Origin: Anaerolineales bacterium
GTDB taxonomy: Bacteria; Chloroflexota; Anaerolineae; Anaerolineales; UBA4823
DNA: 64,000 nt
Reading direction: 5' to 3'
Assembly: GCA_027494035.1 (NCBI GenBank)
Contig: JAOSJQ010000001.1
Span: 69,693-133,692 of the forward strand
Shown here: positions 1 to 64,000 of the stretch, piece after piece
Position numbering within the stretch: position 1 is the first letter of the stretch
Layout: every line of letters begins with the position of its first letter
The notes under the pieces: model-generated
Database searches by the model: none
Seen by the model: the letters and a program-made list of their open reading frames with translations, nothing else
Told to the model about the DNA's origin: nothing
Position numbers and translations under genes: made by a program

Positions 1-422
1 GCGCCAGCTTGGATACAATCTTGCGTTTGCTGGATGAAATCCGCGGTCGAGTTCGACTCGTAGCCATGCTGGACACATTGGAGTACATCCGGCGCAGCGG
101 CAGAGTCTCCTGGGCGCGCGCCCGTCTGGGCAACTTGCTTCAAATCAAACCCTTCATTGAGCTAACAGACGGAGACGTGCGCAGCCTGGGCGAAAGCCGA
201 ACGCGCACAAAAGGTATTCATCGATTACGAGAATTCCTTTATGATCTGGGCGCGCTTGAAAACCTGGCAATTTTACATACCAACGCCGAGAATGATGCAC
301 GCCAGTTTGTGAAAACTCTACAATTGCATCTGAGCTCAGCGCCGCTAATTATCAACGTGACAACCGTGATTGGCACGCATGTAGGCCCCAACTGCCTGGG
401 GTTTGCCGTGCTGATTAAATAA
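1..422 (+). CDS. DegV family fatty-acid-binding protein, C-terminal part (5-prime end outside window)
   Basis: ORF 9..422 is open to the window edge. The C-terminal sequence (LDTLEYIRRSGRVS...TTVIGTHVGPNCLGFAV) is typical of the DegV family. Confidence 0.75.
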   Translation, partial: ASLDTILRLLDEIRGRVRLVAMLDTLEYIRRSGRVSWARARLGNLLQIKPFIELTDGDVRSLGESRTRTKGIHRLREFLYDLGALENLAILHTNAENDARQFVKTLQLHLSSAPLIINVTTVIGTHVGPNCLGFAVLIK

Positions 423-443
423 GGCTGGTAAAATTAAACCTTA

Positions 444-3065
444 ATGAAACCTTCTCTCCAAAAACTCCAAAGAGTTTTCAAACTGGAAGCGGATCGAGGT
501 TACGACAATCGCGCCGTGGTTGGCGGAATCGATCGCATGCTCGAGCATTGGACGCCAGAAGCGCGTCACGAAGGCGTACCGGAGGATTTGATCGCTTATA
601 TCGAAAGCCGGTTTCGCGATTACAACCGCCTGAGTGAAAAATCACGCGCAGAAGCGCTACAAGGTATGTGGAGACGAATCCAACGCAGCGAAGAAAGCGA
701 CCTGAGCAGTCAACCGGTTGAGATAGAAGACCATAAGGAGGCGCTGCCAGTCTCACCGCCGGAGCCCGAGCCAGCCGGGGCTCCCGAGATAACCTCGGAT
801 GAAGCTCCGCCCGAAGCAACTGACAGCACAATCCAGGCTGAGGCAGCTCCGTCTATAATCGCTGCGCCACCGGAAAAAGCGCAGACCACTGAGCAAGCCG
901 CTCACGCGGCGGTGATCGAACGGTTCGAGAGAAAACAACGGGAGATCCAGCCCACCGTTGAACCTGCGGCTTTGAATGCCCCGGTTACCGTCTTACAGGG
1001 AATCGGCCCGCGGATTGCGCAGAACTTGAGCCGCCTGGGCTTGCATACCCTGCGGGATATGCTGTACCATTTCCCGCGCCGTTACGATGACTATTCGAGG
1101 CTGGCGCCGATCAACCGGCTCCAATATGGAGATAAAGTCACCGTGATCGCGACCGTGCAGCAGATCAAGACCCGCCTCATTCGGAATGGAACCGCCACCC
1201 TGGTCGAAGCCTTGGTCAGCGACGGCAGCGGCGCGCTGAGAGTGAGTTGGTTCAACCAGGTCTGGCGGGCAAAACGCCTGTACGAAGGTTCGCAGATCGT
1301 GCTGGCTGGCAAAGTCGATCAATACCTTGGTCGAAAGGTGATGACCAATCCGGACGTGGAAACGCTCGAAGAGGAGCAGTTGAGCACCAACCGCATTGTT
1401 CCGGTGTACCCACTCACCGAACAAGTGACTCAGTCCTGGCTGCGCAAACAGATGAATCAAGTCGTGAGCTATTGGGCGCCGCGCACCCTGGACCCGCTTC
1501 CAGAGAAGATGCGCCGTGAAGCGGAGTTAATCCCGCTTCCAGATGCCTTGCTCCAGATCCATTTCCCGGAGAGCCATGAAGCCCTCCAGGCTGCACAAGA
1601 GCGGCTCGCATTCGATGAAATTTTCCTCCTCCAATCGGGGGTGGTCAGACAAAAACACGCCTGGCAAAACCGCACTGCGAAAACCTTCACCGCTGAACCA
1701 GAGTGGCTGGACGAACAAGTTTCCCGCCTTCCCTACCAACTGACGGGCGCCCAGCAACATGCGTTGGACGACATCAAACACGACCTCGCTTCAGGCAAGC
1801 CGATGAACCGCCTGATTCAAGGCGATGTAGGTTCTGGAAAAACGGTGATCGCGGCGCTGGCAATCGCGATTGTTACCAGCCAGGGCAGCCAGGCTTGTAT
1901 GATGGCGCCGACCAGCCTTCTGGCTGAGCAGCACTATCAAACCCTGTTGAATCTGCTCACCAAAGAAGCCCCCCAGCGCTGATGCCGGGGAGACTCCCGG
2001 CGCGCCGATATTAACCGAGAACCAGGTCAGACTGCTGATCGGTTCAACCCCTGAAGCGGAAAAACAGGAGATACGAGCGGGCTTGGCTGACGGCGCGATC
2101 AAACTGGTCGTCGGAACGCATGCGCTGATCGAAGACCCGGTCGGCTTTGCCAACCTGAGCCTGGTCATCGTCGATGAACAACATCGCTTTGGCGTGGATC
2201 AGCGGGCTGCGCTGCGTCTGAAAGGCGTCAATCCACATCTCATGGTGATGACAGCCACGCCAATTCCGCGCTCCCTGGCGCTCACAATCTACGGGGATCT
2301 GGACTTGACCGTGATGGATGAAATGCCCCCGGACGGCAGCCAGTTGGAACCTTTATCCTGATGCCGCGCGAGCGCGAGCGCGCTTACAGCCTGATCCGTT
2401 CTCAGATCGAACAGGGCCGCCAGACATTCATCATTTATCCATTGATTGAAGAAAGCGAAAACAGCGAAGCGCGCGCCGCGGTCGAAGAGCAGAAGCGTCT
2501 GCAATCGACGATCTTCCCCCATCTCCAGGTTGGCTTGCTGCACGGACGCATGCGCAGCGAAGACAAAGAAGCGGTGATGGAGGCGTTCAGGCGCGGCGAA
2601 TTTCCGATCCTGGTCTCCACCACGGTGATTGAAGTCGGGGTAGACATTCCGAACGCCAGCGTGATGCTGATCGAGGGAGCGAACCGGTTCGGTTTGGCTC
2701 AGCTCCATCAACTGCGCGGGCGGGTTGGCAGAGGCGCGGACAAATCGTATTGTCTGCTGATCCCAGAAAGCCAGGATGAGGCGGAGAACGAACGCCTGCT
2801 GGTGATGACCAGCACCAATGATGGGTTTGTGCTGGCTGAACGCGACCTAGAGCAGCGCGGTCCCGGCGACTTCCTAGGGTCCCGCCAATCCGGTTTCGCC
2901 GAGTTAAAAATGGCAAAGATTTCAGATATTCATTTGATCGAAAAGGCGCGCCGTTTCGCCCAGGCGCTGTTCGAAACCGACCCGGCGCTCACGCTGCCTG
3001 AGCACCAGCTTTTGGCATCCTCCTTGCAACAATTCTGGGAGGAGAACGTAGGTGATATTAGCTGA
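444..3065 (+). CDS. recG: ATP-dependent DNA helicase RecG, split into three ORFs by two frameshifts as sequenced
   Basis: ORFs 444..1982, 2083..2361 and 2361..3065 together give the wedge domain, Walker [27 protein letters not shown], a PPGRQPV motif (only after frame correction) and the helicase C-terminal [12 protein letters not shown]. The breaks are at a C6 run (1969-1974) and a C5 run (2326-2330). Confidence 0.9.
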
Positions 3066-3099
3066 TACGAATCCTAAAAAAACCAGAGAGAATTCTTGT

Positions 3100-3624
3100 A
3101 TGGTGCGTGCTGTCTTCCCTGGAACATTCGACCCGATCCACTTTGGTCACATCGATATTGCCAGTCGTGCTGCCAGAATATTCGATGAGGTCATCATTGC
3201 AGTCTATGATAGACCGCTAAAAACGCTGGTGTTTCCGCCGGCTACCCGCATTCAGCTGGTGAGCGAAGCCTTCGCAAATGATCCAAAAATCAAGGTTATG
3301 GGTTACAGCGGGCTGACCGTCGAACTCTGTAAGACGGTGGACGCGCAAGTGATTGTGCGCGGCTTGCGAGTTTTCTCGGATTTCGAATTCGAATTCCGCA
3401 TGGCGCTCGCAAATCACCGTCTGGACCCCGAAATTGAGGTCATTGCGCTGATCACTGCCGAGGAACACACGTTCCTTTCCTCTTCTACAGTGCGCGAGAT
3501 CGCCTCCCTCGGCGGCGATGTGAGCAGTATGGTGCCAAAACATGTGGAAACCGCTTTGAAATTGCGGTTTCACGAACTGGGCGATGAGCAGCAAGTTGTG
3601 CCGACAACTTCTCTGCGCGATTGA
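3100..3624 (+). CDS. coaD: phosphopantetheine adenylyltransferase
   Basis: GTFDPIHFGHIDI nucleotidyltransferase motif. The size from the internal ATG at 3100 (MVRAVFPGTFDP) fits CoaD. Confidence 0.9.
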   Translation: MVRAVFPGTFDPIHFGHIDIASRAARIFDEVIIAVYDRPLKTLVFPPATRIQLVSEAFANDPKIKVMGYSGLTVELCKTVDAQVIVRGLRVFSDFEFEFRMALANHRLDPEIEVIALITAEEHTFLSSSTVREIASLGGDVSSMVPKHVETALKLRFHELGDEQQVVPTTSLRD

Positions 3625-3649
3625 GGCAAAATCCATGTCAAACAAATCG

Positions 3650-3678
3650 TTGACGGATTTCGAAAATTCAAGTAATCT
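3650..3678 (+). promoter_or_regulatory. sigma70-like promoter candidate (TTGACG, 17-nt spacer, TAATCT)
   Basis: -35 at 3650-3655 and -10 at 3673-3678, about 65 nt upstream of the ATG at 3744, which has RBS GGGAGGGG. Confidence 0.4.
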
Positions 3679-3743
3679 ACACAGAACATACATCATTGCA
3701 TGCTTCTATTCTGCGATTGAATTGACCTGTCTGGGAGGGGTAA

Positions 3744-4214
3744 ATGGATATCCTACATCTGGTTGACCGGCTGGAAGAGCTCTTAAATCAAAGTCGCCCT
3801 CTCTTTTTTACGCACAACGTGTTGATCGATGAGGACCGCATCCTGGATATCATCGACCAGATGAGGGTCGCTGTGCCAGATGAAGTAAAAAAAGCCCAAC
3901 AACTGCTCGCCCAGCGCGATCGGATTCTGGCGCAGGCGCAGGAAGAAGCCAATCGCACGATCGCGATCGCGCGCGAAAAGAGCGACCAACTGGTGCAGCG
4001 TGATGCAATCGTCCAGGCAGCCCAAACGGAAGCCGACCAGGTCATCGCCCAGTCCCTCACTAACGCAGAAAAGACGCGCCTGGACGCCGATCATTATGTC
4101 GTCGAGTCGCTGACCAAGCTGGAAGTAGAGCTAGACCGCATCTTAAACCAGGTGCGCAACGGAATCCGGGCGCTGCAGCAGGAGAAATCCAAATCAGAAA
4201 AAGATGAGTCCTGA
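3744..4214 (+). CDS. coiled-coil hypothetical protein (ATP synthase subunit B/H-like helical protein)
   Basis: Strong RBS GGGAGGGG before the ATG. The 156-aa product is Gln/Ala/Glu-rich and helical, with no enzymatic motif. Confidence 0.6.
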   Translation: MDILHLVDRLEELLNQSRPLFFTHNVLIDEDRILDIIDQMRVAVPDEVKKAQQLLAQRDRILAQAQEEANRTIAIAREKSDQLVQRDAIVQAAQTEADQVIAQSLTNAEKTRLDADHYVVESLTKLEVELDRILNQVRNGIRALQQEKSKSEKDES

Positions 4215-4301
4215 AGAGAAGACCGCGTTGTTCATCCCCTTTTCATAACGCGGCAATTGCAGTTCAGCACAGTTCACATAATTTTTTCAACGCAATCGCC
4301 T

Positions 4302-4330
4302 TTGACAATTCAAACCCGCAGAGGTATAAT
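4302..4330 (+). promoter_or_regulatory. consensus sigma70 promoter (TTGACA, 17-nt spacer, TATAAT)
   Basis: Exact TTGACA at 4302-4307 and exact TATAAT at 4325-4330 with a 17-nt spacer, 87 nt upstream of the S1-domain gene. Confidence 0.65.
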
Positions 4331-4416
4331 CCGCCTTCGCGGGTTAAACTTCCCCACAATTCACTTGAAACCTTCCACCCTATGGTGGTTCGATCCTATT
4401 TTTTGGAGAAAGCGTT

Positions 4417-5202
4417 ATGGAAACCGATGTTGCAGGAATTCAGGAAACCACCTCAGGACCGAACATAAGCGAGATTCAAAGAAAACAACAATTTACCGGA
4501 ACCGTAGTTAAAACGACTTTAGCCGGCGCGTTGGTGGACATTGGCTTGGACACACCGGGCGTTGTCCATATCTCACAACTGCAAGCTGAGCCAGTCAATC
4601 GCGTAGAGGACGTTGTCCAACCCGGGCAGCAAGTCGATGTGTGGGTTCAGCGGGTTGTTCCCAAAAAGAACCGCATCGAGCTAACGATGATCAAACCGCT
4701 GGCGCTGGAATGGCGGGATATCGAGAAGGACATGGTCCTCAAAGGAACGGTCACTCGCCTGGAAAAATTTGGCGCATTTGTCGAAATCGGCGCCGAGCGC
4801 CCTGGATTAGTGCACATCAGCGAAATGACCTACGGATACATCAAGGATCCGAGCGAAGTCGTGAAACAAGGCGATGAGATTGAAGTGAAAGTCCTCAATG
4901 TGAACCGCCAGAAGCGCCAGATTAAGCTGAGCATGAAGGCTTTGGAAGAACCGCCCATCAAAGAGGTAAAAGAGAGTAAGGCGCCCAAGAAAGCAGAAGC
5001 GAGCGTTAGCGAGGCTGAGGAACCCAAAGAAGAACCCGTTCCGACCGCGATGGAGATTGCCTTGCGCGAAGCGATGGAGCGTTCAAAAGAGAAACACCCC
5101 GAACGACAAACTGAAAAAGAGCGGCGGAAACCCACCGCTTCCAACAATGAACTTGAGCAGATTCTGGCGCGCACCCTCCAGCACAAAGTTAAAACCAAAT
5201 AA
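4417..5202 (+). CDS. S1 RNA-binding domain protein (two S1 domains plus a Lys/Glu-rich tail)
   Basis: Two S1 repeats (GTVVKTTLAGALVDIG...GVVHISQL and GTVTRLEKFGAFVEIG...GLVHISEM), followed by a charged C-terminal tail. Confidence 0.85.
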   Translation: METDVAGIQETTSGPNISEIQRKQQFTGTVVKTTLAGALVDIGLDTPGVVHISQLQAEPVNRVEDVVQPGQQVDVWVQRVVPKKNRIELTMIKPLALEWRDIEKDMVLKGTVTRLEKFGAFVEIGAERPGLVHISEMTYGYIKDPSEVVKQGDEIEVKVLNVNRQKRQIKLSMKALEEPPIKEVKESKAPKKAEASVSEAEEPKEEPVPTAMEIALREAMERSKEKHPERQTEKERRKPTASNNELEQILARTLQHKVKTK

Positions 5203-5236
5203 CTCTCTGGAAACCGCTCGTTTTGTTAATAAAACC

Positions 5237-5270
5237 GTCCCGCCCTACTAATTTCGCAGCAGGGCGGGAC
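5237..5270 (+). terminator. terminator-like hairpin after the S1-domain gene
   Basis: Perfect 10-bp stem, GTCCCGCCCT (5237-5246) with AGGGCGGGAC (5261-5270), and a 14-nt loop. The downstream U-tract is weak (TCTCGTATAT). Confidence 0.5.
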
Positions 5271-5290
5271 TCTCGTATATAATGTAAGCC

Positions 5291-5503
5291 GTGTCGCGCT
5301 CAACCTTTGGCGCCGCATTTACGTCGTGGATGAATGTGAGAGAGACGGATGACGCAAACTGGCAAACCGGGTCGAAGCGCGACTTGGCTACGCCTGGCGG
5401 TGTGGGCGAGGTTGTGTACCAACAGGCTCAAGACCATTATACAGAAAAACCTTCCCCTGAGGATGAGAAGCAATTCGCAGTTTTGTTAGCTTTCGGGGAA
5501 TAA
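5291..5503 (+). CDS. small hypothetical protein (start uncertain: GTG 5291 or ATG 5330)
   Basis: There is only an ORF and coding-like codon usage. No recognisable motif. It is in the same frame as the next ORF, separated by one TAA. Confidence 0.3.
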   Translation: MSRSTFGAAFTSWMNVRETDDANWQTGSKRDLATPGGVGEVVYQQAQDHYTEKPSPEDEKQFAVLLAFGE

Positions 5504-5518
5504 CCTTGCCCCACAGGG

Positions 5519-6196
5519 GTGGATGGAGAGCCATTTGTGAACGCTGAAAAATTTTCCCCAAGCCCCAATCCAGACCGTTTCAGTCAACGGCTGAACGAAC
5601 TGCGCGCGGCGCTGCAAAATTCAAACCCCGACAGACTGGCAGAGGTCACCGGGTCAGAATGGGTCCCGAACCCTGCCGGGGGAGAAGTCCAGCTTTTATA
5701 TTGGGGTCAACCCGTGCGAGTCACCGCCAAAGATTGGCTGGTTTATAAAGGCGACTCGGTTGAGCCCGCCTCGGATTACGAGCAAACGATGCTGCTGTAT
5801 TACTTTACGATCGCGGACGGCGCGCCGGAGCAAAACCGCTGGATTTCATTCTCGGACTTACCGGACGGCAGGTTCTACACACAGGCGTTTCAGGGTTACA
5901 CCGGACGCGAGTTGTGGGTTGCCTTCAAGGACGATGTTGCCGCGTTCGAAAACGCGTGCCAATCTCTGGGCGGCGCTCGTCAAGACCTCGGCGACGCAGC
6001 CTACCGATTTCAGGTTTTGCCGCATTTCCCCATTCTGGTCGTTTACTGGTCTGGCGATGAAGATTTCTCCGGATCCGCTCAGGTGCTTTTCGACGCCTCA
6101 GCCAGCCACTATCTCACCACGGACGCATGCGCGGTTCTGGGCAGCACGATCACCCGCAAGCTCATCGCCGCCAAACCTAAAACCCAGGAGGTCTGA
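5519..6196 (+). CDS. DUF3786-like protein
   Basis: Family-like segments (LLYYFTIADGAP...RWISFSDLPDGRFYTQAFQGYTG) match my recollection of DUF3786. I could not run an HMM search. Confidence 0.55.
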   Translation: MDGEPFVNAEKFSPSPNPDRFSQRLNELRAALQNSNPDRLAEVTGSEWVPNPAGGEVQLLYWGQPVRVTAKDWLVYKGDSVEPASDYEQTMLLYYFTIADGAPEQNRWISFSDLPDGRFYTQAFQGYTGRELWVAFKDDVAAFENACQSLGGARQDLGDAAYRFQVLPHFPILVVYWSGDEDFSGSAQVLFDASASHYLTTDACAVLGSTITRKLIAAKPKTQEV

Positions 6197-6198
6197 CT

Positions 6199-6597
6199 AT
6201 GCCAGGTGTAATTGATTACGAAACGATGAACGTTGATCCGCTCCCCGGGATTTGGTCTCCCGTCCAATGGGATCTTTCAGAAGATGAGCATCTTGCCGAA
6301 CTGGAGGCGCAGGCGACCGCCAGCTTGCTCAACGCAGTGGACGTGCCCGAAGCCGTTTTACGGCTGATGCTCAACGAAACCAGCATCCAAAGAGCATTCG
6401 ATCCCCCGCCTGGTTACGACCCGGAAATGCAAGGCGAGTGGGATTCGGATTTGGTCACATTTGAATTCGAACGACCGCTCGAACTCGAAAAAGTCGTGCG
6501 GCAAAACGATGTACTCGTTATTGAATATGATTTCAAAGAACTTGGTCGCTGGGTCTTCGAAATTGAACCTGAAGCGGTTCATCTCCACCGAATCTAA
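6199..6597 (+). CDS. acidic hypothetical protein
   Basis: The ATG lies 2 nt after the stop of the upstream gene, which suggests coupling. The 132-aa product is Asp/Glu-rich with no known motif. Confidence 0.5.
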   Translation: MPGVIDYETMNVDPLPGIWSPVQWDLSEDEHLAELEAQATASLLNAVDVPEAVLRLMLNETSIQRAFDPPPGYDPEMQGEWDSDLVTFEFERPLELEKVVRQNDVLVIEYDFKELGRWVFEIEPEAVHLHRI

Positions 6598-6657
6598 AAG
6601 CCAATTACTGTAGGCTCTCCCGTGGGATTGCGGGTTCCAATAAACAAGCCAACAAGT

Positions 6658-9252
<2,595 letters not shown>

Positions 9253-9421
9253 TGTGTCACCTGTGTAGTCTGGATTTCGGGGTATTCTCAGCCCGAACCT
9301 GTGGTTATTATAACCAAATCTCGCGCATTGCCATTTTTCCCGACGAAACCGGCAATCCCCGGGAAGATGATCTGCAGTTCAACCAGGGCTTGTAATATGT
9401 AAAGTTTATTCTAGGAAAATA

Positions 9422-9450
9422 TTGTCATTCAGTCCTTATCCGGCTATAAT
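9422..9450 (+). promoter_or_regulatory. sigma70-like promoter candidate (TTGTCA, 17-nt spacer, TATAAT)
   Basis: -35 at 9422-9427 and -10 at 9445-9450, upstream of RBS AAAGGAG and the ATG at 9495. Confidence 0.5.
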
Positions 9451-9494
9451 GTAATCACTATATTCCCCGAAATGGACGAAAGGAGAAAAACCGA

Positions 9495-10594
9495 ATGGCA
9501 AGTGTTACTTTTGACCACATTACGAAGCGGTTCGGTGACGTTATTGCGGTCAACGATCTGAACATTGAGATCGCTGACAAAGAATTCCTGGTGCTGGTCG
9601 GACCGTCCGGCTGCGGCAAAACCACTGCGCTGCGCTGTCTGGCTGGGCTGGAAGACGTCAGTGAAGGTCGCATCCTGATCGCCGATCAGGTCGTCAACGA
9701 TATCGCGCCAAAGGACCGTGATATCGCCATGGTGTTCCAATCCTATGCTCTGTACCCCCATATGTCGGTCTTCGACAACATGGCTTTCGGTTTGAAGCTG
9801 CGCAAGACTCCCAAGGCTGAGATCAAGCGCCGCGTGGAAGAAGCTGCCGGAATCCTGGGCATCGAACACTTGCTGGATCGCAAACCGCGCCAGCTTTCGG
9901 GTGGACAGCGCCAGCGCGTTGCGGTGGGGCGGGCGATCGTGCGCGAGCCCAAGGTTTTTCTCTTCGATGAGCCGCTTTCGAACCTGGACGCCAAACTGCG
10001 CGTCGAAACCCGCGCCAACATCTCGAAGCTGCACCAGCAGCTCGAAACCACGTTCATTTATGTGACCCACGACCAGGTCGAAGCGATGACCATGGCTACC
10101 CGCATTGCAGTGATCAACAAAGGTCTGCTCCAGCAGATCGATACGCCGCAGGTGCTCTACGACCGCCCCGACAACCTGTTTGTAGCCGGGTTTATCGGTT
10201 CGCCGGCAATGAATTTCTTCCCCGCGCACATACGCAAAGATGGCGAAAACTTGTTCATCGATGGCGGCACGTTCAAAGTCAAAGTCCCTGAAACTCGCAA
10301 GGGCGCCTATATCAGTCACGTGGATAAGCCGGTTATTTTTGGCATCCGACCGGAGAACATCCACAACCCCGAATACGCGCCGCCCAACATCGACGCCCAA
10401 CCGGTTGAATGCATCGTCGATGTTACCGAACTGATGGGCAATGAGATCTTTGTCTATTTGAAGACCGGCGACAACCTCTTCGTCGCCCGCGTCGACCCGC
10501 GCTCACGCTACCACGTGGATGATAAAGTGCAGGTGTCGTTCAATATGAACAACATGCACGTGTTCGACCGCAGAGCGAGATCGCCATCCGCTGA
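9495..10594 (+). CDS. ABC sugar/glycerol-3-phosphate importer ATP-binding protein (MalK/UgpC/MsmX family), 3-prime end frameshifted as sequenced
   Basis: Walker A GPSGCGKTT, signature LSGGQRQRVAVGRA, Walker B LFDEPLSNLD, and a TOBE-like C-terminus. After MHVFD the canonical ending PQSEIAIR-stop (stop at 10592-10594) is in the -1 frame. The annotated ORF instead runs on to 10775. Confidence 0.88.
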
Positions 10595-10675
10595 CGACCC
10601 AGCGCCGCAAGAGAATGGATCGGGTGTTTCAACCTGGAATTCGGTTTGGAACACCCGATTTCTATTGACCCAGCC

Positions 10676-11404
10676 ATGCCGGACGAACCCACCTACCATT
10701 TCGTTTTGCTGCGCCACGGTCAAAGCCAGTGGAATCAGGAGAATCGGTTCACCGGCTGGACCGATATCGCATTGACCGCCCAAGGGCGTCAGGAGACCCG
10801 CCAGGCAGCCCAGGCGCTAAAAGCGGCGGGCATCTCATTCGATTATGCCTGCACGTCCATTCTAAGGCGTGCGGTTGAATCCCTGGCGATTCTGGTTGAC
10901 GAAATGCACCTCCAGTCGCTGCCGATCGAACGCACCTGGCGGCTCAACGAGCGCCATTACGGAGGTTTGCAAGGGCTCAATAAAACCGAAACAGCCAATC
11001 GTCTGGGGTGGGCTTTGGTGAGATATTGGCGGCGCAGCTACGCAGGTCGCCCGCCAGCCCTTGAATTTGACGACCACCGCCATCCGCGCTTCGACCCATT
11101 ATATGCCGCGGTTCCACGCGCTTCGCTTCCGGCAACCGAGTCGCTCAAGGACACCGAACTGCGCGTGGCGCGCTATTGGAACACGACAATTCGTCCGCTG
11201 CTCCAGGGCGGTCTGAGGGTATTGATCCTGGCGCACGGCAACAGCTTGCGCGCCCTGGTGCGCTACCTGGAGCAAATCCCGCCGGCGCAGGCGCCCGAGT
11301 TGGACGTTCCCACCGCCATCCCGTTGATCTATCGCGCAAACGCCGATTTCACCCGCTATCAGCGCGTGGCTCTGGACAGGCTTGGCAGCGATCCGCACAC
11401 ATAA
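10676..11404 (+). CDS. gpmA: 2,3-bisphosphoglycerate-dependent phosphoglycerate mutase
   Basis: LLRHGQSQWN catalytic motif, followed by ERHYGGLQGLNK and AHGNSLRAL. Confidence 0.9.
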   Translation: MPDEPTYHFVLLRHGQSQWNQENRFTGWTDIALTAQGRQETRQAAQALKAAGISFDYACTSILRRAVESLAILVDEMHLQSLPIERTWRLNERHYGGLQGLNKTETANRLGWALVRYWRRSYAGRPPALEFDDHRHPRFDPLYAAVPRASLPATESLKDTELRVARYWNTTIRPLLQGGLRVLILAHGNSLRALVRYLEQIPPAQAPELDVPTAIPLIYRANADFTRYQRVALDRLGSDPHT

Positions 11405-12057
11405 GCGATCAACAAGCCCAGCCCGGCAGTGATGGCGCCGACATAAATAAAGATATCGCGCCAGAACCTTTCAGGAAACAACCGGATCAGGGTGTCACTC
11501 CATAAGAACATCCAGGTGCCCGGCTCGAAGAACACGTTGTGAAAAGCGACGAAAAAGACCCCGAAGCTTAGCAAAACGATGACGATCACCACGAGAATCA
11601 GCAACGCTGATACCAGACCGCCGCGCCCCAATCCTGCACGGTACGCCTGCCACCAACCACCCTGCCATGCCCAAACCCCGAGCAGCGCCAGCAAAACCAG
11701 CGAAGCCAACCAGACCTTCTGCGCGTTGGCAAGCGCGATTTTCACATCCACCATGTGCCGCAGCTCGCGCTCGTTGTAAACCGGACTGCCATCCTCGAAG
11801 CGCAAATCCCCCAAGAATTCGATCCCCTGATCGTTGTGCAAATATTCCAGGGCAATATTCGACCAATACAAACGTTCTTCCTTTGTAAACCCATAGCTAT
11901 CGGGCGGGAAACCGGGAGTGCTGTACTCGAAAGTCAGAAATACTGGAAACAATAACAACCGCACCGCAGTGAGCACCAGCGCGATCGGCACGAGCAGCGT
12001 GATCAACCAGCCAAGATATCGGAATACCTGCTTTTGCGATTGCAGTTGTTCGCTCAT
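11359..12057 (-). CDS. TIGR01906/DUF1461 family integral membrane protein
   Basis: Membrane protein with a C-terminal FHNVFFEPGTWMF...LIRLFPERFW segment typical of the family. Its ATG overlaps the stop of the upstream gene (ATGA). Confidence 0.7.
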   Translation of the reverse strand: MSEQLQSQKQVFRYLGWLITLLVPIALVLTAVRLLLFPVFLTFEYSTPGFPPDSYGFTKEERLYWSNIALEYLHNDQGIEFLGDLRFEDGSPVYNERELRHMVDVKIALANAQKVWLASLVLLALLGVWAWQGGWWQAYRAGLGRGGLVSALLILVVIVIVLLSFGVFFVAFHNVFFEPGTWMFLWSDTLIRLFPERFWRDIFIYVGAITAGLGLLIAYVCGSLPSLSRATR

Positions 12058-13679
12058 TGACCGGACCCTTTCGTTAACTCATCGATACCGCCATGTAGTA
12101 CATAGTTTAGCACCATTGAATTGGTGATCCATTCAATTGGCGCACGATCATCGGTATAGATCACCTGGCTTTGCGGGGTTGGCTGCAAATTGGCGACAAC
12201 CCGCTCCAAAGCGCGCAGCAAAAGCGGGTGCACATCCTGCCGCGAATAGAGATCCAGCAGATTTTGATAGAAATCTTCGATGCGGGTTGGACGCACCGTG
12301 GCGTAGATCATCGAGTTGAACGAATCCGGCACATCCATGACATACACGCTCGGGAACACCTGCTGAATGGTGCCCGCCAGCCCATCGATTAGGCGGCGGT
12401 CATCCGGCGAACGACCAACGTTCACTGCCAGAACGCCATCATCTGAAAGATGCGCGCGCACCAATTCGAAGAATTCCACCGTCGTGAGATGCCACGGGAT
12501 GTAAGGCGGACGATACGCGTCCACACCGATCACCGTGTACTGGCGCTTACTGTGCTCCAAACCCACCCGTCCGTCCTGAGCAATCGCATTAAGATTAGGC
12601 ATCTCCATGCCGAAGTATTCGCGCCCGACCTCAATGATCTGCGGATCGATCTCAAATCCATCGATTGGGATCAGACCATACACCTCGCTGGTCTGGCGGG
12701 CTACCGTGCCAGCTGCCAGCCCGATGATCGCCATGCTTTTCATGCGGGACGGGTCGAACGGCGCGGGGTTGAAAAACGGCGCCGCCAAGAACTGCTCCCA
12801 GGGACCGTGATAATCCAGCTCCGTCGGATGCCACATCGAGTGCACGCCCTGACCCTCATTGAGCCGCAGTAAACGAAAGCCGTCCTGTTCAAGCACTTCG
12901 ATGTAGTTGTAAGCCGATTCGCCCTCGTAAATCTGACCCGGTGTGTCCTTGATCGGGCGCTGGGTGAGCAGCCCACCCAGGACAAGCAGCAGGATGAACA
13001 TCCATGCCAGGCGCAGCGCCGCGCCCCACCCAAGATGCATCCACGCGCCGATCAGCGCGACCAGCAACAGCAGCTCGCTGAAGATGATGAAAGTCCACGT
13101 CGTTCCTACCAGGGGGATAAAAACCAGCACCGGCAGAAAAGTGCCGATAAACGAACCCAGGGTGGAGATGGCATAGATGCGCCCCGAAACCCGACCGGCT
13201 TCGTTCGGATCGCGGATTGCCAGCCGGATTGCGAACGGTGAAATCATTCCAAGCAACGTGACCGGGATGCTGAACAGGATCAAGACCGCCGTAAACGAAC
13301 CAAACAGCACGCCAATCTGAAGCTGGTCGAACGCGCCCGCCGCAAATCTCAGCACCGGGCGGGCGACTAGCGGCGCCAAGCCAGCCAGAAACGCGCCCCA
13401 GGCAAGGATGTGGTACATAGTGGCGGGGCGCGGGTCGCGGTCTGCCCAGGCGCCACCCGCAAAATAACCGACCGTCAGATAGATCAGGATCAGCCCAATG
13501 ATGCTCGCCCACACCAGGTTGCTGGTGCCAAAAACCGAACCCAGAAGGCGTGAAGCCGAAAATTCCAGCGCCAGGGTGGACATCCCGGCAAAGAAAACTG
13601 TCAGATACAGGTAACGCTTCATTAGCGTGGGGTATTGTATACCAGATTCAGAGATAATAAAAGACAGCAAACCGGGCAT
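12054..13679 (-). CDS. fused polytopic membrane domain / spermidine synthase-like aminopropyltransferase
   Basis: N-terminal multi-TM region plus a C-terminal SAM-fold region (IIGLAAGTVARQ, IDGFEIDPQIIEVGREYF, VIGVDAYRPPYIPWHLTTVEFF). The start could instead be the ATG at 13622. Confidence 0.8.
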   Translation of the reverse strand: MPGLLSFIISESGIQYPTLMKRYLYLTVFFAGMSTLALEFSASRLLGSVFGTSNLVWASIIGLILIYLTVGYFAGGAWADRDPRPATMYHILAWGAFLAGLAPLVARPVLRFAAGAFDQLQIGVLFGSFTAVLILFSIPVTLLGMISPFAIRLAIRDPNEAGRVSGRIYAISTLGSFIGTFLPVLVFIPLVGTTWTFIIFSELLLLVALIGAWMHLGWGAALRLAWMFILLLVLGGLLTQRPIKDTPGQIYEGESAYNYIEVLEQDGFRLLRLNEGQGVHSMWHPTELDYHGPWEQFLAAPFFNPAPFDPSRMKSMAIIGLAAGTVARQTSEVYGLIPIDGFEIDPQIIEVGREYFGMEMPNLNAIAQDGRVGLEHSKRQYTVIGVDAYRPPYIPWHLTTVEFFELVRAHLSDDGVLAVNVGRSPDDRRLIDGLAGTIQQVFPSVYVMDVPDSFNSMIYATVRPTRIEDFYQNLLDLYSRQDVHPLLLRALERVVANLQPTPQSQVIYTDDRAPIEWITNSMVLNYVLHGGIDELTKGSGQ

Positions 13680-13748
13680 GCTTGGGGTTTTGCATCGTTG
13701 GTATAATTATCAGGTTCGACCCAGAAATCAACCGTATTTGGAGCAAGT

Positions 13749-16490
13749 ATGACCTCAGAAATGCTGACCGGCGCCAAAATCCGCCAGGATTTTATCGACT
13801 TCTTCACCGAACGCGGCCACACGTTCGTCCCTTCTTCCTCGCTTGTCCCTGGAGGCGACCACACGCTGCTTTTCACCAACGCCGGGATGGTGCAATTCAA
13901 AGATGTGTTTCTTGGCACGGATAAACGTCCCTATGTGCGCGCGGTCAATTCGCAGAAATGCATGCGCGTCGCCGGCAAGCACAACGATCTGGAAGACGTC
14001 GGGCAAGACGACGTCCACCACACTTTTTTCGAAATGCTCGGCAACTGGTCGTTCGGCGATTATTACAAAAAAGAAGCCATTGCCTGGGCTTGGCAGCTTT
14101 TGACCGAAGTCTGGGGGCTGCCAAAAGACAAGCTCTGGACAACCTGTTTCAAGGACGATCATGGCGACATCCCAACCGATGACGAAGCCTCTTCAGAGTG
14201 GTTGAAACAACCCGGCATCCATCCGGAACACGTGCTCTTCTTCGGGCGCAAGGATAATTTCTGGGAAATGGCTGAGACCGGACCCTGCGGTCCGTGCAGC
14301 GAAATCCATCTCGATCTGGGGATCGAACACTGCGACAAACAAGGGACGCCAGAGCACGTCTGCGGGGTCAATGGCGACTGCGCGCGTTTTCTGGAGTTGT
14401 GGAACCTGGTGTTCATTCAATATAACCGCTTGAGCCCCACCAGCCTGGAGCCCTTGCCGACCACCCATGTGGACACAGGTATGGGGTTGGACCGCATCGT
14501 CTCGGTGCTGCAAGGCGTCTACTCGAATTACAAGACCGATCTGCTGCTGCCGCTGATGCGCGCCGCCCAGCAGATGACCGGCGACAGCGACGCCCAAATG
14601 GAAACCAACCTGACCCCTTACCGGGTCATCGCCGATCATGCGCGGGCTGCGACGTTCCTGATCGCCGACGGCGTAGTGCCGGGGAACATCGGGCGCAACT
14701 ACGTGTGCCGCATGATCATCCGGCGCGCGGCGCGCTTCGGTTCGAAGCTGGGTCTCAACCGCCCCTTCCTCGCCCCAGTCGCTGAAAAGGTCATCGAGAT
14801 TTATGGCGATTTTTATCCTGAACTCAAACGCAACCGGGCGACCATCCTGAACAACCTGACCGCGGAAGAAGAGCGCTTTCAGCGCACCGTGGAAAGCGGC
14901 ATTGCCAAGCTGGAATCGCTGTTCAACCAGCTTGAGGCTGAAAACAAGCGCGTTTTGCCGGGCGAGCAGGCGTTCGATCTCTACGCCACTTACGGCTTGC
15001 CGCTTGAGATCACGCGCGACATTGCCCGCGAGCGCAGCCTGGATGTCAACGAAGCCGAGTTCAGCCAGGCGCTGGAAAAACACCGCCTCGCCTCGGGCGC
15101 GGGCGAAGCGTTTGGTCCCATGGGCGGCGAAGACGTGGATGTTTACCGCGACTTGATGAAGCAACTTATCGCGTCGGGCAAACTGCCGCCCGAGGGCGTG
15201 CAATACAACCCCTACGAACTGCTGGAAGTCGAAGCGCCGCTGCTGGCGCTCGTCGAGGCAGACCGATCCGTGCCAAGCGCGGAACCAGGCGCACAGGTGG
15301 AGGTGTTGCTGCCCGAGACGGGATTTTATGTCGAAGCGGGCGGACAGGTATCCGACACCGGCGTCATCGTCAACGCCGCTGGCGCCCCATGGGAGATCCA
15401 GGTGACCGGGATGCGCAAACCTGCCGCAGGCGTGATCGTTCACGTGGGCAAGGTGGTCTCCGGACAGCCTAAAGTCGGCGACATGGCGATCGCAACGGTC
15501 GATCGGCAGCGCCGCCGCGACATAATGCGCAACCACACCGCCACACACCTGCTCCATACTGAAATAAGGGCGGTTCTGGGCGATCATGCCCGTCAGGCAG
15601 GCTCGCTGGTCGCGCCAGATCACCTGCGTTTCGACTTTACTCATCCCCAGGCGCTCACGTTGGATCAAATCGAGCAGATCGAGGCGGACGTCAACCGCGA
15701 CATACTCGGCGATTATCCGCTGAACACTCAGGTTAAACCGCTTCAGCAAGCGATCAGCGAAGGCGCAACCGCGCTTTTTGGCGAGAAATATGGCGAAATC
15801 GTCCGGAACATCACCATCGGTCAGCCCGAAGTTTTTTCAAACGAGCTTTGCGGGGGGACACATGTGCAAGAGACGGGCGACATCGGGATTTTCCTCATCA
15901 CCAGCGAGAGCAGCGCGGCGGCTGGCGTTCGCCGCATCGAAGCGGTGACAGGGCGGGCTGCCTACGACCTTGTGCGCGATCGATTTCGAGTGTTAAAAAC
16001 CGCGGCGAGTTTATTGGACGTTTCGCCAGAGGAAGCGTCTGTGCGCGTGAGACAGATTCTCGATGCAGCCAGTGACCTGCAAAAGGAATTAACCGAGTTG
16101 CGTCGGCGCCAGGCTTTATTGACGTTCGAAGGGCTGCTGAATAAAACCGAGGACGTGAACGGCGTTCCGCTATTAGTATTAAATCTGCCGAACCTCGACG
16201 TGGATACCCTGCGCGTTTTGACCGATCGTTTTCGCCAGCGCTACTCGACCGGTGTGGTGGTGCTTGGTTCTACCGGGCAGGATGACCGTCCGATCGTCGT
16301 CGCGGCGTTGACCGATAATCTGCTGCCGCGCGGTCTCAACGCGGTTGATCTGGTGAGGTTTGTGAGCGGTTTCCTGGGCGGAGGCGGCGGCGGCAAGCCA
16401 AACCTGGCTCAGGCAGGCGGTAAAGAAGCCGCTCATTTACCGGAAGCGCTGCAAAAAGTAAAGAACTGGGTGGAGCAAAAGACCTCCTGA
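13749..16490 (+). CDS. alaS: alanine--tRNA ligase
   Basis: 913 aa. HTFFEMLGNWSFGDYYK, editing-domain HTATHLLH, and a C-terminal GGGGGGKPNLAQAGG. Confidence 0.97.
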   Translation: MTSEMLTGAKIRQDFIDFFTERGHTFVPSSSLVPGGDHTLLFTNAGMVQFKDVFLGTDKRPYVRAVNSQKCMRVAGKHNDLEDVGQDDVHHTFFEMLGNWSFGDYYKKEAIAWAWQLLTEVWGLPKDKLWTTCFKDDHGDIPTDDEASSEWLKQPGIHPEHVLFFGRKDNFWEMAETGPCGPCSEIHLDLGIEHCDKQGTPEHVCGVNGDCARFLELWNLVFIQYNRLSPTSLEPLPTTHVDTGMGLDRIVSVLQGVYSNYKTDLLLPLMRAAQQMTGDSDAQMETNLTPYRVIADHARAATFLIADGVVPGNIGRNYVCRMIIRRAARFGSKLGLNRPFLAPVAEKVIEIYGDFYPELKRNRATILNNLTAEEERFQRTVESGIAKLESLFNQLEAENKRVLPGEQAFDLYATYGLPLEITRDIARERSLDVNEAEFSQALEKHRLASGAGEAFGPMGGEDVDVYRDLMKQLIASGKLPPEGVQYNPYELLEVEAPLLALVEADRSVPSAEPGAQVEVLLPETGFYVEAGGQVSDTGVIVNAAGAPWEIQVTGMRKPAAGVIVHVGKVVSGQPKVGDMAIATVDRQRRRDIMRNHTATHLLHTEIRAVLGDHARQAGSLVAPDHLRFDFTHPQALTLDQIEQIEADVNRDILGDYPLNTQVKPLQQAISEGATALFGEKYGEIVRNITIGQPEVFSNELCGGTHVQETGDIGIFLITSESSAAAGVRRIEAVTGRAAYDLVRDRFRVLKTAASLLDVSPEEASVRVRQILDAASDLQKELTELRRRQALLTFEGLLNKTEDVNGVPLLVLNLPNLDVDTLRVLTDRFRQRYSTGVVVLGSTGQDDRPIVVAALTDNLLPRGLNAVDLVRFVSGFLGGGGGGKPNLAQAGGKEAAHLPEALQKVKNWVEQKTS

Positions 16491-18523
16491 TGCAGCGCAC
16501 CATCCTGCGCCCCTGGATGGCGCTGCCGGCGCTGCTGCTGGTTTGTGCACTCGCTTATGGGGTCACGATCCGCCAGCAGGGTTTCTATTGGGACGACTGG
16601 ACGATTGTCTGGTACATTCATTTTCTGGGCGCATCCAGCTTCAAAGCCGCGTTTGCCTCTGACCGCCCGCTCCTGGCGTGGATTTACCAGGTCACCACTC
16701 CCTTGCTGGGAGAATCGCCCTTCAACTGGCAGGCGTTTGCGGTAATCACCCGCTGGCTGGCGTGCGCCGCGTTGTGGTGGGCGCTCCGCGGTTTGTGGCC
16801 GCGCAATCCATTGCAAACCAGCGCAATTGCGATCCTGTTTGCGGTTTACCCCGGTTTCAAACAACAGCACATCGCGATCACTTACAGCAATGCATTTCTG
16901 GTGCTCGCGCTTTATCTGAGTTCGTGGGGGTTTATGATCTGGTCGCTGCGGCGGCTATCGCGGTTTTGGCTTCTCTATCTGATCTCATTGCTGCTAGCTA
17001 TCTATACGGTTTTTACCGCGGAGCATTTCTTCGGGCTGGAACTGCTTCGACCCGTGTTTCTCTGGATCGTTTTGAGCGAAACAGTCAGTCATTATGGGGA
17101 GCGTTTGAAAAAGACGCTCCTGCTTTGGCTGCCCTTCCTCGCGATCGACCTGGCATTTCTTGTCTGGCGCATCTCTAATCCGACCCCCAGAGCGCAAATC
17201 ACGCTCTTTGAGCGCCTCACCAGCGACCCTTCCGGCGCGGTGATTTCGCTCGCCGAAACTGTGCTTAGAGACATTCTGACTGCCAGCTTTTCCGCCTGGA
17301 GCCAGATATTTCGGCTCGATTGGCTGTCTGCCCAGCCGCCCGGCACAACGGTCAGGTTTGTGGTGATCGCCCTGGCGGCTGCCGCAGCAACTGGTCTGGC
17401 GCTGATATTTGCCGCCGGACACCGGCGCGATATTGACGCCAGAGCCGGGTTACGCTGGGCAATCCCAGCCATCGGTCTGGGATTGTTCAGCCTGCTGGCT
17501 GGCGGAATCCCGATCTGGCCCACCAATCTGCGCCTCGAGCTGTTCTTCCCCTGGGACCGCTTCACCCTGCCAATGATGTTCGGGGCTGCGTTGCTGCTGG
17601 CAGGGTTGATCGAACTGTTGAACTTTGCACCGCCAATAAATATGGCATTGGTGGTGGTATGCGCCGGTTTGGCAGCCGGGTTTCACTACCAAATCGCCCT
17701 CTCATTCCGGGCGGACTGGCTGAGCCAGCGCGATTTTTTCTGGCAGCTCGCCTGGCGCGTCCCGGGGTTAGAGCCGGGCACAATCCTGCTCACTTCAGAT
17801 TTGCCTTTCGAATACGATTGGGACAACTCGCTCACTGCGCCGCTCAACTGGACCTATGCGCCGCAAATGCAAGGGACCGAGCTGCCCTACTTGATGTACA
17901 ACGCCGAATCGCGCTTGAGCAGCGGTTTACCCCCGCTGGACAAAAACACCCGGATCCAGGAATACCTGCGCATCACGCCGTTCAGCGGATCGATCTCTCA
18001 GGCAGTTGTGGGTTTTTACCAACCCCCAGGGTCTTGCTTCAAGCTGATCGACCCGCAAATCGACCAGAACCTGCCGGAAAAACCGCGTTACTTCAAAGAA
18101 ATCTACTCCTTTTCCAGGCTCGATTTAGTCCACGCAGACGCCGCGCCGCCAGCTCAGCCGCCGCTTCAGTTTTTTGAACCTGAACCGCCCCCAAATTGGT
18201 GCTATTACTTTCAGAAAGCCGAACTGGCGCGCCAGACGGGCAATTGGAACGAAATTGTCGAACTGGGCGAGAAAGCCTTTGAGACCCGCAAAACTTTCAC
18301 CCGCAAAAACGTTTACGAGCTGCTTCCGTTTATCGAAGGATATGCCCGCAGCAACCAGTTCGATCGGGCATACGAAATGACCCGGCAGGGGTATCAAACC
18401 TGGGAGAAAATGGGAGCAACACTCTGCCTTCTTTGGGATAAAATCTCTGCGGATGCAAGCCTGGGCGCGGAAATCCAATCTGCCTCCAAAGAAATCCACG
18501 AGGAATTGAAATGCAGCGAATGA
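16490..18523 (+). CDS. polytopic membrane protein, GT-C-fold glycosyltransferase candidate, paralogue 1
   Basis: 677 aa. The ATG shares one base with the alaS TGA. Contains a GFYWDDW loop motif after TM1, many TM helices and a soluble Cys-containing C-terminal domain (NWCYYFQKAELA). Confidence 0.8.
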   Translation: MQRTILRPWMALPALLLVCALAYGVTIRQQGFYWDDWTIVWYIHFLGASSFKAAFASDRPLLAWIYQVTTPLLGESPFNWQAFAVITRWLACAALWWALRGLWPRNPLQTSAIAILFAVYPGFKQQHIAITYSNAFLVLALYLSSWGFMIWSLRRLSRFWLLYLISLLLAIYTVFTAEHFFGLELLRPVFLWIVLSETVSHYGERLKKTLLLWLPFLAIDLAFLVWRISNPTPRAQITLFERLTSDPSGAVISLAETVLRDILTASFSAWSQIFRLDWLSAQPPGTTVRFVVIALAAAAATGLALIFAAGHRRDIDARAGLRWAIPAIGLGLFSLLAGGIPIWPTNLRLELFFPWDRFTLPMMFGAALLLAGLIELLNFAPPINMALVVVCAGLAAGFHYQIALSFRADWLSQRDFFWQLAWRVPGLEPGTILLTSDLPFEYDWDNSLTAPLNWTYAPQMQGTELPYLMYNAESRLSSGLPPLDKNTRIQEYLRITPFSGSISQAVVGFYQPPGSCFKLIDPQIDQNLPEKPRYFKEIYSFSRLDLVHADAAPPAQPPLQFFEPEPPPNWCYYFQKAELARQTGNWNEIVELGEKAFETRKTFTRKNVYELLPFIEGYARSNQFDRAYEMTRQGYQTWEKMGATLCLLWDKISADASLGAEIQSASKEIHEELKCSE

Positions 18524-20574
18524 TCGATTCAAACCTGGTTCAGCGTATCCTTCGATCTCGATGGACGCTGGCATTCGGGCTGCTGGTGATCACTTCAATC
18601 ACCTATGGCGCATTGATTGTTTCAATGGGGCTCTATTGGGATGACTGGCCTTCACTTTGGTTTCTCCATTACGGAGGACCGCTGATTTTTCCCAAAGCAT
18701 TCGCAATTGACCGCCCGCTGCAAGGCTGGCTGTTTGTCCCCACCACGGCGATATTCGGTGAATCGTTGTTCGCCTGGCAAATCTTTGGAATTCTTGCGCG
18801 CTGGCTGAGCGGGCTGGCGCTCGGCTGGGCGCTGGGTTTGGTCTGGCAGACCCGCCGGTTTCAAGTGCTGGGGGTGGTGATCTTGTTCCTGGTCTATCCG
18901 GGTTTTTCTCAACAATGGATTGCCATCACTTATGGGCACCAGTTCCTGATCATGGCGCTGTTCCTGGTCTCCCTGGCGCTAATGATCCTGTCGATCCGCA
19001 AGCCCGCTCGATACTGGCTGCTCACCGGCGCCTCCTTGCTGACCGGGCTATTCAGTATGCTTGCGCTGGAATATTTTTTCGGGCTGGAACTGTTGCGCCC
19101 GGTTTTTCTCTGGCTGGTGTTGAGCGAGACGATCCCTGAATTGCGAGACCGGCTGAGGGAGACGGGGAAACGCTGGCTGCCGTACTTGCTGATGAACACC
19201 GGTTTTTTGATCTGTCGCCTCACGCGCCCCACGCCGCGCGGGGAGGTCACGTTTTTCGCTGACTTTGCCGCCAATCCAGGCGCTGCCCTCACAAATCTAG
19301 GGCGGACGATCGCTGAGGATCTGGTTAAATCCACCGTTCTGGCATGGAACCGTGCAATCGGATATCTCAAATTCACGGGCGTAAAACCAGAAGTGCTGTC
19401 ATTATATGTGGGAATTGGATTAGCGGTTGCGCTGGTGTCGATCTTGCTGCTCGCGCTGGCTCGATCCCACCAAAAAGCATTCGGCGATGACAGGGAGAAA
19501 AGCCGCTGGGGTCTCACCGCCCTGCTCGTCGGCGTATACGCGCTGCTTGTGGGTGGGTGGCCGATTTGGATGACCAATCTGCGCCTCGATTTAAGCATCC
19601 CCTGGGATCGTTTCACCGAGGCGATGATGCTGGGATCGTGTCTGGCGGTTATCGGCATGATCGATCTGCTGCTTTGGCGGTTTGATTGGCTGAAAATCAC
19701 CATCATTGCGGTTTTGGCTGGTCTGGCTGCCGGGGCGCAATTGAACTACGCCCTGCCATTCCGCCAAGAATGGCTTGACCAGCGGACATTTCTCTGGCAG
19801 CTCGCCTGGCGCATACCCGCGATCGAACCAGGCACCGCGCTGCTGACCTCCAACCTGCCTTTTTATTCTTCCACTGACAACTCGTTGTCCGCGGCGATAA
19901 ACTGGATGTATGCCCCCGAGTTTCAGTCGGGGCAGATGCCCTATATGATTTTCGATCTCAACGCCAGGCTTGAAGACAGTCTGCCCAGTCTGGAACCCGA
20001 TGTGCCATTGTTCGAAAATTACCGGGCTGTCGACTTCATCGGTAACACCTCCCAGACATTGGTCTTCTATTACAGCCCGCCCCGCTGCCTCAAGGTGATG
20101 GATCTTTATACCGACCGCCATTATCCGAATAAACCCGGTTCTGTGGTGCTGGCATTACCGCTCTCGCGGCTGGAACTGATCCAGCCTGGAGAGAAAGACG
20201 ATCCTCATATGCCCGCTTTTCTGGGTCCCGAGCCGAAACACAACTGGTGCTACTATTTCGAAAAAATCGACCTGGCGGTCCAGCTTGGGCACTGGGAAAA
20301 AGCCGCCAATCTCGCCGACCGTGCTCTGGAAATAAAATCGGCGCTTTCGAGGGATAACGCGCCCGAACTGATCCCGTTGATTTATGCCTATGCGCGCGCC
20401 GGCAGATATACCAAGGCGATGGAATTATCTCTGCAGGCTGGAAGCCTGTCGAAAAAGATGCACTATTACATATGCGATACCTGGTATTATCTTGGACAGC
20501 AAATCCAAGGCGATCCAGAGTTCACGGCAGCCCAGGCTGAGGTCAACCAGGAATTCGAATGCACACCGCCTTAA
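18511..20574 (+). CDS. polytopic membrane protein, GT-C-fold glycosyltransferase candidate, paralogue 2
   Basis: 687 aa. Overlaps the paralogue 1 stop. Shares GLYWDDW, EYFFGLELLRPVFLW, PIWMTNLRL, WQLAWRIP and NWCYYFEK with its neighbours. Confidence 0.8.
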   Translation: MQRMIDSNLVQRILRSRWTLAFGLLVITSITYGALIVSMGLYWDDWPSLWFLHYGGPLIFPKAFAIDRPLQGWLFVPTTAIFGESLFAWQIFGILARWLSGLALGWALGLVWQTRRFQVLGVVILFLVYPGFSQQWIAITYGHQFLIMALFLVSLALMILSIRKPARYWLLTGASLLTGLFSMLALEYFFGLELLRPVFLWLVLSETIPELRDRLRETGKRWLPYLLMNTGFLICRLTRPTPRGEVTFFADFAANPGAALTNLGRTIAEDLVKSTVLAWNRAIGYLKFTGVKPEVLSLYVGIGLAVALVSILLLALARSHQKAFGDDREKSRWGLTALLVGVYALLVGGWPIWMTNLRLDLSIPWDRFTEAMMLGSCLAVIGMIDLLLWRFDWLKITIIAVLAGLAAGAQLNYALPFRQEWLDQRTFLWQLAWRIPAIEPGTALLTSNLPFYSSTDNSLSAAINWMYAPEFQSGQMPYMIFDLNARLEDSLPSLEPDVPLFENYRAVDFIGNTSQTLVFYYSPPRCLKVMDLYTDRHYPNKPGSVVLALPLSRLELIQPGEKDDPHMPAFLGPEPKHNWCYYFEKIDLAVQLGHWEKAANLADRALEIKSALSRDNAPELIPLIYAYARAGRYTKAMELSLQAGSLSKKMHYYICDTWYYLGQQIQGDPEFTAAQAEVNQEFECTPP

Positions 20575-20578
20575 GGTC

Positions 20579-22645
20579 ATGACAAATCGGTTCCGGCTTT
20601 CCCGCGCTGGGCTCGTCGTCACTCCGCTGGCGCTCCTGCTGATCTGTTCGCTCGCCTATCTGCCGATGATCTACCGGCTTGGTTTTTATTGGGACGACTG
20701 GCCTTCGATCTGGTTCTTGCATTTCTGGGGCGGGCAGGGATTTCGAGAAGGGTTCGCCAGCGACCGCCCGCTGCTCGCCTGGGTCTTCATGCTCACTACG
20801 CCGCTTTTCGGGGAAACGCCCGTTTCCTGGCAAAACTTCAGCGTCTTCACCCGCTGGATCACGAGTGTAGCCTGGTGGTGGTCGCTGCGGGGCTTATGGT
20901 CAAATCAGCCGCGCGCCGTCTTTTGGGCAGCGGCGCTCTTTGCAGTGTTTCCAGGTTTCAGCCAGCAATACATCGCCGTCACCTACAGCAACGCTTACCT
21001 GGTGTACTTTCTCTTCATCCTATCAATCGGGGCGATGATCTGGGCGTACCGCGCGGCGCGTTGGTTCTACCCGCTTATGGGTGTGTCGTTATTTTTATCC
21101 TTATTTAGCATGTTGATCACCGAGTATTTTTATGGTCTCGAATTATTGCGCCCCTTTATCCTATGGATTTTAATCAGCCCCACGGAGGGGTCGTGGAAAT
21201 CCAGGGCGTACAAGGTGGTGCGGCGCTGGGCGCCGTACCTGATCCTGTTGATCCCGGTCCTGTTTTGGAAGGCGCTGATCAGTCCCAGCCCGCGCGCCGA
21301 GATCACGCTCTTCAATGATCTCTTGCGCAGTCCCTTAACCTCTACGATCAGCCTGGGACTCACAATCCTCGGCGATTTCTTCAAGGTAAATTTCCTGGCT
21401 TGGTTTGCGCCATTGAACCCGGGTTTTCTCAAGGATTTCGAAGCGGGCGTGCTCAGGCTGCTGATTGGCGCAGTCCTCGCCAGCCTGCTTGTTACCTTGC
21501 TTTTCTCGCTCTTTTTAACGCGCAAACCAGCCTCCGCGTCGGATTCGGGGAAGCGCCTCGCCCCGCCGGATTGGGCGCAGCAAGCAATTGGATTGGGCGT
21601 TTTAGCATTCCTGGTTTCTGGATGGACCATCTGGATCACCAACCTGCATTTCGAGCTTTATTTTCCGTATGACCGCTTTATGCTGATCACAATGCTTGGG
21701 ACTTCGCTGCTGGTCGCCGGGCTGGCGGGGGTGATCGAGAAACAAATCCCGCTGGGATCGATCCTGATCGCCTTGCTGGTGAGCGTCTCAGTTGGAATCC
21801 AGTTTCAGTATCGCCTTCAATATCGCCAGGAATGGCTCTCACAGAAAAACTTTTTCTGGCAGCTTGTCTGGCGCGCGCCAGGAATTCAGCCCGGTACAAC
21901 GGTGATGACTTCCGAGATTCCTTTCCAGTATTTCAGCGACAATTCCTTGACGGCGCCGCTGAACTGGATTTACGCCCCTGCAAACGTTTCCCGCGAGATG
22001 GACTACCTGTTGTTTGACATCGAAGCCCGCTTGAACAAGGATCTGCCAGCCATCCAGCCAGACCTGCCAATCCACATGCCATACCGGGCAGCCCGGTTCG
22101 AGGGGAACACTTCGCAAGCCATCGTCCTATTCTACGACCCGCCGCGCTGCTTGAAGGTGATGAACCCGGCAATCGATCGCTTCCTGCCGGTCAAGCCGCT
22201 CTACATTCGCGAAGCCGCTCCGCTGTCGCGGCTGGACCTGATCATACCCAATCCTGAAATGAAAGCTGCGCCTCCGGAACATATCTTTGGCAGCGAACCG
22301 GACCATCAATGGTGTTATTATTTCGAGAAGGCGGAGCTTTACGCCCAACAAGGGGAATGGGAAACCGCCGCGCAGATGGCAGACCAGGCGTTGAAGATCA
22401 ACAAACATTTCACCGAGAAGAATATCTCTGAGTTAATCCCTTTCATTATGGCTTACGCGCACACGGATCGTTGGAAAAAAGCGGTTGAATTAACCGGCGA
22501 AGCCTATCAAGTCTGGGACAAGACCCAGTACCCGCTCTGTGACGCCTGGCAAAGCATATACACGCACGCGCTTGAAAGCGAATCCAAATCCGGTGCGCTG
22601 GCGCAAGTCGAAGGGATTCTAGGCTGCAAGTTCCAGGATGAATAA
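20579..22645 (+). CDS. polytopic membrane protein, GT-C-fold glycosyltransferase candidate, paralogue 3
   Basis: 688 aa from the ATG at 20579 (MTNRFRLS), which lies 4 nt after the paralogue 2 stop. The longer track ORF from 20384 overlaps paralogue 2 and has no homology to the other N-termini. It shares the same conserved motifs. Confidence 0.8.
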   Translation: MTNRFRLSRAGLVVTPLALLLICSLAYLPMIYRLGFYWDDWPSIWFLHFWGGQGFREGFASDRPLLAWVFMLTTPLFGETPVSWQNFSVFTRWITSVAWWWSLRGLWSNQPRAVFWAAALFAVFPGFSQQYIAVTYSNAYLVYFLFILSIGAMIWAYRAARWFYPLMGVSLFLSLFSMLITEYFYGLELLRPFILWILISPTEGSWKSRAYKVVRRWAPYLILLIPVLFWKALISPSPRAEITLFNDLLRSPLTSTISLGLTILGDFFKVNFLAWFAPLNPGFLKDFEAGVLRLLIGAVLASLLVTLLFSLFLTRKPASASDSGKRLAPPDWAQQAIGLGVLAFLVSGWTIWITNLHFELYFPYDRFMLITMLGTSLLVAGLAGVIEKQIPLGSILIALLVSVSVGIQFQYRLQYRQEWLSQKNFFWQLVWRAPGIQPGTTVMTSEIPFQYFSDNSLTAPLNWIYAPANVSREMDYLLFDIEARLNKDLPAIQPDLPIHMPYRAARFEGNTSQAIVLFYDPPRCLKVMNPAIDRFLPVKPLYIREAAPLSRLDLIIPNPEMKAAPPEHIFGSEPDHQWCYYFEKAELYAQQGEWETAAQMADQALKINKHFTEKNISELIPFIMAYAHTDRWKKAVELTGEAYQVWDKTQYPLCDAWQSIYTHALESESKSGALAQVEGILGCKFQDE

Positions 22646-23599
22646 ATGGATCAAAATAAACTGCTCGATGGAATTTCAGTCGTTATCCCGGTCTACAACA
22701 GCGCAGAAATCCTTCCCGATCTGATCGCCCGGCTTGCGCCCGTCCTCGATAACATTACAGCCGCTTACGAAGCAATTCTGATTGAGGACGGCAGCCGTGA
22801 TGAGAGCTGGGCGGTGATCGAGCGCCTCAGCGAAGCAAACGTCTGGGTGCGCGGCATTCGTATGATGCGCAATTACGGGCAGCACAACGCTCTGTTGTGC
22901 GGGCTGCGCGCCGCCTGCTTCACTTGCACCGTCACGATCGATGACGATTTACAGCACCCGCCGGAGGAAATCCCGCTGCTTCTCGAAAAAATTGCGCAAG
23001 GGTATGATGTGGTCTACGGCACACCCGCAAAGCAGCAGCATGGATTGTGGCGCAACCTGGCGTCGTATATCACCCGCCTGGCGCTGCAGAGCACCATGGG
23101 GATCGAGAATGCCCGCAAAGTGAGCGCATTTCGCGCAATCCGAACCCAAGTTCGCCAGGCGTTCGCCCACTATCAAAGCCCTTTTGTCGTTCTGGATGTG
23201 CTGCTCGGCTGGGGTACCACCCGTTTTGCCTCGGCGACCACCCAACACCTGCCGCGCCAGAGCGGTAAGTCCAATTACACGTTCTCAAAGCTCATCCTGC
23301 ACGGCGTCAATATGCTGACCGGCTTCTCGGTCCTTCCGCTTCAAATGGCAAGTCTGATGGGTTTTGCTTCCGCCTTCTTTGGCATATTGATCTTCTTTTA
23401 TGTCATCGGGCGGTTTTTCATTGAAGGGGGCAGCGTTCCGGGCTTCCCATTCCTGGCTTCGATCATTGCGATCTTCTCGGGCGTGCAGTTATTTGCAATT
23501 GGAATCATTGGGGAGTATCTGGCGCGCATGCATTTCAGAATCATGGAACGACCTCCGTACGTCGTGCGCGAAGAAACAGGCGATTATCTAAATGACTGA
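22646..23599 (+). CDS. GT2 polyprenyl-phosphate glycosyltransferase (GtrB/ArnC/DPM1-like)
   Basis: Starts immediately after the paralogue 3 stop. VVIPVYNS, EDGSRD and TIDDDLQHPPEE (DXD region), followed by two C-terminal TM helices as in GtrB/ArnC. Confidence 0.85.
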   Translation: MDQNKLLDGISVVIPVYNSAEILPDLIARLAPVLDNITAAYEAILIEDGSRDESWAVIERLSEANVWVRGIRMMRNYGQHNALLCGLRAACFTCTVTIDDDLQHPPEEIPLLLEKIAQGYDVVYGTPAKQQHGLWRNLASYITRLALQSTMGIENARKVSAFRAIRTQVRQAFAHYQSPFVVLDVLLGWGTTRFASATTQHLPRQSGKSNYTFSKLILHGVNMLTGFSVLPLQMASLMGFASAFFGILIFFYVIGRFFIEGGSVPGFPFLASIIAIFSGVQLFAIGIIGEYLARMHFRIMERPPYVVREETGDYLND

Positions 23600-24342
23600 A
23601 TCTGAAGAAGCCCTGTCAGTTCCTGGAGTGGGACACTTCTTTTTTTAGCAGTCGGATCGCTCGGCTGAATAGCCCGCGCCTCACCCCAACCCTGCTCGAT
23701 CGAGTTTTCGAGTGGTGCCGGGACCAAACCATAGATTGTTTGTATTTCCTGGCTGATGCGGATGACCCGCAAACCGTCTGGCTGGCGCAGGATCACGGTT
23801 TTCGCCTGGTCGAGGTGCGTTACACGCTGGAACGCCGGCTCAACGATTGGGACCCCGAAACCCGCCCCCACGACGCCCCTGGGGTCGTTATCCGCGACGC
23901 CTTGCCCGAAGACATTCCCACGCTGCAGAAGATCGCCAGAACCAGCTATCTCGATTCGCGCTTTTATTTCGATTCCAATTTCAGCGAAGAGAAATGGGGC
24001 GCATATTATGCGACCTGGGTGAGCAGCAGTTGTCAGGGTGGCGTAGACCTTGCACTTGTAGCAATCAAGGATGGAACTGTGGTCGGATATATCACCGGCT
24101 TGGTTGACCGGCAAACGCGCGAAGGGATATACGAACTGACCGGAGTAGATGAATCGGCGCGCCGCAGCGGCGTCGGTCAAGAACTATTTCGCAGCGGGAT
24201 AGATTGGTATGTCCAACATCAAGTCAATTATCTCTGGGTAGCCACCCAGGGGCGCAATATCGCCACCCAGCGCATGATCCAGCGGCATGGTTTTCTTTCC
24301 AAATCCTGCCAGCTCTACTTTCATAAATGGTTCAAGGAGTAA
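23592..24342 (+). CDS. GNAT N-acetyltransferase, WecD (TDP-fucosamine acetyltransferase)-like, 5-prime frameshift as sequenced
   Basis: The ATG at 23592 overlaps the GT2 stop by 8 nt (ATGACTGA). After about 8 codons the WecD-like N-terminus (LEWDTSFFSSRIARL...CLYFLADADD) continues in the +1 frame. The GNAT core has RRSGVGQELF. Confidence 0.7.
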
Positions 24343-24365
24343 ACCGTGGAAGACCCCACGCGTGA

Positions 24366-25214
24366 ATGTTGCACCCACGGCTGGCGCAGACTATAATTGT
24401 AGCGGATTTTATTGAGTCAATGAAACAGCAAGAAGCAGTTGACTTTATTCGGGCAGAAATGACCAAAGCGCGCACGGTCAAACAGATCAGCGCTGACCTG
24501 AGCGTAAAACTGAACGCGCCGCAAGACGTGGTGGAGAAGTTCGTTAAGAAAATCGTCGATGAGACCGTAGCAACTGACTTTCTCACTTCCGCCGCGATCC
24601 ACGCCCCAGTTAGCCCCCCAGTAGTAGATCCAGCAACCTTTGAAGCTCTGCTTACGGCAGGTCAGGCGCACCCCGAAGCGAAAGTTCAGTCATCTTCTAA
24701 ACCAGACCTTCCGTCCGATGCGCACAAACCGCCTGCCAGCCGCGCTGAGGCGGCTGAGCCGCCGGCAGCCGGTCAGCCACCCGAATTCATTAAGTCCCCG
24801 AAGTATGACGATCCAGCAATTGAAAGCTTCGTCTTACAAGAGCTGGGAAAGCAGCAGAATCGGGACGACGTCGTGCTCCGCCTGTGTGAACTCACCGGAA
24901 TGTCCTGGTCTGAAGCTCAGAATGCCGTCGCACGTGTGCAAGCCCGCGGACGAAAGCGGACGACCGCAAACCAGAAAATGATCGTAGCTTCCCTCAGCTT
25001 GATCGCCCTGGTCGCCGGCGTTATCCTGTCAGCCGCAGCGCTCAGCCAGGCAGCCACCCTGCTGACCGTGGTCGGCGACCTGGCAGCGTCCACGCCCGAG
25101 CAGCTTCAACATCTCTATGGCAATTCTCACCAACTGTTCTGGGCATTTATTCTAGGGATTGCGCTGGGAATCGGGGGACTGGTTAGCCTGATCATCGCAA
25201 TTCGAAAAAAGTGA
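24366..25214 (+). CDS. hypothetical membrane protein (two small helical repeats, Pro-rich linker, two C-terminal TM helices)
   Basis: ORF with two C-terminal hydrophobic helices. The start may be the ATG at 24420. No known motif. Confidence 0.6.
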   Translation: MLHPRLAQTIIVADFIESMKQQEAVDFIRAEMTKARTVKQISADLSVKLNAPQDVVEKFVKKIVDETVATDFLTSAAIHAPVSPPVVDPATFEALLTAGQAHPEAKVQSSSKPDLPSDAHKPPASRAEAAEPPAAGQPPEFIKSPKYDDPAIESFVLQELGKQQNRDDVVLRLCELTGMSWSEAQNAVARVQARGRKRTTANQKMIVASLSLIALVAGVILSAAALSQAATLLTVVGDLAASTPEQLQHLYGNSHQLFWAFILGIALGIGGLVSLIIAIRKK

Positions 25215-25231
25215 AATAAGCCTGGCAGTTG

Positions 25232-26814
25232 ATGAAAACTTTTATTCTGCAGTTGGAGCCACACGATGACATCGTCTCGGTCCGGGATAAAATGGGCTGG
25301 GCAAAAAACAGCCGCGTCTTAATCGTCTGGCCCGAAAACGAGACCATTCTAAACCGCCGGCTCGATCTGGTGTTGCTGCAACGAATGAGCCAGACAGCAG
25401 GCGCGCAGATGGCGTTTGTCAGTAAAGACCGCGAGGTACAATACCATGCACCCCGCCTTGGCATTCCGGTGTTCAAATCCATTCGCCAGGCGCAAACCAA
25501 GCACTGGCGCCTCCCGTTCCGTTTCCGCAAGAATGCCGCCCCCGAACCGATTTCAGCGATCATCGACAGCGCCAATGTTGCTGAACGTCAAATCCCGGTA
25601 CGTCCGCAACTCACCTCGCGCACGTTGTCCCCGGTTGTCCGGCTGGCGTTCTTTGCCGCCGGTGTGCTTGCGTTTCTGGCGATCGCGGCAGTGCTTGCGC
25701 CTGGGGCAGAGGTAATCATCACCCCCGCACGGTGGTGCAAGACGTGCTGATCGAGGCTTACACCAGTCCGGAAATCAAAGCCATGCAGCTTTCCGGCGCG
25801 CTCCCATCCGAGGTTATAACCGTTGAAGTCGAGGGGCGCGCTTCACGCCCGGTCAGCGGTCAAATCAGGCTGCCCGATCAACCGGCGCGCGGCGCGGTGC
25901 TCTTCACCAACCTGACCGACCAATCAATCGAGATCTCCGCTGGTACGGTTGTTCAACCTGTGAACAGCTCGGCAGGCGAATTTAGCGCCATCCCGGCTTC
26001 GGGATCGCTGCGCTACGCCACCCAGAAGACCGTTATCCTGCCAGCCGGTCCAGGGCAAACCATCGAGGTCTCGGTACAGTGTCTCACGCCGGGCAAAAAA
26101 GGCAACCAGCCCGCCAACACGCTCGAAGCCATTGAAGGGTTTCTAGGAACCCAGGTGAGCGTGACCAATCCGCAGCCAATCGACGGGGGCGCCGATCGTC
26201 TGGAGCCGGCGCCCAACGAAAGAGACCGGCTCGAACTTGCACGTGAGTTGAACGATTCCCTGCGCCTGACTGCGCTCGAAGAAATGCAGAACGGGCTAGC
26301 GCCTGGCGATTTGCTGATCCCCTCCAGCCTGGTCGAAGGCGCGACGCTCGAGAAAACGTTCCAGCCCGAGGACAACCAGCCTGCCGATCAGCTCTCTTTG
26401 AACTGGCGGTTGAGCTATCAAGCCAGGGTGGTGCGCTTCGAAGAGCAACTAGCGCTGGCGCAGGCGGTGTTCGATGCGAACCTGCCACAGGGTTATACGC
26501 CCATGCCAGACACGTTGACGGTTGAAACGGTTGCTGAACCTCAACAACTCGATGAGCAATCGACGAGTTGGAAGTTGCACGCCGTTCGCCGCCTGACCGC
26601 TCAGATCAGCGATTCGCTGGCGCGCCAGACCGTCCTCGGTTTGCCGGTGCAGGAAGCGGCGCAGCGCATGCAATCCGCCCTCCAGCTCGAACAGACCCCT
26701 CAAATCCACTTAATACCCGATTGGTGGCCGCGCCTTCCGGTTTTGCCGTTCCGCATCCAGATCATCCAGCGCAGCCTTTACGATCTGGTCAGCGGGGAGC
26801 CGCCCGGGTTATGA
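25232..26814 (+). CDS. membrane-anchored hypothetical protein with weak baseplate J/gp47-like motif, frameshifted as sequenced
   Basis: ORFs 25229..25750 and 25732..26814 join as ...EVIITPAR-VVQDVLIEAY if one G is restored at 25731-25732. One TM helix sits near residues 140-165. PIDGGADRLEP...ERDRLELAR resembles the GG-D-E motif of baseplate J proteins. Confidence 0.6.
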
Positions 26815-27230
26815 GAGTGTTGGCAGTCGATCCGGGAGAAAAACGCCTGGGAATTGCCCTCAGCGACACAAGCGCCGCCATCGCCACCCCTCTGACCGTC
26901 TTGAAGCACATTTCCTACGCGGTAGATGCCGCGGCGATCGCTCAAATCGCTTCCGAGCAGCAAGCCGAACTAATCATCGTGGGTCACGCTTTAGATGAGG
27001 AAAACCGCTCGACCCCCCAGAGCCGGCGCGCCGCCAGGCTGGCGGCGGCAATTCGATCTCAGACCAATTTGCCCGTCCTGCTTTGGGATGAATTTGGCAG
27101 CACTCAAACTGCACTGCAAGCTCGCCGTACAATCGGCGTCCGGCGCAGCCGGCGTCAGGACAATATCGACGCGCTGGCTGCCGCGGTGATACTCCAGAGC
27201 TATCTGGACTCGCAAACCGATTCTTCTTGA
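26811..27230 (+). CDS. ruvX: Holliday junction resolvase-like nuclease RuvX (YqgF)
   Basis: MRVLAVDPGEKRLGIAL N-terminus. The ATG at 26811 overlaps the upstream TGA (ATGA). The 26568..26810 portion of the track ORF is not homologous. Confidence 0.88.
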   Translation: MRVLAVDPGEKRLGIALSDTSAAIATPLTVLKHISYAVDAAAIAQIASEQQAELIIVGHALDEENRSTPQSRRAARLAAAIRSQTNLPVLLWDEFGSTQTALQARRTIGVRRSRRQDNIDALAAAVILQSYLDSQTDSS

Positions 27231-27266
27231 TATCCCCGGAAGATGATCTCAAAATCAGATTGAGAA

Positions 27267-28406
27267 ATGAAGAACTCCTCGCTTTTCAACACGCTGGTTA
27301 CACTCACCTTGATCGTTTTGTGCTTGATCATTGGGATATCGGGCTGGCTGGCATACGACCTCCCCCGAAGGGCTGAACGCGTATTTGGAACTGCTTCCCC
27401 AAAAGTTGGCTTTTTACAGCGCTTAGAGTTGTCGGCGCAATTGTTGGCGAAAGAGCAGAAATTGATCAGACCCCTGGACCCCAGCGGCGCTTCCCTTTCC
27501 TTTGAAATTCAGCCCGGCGAATCGACCTATTCGATCACCAACCGGCTGCGCCAATCGGGATTGATCCAAGACGAGGCTGCCTTGCGCGGCTTTCTGGTTT
27601 ATGCCGGGCTGGATACCAGCCTTCAATCGGGGGAATTTAAGCTCAGCCCGCGCATGACCGCGATTGAGATTGCCTGGGCTTTACAGGACACAACGCCCGA
27701 CGAAGTCACTTTCCGCATTCTGCCCGGTTGGCGCCTGGAAGAAATAGCCGCCTCGCTGCCCACCTCCGGGCTGGAGTTCTCCCCGGATCAATTTCTGGCG
27801 GTTGCCAAAAACCCTCCGCAGCAACTCGAATTCTCTCAGCAGCTCCCTCCAGGCGCGAGTCTGGAAGGCTATATGTTCCCCGACAGCTATCGCTTGATGC
27901 GCAAAACAAGCGTCATGGCGTTCGTTGAGACGGTGTTGCAAAATTTCCAAATCAAAGTGGATCAAGACCTTCAAAATGGTTTTACGCGCCAGGGACTCGA
28001 TCTTCACCAGGCTGTCACGCTTGCTTCGCTGATCCAGCGTGAAGCTGTCCTTCAAGACGAGATGCCCATGATCGCATCCGTGTTTCTCAACCGGCTTGAG
28101 GCGGGGATGAAGCTGGACAGCGACCCAACCGTCCAGTTTGCATTGGGCTATGACCGAAAAAACGCGACTTGGTGGAAAAATCCGCTCAGTTTGAACGACT
28201 TGAAAGTGAATTCCAACTACAACACCTATTTGCACCCTGAACTGCCGCCAGGACCGATTGCCAGCCCCGGATTGAGCGCGCTGCAGGCAGTCGCTTTTCC
28301 CGCCCAGGCGCCTTATTATTACTTCAGATCCGCGTGCGATGGATCAGGCGCACATGCATTTGCCGAGACTTTCGAGCAGCACAAACAAAACGCCTGCCCG
28401 GAATAA
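27267..28406 (+). CDS. mltG: endolytic murein transglycosylase MltG (YceG-like)
   Basis: N-terminal TM anchor and a YceG-like domain (SLIQREA, LDSDPTVQF, NTYLHPELPPGPIASPG). Confidence 0.88.
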   Translation: MKNSSLFNTLVTLTLIVLCLIIGISGWLAYDLPRRAERVFGTASPKVGFLQRLELSAQLLAKEQKLIRPLDPSGASLSFEIQPGESTYSITNRLRQSGLIQDEAALRGFLVYAGLDTSLQSGEFKLSPRMTAIEIAWALQDTTPDEVTFRILPGWRLEEIAASLPTSGLEFSPDQFLAVAKNPPQQLEFSQQLPPGASLEGYMFPDSYRLMRKTSVMAFVETVLQNFQIKVDQDLQNGFTRQGLDLHQAVTLASLIQREAVLQDEMPMIASVFLNRLEAGMKLDSDPTVQFALGYDRKNATWWKNPLSLNDLKVNSNYNTYLHPELPPGPIASPGLSALQAVAFPAQAPYYYFRSACDGSGAHAFAETFEQHKQNACPE

Positions 28407-28408
28407 TT

Positions 28409-29217
28409 ATGAAATTTGCGATCAACTATTCAACCCAGGCAGCCGTCCTGTTTAAGCAAGGGCGCCTGCAACTCGACCGCTTCAAATGCCCCGAATGGCT
28501 AGATCTGATCGATGAAGCCCGCCGGGTGCGCCCGGTGGCGGTGCATTTCAACTTGCATGCGGGACGCGGGAAAATCAAAAAGAAAGACCTGGAGTGGATC
28601 GAAAGAATTGCTGACCAAACCCAAACGCCGTTTATCAACCTCCATTTGGAAGTTAAGCAGGGCGATTACCCGCAAATATCACTCGACTCCACCCTGGCGA
28701 AGCACCGTAAGTTAATTCTCGACGGGATGCTTTTTGAAATCGACCTCGTCCAAAAAGGTTCGGGGCGGAGCGCCTGATCGTAGAGAACGTTCCTTATCGA
28801 CCTGGAGGGAACGCGCTGCGGGTGTGCGCCGAGCCGGAGCTGATCGACGCGGTCGTGCGGAAAACGGGCTGCGGATTTCTATTCGACATCCCCCACGCGC
28901 GCATCGCCGCCCATTATCTGGGCATCGACGAAATAGACTACATCCAAAGCCTGCCAGTCGACCGCATCCGAGAGTTGCACTTCACCGGCGTACATCGCTT
29001 TGACGGCGGGCTGTGGGATCATCATCTCCAGGCTCAGGAATCTGATTGGAAACTGTTGGACTGGGTATTGGAGCGCATTCGCGTTGGTGACTGGTCAAAG
29101 CCCTGGCTATTAGCTTTCGAGTATGGCGGGGTGGGAGAAAAATTCAACTGGCGCAGCGATGCGGTCGAAATTGAGCGTCAATCCAGACGACTGTATGCGA
29201 AGGTTAACCCGCTTTAA
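28409..29217 (+). CDS. DUF692-like TIM-barrel protein (xylose isomerase-like fold), frameshifted as sequenced
   Basis: ORFs 28334..28777 and 28822..29217 join as VQKRFGAERLIVENVPY if one A is restored in the A5 run at 28752-28756. LIVEN, TGCGFLFDIPH and IRELHFTG resemble the conserved DUF692 blocks. The ATG at 28409 lies 2 nt after the mltG stop. Confidence 0.6.
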
Positions 29218-30664
29218 GGATGTAGTACGTCGCGCGTTTATCGCCGATCTTGATCAAAATATCGCGTTCAACCAGATCGACCAGATCACGCCGCAGCGTC
29301 TCTGAGTGCACCTCCGGACACAGATCCTGATAATCCCGATTGGTAATCCGGCGATGTCGAATCAGAAAACTCACAGCCTGTTCCTGGCGCGGGTTCAGCG
29401 TAACATCCTGGAGAACTTTGAGAGTCTGTAAAGTTCTCTCCTGCGAGTCTTCTTCCACGGCGCGAAAGATCGTCACGCGGAAGACGCCCCCCGTCTCCTC
29501 AAAAACCGGCTGGCGCATTCCGTTTCGGCGCAGCGCTTCCACGACGCGTTTCAGTCCATAGCCCATTCGCTCCCCGAAGCCCATATCGGAGAGAAGCTGC
29601 ATCAGCACGGCGTTACGGGAAAACCGGGCTTCGAGCAAGTTTTCCAGCGTTACCGGCCCAGGGAGACCGCCCGGGGAAATCACTTCCAACCGGTCTGCGA
29701 ACAAATGAATATGGATGTTATCGCCCTGGTTGTTGTAGTCGCGATGCGCGGCTGCATTGATGAGCAGTTCACGCACCACTTCGAAAGGGTATTCCGGCGC
29801 TTCCTGATGCGTCAGCCCAACCAACCGTACCTGGCTGGAAATGTTCTCGCGCAAAAATGCTTCAGCCTGGCGAAGCTGATCTGGCAACGCGCCGCGGGCT
29901 TCCTTTTTGGCGAACCGGTCTGAGAGCGACCTACTGGTAAAACGCGCCATGAGGATGGTGGCGTTTGGCAGCCACTGCTGGGGCTCCTTGGCGAACATCA
30001 GCAGCCCGGCATAGGTCGGTCTCAAGACCCGGCTTATTTCATCCGCTCGATCGACAGCATTTCTCTTGGCGCTTCTTCTCCTGGTTGTCTCCGCTTCCTG
30101 ACGCCAGCGGACACACCCTCGTTTCAAGAGCAGCGGCTCAACCGGCTCAGTATCCGGCAAACCCAGCCAGCGGATGTATTCTGAAACCGCATCTGGGTCC
30201 AGGTCATCGAGCGCAGCCTCGGGGTGGGTTTGCCGCTCAAATTGAAGCGCCCCCCGTTCCATCAGTAAAGCGCGCAATTTTCGGGCTGGCAGGGGGTTTG
30301 TTTGGCTGTCCTCGCGGCCAAGATAACGCCCTTCTAGGTTATAAACATCCGGCAAGCCGGCTGGAATGCTAACCACCATGATCATCCGGTTGTCAATGAC
30401 CTCAGTATCTGGAATGGGCAGCACGAGCGGTGGATCGATGAGCAGCGCCGCCTGTAAAACGGTATCCAGGGCTTTCTCTATGTCGTGGATCCCTTGCACT
30501 TGAGGCGAGCGCGGGGCAATGCCGATTAGTATCCTCCCACCGCAGCCGTTTGCCAAACCCACCATCACGCTGGCGAGCCTGTAGACCGACACGTCAGCCG
30601 GAAACCAATGCAGCGTCGACCCTATCCCCTGCGCCAGCAAGGCGCGGATATCCTTTTCGAGCAT
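29204..30664 (-). CDS. putative ATP-binding transcriptional regulator (AlbA_2/Schlafen-like N-terminus, HATPase_c_4 region, C-terminal wHTH)
   Basis: 486 aa. ELLINAAAHRDY...IEVISPGGLPG...RNAVLMQLL...GYGLKRV matches the RecG-C-terminal-like ATPase region of this regulator family. It starts 3 nt after the lon stop. Confidence 0.7.
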   Translation of the reverse strand: MLEKDIRALLAQGIGSTLHWFPADVSVYRLASVMVGLANGCGGRILIGIAPRSPQVQGIHDIEKALDTVLQAALLIDPPLVLPIPDTEVIDNRMIMVVSIPAGLPDVYNLEGRYLGREDSQTNPLPARKLRALLMERGALQFERQTHPEAALDDLDPDAVSEYIRWLGLPDTEPVEPLLLKRGCVRWRQEAETTRRRSAKRNAVDRADEISRVLRPTYAGLLMFAKEPQQWLPNATILMARFTSRSLSDRFAKKEARGALPDQLRQAEAFLRENISSQVRLVGLTHQEAPEYPFEVVRELLINAAAHRDYNNQGDNIHIHLFADRLEVISPGGLPGPVTLENLLEARFSRNAVLMQLLSDMGFGERMGYGLKRVVEALRRNGMRQPVFEETGGVFRVTIFRAVEEDSQERTLQTLKVLQDVTLNPRQEQAVSFLIRHRRITNRDYQDLCPEVHSETLRRDLVDLVERDILIKIGDKRATYYILKAG

Positions 30665-30667
30665 GCT

Positions 30668-33194
30668 TTATTCCGATTGTTGCGCTTGTACCCGCACCGG
30701 AATGAAGTCGCCTTCAGTGGAGTCTTTTTTACGGCGTGAACGCAGCGGTCTTTTCGGCTTTTCTTCTGGAACCAAAGCGAGCTTCAAGACTTCATCCATC
30801 TGTTCGATGGGAATGATATTTAATTCACTGCGCGCCCTCTTGGGGACATCCACCAGGTCTTTTAAGTTCTTACTGGGCAAAAGTACCTTTTTAATGCCCG
30901 CGCGGTGCGCCGCCAGGACTTTTTCCCGCACTCCCCCCACCGGTAAGATCTTGCCGCGGAGCGTGATCTCTCCCGTCATGCCCACTTCGCTAAACACTTC
31001 ACGACCGGTAAAAGCCGAAGCGAGCGCGGTGCAGATTGTGATGCCCGCGCTTGGGCCATCCTTCGGTATCGCGCCTTCCGGGATATGAATGTGAATATCG
31101 ACTTGCTCGAACACTTCGTTATCAATCCCAAGCATCGCCGAGCGGGATTTGAGGAAAGACAGCGCCGCTTGAGCCGACTCTTGCATCACATTACCGATCT
31201 GACCGGTTATCTGCAGGTTGCCTTTTCCCTCCATCAGCAAGACCTCCACCGGCATAATCTCACCGCCGTTCTCGGTCCAGGCGACCGCTGTCGCCACGCC
31301 GACTTCATTCTGACGCTCCGCCTCGAGGTTGAAAAATTGAGGCGGACCGAGGAAGCGCTTCGATCGCCGAAGACCCGACGTGAGAGGGGTAGCGGCGATT
31401 CTCTGCCTTCAAGCGGACGATCTTGCGGCAAACCTTACCGATTTCCCGCTCGAGATTTCGCACCCCCGCCTCATACGTATATTCTCGGATGATCCTTTGC
31501 ACAGCCGTGTCAGCTAGTCTCAACTCGCCTTCCTGCAGCCCGTTTTCGTCAAGCTGGCGCGGGATCAGAAACAGGCGGGCGATTTCGAGCTTTTCTTCTT
31601 CGATGTAGCCTGGAAACTCGATTAACTCCATGCGGTCGATCAACGCAGGCGGGATGGTCCCCGTGGTGTTTGCCGTAGTGATGAACATCACTTTGGAAAG
31701 ATCATAGGGCAGCTCGAGATAATGGTCGGAAAACGCAAAATTCTGCTCCGGGTCGAGCACTTCTAACAAGGCTGACGCCGGGTCGCCGCGGAAATCTTGC
31801 CCGAGCTTGTCGATCTCATCCAACATAAAAAGCGGGTTGATCGTTCCTGCCCGGCGCATGGTTTGCAGAATCCGCCCGGGAAGCGCGCCGACGTAGGTGC
31901 GGCGGTGCCCGCGAATTTCAGCCTCGTCCCGCACGCCGCCCAGCGAAAGGCGCACAAATTTACGCCCCAGCGCCTCGGAAATCGAACGCCCAAGCGATGT
32001 TTTTCCGGTGCCCGGCGGACCCACAAAGCACAGGATCGGCTGGCGGGCTTTCTTTGGTTTCAAGCTCCGCACCGCGATATATTCAAGGATGCGCTCTTTG
32101 GCGCGCGGCAACCCATAATGGTCGTTCTCCAGCACGTTCGCGGCATGACGCACGTCCAGGTTGTCCTCGGTTGCGGAACTCCAGGGCAGTTCGAGAATCC
32201 ATTCGATATAGGTGCGGATAATGCCCACTTCCGGCGCCATCGAGGGCATTTGTCCCAACCGCTCGACCTCTTTCAGCGCCCGCACCTGCACTTCTTCCGG
32301 CAGCCCCGCGGAGTTGATCCGAGTTTGGAGCTCATAAATCTCGCGCATCCAGGAATCCCCCTCGCCAAGCTCGGTCTGGATGACCTTCATCTGTTCGCGC
32401 AGGTAAAATTCGCGCTGCGAGCGATCCACTTCGTTTTGGGCGCGCGAATGGATCTCGTCTTCCAACTCCAAAACGTCCGCTTCTTTAGCGAGCAGGCTGA
32501 TTACCTGCTCCAGGCGCTCCATTGGATCCAGGATTTCGAGCAAATGCTGGCGCGTGTTCAAGGGCGGCGCAATCGCGGTAACGATCATATCCGCCAGCCA
32601 GCCAGGGTCGTCGATGTTCAACGCAAAGAGATAGGCTTCCTCGGGCAGGCTGCGGTCGAGCTGCACGCATTTTTGGAACATCTCGCGCGCGGTTCGCATG
32701 GTGGCATCCGTCTGGCGGTCCAAACCGGCTGTCTCATAGATCGGTCGAGCGCGCACCACCATGTAAGGCGAGTCTTGCAGAAATTGCTCAACCTTTACCC
32801 GCCGCCGCCCCTGAACCAGGGCGGAGCTGGAATTATCCGGCATGCTTAACAGGCGGCCCACCGCCAGTTCGACTCCGACTGTAATAAAATCGCTCGCATC
32901 AGGGTGTTCCACGTCTGGGTCGCGTTGGGTCAGCGCGATCACCGTATGATCGTTGATCTGGGCTTCTTCCACCGCCAGCAGGGCATCCTCTTGCGAAATA
33001 AAGATCGGGGAAACCATGTGCGGGAAAACCACCAGGTCGTGCAGCGGCAGGACCGGGCATTCAATTAATCCGTCTTCATCGGGGGTGGCGTCGGGTACGC
33101 TGTAAAGCTCCTCCGTCCGCCGGTGCATCGCTTCGCCGAACTCTTCTTCTTCGTCTCTGGTATACCAATCATCCGATCGCATGAGTTTTCCCAT
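30668..33194 (-). CDS. lon: ATP-dependent Lon protease, frameshifted as sequenced
   Basis: ORF 31305..33194 gives the LON N-domain and AAA+ module (GPPGTGKTS). ORF 30668..31297 gives the protease domain (PKDGPSAGITI). The FLGPPQFF...VGVATAVAWT linker is readable only in the +1 frame from about 31355-31362. Confidence 0.92.
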
Positions 33195-33221
33195 CTATAA
33201 AGTTTGTTCGCCCGCATTCGT

Positions 33222-34565
33222 TCAAAGGGAATCCTGCGCGCCTCGATTGTACCAGGAATGGCGCGCCCCCGCCGCGATAAAAATACTGCCGGTAACCAGC
33301 ACGAGTTTGTCCCGCCCGGCTGTCTGTAACGCCGCGTCAAGGGCGTCCTCCACTGCTGGGACGGTTCGGGCTGGTTTACCATGCTCCTGCACCAGGGCGA
33401 TCAAAGCATCCGGCTCGATCGCGCGCGGGTGGTAGGAACGCGTAAAAATCACCTCGTCGACGCCCTGCAGCAGTTCAGCCAGCATTCCTGCGATGTCTTT
33501 GTCCTCCGAGGCTCCGAAGACCAACACGATCGCCCAGCCCTTGAAATACGCTTCCAGCGCCTGCATCAAACGCCGAGCTGAATCGCGATTATGCGCGGCG
33601 TCGATGACGAGGGGGGGGTCGCGTTGTAAAATCTCAAACCTGCCGGGCCAGTTGACGGTCCTGAACCCCTCCTGGATCGACCCTATCGAAAGCGGCAAGC
33701 TGTGGTCATTCGCAGTCCGCAAGGCGGCATACGCCGTCGCGGTGTTTTCCAATTGATGTTCGCCGAGCAGCGGAATCTGAAGCGCCACCGCCTCTGCAGA
33801 GGATTGCCGGCTATTCCATACCCGGATGGATTGTCCTTCCAGGCTGTTCTCAACGCTGACAAAGTGATAGTCCTTCCCAACCTGGATTACCGGAGCGTTT
33901 AGCCTGGCGGCGATCTTTTCGAGCGTCAAACCGGCTTCTTCTTTTTGTGGAGCGATGACCACCGGCACTTCGCTCTTGATGATGCCGCCTTTTTCAGCCG
34001 CGATCTCAGCCAGCGTTTCGCCGAGGACTTGCGTGTGGTCATAAGAAATGGACGTGATTACAGTAACATTGGGTTGAACCACGTTGGTCGCATCCAGCCG
34101 GCCTCCCAGCCCCACCTCCAGCACAACGGCAGTCGCCTTCTGTTTCGCAAAATACAACAACGCCAGGGCAGTCGTGATCTCAAAAGTGGTCATTTCGGTA
34201 CCCTGATCGAGAAAGGGGCGGATTTCGTTCACGAGGTCAACCAAATCCGTGTGCGGGATAGGCGCGCGATTAATCTGGATGCGCTCTGCATAATCCTGTA
34301 GATGAGGCGAGGTATATAAACCCACTCGATAACCGGCGGCTTCCAGGGCGCTGGCGCACAGGGCGCACACGGAGCCTTTCCCTTTGGTCCCCGCGACGTG
34401 GATGATCGGATAAGCGCGTTCCGGGTTGCCAAGAAATTCGAGAAACCGACGCATGCGGTCTAGGTTGAATTTCTCAGCCATGTTGCGCAGCCCGCGCGAC
34501 AGGCTGTAGTCGACAAAGCTATAAAGATATTCGAGCGTTTTTTGATAGGAGGTCTCAGGATCCAT
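33222..34565 (-). CDS. folC: bifunctional folylpolyglutamate synthase / dihydrofolate synthase
   Basis: P-loop HVAGTKGKGSV, Mur-ligase architecture, 447 aa. Confidence 0.9.
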   Translation of the reverse strand: MDPETSYQKTLEYLYSFVDYSLSRGLRNMAEKFNLDRMRRFLEFLGNPERAYPIIHVAGTKGKGSVCALCASALEAAGYRVGLYTSPHLQDYAERIQINRAPIPHTDLVDLVNEIRPFLDQGTEMTTFEITTALALLYFAKQKATAVVLEVGLGGRLDATNVVQPNVTVITSISYDHTQVLGETLAEIAAEKGGIIKSEVPVVIAPQKEEAGLTLEKIAARLNAPVIQVGKDYHFVSVENSLEGQSIRVWNSRQSSAEAVALQIPLLGEHQLENTATAYAALRTANDHSLPLSIGSIQEGFRTVNWPGRFEILQRDPPLVIDAAHNRDSARRLMQALEAYFKGWAIVLVFGASEDKDIAGMLAELLQGVDEVIFTRSYHPRAIEPDALIALVQEHGKPARTVPAVEDALDAALQTAGRDKLVLVTGSIFIAAGARHSWYNRGAQDSL

Positions 34566-34627
34566 AAGTTTAGCGATTCTACCCGCCCAGGGGTTTCAAG
34601 ACAAGGGGACGCGAAAAACCCGAATGA

Positions 34628-35311
34628 ATGGATGGTAAAATCCACCCTGTGTTAAGGAGAGTATTTCGAATGATCATTTGGGTTATCGGTTTGATACTCA
34701 TTGCAGCGGCTGTAGTCCTGACCTTGCCGCGGTTGGTCACGTCTATTTACGCAATGCCGCGCACATTTACGGTTGAAAGTGCGCCGCCCTCGCGCGTGGC
34801 AATCGTCTTTGGCGCGGGACTGTGGCGCGACGGCAGCCCCACTCCGGTTCTGCGCGATCGCGTGGCGACCGCCGCTCAGCTTTACTTCTCGGGGCGGGTG
34901 GAAAAATTGCTCCTGAGCGGGGACAATAGCGAAACTCACTACAATGAGCCGGGCGCAATGCGCGAATACGCTCTGACGCTCGGCATTCCAGACGAAGCGA
35001 TCGTTTTAGATTACGCCGGCAGGCGGACTTATGACACCTGTTTCCGAGCGCGGGCGATCTTCGGCATCGAAGAGGCGATTTTAGTGACCCAGCAATTTCA
35101 TCTCCCACGCGCCTTGTACGTTTGCAACCGACTCGGCATCCACGCAGCCGGCGTGCCTGCCGACCGGCGCCAGTACAACCGGCGCTCACTGTTCTGGTGG
35201 AATCTGCGGGAAGCGCCGGCTACATTGGTTGCCTTGTGGGAGGTTCATTTCACCCGCCCGCAGCCCATCCTTGGCAAGAAAGAACCCATTTTTCCAATGG
35301 AGGTTCAATGA
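34628..35311 (+). CDS. SanA/YdcF (DUF218) family protein
   Basis: N-terminal TM helix, then LLLSGDN...YNEPGAMREYA and a DUF218 core as in SanA. Confidence 0.8.
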   Translation: MDGKIHPVLRRVFRMIIWVIGLILIAAAVVLTLPRLVTSIYAMPRTFTVESAPPSRVAIVFGAGLWRDGSPTPVLRDRVATAAQLYFSGRVEKLLLSGDNSETHYNEPGAMREYALTLGIPDEAIVLDYAGRRTYDTCFRARAIFGIEEAILVTQQFHLPRALYVCNRLGIHAAGVPADRRQYNRRSLFWWNLREAPATLVALWEVHFTRPQPILGKKEPIFPMEVQ

Positions 35312-35889
35312 ATCGCGCAGAAGCCCTCTCAATCGTACAGGAATTCGTCCAATCCGAAAATCTGCGCCGCCACATGTACGCAGTGGAAGCCGCGATGCAG
35401 TTCTACGCCGAGAAATTCGGGGAGGACGTGGAAACCTGGGGGGTTACGGGGCTCCTGCACGATTTTGACTGGGAAATCCACCCCACGCTGGACCAACACC
35501 CCCAGGCGGGAGTTCCAATCTTACAGGAACGGCATGTGCCTGAGGAGATCATCCGCGCTATTCAAAGCCACGCAGAGCATACGGGCGTACCCCGCACCAC
35601 CCGCATGGAGAAAGCCCTCATGGCGTGCGATGAAATCACGGGTCTCATCACCGCGGTGGCGCTTGTCCGGCCCTCCCGCTCTTTGCACGATCTGACGGCG
35701 TCCTCAGTCAAAAAGAAGTGGAAGGACCGCGCCTTCGCCGCCGGCGCCAATCGGGGCGAAATCGAACAAGCGGCGCTCGAATTTGGAGTGCCGCTCTGGG
35801 AGCACGTCGATAACGTTATCCTAGCAATGCGCCGGATCGCCCCCGAATTGGGTCTCGAAGGAAACCCAGTTGAAAAACCAGAAAATTAG
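35308..35889 (+). CDS. HD-domain phosphohydrolase
   Basis: The ATG at 35308 overlaps the sanA-like stop (ATGA). Contains LLHDFDWE and HAEHTG metal-binding motifs. The upstream part of track ORF 35122 overlaps the sanA-like gene in another frame. Confidence 0.8.
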   Translation: MNRAEALSIVQEFVQSENLRRHMYAVEAAMQFYAEKFGEDVETWGVTGLLHDFDWEIHPTLDQHPQAGVPILQERHVPEEIIRAIQSHAEHTGVPRTTRMEKALMACDEITGLITAVALVRPSRSLHDLTASSVKKKWKDRAFAAGANRGEIEQAALEFGVPLWEHVDNVILAMRRIAPELGLEGNPVEKPEN

Positions 35890-35895
35890 CGGATG

Positions 35896-36327
35896 TTATT
35901 CCGTGGCGATGCGGGTGCCCTTACAGGGGTCGCCGCAATAATCGATGATGCCCATCAACTCGTCAATTACCGGCTCGGTGGATACCAATGTCCGCCCGTC
36001 CTTTAGGGTCAGAAATACTTTGAGATCGTGGGTTTGCAAAACCTGCGTCACCTGACCCGTCAGGATGATCCCGACCGCTTTGTTCCAATCGACTTCGTCG
36101 CCATCCTTCAGTTCAGGATAAACGCTAACAGCCTGCGATGAGTTGGTATTGGATTCGGTTTCGCCAGTCTCGGCTGGGGCGGGTTGAGGATATGCCTCAT
36201 TTTCGGCAGGCGCTTCAGTCGCGGCAGGCAAAGTTATCTGAGAGGCGTTCGAGTTCGGAGCGGTCTGGCAGCCAGCCAGGATTACCGACACGATTGAAAC
36301 TATAAGAAAGAGACGGGCAAATTTCAT
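35896..36327 (-). CDS. lipoprotein, function unknown
   Basis: Signal peptide with lipobox (SVILAGC), a low-complexity linker and a small C-terminal domain. Confidence 0.7.
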   Translation of the reverse strand: MKFARLFLIVSIVSVILAGCQTAPNSNASQITLPAATEAPAENEAYPQPAPAETGETESNTNSSQAVSVYPELKDGDEVDWNKAVGIILTGQVTQVLQTHDLKVFLTLKDGRTLVSTEPVIDELMGIIDYCGDPCKGTRIATE

Positions 36328-36478
36328 TTATTCCTCCATCAAGCGGCTTTGGATAGGTCCTACCCCATCCAGACGCAAAATGCTCGGATAAAGATCCTTG
36401 GGGGACAGGCTCTGATGACCCGCAATTATTGCGCCAATTATAACCCATCCAAACCATAATCAGACAGGCGCGAACCGG

Positions 36479-36507
36479 TTGACAAGCGCCCTATTTTCAG
36501 CTAAACT
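36479..36507 (+). promoter_or_regulatory. sigma70-like promoter candidate (TTGACA, 17-nt spacer, TAAACT)
   Basis: -35 at 36479-36484 and -10 at 36502-36507, upstream of RBS GGAG and the ATG at 36552. Confidence 0.45.
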
Positions 36508-36551
36508 CAGATCAATCGACTATGCGCAAGCAATCGTCAACGGAGAAAATT

Positions 36552-37469
36552 ATGTCCAACGATCAGATCTCTTCTTTGCCCGAAAAAACCATCAGCCCGC
36601 ATATCAACGCCGCCAGCTTGCTCAGCCCGACCTTACAAATCTGGCGCATCTATCTGGAGGATCAAGGCGTCTCGACCCACACGGTTAAAGCCTTCCTCTC
36701 CGATCTCAACCTATTGGCTGCCTACCTGCCTCCCGATCGTCCAATTGGCGGGATTTCCACCACCGACCTCAACCAATTTCTCAATTGGCTGCAGCATGGG
36801 CGCAATGTACCGTGCAGCCCAAAGTCGCTTGCACGGCGTATTACTTCCCTCAAAGCTTTTTTTCGCTGGCTGCATCAATACGGCGCGCTCCTGGTTGACC
36901 CGGCTGAGAAGATCCCTCAAAAAACCGTCATCAGCCCGCTGCCCGTTGTACTGACACCCGCAGAAACCGACCTGATCTTGGAGGTCGCCCAAAAACATCG
37001 CACAGCTCAAAAACCAGACGCCCGCCCTTACGCCCTGGTAGCGCTGCTTCTAAACACTGCCATTAAAAAAGGCGAATGCCTGAACATCAACTGCAATCAT
37101 ATTGAGTTGGACAGCCCCACCGGACCGTTCCTGTTCGTCCGTTACGCCAGCCCGAAGAACCGCTTCAAGGAAAGAAAAATCGCGCTGCCGGAAGACTGGA
37201 TCACGGCTTATCATGAATTCGCCGCCCAATATGCGATCAAAGATCGCTTATTCCCCTGGTCTCCGCGGCGGTTAGAGTATTTGCTCGAAGATCTGAGCGC
37301 TGAAGCCGGGCTGGAAAAGCACCTCTCCTTCGATATGTGCCGCTGGACCAGCGTCCTCGTGGATTGGAAATCCGAGATGGAACATGACAAAATCCGCCAG
37401 AAGCTCGGGGTATCCAAAATCCAGTGGCGCGAGGTCAGGATAAAATTAGAGAAACTGGCGTCATACTGA
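36552..37469 (+). CDS. tyrosine recombinase (XerC/D)-like protein with degenerate active site
   Basis: N-terminal SAM-like core-binding domain (THTVKAFLSDLNLLAAYL, SLARRITSLKAFFRWL). The C-terminal domain is alignable to Xer proteins, but box I Arg reads Lys (IKKGE), the HxLRH box reads FDMCRW, and the LGH...Y box reads LGVSKIQWREV with no Tyr. Confidence 0.7.
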   Translation: MSNDQISSLPEKTISPHINAASLLSPTLQIWRIYLEDQGVSTHTVKAFLSDLNLLAAYLPPDRPIGGISTTDLNQFLNWLQHGRNVPCSPKSLARRITSLKAFFRWLHQYGALLVDPAEKIPQKTVISPLPVVLTPAETDLILEVAQKHRTAQKPDARPYALVALLLNTAIKKGECLNINCNHIELDSPTGPFLFVRYASPKNRFKERKIALPEDWITAYHEFAAQYAIKDRLFPWSPRRLEYLLEDLSAEAGLEKHLSFDMCRWTSVLVDWKSEMEHDKIRQKLGVSKIQWREVRIKLEKLASY

Positions 37470-37529
37470 TCGAGGTTTCGAAGCTGAAGCGCATCCCCTG
37501 ATTTGCCAGGCTCAAGCTATGCTTGCGCT

Positions 37530-38511
37530 TCAGCCGCCGATCTGGCTCATCGCACGGTTGAGCGGTATCTCGCCTTTCGCAAGCTGATGCCCCCACGGCT
37601 TTTCCCATATGCCTTGCTGGATCAGATGGCGCAGCTCCTGATCGGAAGCGCCAGCGCGCATCGGGCGAAGTAAATCAACTTCTTTCTCACGCAATAAGCA
37701 CAACCGCAGCCTTCCATCCGCAGTGAGGCGGACGCGCGTGCAGCTTGCACAAAAAGGTTGCGATACAGTCGCGATAAACCCTATTTCTCCGCAGCTTTTA
37801 GGGATGCGAAACAGGCGCGCTTCGCCATCAAGATTTCCATCGTTCAGGCTTTCGAGTGCGCCGTACTCGCTTTCGATGACTGTTTTAATTTGTTCTGCGG
37901 TCACCCCTTGATCCAGCCAAAAATCGGTCGAGCTGGCAAAGGGCATCATCTCTATGAAGCGAACCTGCCAGGGATGCTCGATGGTCAAACGCGCCAGTTC
38001 GACGACATCCTGCAAATTGTAGTATCGCATGACCACCGAGTTAATCTTGATGGGCGCCAATCCTGCCCGCTCTGCGGCTGCAATACCCTCCCAAACGTCC
38101 TCGATTTCCCCTCTACGGGTCATACTTTGAAACTTGAACGGGTCAAGCGTATCCAGGCTGAAGTTGACCCGCTGCAAGCCCGCTTGCGCAAGCGGACCAG
38201 CCAGCCGTGAAAAAAAGGATCCCGTTCGTGGTTATCGAAAGCGACCGTACGCCCGGCACAGATGCCATCGCCCGAACAAGCTCGACCACCCCTGCCCGCA
38301 CAGTCGGTTCCCCACCAGTCAGCCGAAATTTAACGAAACCCAAACCGACAAATAAGCGCACCAAACGCAAGATCTCAGCGTCCTGCATCAATTCTGCGTT
38401 TGGTTGGAAACGGATATCCTCCGGCATACAATAAACACACCGTAAATTACAATGATCCGTCAGGCTGATTCGCAAGTAGTTGATCCGTCTGCCATACCGA
38501 TCGAACGCCAT
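37530..38511 (-). CDS. moaA: GTP 3',8-cyclase MoaA (radical SAM), frameshifted as sequenced
   Basis: CNLRCVYC cluster motif in ORF 38143..38511, with the C-terminal half in ORF 37530..38177. Removing one base from the 7-nt A/T run at 38210-38216 restores NGILFSRLAGPLAQAGLQRVNFSLDTLD. Confidence 0.9.
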
Positions 38512-38595
38512 GCTAACTCCAAATATTCCACAACCGAAAGCAATCAGATAAAAGACCTAATCCACACCTGGCTGGTCTGCCGCCTGAAAACCAAC

Positions 38596-38718
38596 TCATT
38601 TCGCGATCAAGGAAATGACCATCGAAAAGATGACGAAAAGCCCAATCACAACCGCAATGGCTTGCTGGATGCGGAGGTTTCTTTGCTCCCTGTTAGAACG
38701 AACACTTTTCTTTGCCAT
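38596..38718 (-). CDS. small single-TM protein (40 aa), not in the supplied ORF track
   Basis: My own translation gives MAKKSVRSNREQRNLRIQQAIAVVIGLFVIFSMVISLIAK: a basic N-terminus plus one hydrophobic helix. It lies between uvrC and moaA on the same strand and has a weak SD (AGGG). Confidence 0.35.
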   Translation of the reverse strand: MAKKSVRSNREQRNLRIQQAIAVVIGLFVIFSMVISLIAK

Positions 38719-38748
38719 AAACGCCCTGCTTTCTATGAAAACAATCTA

Positions 38749-40614
38749 TTATTCCAGAACTTCTTTAATCGTCTGAGCCAGCCCCGGGTTGATGCCATTC
38801 ACCAGAATCAACTCATCTTGGGAGGCGTTCAGGATCCCTTCAATCGAACCGAACCGCGCCAACAACGCCTTGCGCCGCGTTGGACCGATCCCCGGAATTT
38901 TATCCAGACGCGATGCCAGCCCCGCCTTTGTGCGCTGCTGGCGGTGAGCGGTGATCGCAAAACGATGCGCCTCATCGCGGATGCGCTGGACGAGGTAAAG
39001 CGCCTGCGAATGGCGCGCCAGCACCAACGGGAGCGGCTTCCCAGGTAAGAACAGTTCCTCGTTCTGTTTTGCCAGACCCGCCACTGGAATTTTTCCAGCA
39101 AGGTTGAACTTCTCCAGCACAGCCACAGCCCGGCTCAATTGACCCTTTCCACCATCTACGATCAGTAAATCCGGCAGCCGGTAAAAAGCCTGATCCGGTT
39201 TTTTCCCGGGCGTTTCCGCGGTTTCCTGCGCGGCTTTCCAGCGGTTAAACCTCCGCGTCAGCACCTCTTCCATGCTGGCGAAATCGTCTGGTCCGCTGAC
39301 GCTGCGAATGTTAAAACGCCGGTAGAGGTTCTTCCTCGGCACACCCTGCTCGAAAACCACCATGCCCCCAACGGCTGCGGTGCCTTGAATGTTGGAAATA
39401 TCATAACACTCGACCCGCCCAAGCGGCTGCTCGAGTTCCAACGCGGCTTGAAGCTCGCCCAACGCCTGTTCCTGGCGGTGACGGTCTGCGCGCCACTGCG
39501 CCTGGAGCGCCCGCAGCGTTTCAACGGCGTTCTCCACCGCCATGTCGATCAACTCTTGCTGCAACCCCTGGTGCGGTACTACGAGTTCGACTTTTTGATC
39601 GTCGCGGCGCTGGTTCAGCCACTGGCGGATGATCTGGGCTTCCTCCACCTCGTGGGGCAGCAGCACTTGGGGAGGCACGCTGGACGTTTGGCTATAAAAT
39701 TGCTTGATAAACTCAGACATCACGTCGGCATCGCTGTTTTCCTCCGCGCCCTCGAGCAGAAAGTAATCCCTGCCAATCAGCTTTCCGCCTCTGACGAAGA
39801 AGACCTGCACCACCGCATCGCCATCGGAACGGGCTAAAGCCAGCACGTCTGAATCGATGTAGTCGCTGGAGATGATCTTCTGGCGTTCAACCACCGCTTC
39901 AATCGCTCGGATCCGATCGCGCAGCGTTGCTGCCGTTTCATACTGCATCTCCTCGGAGGCTTTCTCCATTTTCGTCCGCAAGCGGGTGATAACGTTTTCC
40001 GTCCGTCCTTCGAGGAACTGGCACAAGTCACCGATCATCTGCCGATAACTGGCTTGGTCAATTTTCCCAATACAAGGAGCGCTGCAAAGCTTGATATCGT
40101 AATACAAACAGGCGCGCTCGTCTTTGCCGGTGATCTCCCGATCGCACGTGAGATAAGGAAAGATGCGCCTCAGCAAGTCCAACGTCTGGTGAACCGCCCA
40201 GACGCTGGTGTAGGGACCATAATAACGCGAGCCATCCTGCACCATCTGGCGGGTCACCGTCACGGTAGGAAACGGATCCGCCCAATGCACTTTGATGTAT
40301 GGGTAGCGTTTATCATCTTTCAACCGGACGTTGTAGTGCGGGCGATGCTTTTTGATCAGGTTCATCTCAAGGATCAGCGCTTCAAGCTCCGATCCTACAA
40401 CAATCCATTCAATATCCTGAATGTGCGAGACCAGCTTGCGGATGCGCGGTTCGTGATTTGCGCTGACATGAAAATAAGAGCGCACCCGGTTGCGCAAATT
40501 GACCGCCTTACCGATATAGATGACTTTCCCCGCCTCATCTTTCATCAAGTAGCAGCCCGGCTTGCTTGGCAGGCTGTTTAGGATATTGCCAATTTTCTCG
40601 TTGTGCTCAGACAT
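38749..40614 (-). CDS. uvrC: excinuclease ABC subunit C
   Basis: GIY-YIG N-terminus (GCYLMKDEAGKVIYIGKAVNLRNRVRSY), UVR domain and a C-terminal HhH. 621 aa. Confidence 0.95.
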   Translation of the reverse strand: MSEHNEKIGNILNSLPSKPGCYLMKDEAGKVIYIGKAVNLRNRVRSYFHVSANHEPRIRKLVSHIQDIEWIVVGSELEALILEMNLIKKHRPHYNVRLKDDKRYPYIKVHWADPFPTVTVTRQMVQDGSRYYGPYTSVWAVHQTLDLLRRIFPYLTCDREITGKDERACLYYDIKLCSAPCIGKIDQASYRQMIGDLCQFLEGRTENVITRLRTKMEKASEEMQYETAATLRDRIRAIEAVVERQKIISSDYIDSDVLALARSDGDAVVQVFFVRGGKLIGRDYFLLEGAEENSDADVMSEFIKQFYSQTSSVPPQVLLPHEVEEAQIIRQWLNQRRDDQKVELVVPHQGLQQELIDMAVENAVETLRALQAQWRADRHRQEQALGELQAALELEQPLGRVECYDISNIQGTAAVGGMVVFEQGVPRKNLYRRFNIRSVSGPDDFASMEEVLTRRFNRWKAAQETAETPGKKPDQAFYRLPDLLIVDGGKGQLSRAVAVLEKFNLAGKIPVAGLAKQNEELFLPGKPLPLVLARHSQALYLVQRIRDEAHRFAITAHRQQRTKAGLASRLDKIPGIGPTRRKALLARFGSIEGILNASQDELILVNGINPGLAQTIKEVLE

Positions 40615-40626
40615 GATAAGTAAAGA

Positions 40627-41116
40627 TTATGCCAGGATGACCTGGTCGAGCAGTTCCAGCGCCGCCTTCGCCAGCGTTTCTGGTTCGCCCTGGTAAACGC
40701 CAACGATGCCGCCCTCGCCGTCCAGCACAGCCACCGCCGGCTTTGAACTGATATCGCGCAAGCTCAATGCGCGGGCGCATGCGCTCTTCCAGTCTGGCAA
40801 GATGATGACGTAATCACCCCGGATCCACATCGCCGGAGAGCTTCTCAACCGTTTCTTTGTAAGCTTTCTTCATTTCACTTTCAGCCAAGCCGTGGAAGAT
40901 TCCGGGGATGCCGCGCAAACTGGCAATATTCGCCACGAGCACCTGGGAAGCGTCCGGATAGCGGTCTCTAACAGCCTGAGTGATTTTCTCGGACAGATAT
41001 TGGGTGTCCACCCAGAGAAAAGCCAGCACCATCGGGACGCCTAATCGATCCAGCACAAACCTGCGCCCTGAGGCAATTGCCGTCAATTTTATCGGTGGGA
41101 TTTTTTCCATTTTCAC
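40627..41116 (-). CDS. hypothetical protein (possible thioredoxin-like fold, no CxxC), frameshifted as sequenced
   Basis: ORFs 40814..41116 and 40627..40848 join as ...SGDVDPGDYVIILPDW... if one base is removed from the C4/G4 run at 40817-40820. Confidence 0.5.
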
Positions 41117-41351
41117 ATCAGATCAGAACAACTTGCCTCGAATTGCTGCTGATTATACCGAAGACAGATAAGAATTTCATCAGAACGTCAACTTCATGAA
41201 AACAGCAGAAGAACTCAAGGGTGAAACCGATGGGCCCCAGCCATTGTTAGCCGGGGACAAAATAAAGAGCAGCCGTAACTATGGCGCGCATTCCGTGTTT
41301 CAATAGCCGAATAAATTAACGAGCTGAGTAGACTGTTATGAGGAGGATGAA

Positions 41352-41987
41352 ATGACTTTCGAAATATTCTGCATGACTCTGATTGCGCTTTTCTTTGGTA
41401 TGGCGGTTTGTTTCAATGGGTATCGCTGGTTTATCATCTTGCTGCCGATCCTGGGATTCTTCTTTGGTTTTGGACTTGGCGCTCACACTGTGACCGCGAT
41501 CTTTGAGGGAGGGTTTCTGAGCACAATTACGAGTTGGGTGGTGGGTTTTGGCGTTGCTCTGGTGTTCGCGGCGCTTTCATATTTGTTCTATTTTGTTGGC
41601 GTCGCTTTGATCGGGGGTTCGCTTGGCTACGCCCTGGGCGTCGGCTTTATGGGGCTGATTGGGATCAACTTCAGCCTGCTCGTCTGGCTGGTCGGCATGG
41701 CGCTCGGGGTAGTTTTTGCTATCGCCACACTGGCGCTCAACATTCAGAAATATGTGATCATCATCTATACCGCTTTGGCAGGCGCGGCAGTGATCGTAGG
41801 CTCTTTCCTGTTCGCGTTTGGCGTCATTCAACCGGTTGATGTGGGCTTCAATGCGGTCGGAAAAGTCATCGCGAACTCGACGATCTGGCTGATTATCTTT
41901 GTGGTGCTCGCCGTCCTGGGTCTTGTCTCGCAGCTCTACGCCAACCGAACCTACGAGCTTGCCCCTCCGGAAAGCCCCATCGCCTGA
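41352..41987 (+). CDS. Gly-rich polytopic membrane protein (DUF4203-like)
   Basis: Strong RBS GAGGAGG before the ATG. About six hydrophobic helices. No catalytic motif. Confidence 0.7.
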   Translation: MTFEIFCMTLIALFFGMAVCFNGYRWFIILLPILGFFFGFGLGAHTVTAIFEGGFLSTITSWVVGFGVALVFAALSYLFYFVGVALIGGSLGYALGVGFMGLIGINFSLLVWLVGMALGVVFAIATLALNIQKYVIIIYTALAGAAVIVGSFLFAFGVIQPVDVGFNAVGKVIANSTIWLIIFVVLAVLGLVSQLYANRTYELAPPESPIA

Positions 41988-42005
41988 CCAACGCGCACAC
42001 AGACT

Positions 42006-42045
42006 TCAGGACCAGCTTCGGTTTTGGCGCTGGTCCTGACTTTTT
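42006..42045 (+). terminator. rho-independent terminator
   Basis: Perfect 11-bp stem, TCAGGACCAGC (42006-42016) with GCTGGTCCTGA (42029-42039), a 12-nt loop, and TTTTT at 42041-42045. Confidence 0.8.
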
Positions 42046-42066
42046 AATCGCAGCGGCAGCGAACGC

Positions 42067-43106
42067 CTAGTCCGCGTTGGAATTAGCGGGTATGACTTTG
42101 ATTTCGAAGAGCCTGGGCCAGTACTTGCCGGTGATAAAAAGCCGTCCGCTATCTAGATCGTAAGCGATTCCGTTGGGGACTTCCGCTGCGACAAGCTCCT
42201 CGGGAGTTAGCAGCCCGCCGATATCGATCCACCCTTTGACCCGCCCGCTGCTGGGATCGATGGCGCGATGCAGGAGGTCTGATAAACGTTCGCCCAAACC
42301 TCCCCTGCAACAAATTCCAGTTCATTGAGCCGCGTTACCGGCGTTTCATGATTCCGAACCTGAACCGCTGAAATTGTCTTTTGGTCCTCTTTAGAAAGCC
42401 AGTAAAGCTGGTCCGAACCATCGCTCATGATCAGATTCTGCCCGTCATCCGTCAGCCCCCAGCCTTCGGTCGCATAAGCAAAAGTGCCGGTCATCCCCAG
42501 GCTGCTCGGATCGTAGATAAAGCCGGTATGTTCTTTCCAGGTAAGCTGAAAGAGCCGCCCATCAAGCAACGCTAATCCCTCGGCGAAATAAGCCTCGGGA
42601 ATCTCTCTGGACAATTCCACCTGCCCGGTCTCGAGGTCCACAATTCGAACCGCGGAGGCGCCGTATAAGCCCGTGCTTTCATACATCACCCCGTCCGCGT
42701 ACACCAGCCCCTGGGTGTACGCTTGCGGATCGTGAGGGTAAGTGTTGATCACCTCGTGAGAATAAACCGGCAGATCTTCGGCAAATTCGAGCCATGGACA
42801 AACGTAGGTGAAAACCGCCGGCTGCTGACTTGAAGCCGGCGCAAGCGGCACCCTGCCCGGTCCCAATTGAGGCGGGTTGGCGGTTGCCAACGCCGCAGCC
42901 GTGGACGGCAAGTCCGGTGGCTGCGGGTAAGCCGGCATCGCAGGCATCTCGGGAGGCGGATAGGGTGTCGGGGACGCCGGGGCGCGCGTCGCCCTCGCCA
43001 GAGAGATCGTCGGATTGCTTTTATGAGGTGTCTGCCCGACGCTGCAAGCGGCGCTCGCCAACAAAACCGCAATGGATAGCAGCCGCCAGATAACTTTTCC
43101 ACTCAT
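42067..43106 (-). CDS. glutaminyl-peptide cyclotransferase (beta-propeller type) lipoprotein, frameshifted as sequenced
   Basis: Lipobox LLASAAC, a Pro-rich linker, then HDPQAYTQGL...YESTGLYG...LTWKEHTGF...EGWGLT...NELEFVAGEVWANVYQ. The C-terminal blade (LLHRAIDPSSGRVKGWID...ITGKYWPRLFEI) is in ORF 42067..42297. The break is near 42276-42290. Confidence 0.82.
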
Positions 43107-43216
43107 AAAACGGGATTATACTCAATCAGCCACATTTCACGCTGAATTCGCCGGTTCGCGATTTATAATGATTGCTGAGTGATCGTCGCTCTCAAACTGA
43201 TTAAGGAGATTATTTG

Positions 43217-45232
43217 ATGGGATTTCACGGCGCCGGCTGGTGGAGCTACCTCAGCGCCTCGGAGGAGAAACCCCGGGTAACCTGGGCATTGCTGCGCCGG
43301 GTGTTCAATTACTCCAAACCATACCGCAAAGAATTAACTGGCATGCTGCTCGCGATCCTGGCGGGCACGAGCTTGACTCTGGTTACGCCATTAATCTTGC
43401 GCACACTGATCGATCAAACCATCCCCCAAAAGAACCTGCAGCAACTGGTCTGGTTAGCGCTGGGGTTACTGGTCGTACCGGCGCTCGGCGGTTTGATCAA
43501 CGTTTTTCAGCGCCGGTTGAATGCCCGCGTCGGGGAGGGCGTGATTTTTGATCTGCGCGTGGCGCTGTTCGCCCGCCTGCAGCGCATGTCGCTGCGCTTC
43601 TTCACCAACACCCGCGTCGGCGAATTGATGAGCCGCCTGAACAACGACGTCGTCGGCGCCCAAAACGCGATCACCAGCACAATCGTGGGGATCATTACCA
43701 ACATCGTACAAGCTACGGCGGTGTTGATCGTGATGCTGCGGTTGGAGTGGCGTCTGACCATCATCAGCGTCTTGATTCTGCCGCTTTTCATCCTGGCGGC
43801 GCGCCAGATGGGCAGCCGGCTGCGCACCATCGCGCGCCAGGCGATGGACGCCAACGCCCAGATGAACGCCATGATGAACGAAACGCTCAACATTGGCGGG
43901 GCGCTGCTGGTGAAGCTGTTCGGCAGGACTGATCTTGAGGTCGAACGATTCAAGAACCGCGCTTCGACCGTGCGCGATATCGGAATAAACCGCGCGGTTT
44001 TGGGCACCTTCTTTTTCGTCATCATTGGGCTGCTCAGCGCGGTGGGCACCGCCCTGGTGTATGGATTGGGCGGCTACCTGGTAATCCGGGAGGTGTTCAC
44101 CATCGGTACGATCGTGGCGTTTGGCGCCTACCTGACCAGCCTGTACAGCGCACTCCAGGGTCTGGCAAACTCGCCGGTCGAATTCGCGACATCGATCGTC
44201 AGTTTCGAGCGGGTCTTCGAGGTGATCGATCTGCCGCCGGAGATCGAACAAAAACCCGACGCCCTCATCCTTCAGAATGTGCGCGGCGAGCTAGAATTCG
44301 AGCAGGTATCTTTTCGTTACGATCTGGACACCCTGCCTCTGCTCAGCCAGGTGGAAAGACACGGCTCGCTCAGCAGCGTGACCACGGCGCTGTCCGGGAC
44401 AAAGGTCGAGACGAAGCCAGTTCGCGATGCGCCGCCCGCGGACGGGAATGGAAGCGCCCAGCCTCCCGCGCTCCTCGACCGCCCATTGCCGGCTGAAGCC
44501 GAAGAAGAGAGCGAACCGCGCAGCCAGGCGCGCTTGAACGCGCTGGAGGATATCTCGTTCGCTGTCCATCCGGGGCAGCTCCTTGCGCTGGTGGGTCCCA
44601 GCGGAGCCGGCAAAACTACCCTGACCTACCTGATACCGCGCCTTTACGACCCCTCCAGCGGACGGATCCGCATCGACGGGCACGATCTGCGCGACGTTAC
44701 CCTCGACTCGCTTTCGAACCAGATCGGCATGGTTACCCAGGAAACGCACCTTTTCCACGACACCATCCGCACAAACCTGCTTTATGCAAAGCTGGACGCC
44801 ACACAAGCGGAGCTTGAAGCAGCCTGCCGGAGCGCCAACATCCACGAATTCATTTCCGAACTGCCCGAGCGTTACGATACGGTGGTTGGCGAACGCGGCT
44901 ATCGGTTGAGCGGGGGCGAGAAGCAGCGCCTAGCGCTGGCGCGCGTGATCCTTAAAAACCCCGCCATCCTGGTGCTGGACGAGGCGACCAGCCACCTGGA
45001 CAGCGAATCGGAGCTTCTTATCCAGGAAGCGCTAAAACGCATCATGACCGGGCGAACCAGCATCGTGATCGCTCATCGCTTAAGCACTATTCTGGCTGCC
45101 GATTCGATCTTGGTGATGGACCGCGGCAGAATCGCCGAACGCGGCGCCCACCAACAACTGCTCCAGCTTGGCGGGATTTATACCAGCCTGTACGAGACCC
45201 AGTTCAACCGCCAGGCTGAAGGGCGGGCGTGA
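43217..45232 (+). CDS. ABC exporter, fused permease/ATPase (MsbA-like) with an insertion of about 70 aa at the start of the NBD
   Basis: RBS AAGGAG. Six-TM exporter domain, Walker A GPSGAGKTT, signature LSGGEKQRLALAR, Walker B LVLDEATSHLD. Confidence 0.9.
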   Translation: MGFHGAGWWSYLSASEEKPRVTWALLRRVFNYSKPYRKELTGMLLAILAGTSLTLVTPLILRTLIDQTIPQKNLQQLVWLALGLLVVPALGGLINVFQRRLNARVGEGVIFDLRVALFARLQRMSLRFFTNTRVGELMSRLNNDVVGAQNAITSTIVGIITNIVQATAVLIVMLRLEWRLTIISVLILPLFILAARQMGSRLRTIARQAMDANAQMNAMMNETLNIGGALLVKLFGRTDLEVERFKNRASTVRDIGINRAVLGTFFFVIIGLLSAVGTALVYGLGGYLVIREVFTIGTIVAFGAYLTSLYSALQGLANSPVEFATSIVSFERVFEVIDLPPEIEQKPDALILQNVRGELEFEQVSFRYDLDTLPLLSQVERHGSLSSVTTALSGTKVETKPVRDAPPADGNGSAQPPALLDRPLPAEAEEESEPRSQARLNALEDISFAVHPGQLLALVGPSGAGKTTLTYLIPRLYDPSSGRIRIDGHDLRDVTLDSLSNQIGMVTQETHLFHDTIRTNLLYAKLDATQAELEAACRSANIHEFISELPERYDTVVGERGYRLSGGEKQRLALARVILKNPAILVLDEATSHLDSESELLIQEALKRIMTGRTSIVIAHRLSTILAADSILVMDRGRIAERGAHQQLLQLGGIYTSLYETQFNRQAEGRA

Positions 45233-45378
45233 AGTGCAAAGCACATCTGGTGCACGCAAATTGGTTCAGGCTGCAAGGTCGCAGGGCAGGCTCGGCAAGG
45301 CTCAGCCGCGGGGCAGAATCCCCGCCGCCTGCCGCCAGCCGTGTTAGCCGGCTTTGTGCCCTTGAATGACTCGATAAA

Positions 45379-45816
45379 CTACAGCCCCAGAGCGGGGTCG
45401 AGCGCAAGGCTGCCCGCGCCCATAAATAACAGCGCCAAAGCCATCGCCAGCAGTGCAAAGTCGAGTTCCCAGCCGGAACCCTGTTGACCCACGAACCCGA
45501 CCTTCATGAAGCCTCTCTTGGCGACAAAAATCGCTACGAGCATATTAATGATGAACCCGACTGCCATAATGCGCGTCCCCAGACCGAGGATGATCAGCAC
45601 CGAACCGAACGTCTCGAGTAACGCCACGACCCAGGCAAAGAGCGTAGGCAGCGGGACGCCCATCTGCTTGAGGAATCCGCTAAAGCCAGCCGTGCCTTTC
45701 GATGGCGAGTTGGGATTGAGTTTGGGCAATCCGTGAACGAGGAAGATGATTCCCATACCCAGGCGTAGAAACAACAAGCCCCAATCGCTTAAAGGTGCGA
45801 ATATGCTCTCCAACAT
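45379..45816 (-). CDS. DoxX family membrane protein
   Basis: RBS AAAGGAGG. A 145-aa four-TM protein with the DoxX-like segment GLLFLRLGMGIIFLVHGLPKL. Confidence 0.8.
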   Translation of the reverse strand: MLESIFAPLSDWGLLFLRLGMGIIFLVHGLPKLNPNSPSKGTAGFSGFLKQMGVPLPTLFAWVVALLETFGSVLIILGLGTRIMAVGFIINMLVAIFVAKRGFMKVGFVGQQGSGWELDFALLAMALALLFMGAGSLALDPALGL

Positions 45817-46001
45817 CGTTATCCTCCTTTATATATTGAAAAGTGGGATTAGTATTGTTGCAACGCACGGGCTAATGATAAGTCCGGCGCTGTAATCAGA
45901 GCAATTATACCGGATAACGACAGATTTTAGCGGAAAGGGGGAGCAGAAAAAAATCCGCAGCGAGGAAAATGCCGGAACCCTGTTTCATTTCTGTTCCAGC
46001 A

Positions 46002-46195
46002 TCAGCCCGGGTTTTCCTCAGTTCTTGCGCCGATAAACAAAGCAATGCTGATGCCGATCAGTACAGCTGCGACCAGCGAGAATACAATATTTGCCGGACC
46101 CCATTTCATCACCAAACCGACGCTGTTAACCAGCAGAAGCACAAAGCCTAACAGGCTTATTGCCAAACCAATTGTATACCTTTTTTGTTTATCAT
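46002..46195 (-). CDS. small two-TM membrane protein (about 64 aa), frameshifted as sequenced, not in the supplied ORF track
   Basis: The ATG at 46195 is preceded by a strong SD (GAAGGGGA). Adding one base to the 6-nt A/T run at 46181-46186 gives MINKKRYTIGLAISLLGFVLLLVNSVGLVMKWGPANIVFSLVAAVLIGISIALFIGARTEENPG-stop. The 194-nt span is one base short of a multiple of three. Confidence 0.4.
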
Positions 46196-46329
46196 TTCTA
46201 ATTCCCCTTCTGATGTACCGGTAAGAGCAATAAGAATGCGCTTGGCGGTGTGCGTTAGCGGCGGACGGGGAGCGAGGGAAAATGTGTGTCAGCCGCTACG
46301 AATCTCTATCCACAGTGTTGGGCAGCTTT

Positions 46330-47118
46330 TTATTCCGCTAAAACAGAATTTATTGTCTGCTTCATTTTCATAGGTTCAGCTATACACGGAATCACTTGAT
46401 GAGTTCCGCCGCTACCGCTTATTACTAAAGTACCATAATTTAATAGCCGCCCTAATAAGCTTTGATTTATTTGTATGCTTTCAACTTTTCCTAGGACGAG
46501 TTCAAGAGAGCTTCTTCTAATTATTCCAACCTTTGCTATAACACGCTTATCTGTGAGAGCAAACTCAGTAAATGCTTTTATTAAAAATGCCCGTAATAAT
46601 CCAATTCCTGCTATCACCCATAGAAGAAAGCCACAAATAAAAAAATTATTTGTGTCAAGTGATGCTAGGAAAGCAAAGGCAAATAGAATCAAGGATGATA
46701 AATAAACCACCCAATGGATCTTTGCTACAGCAAGCACCCTTTCATTAGGTAATATGATTGATTTTACATATTCACCAACATTTTTTGTTGGAATGGTAGG
46801 AAGACGCTGCAAGACTGATTCGCTTGATATTGGCGATTGCGCTTTAGTCGTCACTGATGATAATTGTTGCTCCAAAGGGAAAAGATCACTTGTGAGCTTA
46901 TTGAATAACTGATTTGCTTTTTCATTTTCAGGGTTTATTCGAAGAATTTGTTGTAGGCACTGGATGCGTTCTTGGTCATTATTGCAAACGTTATACATCC
47001 ATCCCCAAGCGCGCTCGCTATTTTGGTTTTGTTTAATTACCACAATAAAAATCCTGCGTGCTTCGTCACGTTTTCCGGCACGATATGCCGTAATCCCTTG
47101 TTGAAGTAAATCGTCCAT
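46330..47118 (-). CDS. TPR repeat plus bacterial PH (bPH_2/DUF304-like) membrane protein
   Basis: SD GGAAGGGG before the ATG at 47118. N-terminal TPR-like helices (AYRAGKRDEARRIF...ERAWGWMY), two TM helices, then TDKRVIAKVGIIRRSSLELVLGKVESIQINQSLLGRLLNYGTLVI, which is typical of YdbS/YdbT PH domains. The gene is markedly AT-rich. Confidence 0.75.
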   Translation of the reverse strand: MDDLLQQGITAYRAGKRDEARRIFIVVIKQNQNSERAWGWMYNVCNNDQERIQCLQQILRINPENEKANQLFNKLTSDLFPLEQQLSSVTTKAQSPISSESVLQRLPTIPTKNVGEYVKSIILPNERVLAVAKIHWVVYLSSLILFAFAFLASLDTNNFFICGFLLWVIAGIGLLRAFLIKAFTEFALTDKRVIAKVGIIRRSSLELVLGKVESIQINQSLLGRLLNYGTLVISGSGGTHQVIPCIAEPMKMKQTINSVLAE

Positions 47119-47418
47119 AGTTTCCCCTTCCACTACTTTGTTATGCAGGGTTATCGCCCGACTATCATTACTTAAACTTACACTTCACGGCAATTATTCC
47201 CAATAACCAGGGGCGAAATGGCTCTTCTACTGCAACTATGTTCGCTTATCACAAACAAAAAATTATGAGCAAATCTTAAAATATTATAAGCCAAGTCATA
47301 ATGCATCATACTCTCAATTCTGTAAGTCACACCTCAATGACCAATCCATCCTCCCCAAAACTAAAAAACTCGCCCTCTCTCCTTCGCGGCGCGCCCCGTT
47401 CGAAGCGCGGCTATGCCT

Positions 47419-47916
47419 TCACGCGACGATTTTCTTCCAGTCCAGGTTTTGGGTGGTGTTGAACAGCCGGTGATCGTCGTCCACTTCGTGAAATTCCAAA
47501 TTCAGGAAGGTCTTTTCCGCCAGTGTCCGGGTTTCGTCCAGCGGCACGACCGTGTCGCCTCTCCCATGGTAGACCACCGTCGGGACGTCGATCGGCGCGG
47601 GCGGGCGCTCGGCGAATTCGGGCAGGAACAACGCCGGCGCGAGCAGGATCTGTTTGCGCACCCGCCCCGGGTGGCTGGTGCTAAACAACGCGGCCATCAA
47701 GCCGCCCAAACTGGAACCGATCACCGTCCAGTCGTCGCCCTCAGCCAGATAGCCGAGCAGAGCCTGCATGCGCTCCGGCAGGTCGCCGCGGAAATCCGGG
47801 GTCAGCATCTCCGGGAAAATGCCGCGCAGCAACACCGCCTTATCGCCCTGGCTGCTGCCCTCCAAACCGTGGATTAAGATCGTTCTTTTAGGGTTGAATG
47901 GTTTCATAATGGTCAA
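47419..47916 (-). CDS. small alpha/beta hydrolase (YqiA-like esterase)
   Basis: ILIHGLEGS, nucleophile elbow GSSLGG, and C-terminal DDDHRL. Confidence 0.75.
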   Translation of the reverse strand: MTIMKPFNPKRTILIHGLEGSSQGDKAVLLRGIFPEMLTPDFRGDLPERMQALLGYLAEGDDWTVIGSSLGGLMAALFSTSHPGRVRKQILLAPALFLPEFAERPPAPIDVPTVVYHGRGDTVVPLDETRTLAEKTFLNLEFHEVDDDHRLFNTTQNLDWKKIVA

Positions 47917-48033
47917 TTGTAACTGATATTGCGCGGGGTCTCGTTTGCGCCGCGTGCTCGACCCACGGCGTTTCCGCCAAACCCCGCTCGGGTGGTTGGC
48001 TGTGATCGGAAAGCGGCGCTTCCCCCGGGCGTT

Positions 48034-48486
48034 CTAAGCCGCGCTGTACGGCGCCTGCCACGCCGGCGATTTATGCACATGGACGACCTTCCACCCCCCG
48101 CCCTGCTTGACCATCACCCGGCTCTCGTGGTGCGCGGCAACCCGCACCCCCGTCTCGGCGCCGCTGCTGCGCAGAAACGTGTACGAGGCGATGGCGGCGT
48201 CCCCGTAGCGTTGAATGTGCAGGTTCGCCAGGTCGAAGCGGGTCGAAGCCGCCGCACCCGCCCCCGAACGAGCGTCCTCTTCCGCGCCAAACGAGGTTCC
48301 CAAGCGGGCGTGCTCGTCCATCATGAAGTCGTGAAACGCCAGCCCGTCGATCCGGTGCGGCGTGACCCACCACTCGTAGAGCGTCAGGTCTTCGCTGGTC
48401 GTCTGGTGATAAACCTCCAGGTCGTTATCCAGGATCGATTTCAAGTGACGTCTCAAGAACTCCTCGATTTCCGCATCTGTCGTCAT
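48034..48486 (-). CDS. SnoaL-like/DUF4440 (NTF2-fold) protein
   Basis: SD AAAGGAGG before the ATG at 48486. The C-terminal segment ESRVMVKQGGGWKVVHVHKS is typical of DUF4440. Confidence 0.7.
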   Translation of the reverse strand: MTTDAEIEEFLRRHLKSILDNDLEVYHQTTSEDLTLYEWWVTPHRIDGLAFHDFMMDEHARLGTSFGAEEDARSGAGAAASTRFDLANLHIQRYGDAAIASYTFLRSSGAETGVRVAAHHESRVMVKQGGGWKVVHVHKSPAWQAPYSAA

Positions 48487-48567
48487 ACTGCCTCCTTTTG
48501 ATTTTGCCTCATTCACGGCTTCGCTGATCGATCAGGGGAGATACGACACAGCCGCCCCCGGTCACCT

Positions 48568-49647
48568 CTAGGGATTGCGCAGCAGAACCTCGGCGATGCG
48601 CGCCGCCGCCCTCCCGTCCCAGAGCGGCGGGATTTGGCGCGCGCCTGGCTCGCCCTGGCGGGTGTGCGCGGCTGCCTCCAGAATCGCCTGTTTTTCGCTG
48701 GGGACTAACCGGTTAGTCCCCAACTCCAGCGTGATTGGACGCTCGGTGTTGGCGCGCAGCGTCAGGCACGGCACCCCGAGAAAAGTGGTTTCCTCCTGAA
48801 TGCCTCCGGAATCGGTCATCACGATGTCCGCCGCCTGCGTCAACGCCAGAAAATCCAGGTAGCCCAGCGGGTCCAGAAAGCGCACGCCGGGGGCTTCCAA
48901 CCCGAACTCCTGCATGCGCAGGCGGGTGCGCGGGTGGACCGGGAAAAGCACGGGTTGGCGCAAAGCCAGCTCGCTCAGCGCGCTCAGGATGCGCGCCAGC
49001 ACTTCGGGGTTATCGACGTTGGAGGGGCGGTGCAAGGTCACCAGGATGTAGCTCTTTTTCTCCAGCCCCAGATCGGACAAGACCGTCCGGAGGGCGGCGG
49101 CTGGCAGCATTTTCACCAGCGAGTCGATCATCACGTTGCCGACGAAATGAATTTTTTCGGGGGCGATCCCTTCGCGCAACAGGTTGGCGTCCCCGTCCTG
49201 CGACGGGGTGAACAGCAAATCCGCGAGCTGATCGGTCAGCAGCCGGTTGATCTCCTCGGGCATCTCGCGGTCGCCAGAACGCAGCCCCGCTTCCACATGC
49301 GCCACGCGCACATTCAGCTTTGCGCACACCAGCGCGCAAGCCACGGTCGAATTGACATCCCCGACCACCACGACCCAATCCGGCTTGCGGCGCAGCAGAA
49401 CCGGCTCGAACGCGATCATGATTTTCCCCGTCTGCTCAGCATGGCTGCCCGAACCAACCTGGAGGTATTCATCCGGCGTCGGCATCCCGAGATCCTCGAA
49501 GAACACTTGCGACATCTCGAAATCATAATGCTGTCCGGTGTGAACCAGCACCTGCTCCAGCGGCGACCCGCAATCCGCGAGCGCTTGCATGACGGGCGCA
49601 ACCTTCATGAAATTCGGGCGCGCCCCCGCGATGTGCATAATCTTCAT
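48568..49647 (-). CDS. wecB: UDP-N-acetylglucosamine 2-epimerase (non-hydrolysing)
   Basis: GARPNFMKVAPV, HVEAGLRS and TDSGGIQEE motifs. 359 aa. Confidence 0.9.
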   Translation of the reverse strand: MKIMHIAGARPNFMKVAPVMQALADCGSPLEQVLVHTGQHYDFEMSQVFFEDLGMPTPDEYLQVGSGSHAEQTGKIMIAFEPVLLRRKPDWVVVVGDVNSTVACALVCAKLNVRVAHVEAGLRSGDREMPEEINRLLTDQLADLLFTPSQDGDANLLREGIAPEKIHFVGNVMIDSLVKMLPAAALRTVLSDLGLEKKSYILVTLHRPSNVDNPEVLARILSALSELALRQPVLFPVHPRTRLRMQEFGLEAPGVRFLDPLGYLDFLALTQAADIVMTDSGGIQEETTFLGVPCLTLRANTERPITLELGTNRLVPSEKQAILEAAAHTRQGEPGARQIPPLWDGRAAARIAEVLLRNP

Positions 49648-49722
49648 TCTTGCATCCTCATCGATAAGCTGCCAGTCAAACCGCCAGCAGGCTTTCTAGC
49701 CGGGCTTTGCAATTGCCGGCGC

Positions 49723-50073
49723 TCAAGTTCCCGTGAACCGCCGAAAAAGCAGCAGCCCGCCCAGCGTAACCGCCCAGGCTGTGTATCCGAGACCGATCAG
49801 CGGCAGCAATTTCAGCCCCGCGCGCGACCCCAACCAGATCGCGACCACGAACGTCGCCGTCGGGATGATCCCGCTCAACATGCCGCGCGTGAATTCTTCC
49901 ATCGCCGCCGGCTCCCCGCGGGTCGAAGAATAAACAATCCACAACGCCAGCGGGATTGTCACCGGCATGGTCGCGGTCACTGCCGCGACCAGCTTGCTCT
50001 GTCTCTGCACAACCGCCACCGTGATGATCACCAGGATCGAAATCATGACCGGCAGAATTTCCGAAAGCTTCAT
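49723..50073 (-). CDS. four-TM membrane protein, unknown function (contains no His or Cys)
   Basis: The ATG at 50073 has SD AAAGGG. It lies 48 nt downstream of msrP on the same strand. Confidence 0.6.
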   Translation of the reverse strand: MKLSEILPVMISILVIITVAVVQRQSKLVAAVTATMPVTIPLALWIVYSSTRGEPAAMEEFTRGMLSGIIPTATFVVAIWLGSRAGLKLLPLIGLGYTAWAVTLGGLLLFRRFTGT

Positions 50074-50121
50074 AACAAAACCCTTTCTGGCAGCAGGCAT
50101 CCAGGCAGTCCCAAAGCGAGC

Positions 50122-51105
50122 TTAATAATCCACCTGAAGGTCCATCCCCTCATAAAGATGGGCGACCTGATCGGCGTAGCCGTTGAAGAGCAAAGTCGGG
50201 CGTTGTTTGCTTTCGCCGATCCGCCGCTCGCTGGCTTGTGACCAGCGCGGGTGATCCACCTTGGGGTTCACGTTGGCATAGAAACCGTATTCATGCGGCG
50301 CGATGGTCGTCCACAACGTTGCCGGCTGCGTTTCAACCAGCTCGATTTTCGCAATCGATTTGATGCTCTTGAAACCGTATTTCCAGGGTACCACCAGGCG
50401 GATCGGCGAGCCGTTCTGCGCTGGCATGGGTTTGCCGTACAAACCGGTCGCCAGGATGGTCAGGTCGTGCAGCGCTTCGTCCAGGCGCAGCCCTTCTTGA
50501 TACGGCCAGGGGTAGGAATGGTTCTTTAGCCCAGGCATCCGTTCAGGGTCGAAGACGGTTTCGAACCGGACAAATTTCGCGCTGGGCTTTGGCTCCACCA
50601 CCTCGAGCAGCTGCGCCAGCGGAAAACCCTGCCAGGGGATCACCATCGACCAGGCTTCGACACAGCGCATGCGGTAGATGCGCTGCTCCTGGGTGAACTG
50701 TTTTAATAGGTCTTCAATCCGGAACGTGTGCGGGTTGTTGACCAGCCCGTAGACCTCCACCTGCCAGGGGGAAGTTGGAAATTCTTGAGCCAGCTTTGCG
50801 ACGTCCCTTTTAGAGAATGTAAACTCGTAGAAATTATTGAAATTGGTGATCTGCTCAAAGCTGGTCAGCGCATCGCCCGGCTCATCCGTTGGATTGATTT
50901 CCCCTTGAACGGCGGTCTCAGTCACGGCAGGCAGCGCGGCGCCGGTTGGGCTTGCCGGTGGACTCCCTCCGCAGGCTGCCAGAAAAGCGCCCGCCCCCGC
51001 GATCCCCAACGATTTCAGGAACCCCCGCCGGTTGAGATAAACATGCTCCGGCGTGATCTCGGACGGGTGAACCCCGGTTGTGCGGCAATCGAACTTTTCA
51101 GCCAT
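50122..51105 (-). CDS. msrP: protein-methionine-sulfoxide reductase catalytic subunit MsrP (YedY-type molybdoenzyme)
   Basis: Tat-like signal (NRRGFLKSLGIAGAGAFLAAC). Core matches: FYEF, YRMRCVEAWSMVIPWQGFPL, NGSPIRLVVPWKYGFKSIKSI, HPRWSQASERRIG. The start may be the GTG at 51117. Confidence 0.88.
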   Translation of the reverse strand: MAEKFDCRTTGVHPSEITPEHVYLNRRGFLKSLGIAGAGAFLAACGGSPPASPTGAALPAVTETAVQGEINPTDEPGDALTSFEQITNFNNFYEFTFSKRDVAKLAQEFPTSPWQVEVYGLVNNPHTFRIEDLLKQFTQEQRIYRMRCVEAWSMVIPWQGFPLAQLLEVVEPKPSAKFVRFETVFDPERMPGLKNHSYPWPYQEGLRLDEALHDLTILATGLYGKPMPAQNGSPIRLVVPWKYGFKSIKSIAKIELVETQPATLWTTIAPHEYGFYANVNPKVDHPRWSQASERRIGESKQRPTLLFNGYADQVAHLYEGMDLQVDY

Positions 51106-51220
51106 TATCCACTTCACGCTCCAATAACCACAAGTAAGTCAGCCCGCAGATATCGGCGATACCGAACGAACCAAGATGGAATTTTAACCGATTATGCCGC
51201 CAGAATAATGGCGCAAATAT

Positions 51221-51256
51221 AAAAAAGCGTCCAGACAGCAATCTAGTCTGGAACGC
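51221..51256 (-). terminator. rho-independent terminator-like hairpin on the minus strand, upstream of msrP
   Basis: On the minus strand: GCGTTCCAGAC, 9-nt loop, GTCTGGACGC (10 bp with one bulged A), followed by TTTTTT. Confidence 0.55.
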
Positions 51257-51341
51257 GGCTTTGAATCCTGCTCGCGCTTGCCCATCCTGATCGGCAGTGC
51301 TAAACTTTCGGTATTCGTTTCCGCAGGAAGAGAACGCGCAG

Positions 51342-51740
51342 ATGCAGTCAATCTCCCCATTGGATGTCGCCTTGCCTGGAGTTGCCCTAAAAACAGCAGT
51401 CTTGGGCGCCCTGGCGTTGGTGATGATTTTCATCCTCGTCGTGTTTGTCGAATCGGTGGTATTACAGCTCATCGGGTGGGGGAACCTGCGCGAATCGCTG
51501 CGAGGCGCTTTCTGGATGAACCTGGCTTCCACAGCGGCGGGTTTTCTGCTGCTGGTGGCAGTCAACCGCCTGGCAGTGTTTGGCTTGATTCTATCCTGGG
51601 CTTGCTCCGTCCTGATCGAAGGTCTCGTTCTGCGCAGGTTTTGGCGCCAAAAAAAGCCCTCCCATTGGTACGCCGCATTATCAGCCAACCTGGTCAGCTA
51701 TCTGCTGCTGATCGTGCCGGCGTATCTTTTTCGGGGCTGA
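51342..51740 (+). CDS. hypothetical membrane protein
   Basis: Four hydrophobic helices. The start at 51342 is preceded by AGGAAG, and the alternative at 51297 is less likely. Confidence 0.5.
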   Translation: MQSISPLDVALPGVALKTAVLGALALVMIFILVVFVESVVLQLIGWGNLRESLRGAFWMNLASTAAGFLLLVAVNRLAVFGLILSWACSVLIEGLVLRRFWRQKKPSHWYAALSANLVSYLLLIVPAYLFRG

Positions 51741-51848
51741 ATGGATCGCAAGAAATGCCGCAATGTTATAATTTTAAATCCAGCAAAGTGCGGATCATCT
51801 CAGGATTCAAGATTCCACTTCTAACCCCTGGGCAAAATAAGGTGCAGT

Positions 51849-53804
51849 GTGGCAACGCATTTTGAATTTGGCGGCGAAATCGTCTGGACGCCAACGATAA
51901 ACGATATCGAGCAGGCTAATCTGACTCGATTTATGCATCTGCACGGAATAGCGGATTTTTCCGAGTTGATGCTGCGCTCGACGCAAGACGTCGCCTGGTT
52001 CACGGACGCCGTGTTGAAATTCTTGGACATCCAGTTTTATCAACCCTACAGCCAGGTGCTCGATCTCAGCCGCGGCAAACCCTGGCCGCGCTGGTGCGTC
52101 GACGGGAAGATGAACATCGTCCACAACTGCCTGGATAAATACATCAATACACCCAAAGCGGCTGAAACCGCCCTGATTTGGGAGGGCGAAGAAGGCGCCG
52201 TCCGCAAGCTGACTTACCAGCAACTCCACCGGTTGGTGAACCAGACCGCCAACGCCCTGAAATCGCTCAGCATCGAGAAGGGGGATGTCGTAGGCATCTT
52301 TATGCCGATGACGCCGGAGATCGTGGCAGCCATGCTGGCAACGGCGAAACTTGGGGCGGTGATCCTGCCCTTGTTTTCGGGCTTTGGACCTGGCGCGATC
52401 TCATCCCGCATGAACGACGCCAGCGCCAGGTTCTTGTTCACCGCCGACGGGTTTTTCCGGCGCGGCAAGCCCGTTCCATTGAAGCCCATTACCGACGAAG
52501 CTGCCCTCGATATACCTTCCCTAAAACACATGATCGTGTTAAACCGCATCGGCTTGGCGGTCAACCTGCAACCCGAACGCGACCTGAGATGGGACGACCT
52601 TATCCCTTCCCAATCCGATCAATGCCCTACGCTCGAAACCGGCGCCGAAGATACCCTGATGATCATCTACACCTCGGGGACAACCGGTCAGCCAAAAGGC
52701 GCCGTTCACACCCACTGCGGTTTTCCAATCAAAGCGGCTCAAGACATGGCGTTTGGCACAGATGTCCATCCGGGGGACATCATCTACTGGCTCACCGATA
52801 TGGGGTGGATGATGGGTCCTTGGCTGGTGTTTGGCGCTTTGCTCTTGGGCGCCACAATGGTGCTTTACGATGGCGCTCCGGATTATCCAACGGTCGACCG
52901 CATCTGGGATCTGACATCGCGCCACCGCGAGAACATCCTGGGCATTTCGCCTACCCTGGTGCGCGCCCTGATACCATACGGTCTCGACCCGGTGCGGAAG
53001 CACGATCTTTCGGCGCTGCGCCGCTTCGCCTCTACCGGCGAGCCCTGGAACCCCGATCCCTGGTTGTGGCTGTTCAATGAGGTGGGTCAGGGCAAGCGCC
53101 CGATTATCAACTATTCGGGCGGCACGGAAATATCCGGCGGGATCGTGATGGGCAACCCGATCCAGCCGCTCAAACCCTGCGCGTTTACCGGTCCATGCCC
53201 AGGGATAGCCGCAGATGTATTCGACGAGGAGGGTAACTCGGTGATAAACCAGGTGGGCGAACTGGTGATCAAAGAACCCTGGATTGGGATGACGCGCGGT
53301 TTCTGGAAAGACCCGCAACGCTACCTGGATACTTACTGGTCGCGCTTCCCAGATGTGTGGGTGCATGGCGATTTTGCCGCCGTGGATGAAGATGGGCAAT
53401 GGTACATCCTGGGTCGCTCGGATGATATGATCAAAGTGGCGGGCAAGCGCCTCGGACCGGCTGAAGTCGAATCGGTGGTTGTCGCTCATCCGCTGGTGAT
53501 CGAAGCCGCGGCGATCGCAGTGCCAGATGAGATCAAAGGCAATGCCGTGGTCGTTTTCTGTGTGCCAACTTGCGAACCCGCACGTTACCCTGTCCTTCGC
53601 CAGGAGTTGACAGAGATGCTGGCAAAAGCGCTTGGCAAACCGTTAGCGCCCAAAGAGATCCTGTTTGTGAGCGACCTGCCCAAGACGCGCAACGCCAAGG
53701 TGATGCGCCGTATGATCCGGTCCGCCTATCTGAACCAGGACCCCGGCGATATCTCTTCGCTCGTGAACCCCGAGGCTGTTGAAGAAATCCGCCATGCGAC
53801 ATAA
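51849..53804 (+). CDS. AMP-forming acyl-CoA/acetyl-CoA synthetase family protein
   Basis: 651 aa. YTSGTTGQPKG AMP-binding motif, acetyl-CoA-synthetase-like N-terminal region, C-terminal LPKTRNAKVMRR. Confidence 0.88.
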   Translation: MATHFEFGGEIVWTPTINDIEQANLTRFMHLHGIADFSELMLRSTQDVAWFTDAVLKFLDIQFYQPYSQVLDLSRGKPWPRWCVDGKMNIVHNCLDKYINTPKAAETALIWEGEEGAVRKLTYQQLHRLVNQTANALKSLSIEKGDVVGIFMPMTPEIVAAMLATAKLGAVILPLFSGFGPGAISSRMNDASARFLFTADGFFRRGKPVPLKPITDEAALDIPSLKHMIVLNRIGLAVNLQPERDLRWDDLIPSQSDQCPTLETGAEDTLMIIYTSGTTGQPKGAVHTHCGFPIKAAQDMAFGTDVHPGDIIYWLTDMGWMMGPWLVFGALLLGATMVLYDGAPDYPTVDRIWDLTSRHRENILGISPTLVRALIPYGLDPVRKHDLSALRRFASTGEPWNPDPWLWLFNEVGQGKRPIINYSGGTEISGGIVMGNPIQPLKPCAFTGPCPGIAADVFDEEGNSVINQVGELVIKEPWIGMTRGFWKDPQRYLDTYWSRFPDVWVHGDFAAVDEDGQWYILGRSDDMIKVAGKRLGPAEVESVVVAHPLVIEAAAIAVPDEIKGNAVVVFCVPTCEPARYPVLRQELTEMLAKALGKPLAPKEILFVSDLPKTRNAKVMRRMIRSAYLNQDPGDISSLVNPEAVEEIRHAT

Positions 53805-53837
53805 ACACCGCGCAATCGGCAGCCGAAAGGCGCCGCG

Positions 53838-54773
53838 TTGATCCTGGTAACCGGCGGGACCGGCTTTATCGGCGGCGCTTTAATTCGTCACCTGGTCGAA
53901 ATGCAGCTTCCAGTGCGCACGTTGATCCGCCCATCGAAGCGCTCGCCAAAGCTCCCGCGCGGCGTGCCGGTGAACGCCGCCGTGAGCAGCCTGAACGATG
54001 AGCGTGGTCTGCGCGCGGCAATGGTCGGCGTCGACGTTATCTTTCATCTGGCAAGCGGTGAATGGCGCGGCACACAGGCTGACCTGGCGCAAACGGATAT
54101 TCAGGGAACCAGAACGCTGATCAGCGCGGCTGAGGACGCGGGCGTGAAACGCATCTTTTTCATTTCACATCTCGGAGCCGACCGCGCTTCAGCCTATCCG
54201 GTCTTAAAAACCAAAGGAATCGTGGAAGAATTTATCCGCCGCAGCAGCCTAGAGTACACGATTCTGCGCACAAGCATTGTTTATGGGCAAAACGACAGCT
54301 TTACAACCGGTCTGGCGCGCCTGATGGGCGCGCTGCCTTTCGTCTTCTTTGTACCAGGCGATGGGAGCGTATTGCTGCAACCCTTGTGGGTGGAGGATCT
54401 GGTCACCTGCCTGACCTGGTGTCTGGACGATCCAGAAACGATCAACCATGTTTACGATATCGGCGGCCCGGAGTATCTGTCGTTCAAGCAAATTGCCCAC
54501 CTGGTGGCTCAATCCGCAGGCATGAAACGACTGCTGATTAATTTCCCCTTCGCATACCTGCGCGGGTTGACGGTCTTTCTCGCGCATTTTCTGCCCAACC
54601 TGCCCGTTTCGGTTTATTGGCTGGACTATATGGCGGTCAACCGCACCACCGCGCTGGATACCTTACCGCGCGTTTTCAATCTAATGCCTGCCCGCATGAT
54701 CACGCACCTGTCCTATTTACGGGACCAAAACTGGACCCTTTCATTCGGTCGCCGAATCGTTGAAAGAACCTGA
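53838..54773 (+). CDS. NAD(P)H-binding SDR-family protein (NmrA / complex I NDUFA9-like)
   Basis: ILVTGGTGFIGGAL Rossmann motif. TTG start. 311 aa. Confidence 0.8.
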   Translation: MILVTGGTGFIGGALIRHLVEMQLPVRTLIRPSKRSPKLPRGVPVNAAVSSLNDERGLRAAMVGVDVIFHLASGEWRGTQADLAQTDIQGTRTLISAAEDAGVKRIFFISHLGADRASAYPVLKTKGIVEEFIRRSSLEYTILRTSIVYGQNDSFTTGLARLMGALPFVFFVPGDGSVLLQPLWVEDLVTCLTWCLDDPETINHVYDIGGPEYLSFKQIAHLVAQSAGMKRLLINFPFAYLRGLTVFLAHFLPNLPVSVYWLDYMAVNRTTALDTLPRVFNLMPARMITHLSYLRDQNWTLSFGRRIVERT

Positions 54774-54775
54774 CC

Positions 54776-55741
54776 ATGGCGAACATCGTCCTGCGCATCA
54801 TCGAAACCCCACAAGAGCTTGCTGACGTTGAGCTTCTGCAGCGCGCGATCTGGCTCGATTCGGATATCGAGGTAATTCCAGTCCACCTGCTGCTGGCTTC
54901 GGTGCGCAACGGCGGTCTGATCATCGGCGCTTATGAACCCACGCCGCAACCTGGTTCGCCTAAAACTGAAGCTGCTGAGCCTGCTAAAATTCCTCAACCG
55001 CCCCAAGCAGCTAAAACAGCAACCCCGATTGGTTTCGTGTTCAGTTTTCCGGGAGTTTACGACACGGCAGACGGCTTGCGCATCAAGCATCACTCGCACA
55101 ATCTTGGCGTTCTTCCCTCACATGAAGACCGCGGGGTTGGTTTTTTGTTGAAGCGCGCTCAATGGCAAATGGTGCGTCGCCAGGGAATAGACCGAATTAC
55201 CTGGACTTATGATCCGCTGCTCAGCCGCAATGCTCACCTCAACATCTCCCGCCTGGGAGCGGTGTGCGACACCTATTTTCCGAATTTTTACGGAGAGTTG
55301 CGCGATGGGTTGAATGTCGGCTTCCCTTCGGATCGGTTTCAGGTGGACTGGTGGATCGCCTCCAAAAGGGTAGCCCGACGGCTGAGCAAGCGACCGCGTT
55401 TAAAGCTCGATTTGGCGCATTACCTGGCAGCCGACACCCCGATTCTCAACCCATCTAAAATCGAGGCGGACGGACTGCCGCACCCGCATGATCAACCGGC
55501 TGCTGATGTCGTTGCCAACATACAGCAGGATCAATGCCCACTCTTGCTGCTTGAAATCCCGTCCGATTTCGCGGCGCTTAAAGCAGTCGATCCAGACCTA
55601 GCTTTAAAATGGCGGCTGCATTCCCGAGCGCTCTTTCTGGCGCTATTCGAGCTTGGCTACCTTGTCACCGACTTTATTCACCTGAAAGGCGCCTTTCCAC
55701 GCAGTTTTTACGTTTTGAGTCACGGAGATAGCACACTATGA
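54776..55741 (+). CDS. GNAT-like acyltransferase-fold protein with a Pro-rich insert
   Basis: LGVLPSHEDRGVGFLLKRAQW resembles the GNAT acyl-CoA-binding segment. The stop overlaps the start of the downstream enolase-superfamily gene (ATGA). Confidence 0.6.
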   Translation: MANIVLRIIETPQELADVELLQRAIWLDSDIEVIPVHLLLASVRNGGLIIGAYEPTPQPGSPKTEAAEPAKIPQPPQAAKTATPIGFVFSFPGVYDTADGLRIKHHSHNLGVLPSHEDRGVGFLLKRAQWQMVRRQGIDRITWTYDPLLSRNAHLNISRLGAVCDTYFPNFYGELRDGLNVGFPSDRFQVDWWIASKRVARRLSKRPRLKLDLAHYLAADTPILNPSKIEADGLPHPHDQPAADVVANIQQDQCPLLLLEIPSDFAALKAVDPDLALKWRLHSRALFLALFELGYLVTDFIHLKGAFPRSFYVLSHGDSTL

Positions 55742-56856
55742 TCATTGACACTGTTACGCTTTATCACGTCCGCATGCCCTTGCGCAATCCTTTTGAAACC
55801 TCATTTGGCAGGATCGATACCCGAGATTGCCTGCTGATTGAAATTCAATCCGAAGGGCTGACCGGTTATGGGGAGTGCGTAGCCGATCGCGATCCGGGTT
55901 ACTCCTACGAGACCGCCCAGACCGCCTGGCATATCCTCAGCGATTTCATCCTCCCAGGTTTGATCGGCAGCGCTGTCGCAGATCCAGCAGACTTGCAGCT
56001 CCGCATGGCTGGGGTGCGTGGACATCAGATGGCTAAAGCGGGTTTGGAAATGGCGGTTTGGGATTTACTGGGTAAGCGCCAGGGTCTCTCGCTGCAAAAA
56101 TTATTGGGCGGCGTACAGCCGCGGGTGGATGTAGGCGTCTCGGTAGGGCTGCAGGAAACGCCGGAGGCGCTCCTCCAGGTGGTGGAAGGCTATCTGGATC
56201 AGGGCTATCGCCGCATCAAGATTAAGATCAAGCCGGGAAGAGACGTGAACGACACCCGGATCGTCCGGCAGCATTACCCCGAGTTGCGGCTGCAGGTAGA
56301 CGCGAACTCCGCGTACCGCCTTGAAACAGCCAGCAGCTTACTCCCATTGGACGATCTGAATTTGCTCTTGATCGAGCAGCCCCTGGCTGAGGACGACCTT
56401 TGGGATCACAGCCAGCTCCAGCGCCAGTTCAAAACGCCGCTCTGCCTGGACGAGAGCATCCTTTCAGCCCGTCATGCCCGGCAGGCAATCGAAATGGGGG
56501 CTTGCCGGATTATCAATATCAAGACCGGGCGCGTGGGCGGGCTGCGCGAAGCGCTGCTCATCCATAACCTTTGCCAATCGCTCAATATTCCGGTTTGGTG
56601 TGGAGGGATGCTGGAAACAGGCGTCGGGCGCGCGGCAAACCTGGCGGTGGCGTCGTTACCGGGGTTCACCTTGCCCGGCGATATTTCCGCCACGGAGCGC
56701 TATTACCAACAAGACATCACTGAAGAGCGTTTCGACTTGAACGAGGACAGCACGATTGACGTCCCGCAGGCGCCTGGTTTGGGCGTTCAAATCGAGCCGC
56801 AGGCGTTGAAACGCTTCACGCTTCGCAGTGAAAAGTTTTCAACCAGAGCAGCTTAG
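55738..56856 (+). CDS. o-succinylbenzoate synthase / N-acylamino acid racemase family (enolase superfamily)
   Basis: 372 aa. KIKIKPG, QVDANSAY, LIEQPL, CLDESI and NIKTGRVGG blocks are typical of the OSBS/NSAR subgroup. Confidence 0.85.
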   Translation: MIIDTVTLYHVRMPLRNPFETSFGRIDTRDCLLIEIQSEGLTGYGECVADRDPGYSYETAQTAWHILSDFILPGLIGSAVADPADLQLRMAGVRGHQMAKAGLEMAVWDLLGKRQGLSLQKLLGGVQPRVDVGVSVGLQETPEALLQVVEGYLDQGYRRIKIKIKPGRDVNDTRIVRQHYPELRLQVDANSAYRLETASSLLPLDDLNLLLIEQPLAEDDLWDHSQLQRQFKTPLCLDESILSARHARQAIEMGACRIINIKTGRVGGLREALLIHNLCQSLNIPVWCGGMLETGVGRAANLAVASLPGFTLPGDISATERYYQQDITEERFDLNEDSTIDVPQAPGLGVQIEPQALKRFTLRSEKFSTRAA

Positions 56857-56886
56857 AAGATCTCTAGGTTCTGCCAGACGCGTCGC

Positions 56887-58416
56887 TCAGCCGGTCTCGG
56901 CATCGTACATTTGTTGCCGGCTGAGGCTGGTCCGGTCATAAACGTAATTGATTTCCGCGATGCGCCGCGCGAGATCATCGGAAAGATCGTGCTCTTGCAG
57001 CCGCCACGCCCAGTTACCGCTTGGGTTTCCAGGATAATTCATGCGGGCAGAATTTCCCAAACCCAGGAAGTCCTGCATCGGCGCGAGCGCAAATCTGGCG
57101 ACCGAAGCCCAGCAGGCGCGAATTAAATCCCACGCTACCTGGCTGCCATCCCGATTTAGGTAGCGCCGGTAAAAATTCTTCTCCTCTTCCGGAACGCGTT
57201 CATACCAGCCGCGGGCAGTATCGTTGTCGTGGGTGCCGGTGTAAACCACACAATGTGCGGGATAATTATGCGGCAGAAATTGATCTTTGGGATCTGAAGC
57301 AAACGCAAACTGGAGGATTTTCATCCCAGGCAAACCAAAGGTTTCCCGCAGCGTGATTACATCGGGGGTAATCACACCCAAATCCTCGGCGATGAGCGGC
57401 AAATCACTCAGGGCAGTTTTAAGGGTACGGAAAAAATCCATCCCAGGCGCTTTAACCCAGCGTCCTTTTTCGGCAGTTTTTGCCCGTCCGGGCACTTCCC
57501 AATATCCAACGAACCCTCTGAAATGATCCAATCGGATCAAGTCCACCAGGTTCAGCGTCGAACGCACGCGCTCGATCCACCACTGGTAGCCGCTGGACTT
57601 GTGAGCGCGCCAGCGGTATAAGGGATTCCCCCACAATTGACCGGTTGACGAGAAATAATCCGGCGGGACCCCAGCCTGGAATTTGGGTCGTTTCAAATGA
57701 TCCAGGTAAAAAAGTTCTTGATGCGACCAGACATCCGCGCTATCATGCGCCACGAAAATTGGCAGGTCCCCAATTAGAGCGATCTTGTGCAAATGGGCGT
57801 ATTCGCGCAGTTTGATCCACTGATCGAAGAACAGAAACTGCCAGAAACTGTGCCGCTCGATTGCGGCGGATAGCTCTCGGATGGCGCGCTGGAGTTCAAT
57901 CGGGTCGCGGTCGCGCAGCGCTGCCTCCCAGTGGTTCCAGGCTGCCCCGTGATGAGCTTCTTTCAGCGCCATGAACAAGCTGAAGTCGTCCAACCAGCCC
58001 GCCTGATCCCGGCAGAATTCAGCGAACCGGGTTTTAAGAACCTCGGACCTCGCCGCGCGGAAGCGATCATAGGCGCGCCCCAATATTTGCAGCTTCCATG
58101 CGATGACTAAGCCGTAATCCACCTTATCCGCTGGAAAGTGGGGGGTGTCAGCCAGATCCGCAGCAGTCAGCAGTTCCTGTTCCAAAAGCCTTTCGGGGCT
58201 GACCAAATAGAAGTTACCCGCAAAAGCCGAAAAACATTGGTACGGCGAATCGCCATAACCGGTGGGTCCCAACGGCAAAACTTGCCAGAGACCGCAGTTG
58301 GAGTTTGCCAGAAAATCGATCCAACGGTACGCCTGCGGTCCAATATCGCCGATCCCGTATGAGCCTGGAAGGCTGGTCGGATGAAGCAAAACCCCGGCGC
58401 TGCGCTTATACTTCAT
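56887..58416 (-). CDS. malQ: 4-alpha-glucanotransferase (amylomaltase, GH77)
   Basis: SAGVLLHPTSLPGSYGIGDIG N-terminus, IGDLPIFV and YTGTHDNDT. The ATG at 58416 overlaps the glgC 3-prime end by 11 nt. Confidence 0.9.
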   Translation of the reverse strand: MKYKRSAGVLLHPTSLPGSYGIGDIGPQAYRWIDFLANSNCGLWQVLPLGPTGYGDSPYQCFSAFAGNFYLVSPERLLEQELLTAADLADTPHFPADKVDYGLVIAWKLQILGRAYDRFRAARSEVLKTRFAEFCRDQAGWLDDFSLFMALKEAHHGAAWNHWEAALRDRDPIELQRAIRELSAAIERHSFWQFLFFDQWIKLREYAHLHKIALIGDLPIFVAHDSADVWSHQELFYLDHLKRPKFQAGVPPDYFSSTGQLWGNPLYRWRAHKSSGYQWWIERVRSTLNLVDLIRLDHFRGFVGYWEVPGRAKTAEKGRWVKAPGMDFFRTLKTALSDLPLIAEDLGVITPDVITLRETFGLPGMKILQFAFASDPKDQFLPHNYPAHCVVYTGTHDNDTARGWYERVPEEEKNFYRRYLNRDGSQVAWDLIRACWASVARFALAPMQDFLGLGNSARMNYPGNPSGNWAWRLQEHDLSDDLARRIAEINYVYDRTSLSRQQMYDAETG

Positions 58417-59671
58417 GCGCCAGTCTCTTGGTTTGGATAAAGTCACTGCTTCGTACAAGTTTTAGATCTGGATAATCCGTTTCGATCACATCGGGGCCAA
58501 TCACGGCTCCGGGTTCGACCACCATATCTGGCGCGATAATGGCATGTTTGCCAATGATCGGGATCCGCAGCGGTTGCTGCGATTCTATGCCCCCCACGTG
58601 CGCCCCATGGCGGATTCGAGCCTTTTTATCGATAATCGTTCGTTCAACCAGCGCATTTTCCTCGATGACCGCATCGGTCAGTACCACCGATTCCCGCACC
58701 ACCGCTCCAGCCGCCACCTGCACACCCGGCGAGAGGATGCTTCGCTCGATGCGCGCGCCGCTGGCGATCTGACACCCATCCGTGATCAGACTATCAACTA
58801 TCGTTGCGCCCGATTCGATCCAAACTGGCGGGCGTTCCTCGGTGCGGGTGTGAATCACCCAGGAGCGGTCGTTCAGATCGATCGGGGGCGGAGTGACCAG
58901 TAAGTCCATGTGCGCTTGCCAGTACGAATCCACCGTTCCAACATCGACCCAATAGCCGCTGAACGGATAAGCATAGACCTTTTTGCCTTCATTCACCAGC
59001 CTAGGCAGGATGTCCTTTCCAAAATCATGACTGGACTCGGTCAATAAATGATCGTCCCAGAGGACCCGGTCCAGAATCGATGTATTGAAAAGATAAACCC
59101 CCATATTCGCCTGGTTCGATGGCGGCTGCGCTGGCTTCTCGACAAACGAAGTGACCCGATTATTCTCATCAAATCCCAGGATGCCAAATCGCGAGGCTTC
59201 TTCAGGCTTCACTGTGATCGTGGCGATAGTCAAATCAGCCTGACGCTCTTCATGAAAATCGATCATTTTCCGGTAATTCATTTTGTAGATATGGTCGCCA
59301 GAAAGGATCAGCACGTGATCGGGGTAATTGCGTTTGATGAACAAGAAATTCTGCTGCACAGCATCGGCGGTCCCGAGGTACCAGTTCGAGCTGCCGCGCG
59401 CCTGATAGGGCATGTGAACGCTTACGCCGCCGGTAAAGTTGCGGTCGAGGTCCCAGGGAACTCCAGCGCCAATATGTTCGATCAAAGAATGGGGACGATA
59501 TTGCGCCAGGATCAACACGTCGAATAAGTCTGAGTTCACACAGTTCGAAAGCGTGAAATCGAGGATGCGGTATTTTCCAGCAAAAGGCACAGCCGGTTTG
59601 GTGCGTTTGGCGGTCAGCACCCCCAGGCGCGAGCCTTCGCCGCCGGCAAGTATCACAGTACGCGTTTTCAT
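58406..59671 (-). CDS. glgC: glucose-1-phosphate adenylyltransferase
   Basis: [34 protein letters not shown]-terminus and a left-handed beta-helix C-terminus. Confidence 0.93.
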
Positions 59672-59726
59672 AACAACCTCCTTCTACGAACAAACAAACC
59701 GTTAACGAGTGATCGTTTTCATGCGT

Positions 59727-61004
59727 TTAATTCAACTTTGGTACGTCAGATATCCGCGCCTCTTTGAAAGGCTCAGGGGACTCAGTATCTGCCGATGCGC
59801 CCTTTTCCAGAGCGACCTTCATTAAGTGCAGGTGTTCCTGGTAATGAAGCGGCGGGTTCTGCAACAGCTCCAACGCCAACCGCAAGTAGCTCCGGCGCCG
59901 TTTGAGCAGTTCCGGCGGCAGCTCGGCGACTATGGCAACTGTCTCTGCCTGGCTGCGTTTCAATTCAGCGCGCAAGCTCGGCAGGTCAGGAAACGCGGCA
60001 ATCACCGCGCGGATGCGAGCCGGTTGATTGGAATGGAGTGTAAAATCGGCTTCCTGGCTTTCGAACAGGCGCGTCACCCAGCTTTGAATCTCACGCTCAG
60101 TGGCAATTAAATGTCCCAGCGTCTCACGGATGCTCCAGTTGGCGGGTGAACTGCGCGCATTCATTTGATCGGACCTGACACCGCGCAGCACGTCATCCAA
60201 TTGAGCCTCTAACCCATCGTATACCTCGCGCACAGCCTTTGACAATTCTTCCAAACTGCCCGGAATGTTTGGCAACGGCCGCGGCGAAAGCTCACACCTG
60301 GACTGCAATTTCTCTCCGTTCCGGTAATAGATTATTTTAACCTTGTTCCCGGCGCGAAACTGGTTCAAAATCAAGTTCAGCTCGTGCACCGTAGCGACTT
60401 TCTGACCGCTCAACTTCACAATATAATCCCCAGTCTGCAAACCAGCCTTATCGGCGCACATGCCATCCATCGTCCCTAATATCAGCAAGCCTGCCTTGGG
60501 CGGGAAGCCCATTGCGGAGGCTTCGTCTACATTTAGAGCCTGCAAGGAAGTAAAGCCAAGCATCGGTCTGTGGAAATAACGAAGATCCTCGCCCGTCTCC
60601 AGGACGGATTTCAGGTTTTCCAGCCCAAGCGTCCAGCCCCTTTTTATCGCCCGGTGAGTCTGCTTCCAGTTATCACCTGGACCGATCTCAAAATGGGTCA
60701 AGCTCACCGAGGTCTGCTTACCCAAGGGTTTGAAAACCACCTTAACTTTGGTTTCGCCGGGCTCACCGCGGCCATGCCAGCTAAACACAATCCGGTCGCC
60801 GGGGATCAGGTCAACGAACTCACCGCTGGCGTAGTAGCTGTTCTCCCACCACAAATAATAGCGCCCGCCTTTGCGAACGTCCGCCTGAGCGGCGCGGCAG
60901 AGCCATTCGCTAAACCCCGCCGCATGGCTAAACGCGCTGAAAACCTCATTCAACGGCGCCTGGATGGTCTGCTTGAATTTCAACTGGTTCGTCTTTCCCG
61001 CCAT
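59727..61004 (-). CDS. SRPBCC (AHSA1/START-like) - PDZ - DinB-like three-domain fusion protein
   Basis: N-terminal AHSA1-like region (FKQTIQAPLNEVFSAF...GDRIVFSW), central PDZ (GLQTGDYIVKLSGQKV), and a C-terminal four-helix DinB-like region (WSIRETLGHLIATE...HYQEHLHLM). Confidence 0.75.
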   Translation of the reverse strand: MAGKTNQLKFKQTIQAPLNEVFSAFSHAAGFSEWLCRAAQADVRKGGRYYLWWENSYYASGEFVDLIPGDRIVFSWHGRGEPGETKVKVVFKPLGKQTSVSLTHFEIGPGDNWKQTHRAIKRGWTLGLENLKSVLETGEDLRYFHRPMLGFTSLQALNVDEASAMGFPPKAGLLILGTMDGMCADKAGLQTGDYIVKLSGQKVATVHELNLILNQFRAGNKVKIIYYRNGEKLQSRCELSPRPLPNIPGSLEELSKAVREVYDGLEAQLDDVLRGVRSDQMNARSSPANWSIRETLGHLIATEREIQSWVTRLFESQEADFTLHSNQPARIRAVIAAFPDLPSLRAELKRSQAETVAIVAELPPELLKRRRSYLRLALELLQNPPLHYQEHLHLMKVALEKGASADTESPEPFKEARISDVPKLN

Positions 61005-61038
61005 TCGAATACTCCTAAAAAATCAACCGTAAATAAGT

Positions 61039-62517
61039 TTACGCGCCTTCAGGATTCTTGGAGAATTCGCGCATCACATCCGCATATAGCTTTTTATATT
61101 GATCCGCAGAGCGATCCCATGAAAAATCCTGCGCCATGCCGCGTAATTGCAGTTCCCTCCAGGATTGCTTGTCCCGATGCGTTTTGAGCGCTCGAATCAT
61201 ACCTCCGAGCAGCGATTGCGGCGTAGCTTCCTCGAAGAGAAATCCCGTGCTTTCCCTGGTTTGATCATAATCAAAGATCGTGTCCCTAAGCCCGCCGGTG
61301 CTGCGCCCAAGCGGCACGCACCCATAACGCATTGCAATCATCTGGGTCAGACCACAGGGCCCATAGCGCGAAGGAATGATGATCACATCCGCGCCGCCAT
61401 AGATCATCCGGCTCAAGCGGACATCAAAGCGTGTCACCACCCGGACCCGGGTGGGAAATTCAGATTCCAATTGCCGCGCCCGCGCCTCAATTTCAGCGTC
61501 TCCGGCGCCCAAGATGACCATCTGCCAGTCAAAAGCGGGCTTTTGCTTAAGGAGCGATAAGCCGGTCAGCGCTTCGGGGAGCAGATCCATCCCCTTTTGA
61601 TAATCCATACGATTGACCATGCCCATTATCGCCGCGTCCGCATGGATCGGCAAGCCAACCTCGGCTTGTAAATGTTCTCGATTTGCTTTACGATCGGCTA
61701 ATGTTTCGGATGAATAGTTTTTCTCCAGGCAAGAGTCGTTCAGTGGATCCCAGCGCTCTAGGTCTAAGCCGTTCAGAATTCCCGAAATTGAGTCTGCCCG
61801 GGCTCTCAAGAACTCATCCAGTCCTGAACCGTACTCGGGGGTCAAAATCTCGCGCGCATAGCTGGGGGAAACCGCGACAATTCGATCAGCCGCCAGAATG
61901 CCCAACGGCAGCGGCAAGGTTTGCGTCCATTTCGGGAGCAGGGCATGCCTGCCCGGACTTAACCCAAAAGCCTTAAGCAGGGCGCTCGACCCATTCCCCA
62001 AATAAGGGAGATTATGTATTCCGAGAACCGACGCGGTACTGGCGAAGAACGGGTCTGTCGCCCGGAGTTGTTTCAGCGCATACACCGCCAACGCGGTGTG
62101 CCAGTCGTTTGCGTGCAAAATATCCGGCTGCCAATCCAGTTCGCGCGCCAGGCGCAGAGCCGCCAGCGAAAAGAAGGCATATTTCAAGCTATCCGCAAGC
62201 GGGTCGCTGCTGTAGACCGGGGCTGTGGGAGAGATCGGCGTTCCATCGATAAAATAAACGGTCAGCCCCGCCCATTCGAGGGAAAAAACCTTGACAATGA
62301 TTTCCTTTTTCTTATACGGAAGGGAAAATTCACAAACGAAATGGAGCGGCAGCCCTTGCTTCTTGATGACTCCATGCAAAGGCAGGACGAGGCGCACGTC
62401 AATCGACACCCGTCGCAACGCCGGTGGAAGCGAGCCGGCAACATCGCCCAGCCCGCCAATCTTCACAAACGGCTCTGCTTCCGCAGCCAGGAACAGCGCT
62501 TTCAATGATCTACTCAT
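61039..62517 (-). CDS. glgA: glycogen synthase (ADP-glucose type, GT5)
   Basis: EAEPFVKIGGLGDVAGSLP N-terminus, and a C-terminal IIPSRYGPCGLTQM...TGGLRDT. Confidence 0.93.
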   Translation of the reverse strand: MSRSLKALFLAAEAEPFVKIGGLGDVAGSLPPALRRVSIDVRLVLPLHGVIKKQGLPLHFVCEFSLPYKKKEIIVKVFSLEWAGLTVYFIDGTPISPTAPVYSSDPLADSLKYAFFSLAALRLARELDWQPDILHANDWHTALAVYALKQLRATDPFFASTASVLGIHNLPYLGNGSSALLKAFGLSPGRHALLPKWTQTLPLPLGILAADRIVAVSPSYAREILTPEYGSGLDEFLRARADSISGILNGLDLERWDPLNDSCLEKNYSSETLADRKANREHLQAEVGLPIHADAAIMGMVNRMDYQKGMDLLPEALTGLSLLKQKPAFDWQMVILGAGDAEIEARARQLESEFPTRVRVVTRFDVRLSRMIYGGADVIIIPSRYGPCGLTQMIAMRYGCVPLGRSTGGLRDTIFDYDQTRESTGFLFEEATPQSLLGGMIRALKTHRDKQSWRELQLRGMAQDFSWDRSADQYKKLYADVMREFSKNPEGA

Positions 62518-62641
62518 GAATAATTATATTCTAATCGAACTCTCAAGATTGATAGTACGAATGTACCGTATCCAGTTGTCTGCTGGCGTGTTTCAGGATA
62601 CAATACTCCTCGAAACTACTTAACAGAATGCACCAAGCAGA

Positions 62642-64000
62642 TTGAACGCGTTTGCAATTCATGCTCACTTCTACCAGCCTCCACGTGAAGATCCTTTAAC
62701 CGGCATCATTCCAATCGAGCCCAGTGCGGCGCCGTATTCAAATTGGAATGAAAGGATCCACTCGGAGTGCTATCGCCCAAATGCCGAACTGCGAAATTTC
62801 GAGCAGATCAGTTTCAATATCGGGCCCACCCTGTTCAATTGGATGGAAAAATTTGATCCGTTGACCTGCCAAAAGATTGTAGAGCAAAACCAGGTCAGTC
62901 TGCGCCGTTACCAGGTCGGCAACGCGATTGCGCAGGCGTACAATCATACCATCCTGCCGCTGGGATCGTACCAAGACAAAGTTACCCAAATTTCATGGGG
63001 GATTGCCGATTTCGTACACCGCTTCCAACATGCTCCGCTCGGCATGTGGCTGCCAGAAACCGCGGTGGATCTGGAGACGCTCGAGATCCTCGCCAAGCAT
63101 GGGATAAAGTTCACCCTCCTGGCGCCCTGGCAGGCTGAGGCGCCCGACGTGGATACCACCCAACCGTATCGGGTGCAGCTTTCCAACGGCAGAGAAATCT
63201 CGGTGTTCTTTTTCCAGCGCGATCTCAGCGCCAGGGTTAGCTTTGACCCAATTTCGACTATCAATGCAGATGTATTTGTCAGGGAACTGGTGCAGGAGTA
63301 TCTACATCCTGAAAAGACCCGCCGTTCTGAACCGCAACTCATCCTTATTGCCTCTGACGGCGAGTTGTACGGGCACCATCAATGCCTTCGGGAACATTTT
63401 CTGGCGCGGCTGGTGGACGGCGCCAGCGCAGGATTAAATCTTGAACCCACGTTTCCCGCTCTCTGGCTGCGCCAGCACCCCGCCGAAGAAGTGGTCAAGA
63501 TCCGCGAATACACCTCCTGGAGCTGTCACCACGGCATCACGCGCTGGATGGGACGCTGCGCCTGCACACCCGGCGATGGCGAATGGAAAATCCAGCTTCG
63601 CTACGCCTTTGAACGTCTGGCAAACGACCTCGACCGCCTGTACCTGGAGGTCACGCGACCGTTGTTCAAGGACCCGTGGCTGCTGCGCAACCGCTACATC
63701 CACGTCATGCTGGGGCAGATGAAGATCGAGGCGCTCGTCAGCGAACTCGCCTCCAGGGCGCTGACGAGCGAGGAATTACGCCGCACCCACCTGATGCTCG
63801 AAGCGCAGCGTGAACGCCAGCGCATGTTTACCTCATGCGGCTGGTTTTTTGATGATTTCGACCGCATCGAGCCGCGCAACAACGTCGCGTATGCCGCCCA
63901 GGCGGTGCGCCTGGCAAAACTCGCCACTGGAATTAACCTCGAGGAACGCACGGCTGCCGATTTACGGCGTGTGGTCAGCCAGTACACTCAATTGAACGCG
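62642..64000 (+). CDS. GH57 family glycoside hydrolase with DUF3536-like C-terminal region (3-prime end outside window)
   Basis: My own translation in frame 2 is open from 62624 to the window end. This is presumably why it is absent from the ORF track. It reads FAIHAHFYQPPREDP...NIGPTLFNWME...AYNHTILPL...WLPETAV...ASDGELYGHH. The TTG start at 62642 is tentative. Confidence 0.8.
   Translation, partial: MNAFAIHAHFYQPPREDPLTGIIPIEPSAAPYSNWNERIHSECYRPNAELRNFEQISFNIGPTLFNWMEKFDPLTCQKIVEQNQVSLRRYQVGNAIAQAYNHTILPLGSYQDKVTQISWGIADFVHRFQHAPLGMWLPETAVDLETLEILAKHGIKFTLLAPWQAEAPDVDTTQPYRVQLSNGREISVFFFQRDLSARVSFDPISTINADVFVRELVQEYLHPEKTRRSEPQLILIASDGELYGHHQCLREHFLARLVDGASAGLNLEPTFPALWLRQHPAEEVVKIREYTSWSCHHGITRWMGRCACTPGDGEWKIQLRYAFERLANDLDRLYLEVTRPLFKDPWLLRNRYIHVMLGQMKIEALVSELASRALTSEELRRTHLMLEAQRERQRMFTSCGWFFDDFDRIEPRNNVAYAAQAVRLAKLATGINLEERTAADLRRVVSQYTQLNA

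Follow-up and report, generated by a model that had tools for sequence, protein, structure and literature searches.

The Arn pathway of Gram-negative lipid A aminoarabinosylation (the aminotransferase ArnB, the formyltransferase ArnA, the GT2 protein ArnC and the GT-C protein ArnT), in which the sugar is supplied as UDP-Ara4N, and the mycobacterial arabinosyltransferases AftB, AftD and EmbC/A/B, which use PRPP-derived DPA, are two of the described systems with which the locus presented here can be compared. The embCAB operon is an array of tandem paralogues, and EmbA–EmbB, like Pmt1–Pmt2, is a hetero-oligomeric GT-C enzyme. In Gtr-type systems (the flippase GtrA, the GT2 protein GtrB and a serotype-specific GT-C protein; compare CsbB/YfhO, PgfS/PgfM and GT136) one or more GT-C transferases working after export are genetically linked to a GtrB-like synthase (PMC11127046). 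In TMTC1–4 (GT105) and TMEM260 (GT117) the GT-C(A) module precedes TPRs on the lumenal side, an arrangement thought to recruit protein domains (PMC11292533). Enzymes of the GT-C(A) class all carry an essential aspartate at the tip of the first juxtamembrane helix (JM1), and in AftB, a protein with 11 TM helices and a C-terminal periplasmic domain, this aspartate lies within a DD motif (PMC12041299).

We analysed a 64-kb stretch of DNA (64,000 nucleotides, referred to below as the window) from an Anaerolineales bacterium; all coordinates are positions in that window and all features lie on the plus strand. Three consecutive genes, at 16490–18523, 18511–20574 and 20579–22645, encode proteins of 677, 687 and 688 aa, designated paralogues A, B and C. 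A sequence-only reading had proposed that these are translationally coupled paralogues; the paralogy and the close spacing of the genes are upheld. BLASTP alignments give pairwise identities of 41%, 42% and 43% over nearly the full length of the proteins (E = 0), far above chance, and the junctions are as tight as had been described. The TGA stop codon of the alanyl-tRNA synthetase gene alaS (13749–16490) and the ATG of paralogue A have one base in common, at 16490; the end of A reaches 13 nt into B, an overlap that shrinks to a 4-nt ATGA if 18520 is taken as the start of B; 4 nt lie between B and C; and a GT2 glycosyltransferase gene follows C with a gap of 0 nt. The third open reading frame extends upstream as far as 20384, and the alignment with its paralogues begins at Met66 (20579). 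We rejected the longer form, since the 65 residues that it adds at the N-terminus overlap B and align with no paralogue. Paralogue A is 100% identical to the hypothetical protein B6D39_02150 of Anaerolineae bacterium UTCFX2. An Rfam scan of the 64-kb window gave no matches, and a scan for promoters and terminators returned hits at, or only modestly above, the expectation from shuffled sequence. A weak terminator-like hairpin with a T-run, found by a consensus scan 3′ of the GT2 gene (23619–23645), possibly marks the end of an alaS-A-B-C-GT2 transcript.

The three proteins fall outside the sequence families that we searched. With Pfam and NCBIfam, A, B and C and 49 aligned relatives give only sub-threshold TPR matches, and no Pfam match covers the membrane domain in any of the three; the HMMs for ArnT, PMT_2 and PMT (PF13231 and PF02366; GT83 and GT39) do not match any of these proteins at E ≤ 1, and the TMTC and DUF2723 models in Pfam give no match. 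Searches of PDB sequences with phmmer and the family profile retrieved nothing in the membrane domain. Profile–profile comparison by hhalign with a 39-sequence ArnT/PMT_2 profile, built from the GT-C protein embedded in a related locus (L001), is not significant (6% probability, E = 0.006); it pairs the GFYWDDW block with the GYHWDE motif of the ArnT/PMT_2 family. These results agree with the earlier statement that the proteins do not belong to a characterised family. Clustering at 50% identity divides the family into about 3,100 clusters; nearly all named members are annotated as hypothetical, and as far as seen the family is confined to the Anaerolineae.

Within the family, conservation is concentrated in a small number of blocks. 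Regular-expression searches found every shared motif that had been read from the letters once in each of A, B and C: G[FL]YWDDW, E[HY]F[FY]GLELLRP, [PT]IW.TNL...[WY]DRF, FR.[DE]WL.Q..F[FL]WQL.WR.P and DNSL[TS]A..NW.YAP. Paralogue C deviates slightly in two places, with YR for FR and QWCYYF for NWCYYF. The acidic pair of the first block, D35-D36 in paralogue A (codons at 16592–16597), D44-D45 in B (18640–18645) and D39-D40 in C (20693–20698), is invariant in the 49-sequence family alignment, as are four cysteines (516, 571, 646 and 675 in A). All 41 family-invariant positions, which include the DD pair, the DRP motif, D356/R357 and the four cysteines, are kept in A, B and C. This retention bears on the suggestion that only one of the paralogues is catalytic and that the others are partners or regulators devoid of activity. 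The tight coupling of the three genes and the existence of hetero-oligomeric GT-C enzymes would accommodate such an arrangement, yet a non-catalytic partner is not what complete conservation in all three leads one to expect, and we consider the suggestion very unlikely.

The fold was addressed with AlphaFold (AF2) models of paralogues A (pLDDT 91.9, pTM 0.89) and C (pLDDT 92.1, pTM 0.90), the former having 11 membrane helices, in line with the anticipated number of more than 10. In Foldseek searches of the PDB, the only matches to the membrane domain with a probability near 1 are GT-C(A) enzymes: STT3, ArnT, PglB, DPY19, AftD, Pmt4 and Pmt1/2. For paralogue A, STT3 and ArnT are matched at E = 1.6e-4 with probability 1.0; for paralogue C, the top 13 matches are all GT-C(A) enzymes, the best at E = 6.4e-5; and across both models the high-probability GT-C(A) matches span E values from 6e-5 to 1e-3. 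Global TM-scores are only 0.26–0.35 with large rmsd values, so that the similarity is one of fold and holds between predicted rather than solved structures and their matches. It is also at the level of fold only that A, B and C resemble the oligosaccharyltransferases STT3, PglB and AglB (GT66), whose WWD motif (WWDxG) is absent from all three. No viral structure was matched by Foldseek below 1e-3.

Polytopic proteins lacking a sequence-level family could in principle be transporters, flippases or polymerases and ligases of the Wzy/WaaL type, and a few MFS structures do appear in the Foldseek list. The MFS matches, however, reach probabilities no higher than about 0.5 and TM-scores near 0.1, on which ground we rejected a transporter; no Wzy, WaaL or SEDS structure is among the top matches; and the conserved charged residues cluster in outward loops, not in the membrane core. 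A function other than glycosyl transfer therefore seems to us highly improbable.

The GT-C resemblance noticed in the sequence thus finds a counterpart in two confident models, and extends to the position of the acidic pair. In the DSSP assignment of model A, helices 35–45 and 50–54 lie between TM1 and the next long helices, as do the two juxtamembrane helices of GT-C(A) enzymes, and D35/D36 stand at the N-terminal start of the first of them, which is also the first helix after TM1. The positive-inside statistics are pronounced: over 49 sequences, the density of lysine plus arginine is 0.268 per residue in the loops predicted to be internal, against 0.057 in the external ones. By this measure the DD loop and the Cys-rich domain are both predicted to be non-cytoplasmic, the orientation that had been expected, and 31 of the 41 invariant columns are in outward-facing segments compared with a single one facing inward. 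Models and charge statistics together thus predict what defines the GT-C(A) class, namely a seven-TM module with juxtamembrane helices and an outward-facing aspartate at the tip of JM1, and the DD pair is predicted to stand where GT-C(A) enzymes have their catalytic aspartate. We consider A, B and C best read as GT-C(A) transferases of a new sequence family, each with a putative catalytic acidic pair.

The C-terminal domain had been described as a soluble region of about 200 aa carrying four conserved cysteines and TPR-like helices. The cysteines stand and the helices are discernible, if weakly, but the domain is larger than stated, spanning approximately residues 424–677 of paralogue A (about 250 aa). 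It has an alpha/beta subdomain followed by a TPR-like tail, which matches TPR proteins over about 100–140 columns with probability 1.0 (Foldseek). Together with the appearance of Pmt4 and Pmt1/2 among the structural matches, this tail makes it possible, though in our view somewhat unlikely, that the proteins are O-glycosyltransferases like PMT, TMTC and TMEM260, with the TPR-like domain recruiting proteins and the three paralogues serving three classes of surface or membrane protein. TMTC1–4 and TMEM260 indeed share with this family the GT-C(A) module, an acidic first outward loop and non-cytoplasmic TPR-type helices. The TPR-like part here is nevertheless short, with only about three helix pairs located behind the alpha/beta subdomain, and its sequence matches (approximately residues 580–650) are weak and below every Pfam threshold; there is no match to the TMTC or DUF2723 families; and the present family is bacterial and linked to an amino-sugar pathway. 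Moreover, STT3 and ArnT outscore the Pmt enzymes, for which the core alignment covers 250–262 columns at 5–6 Å rmsd, no conserved candidate substrate protein is encoded beside the genes, and glycan or lipid acceptors fit the data equally well. Protein O-glycosylation is itself a form of the extracytoplasmic glycosyl transfer favoured below, with the acceptor specified.

The strongest functional pointer comes from the gene that follows paralogue C. It encodes a 317-aa GT2 protein (22646–23599) with a Glycos_transf_2 domain (Pfam, 2e-23) that resembles ArnC, GtrB and PgfS. Its NCBIfam matches to ArnC (6e-52) and PgfS (8e-43) are both far below the equivalog cut-offs, and its full-length PDB matches are ArnC (1.5e-47), GtrB sll0501 (2.5e-38) and DPMS (3.7e-17), from which it is predicted to make a lipid-linked sugar donor. 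In 68 of 72 related Anaerolineae loci, from different species, a GT2 gene directly adjoins the family gene, an answer to the question of whether the triplet and the GT2 gene occur together: the pairing is widespread, with the family gene mostly in single copy. The link suggested earlier to the downstream GT2 gene is thus strongly supported. Since an enzyme predicted to attach the sugar to its lipid carrier is almost always encoded beside the family gene, modification of the cell surface with an unusual amino sugar is the probable role of the locus.

We therefore favour, as the likely explanation, that A, B and C are catalytically competent GT-C(A) glycosyltransferases in an extracytoplasmic system of the Arn/Gtr style supplied with a GT2-made donor. 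The co-transcribed GT2 protein would use a nucleotide sugar to glycosylate polyprenyl phosphate at the cytoplasmic face of the membrane, the lipid-linked monosaccharide would then be flipped to the outer face, and each paralogue would use the aspartate pair at the tip of JM1 to pass the sugar to an acceptor outside the cytoplasm. Further invariant residues on the outward side (D58/R59, R187, R234, T345 and D356/R357) probably contribute, and the Cys-bearing alpha/beta and TPR-like C-terminal domain may select the acceptor.

The order of steps implied by the gene content of the locus and its relatives is like that of the Arn pathway: a 4-aminotransferase (WecE, in relatives), an N-acyl transferase (a GNAT protein), a GT2 protein and a GT-C enzyme on the outer side. 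In both NCBIfam and the PDB the GT2 protein matches ArnC best, and ArnT is among the best structural matches of the paralogues. The differences are nonetheless substantial. A, B and C have no detectable sequence homology to ArnT/PMT_2; their C-terminal domain is alpha/beta plus TPR-like, with four cysteines; the sugar is probably a dTDP-derived 4-amino-4,6-dideoxyhexose in place of UDP-Ara4N; and we found no equivalents of ArnD, ArnE or ArnF, nor can lipid A be assumed to be the acceptor. With Gtr systems the locus has in common that a GtrB-like GT2 protein is encoded with a GT-C protein and that one donor synthase may be accompanied by differing numbers of GT-C genes. It differs in that the GT-C proteins belong to none of the Pfam and NCBIfam families searched, and in that the genes lie on the chromosome, vertically conserved inside a housekeeping block that runs from alaS to ruvX-mltG, and not in a phage or an O-antigen cluster. 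A further difference is that no flippase gene of the GtrA, SMR or MATE type was found near the locus in a hydrophobicity screen of window ORFs of at least 80 aa, which showed no small ORF with several TM helices there; one may be encoded elsewhere in the genome.

The nature of the sugar is suggested by the next gene, which encodes a 200-aa WecD/RffC-like GNAT acetyltransferase (23740–24342; Acetyltransf_1 in Pfam, 1.2e-12). Its NCBIfam match is to dTDP-4-amino-4,6-dideoxy-D-galactose acyltransferase (2.6e-20, below the cut-off) and its sole PDB match is the TDP-fucosamine acetyltransferase 2fs5 (3.6e-7), and it is predicted to N-acetylate a dTDP-4-amino-4,6-dideoxyhexose. In related loci the usual order is the family gene and GT2, then a gene for the WecE aminotransferase and one for either the GNAT or a WbqC-like protein. 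A WecE gene occurs in 41 of the 56 long loci; WecE scores 567 bits against an NCBIfam cut-off of 375, which the protein of locus L018 passes. The GNAT occurs in 23 of the 56 and never together with WbqC; one of these two, and one only, is found in 44. We have left WbqC without an assigned reaction because a literature search on its function yielded nothing useful. With a WecD-like GNAT here and a bona fide WecE in most related loci, the donor is probably a polyprenyl-phosphate-linked N-acyl-4-amino-4,6-dideoxyhexose of the Fuc4NAc or Qui4NAc type. WecE and WbqC are absent from the 64-kb window, so for this organism the assignment draws on its GNAT gene and, beyond that, on synteny in relatives. 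Nor does the window contain the ArnT-like gene or the proteins of 460 and 512 aa that are neighbours elsewhere. We know of no described polyprenyl monophosphate donor carrying an N-acylated 4-amino-4,6-dideoxyhexose, and if the assignment is true, polyprenyl-P-Fuc4NAc or its Qui4NAc-type equivalent would be a new lipid-linked sugar.

The presence of three paralogues raises the matter of what each would do; the sequence-only reading had suggested that they may differ in acceptor or in linkage. A-, B- and C-type orthologues are found in the same order in four other loci (L002, L003, L011 and L056), with the B-type gene always in the middle, and this fixed order across several other species indicates that all three copies have been long retained. 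Tandem paralogues kept in fixed order recall embCAB, AftD is among the structural matches, and AftB has the same layout of 11 TM helices and a C-terminal domain, with DD at the tip of JM1. In one related locus (L001, whose alaS product carries tRNA-synt_2c, tRNA_SAD and DHHA1 domains) the array reaches up to five copies and includes a recognised ArnT/PMT_2 GT-C protein. On this basis A, B and C might build or branch a cell-wall polymer stepwise in the Emb/Aft manner, each forming a different linkage, possibly as hetero-oligomers comparable to EmbA/EmbB. We regard this as doubtful. A single family copy is present in 63 of 78 loci, which implies that the ancestral system needs one transferase, and side-chain or terminal decoration fits this better than polymer assembly. 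In addition, Foldseek with the models of A and C revealed no carbohydrate-binding-module fold in the C-terminal domain. The mycobacterial enzymes show no sequence similarity to A, B and C, and their donor is not made through a GT2 protein and a nucleotide sugar. A related and similarly improbable proposal combines an undescribed route through polyprenyl-P N-acyl-4-amino-4,6-dideoxyhexose with Emb/Aft-like, linkage-specific paralogues that, in the expanded arrays, would act together beyond the membrane to build an envelope glycopolymer specific to the Anaerolineae or to add its branches. Loci usually carry one copy, and the A-B-C triplet represents an old expansion that a single clade has kept.

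The envelope of the Chloroflexota, and of the Anaerolineae in particular, is poorly characterised. The genes are conserved in almost every sampled Anaerolineae locus, and alaS precedes the family gene in 29 of the 56 long loci; near-universal occurrence within a housekeeping block suggests that this envelope decoration is a core trait and not an accessory serotype factor. If activity were shown, the family, for which neither Pfam nor NCBIfam has a model, could qualify as a new family of glycosyltransferases. Cultured single-copy carriers exist in Leptolinea tardivitalis YMTK-2 and Leptolinea sp. HRD-7, which makes these predictions directly testable. It is also only in the genus Leptolinea (seven loci) that a DedA/VTT gene lies directly upstream.

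The interpretation of the three tandem membrane proteins A, B and C as GT-C glycosyltransferases, proposed in a sequence-only reading, stands, with support from structure, topology and comparative genomics. The ORF listing confirms three consecutive paralogous genes on the plus strand, A (16490–18523, 677 aa), B (18511–20574, 687 aa) and C (20579–22645, 688 aa), with pairwise identities of 41%, 42% and 43% over their full length (BLASTP, E = 0). The ORF of C, which ends at 22645, is open back to 20384, and its start is placed at the Met at 20579 because similarity to A and B begins there. The genes are coupled as tightly as had been described: the TGA of alaS and the ATG of A have one base in common, the end of A runs 13 nt into B (only an ATGA is shared if 18520 is the start of B), 4 nt separate B from C, and C is followed with a gap of 0 nt by a glycosyltransferase gene, GT2. 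Each of the motif blocks claimed for the paralogues is present once in A, B and C; only C departs from the quoted forms, with YR in place of FR and QWCYYF in place of NWCYYF. An alignment of 49 family members has 41 invariant columns, among them D35, D36, W37, D58, R59, P60, R187, R234, T345, D356 and R357 and four cysteines, C516, C571, C646 and C675 (A numbering). Since every invariant position is kept in A, B and C, none of the three looks like a pseudo-enzyme.

The family had been described as uncharacterised, and indeed no sequence library recognises its membrane domain. Pfam and NCBIfam gave no match for A and only sub-threshold TPR matches for B and C, near residues 580–650; the 49 aligned relatives likewise yielded sub-threshold TPR matches and nothing for the membrane domain, and PDB sequence and profile searches returned only weak matches to designed TPR and PPR proteins. 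Profile–profile comparison with the ArnT/PMT_2 family was not significant (6% probability), so that by sequence the proteins do not belong to GT39/GT83; the same comparison pairs GFYWDDW with the ArnT/PMT_2 motif GYHWDE, just after TM1. Nor do they belong to GT66 by sequence, a WWD motif being absent from A, B and C.

Confident structure predictions for A (pLDDT 91.9, pTM 0.89) and C (pLDDT 92.1, pTM 0.90) point to a known fold. In Foldseek searches of the PDB, the only high-probability matches covering the membrane domain were GT-C(A) enzymes: for A, the STT3 proteins of yeast and human together with ArnT (E 1.6e-4 to 1e-3, probability 1.0), with AftD and DPY19 ranking after them; for C, STT3, ArnT, PglB and DPY19 as the top 13 matches, then AftD, Pmt4 and Pmt1/2, the Pmt core aligning over 250–262 columns at 5–6 Å rmsd. 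The TPR-like tail matches TPR proteins separately. Global TM-scores of the predicted models against GT-C enzymes are modest (0.26–0.35), as expected because only the membrane module is common to both, so the GT-C(A) claim stands at the level of the fold. A resemblance to MFS transporters was discarded, since for these the probability did not exceed about 0.5 and TM-scores were near 0.1.

Both models have 11 membrane helices followed by a C-terminal domain, in which a small alpha/beta part precedes six TPR-like helices; the four conserved cysteines and TPR-like helices noted from the sequence are borne out, but the domain is about 250 aa long rather than about 200. The DD pair begins the first helix after TM1 (residues 35–45 in A). 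The paper describing the AftB structure (PMC12041299) places an essential Asp at the tip of juxtamembrane helix 1 (JM1) in every GT-C(A) enzyme; in AftB this Asp lies within a DD motif, in a protein of 11 TM helices with a C-terminal periplasmic domain. The family is predicted to resemble AftB in this layout, its own C-terminal domain likewise being extracytoplasmic. A cytoplasmic DD pair would have refuted the sequence-only reading; instead its loop, like the Cys-rich domain, is predicted to be extracytoplasmic because the density of K+R per residue is 0.268 in loops assigned to the cytoplasm vs 0.057 in loops assigned outside, and 31 of the 41 invariant columns lie in outward-facing segments and one in an inward-facing segment (49 sequences). 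Fold matches, the JM1-like position of the DD pair and this topology together indicate that the family has the GT-C(A) fold and catalytic signature, as judged from the predicted models.

The GT2 gene (22646–23599, plus strand) has full-length PDB matches to ArnC (1.5e-47), GtrB (2.5e-38) and an archaeal Dol-P-Man synthase (3.7e-17) and NCBIfam matches to ArnC and PgfS, both under the equivalog cut-offs, which make it a putative polyprenyl-phosphate glycosyltransferase. Its co-occurrence with the family, which the sequence-only reading had raised, is general: in the 72 related loci whose sequence extends far enough downstream, a family gene lies directly 5′ of GT2 in 65 and directly 3′ in three, and GT2 adjoins no family gene in four, one of them a fragmented assembly. 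The next gene (GNAT, 23740–24342, plus strand) has WecD, the dTDP-fucosamine acetyltransferase, as its best NCBIfam match and only PDB match. In relatives the gene after GNAT is WecE, the dTDP-4-amino-4,6-dideoxyhexose transaminase (567 bits vs an equivalog cut-off of 375). Of the 56 loci for which 6 kb or more of downstream sequence is available, WecE occurs in 41, GNAT in 23 and a WbqC-like gene in 21; GNAT and WbqC are never found in the same locus, and one of the two is present in 44. These counts define a conserved module of family GT-C, GT2, N-acyl-type gene and 4-aminotransferase, with the same logic as the Arn pathway and the Gtr-type three-component systems (PMC11127046). No WecE gene was found in the 64-kb window, and no flippase gene at the locus. 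In Leptolinea only, the gene immediately 5′ of the family gene codes for a membrane protein with a DedA/VTT domain (9319–9873 in locus L052, and six other Leptolinea loci), a candidate for handling the lipid carrier as a substitute for the missing flippase. In locus L001, from a Chloroflexota MAG (GCA_042575325.1), an array of five paralogues has a recognised ArnT/PMT_2 GT-C inserted after the third (14160–15725) and is followed by GT2, GNAT and an aminotransferase, which suggests that different GT-C types use one donor locus in common. At 15163–18083 in locus L018, and at equivalent positions in 10–13 other loci, WecE and unk2 are separated by two more conserved genes, both absent from the window. 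One product (460 aa) shows a weak methyltransferase signal at its C terminus; the other (512 aa) has membrane helices at its N terminus and, by eye, a sulfatase/LtaS-like C-terminal part.

The donor could be an N-acyl-4-amino-4,6-dideoxyhexose on polyprenyl phosphate, a reasoned guess to which we give a little under an even chance; the acceptor may be a protein, a glycopolymer or a lipid. The system would work like ArnC/ArnT and GtrB/GtrC, yet its transferase falls outside those families by sequence, and the best description is therefore a new sequence family of the GT-C(A) fold class whose C-terminal domain is distinctive. As the mechanism class is well known, the family is not categorically new. 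It is nonetheless sizeable, has no Pfam or NCBIfam model, and belongs to a phylum in which envelope chemistry has received little study. Anaerolineae bacterium UTCFX2 has a hypothetical protein 100% identical to A; the relatives number more than 1,000, a Pfam domain occurs in none of them, and almost every one that bears a name is called hypothetical. Searched exhaustively with an HMM, 1.84 billion cluster representatives yielded 3,133 clusters at E ≤ 1e-3 and, at the stricter E ≤ 1e-30, 1,633; the 150 best are nearly all full-length (about 660–745 aa), a few being shorter. At least 496 relatives came from a scan of the genomes that represent species, and each of the best 77 loci belongs to Anaerolineae/Chloroflexota, so that the family may be restricted to Anaerolineae. 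Carriers among these include cultured Leptolinea tardivitalis YMTK-2 and Leptolinea sp. HRD-7 (complete genome), so that cultured strains exist for testing the family.

Copy number is one in 63 loci, two in six, three in seven, four in one and five in one, so a single family gene with GT2 is the common state. A, B and C, in this order, are the best matches of the final three family genes in four loci (L002, L003, L011 and L056), at identities of 51–59%, 47–63% and 54–64% vs about 40% to the other paralogues; three of these loci have only these copies, and L002 has a fourth in front. This order argues that the triplet is an old duplication series retained by one clade. A, B and C diverge most in the long outward loop 230–283 (24–37% identity), the TM8 region (17–31%) and the TPR-like tail (33–40%), and least around the EL5 motif region (42–53%), a pattern compatible with a common donor and chemistry and differing acceptors.

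The glycosylation genes lie between alaS and ruvX–mltG (13749–28406; ruvX at about 26811–27230, YceG/MltG at 27267–28406), and the order alaS, family, GT2 ... ruvX, mltG recurs in most Anaerolineales-type loci, so the locus seems to have been inserted long ago into a housekeeping block. Directly upstream of ruvX, here and in most related loci, is an overlapping gene pair (25229–26814), whose products are a 173-aa protein without family and one of 360 aa that has a Baseplate_J-like domain (6.8e-10); phage context is absent. A 282-aa protein without family (24366–25214), whose middle part is of low complexity and rich in Pro and Ala and whose C-terminal part has two hydrophobic segments, is shared with only a few related loci and is a possible glycosylation substrate. 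Divergent from alaS, the minus strand at 11359–13679 encodes two membrane proteins, a fused MFS/spermidine-synthase-like one (NF037959, 2.4e-56) and a member of the Lit/TIGR01906 family; in most Anaerolineales relatives both are found in synteny with the locus. An Rfam scan gave no match in the window. The recG gene (444–3065) is split over three reading frames, 444–1982 (wedge domain and start of the helicase) and 2083–2361 and 2361–3065 (Helicase_C and RecG C-terminal domain), and is either a frameshifted pseudogene or the product of MAG assembly errors. Finally, the GC content shifts sharply within 46001–50000, from 0.471 at 46–48 kb to 0.630 at 48–50 kb (about 0.56 elsewhere), and this stretch may be foreign or otherwise unusual DNA.
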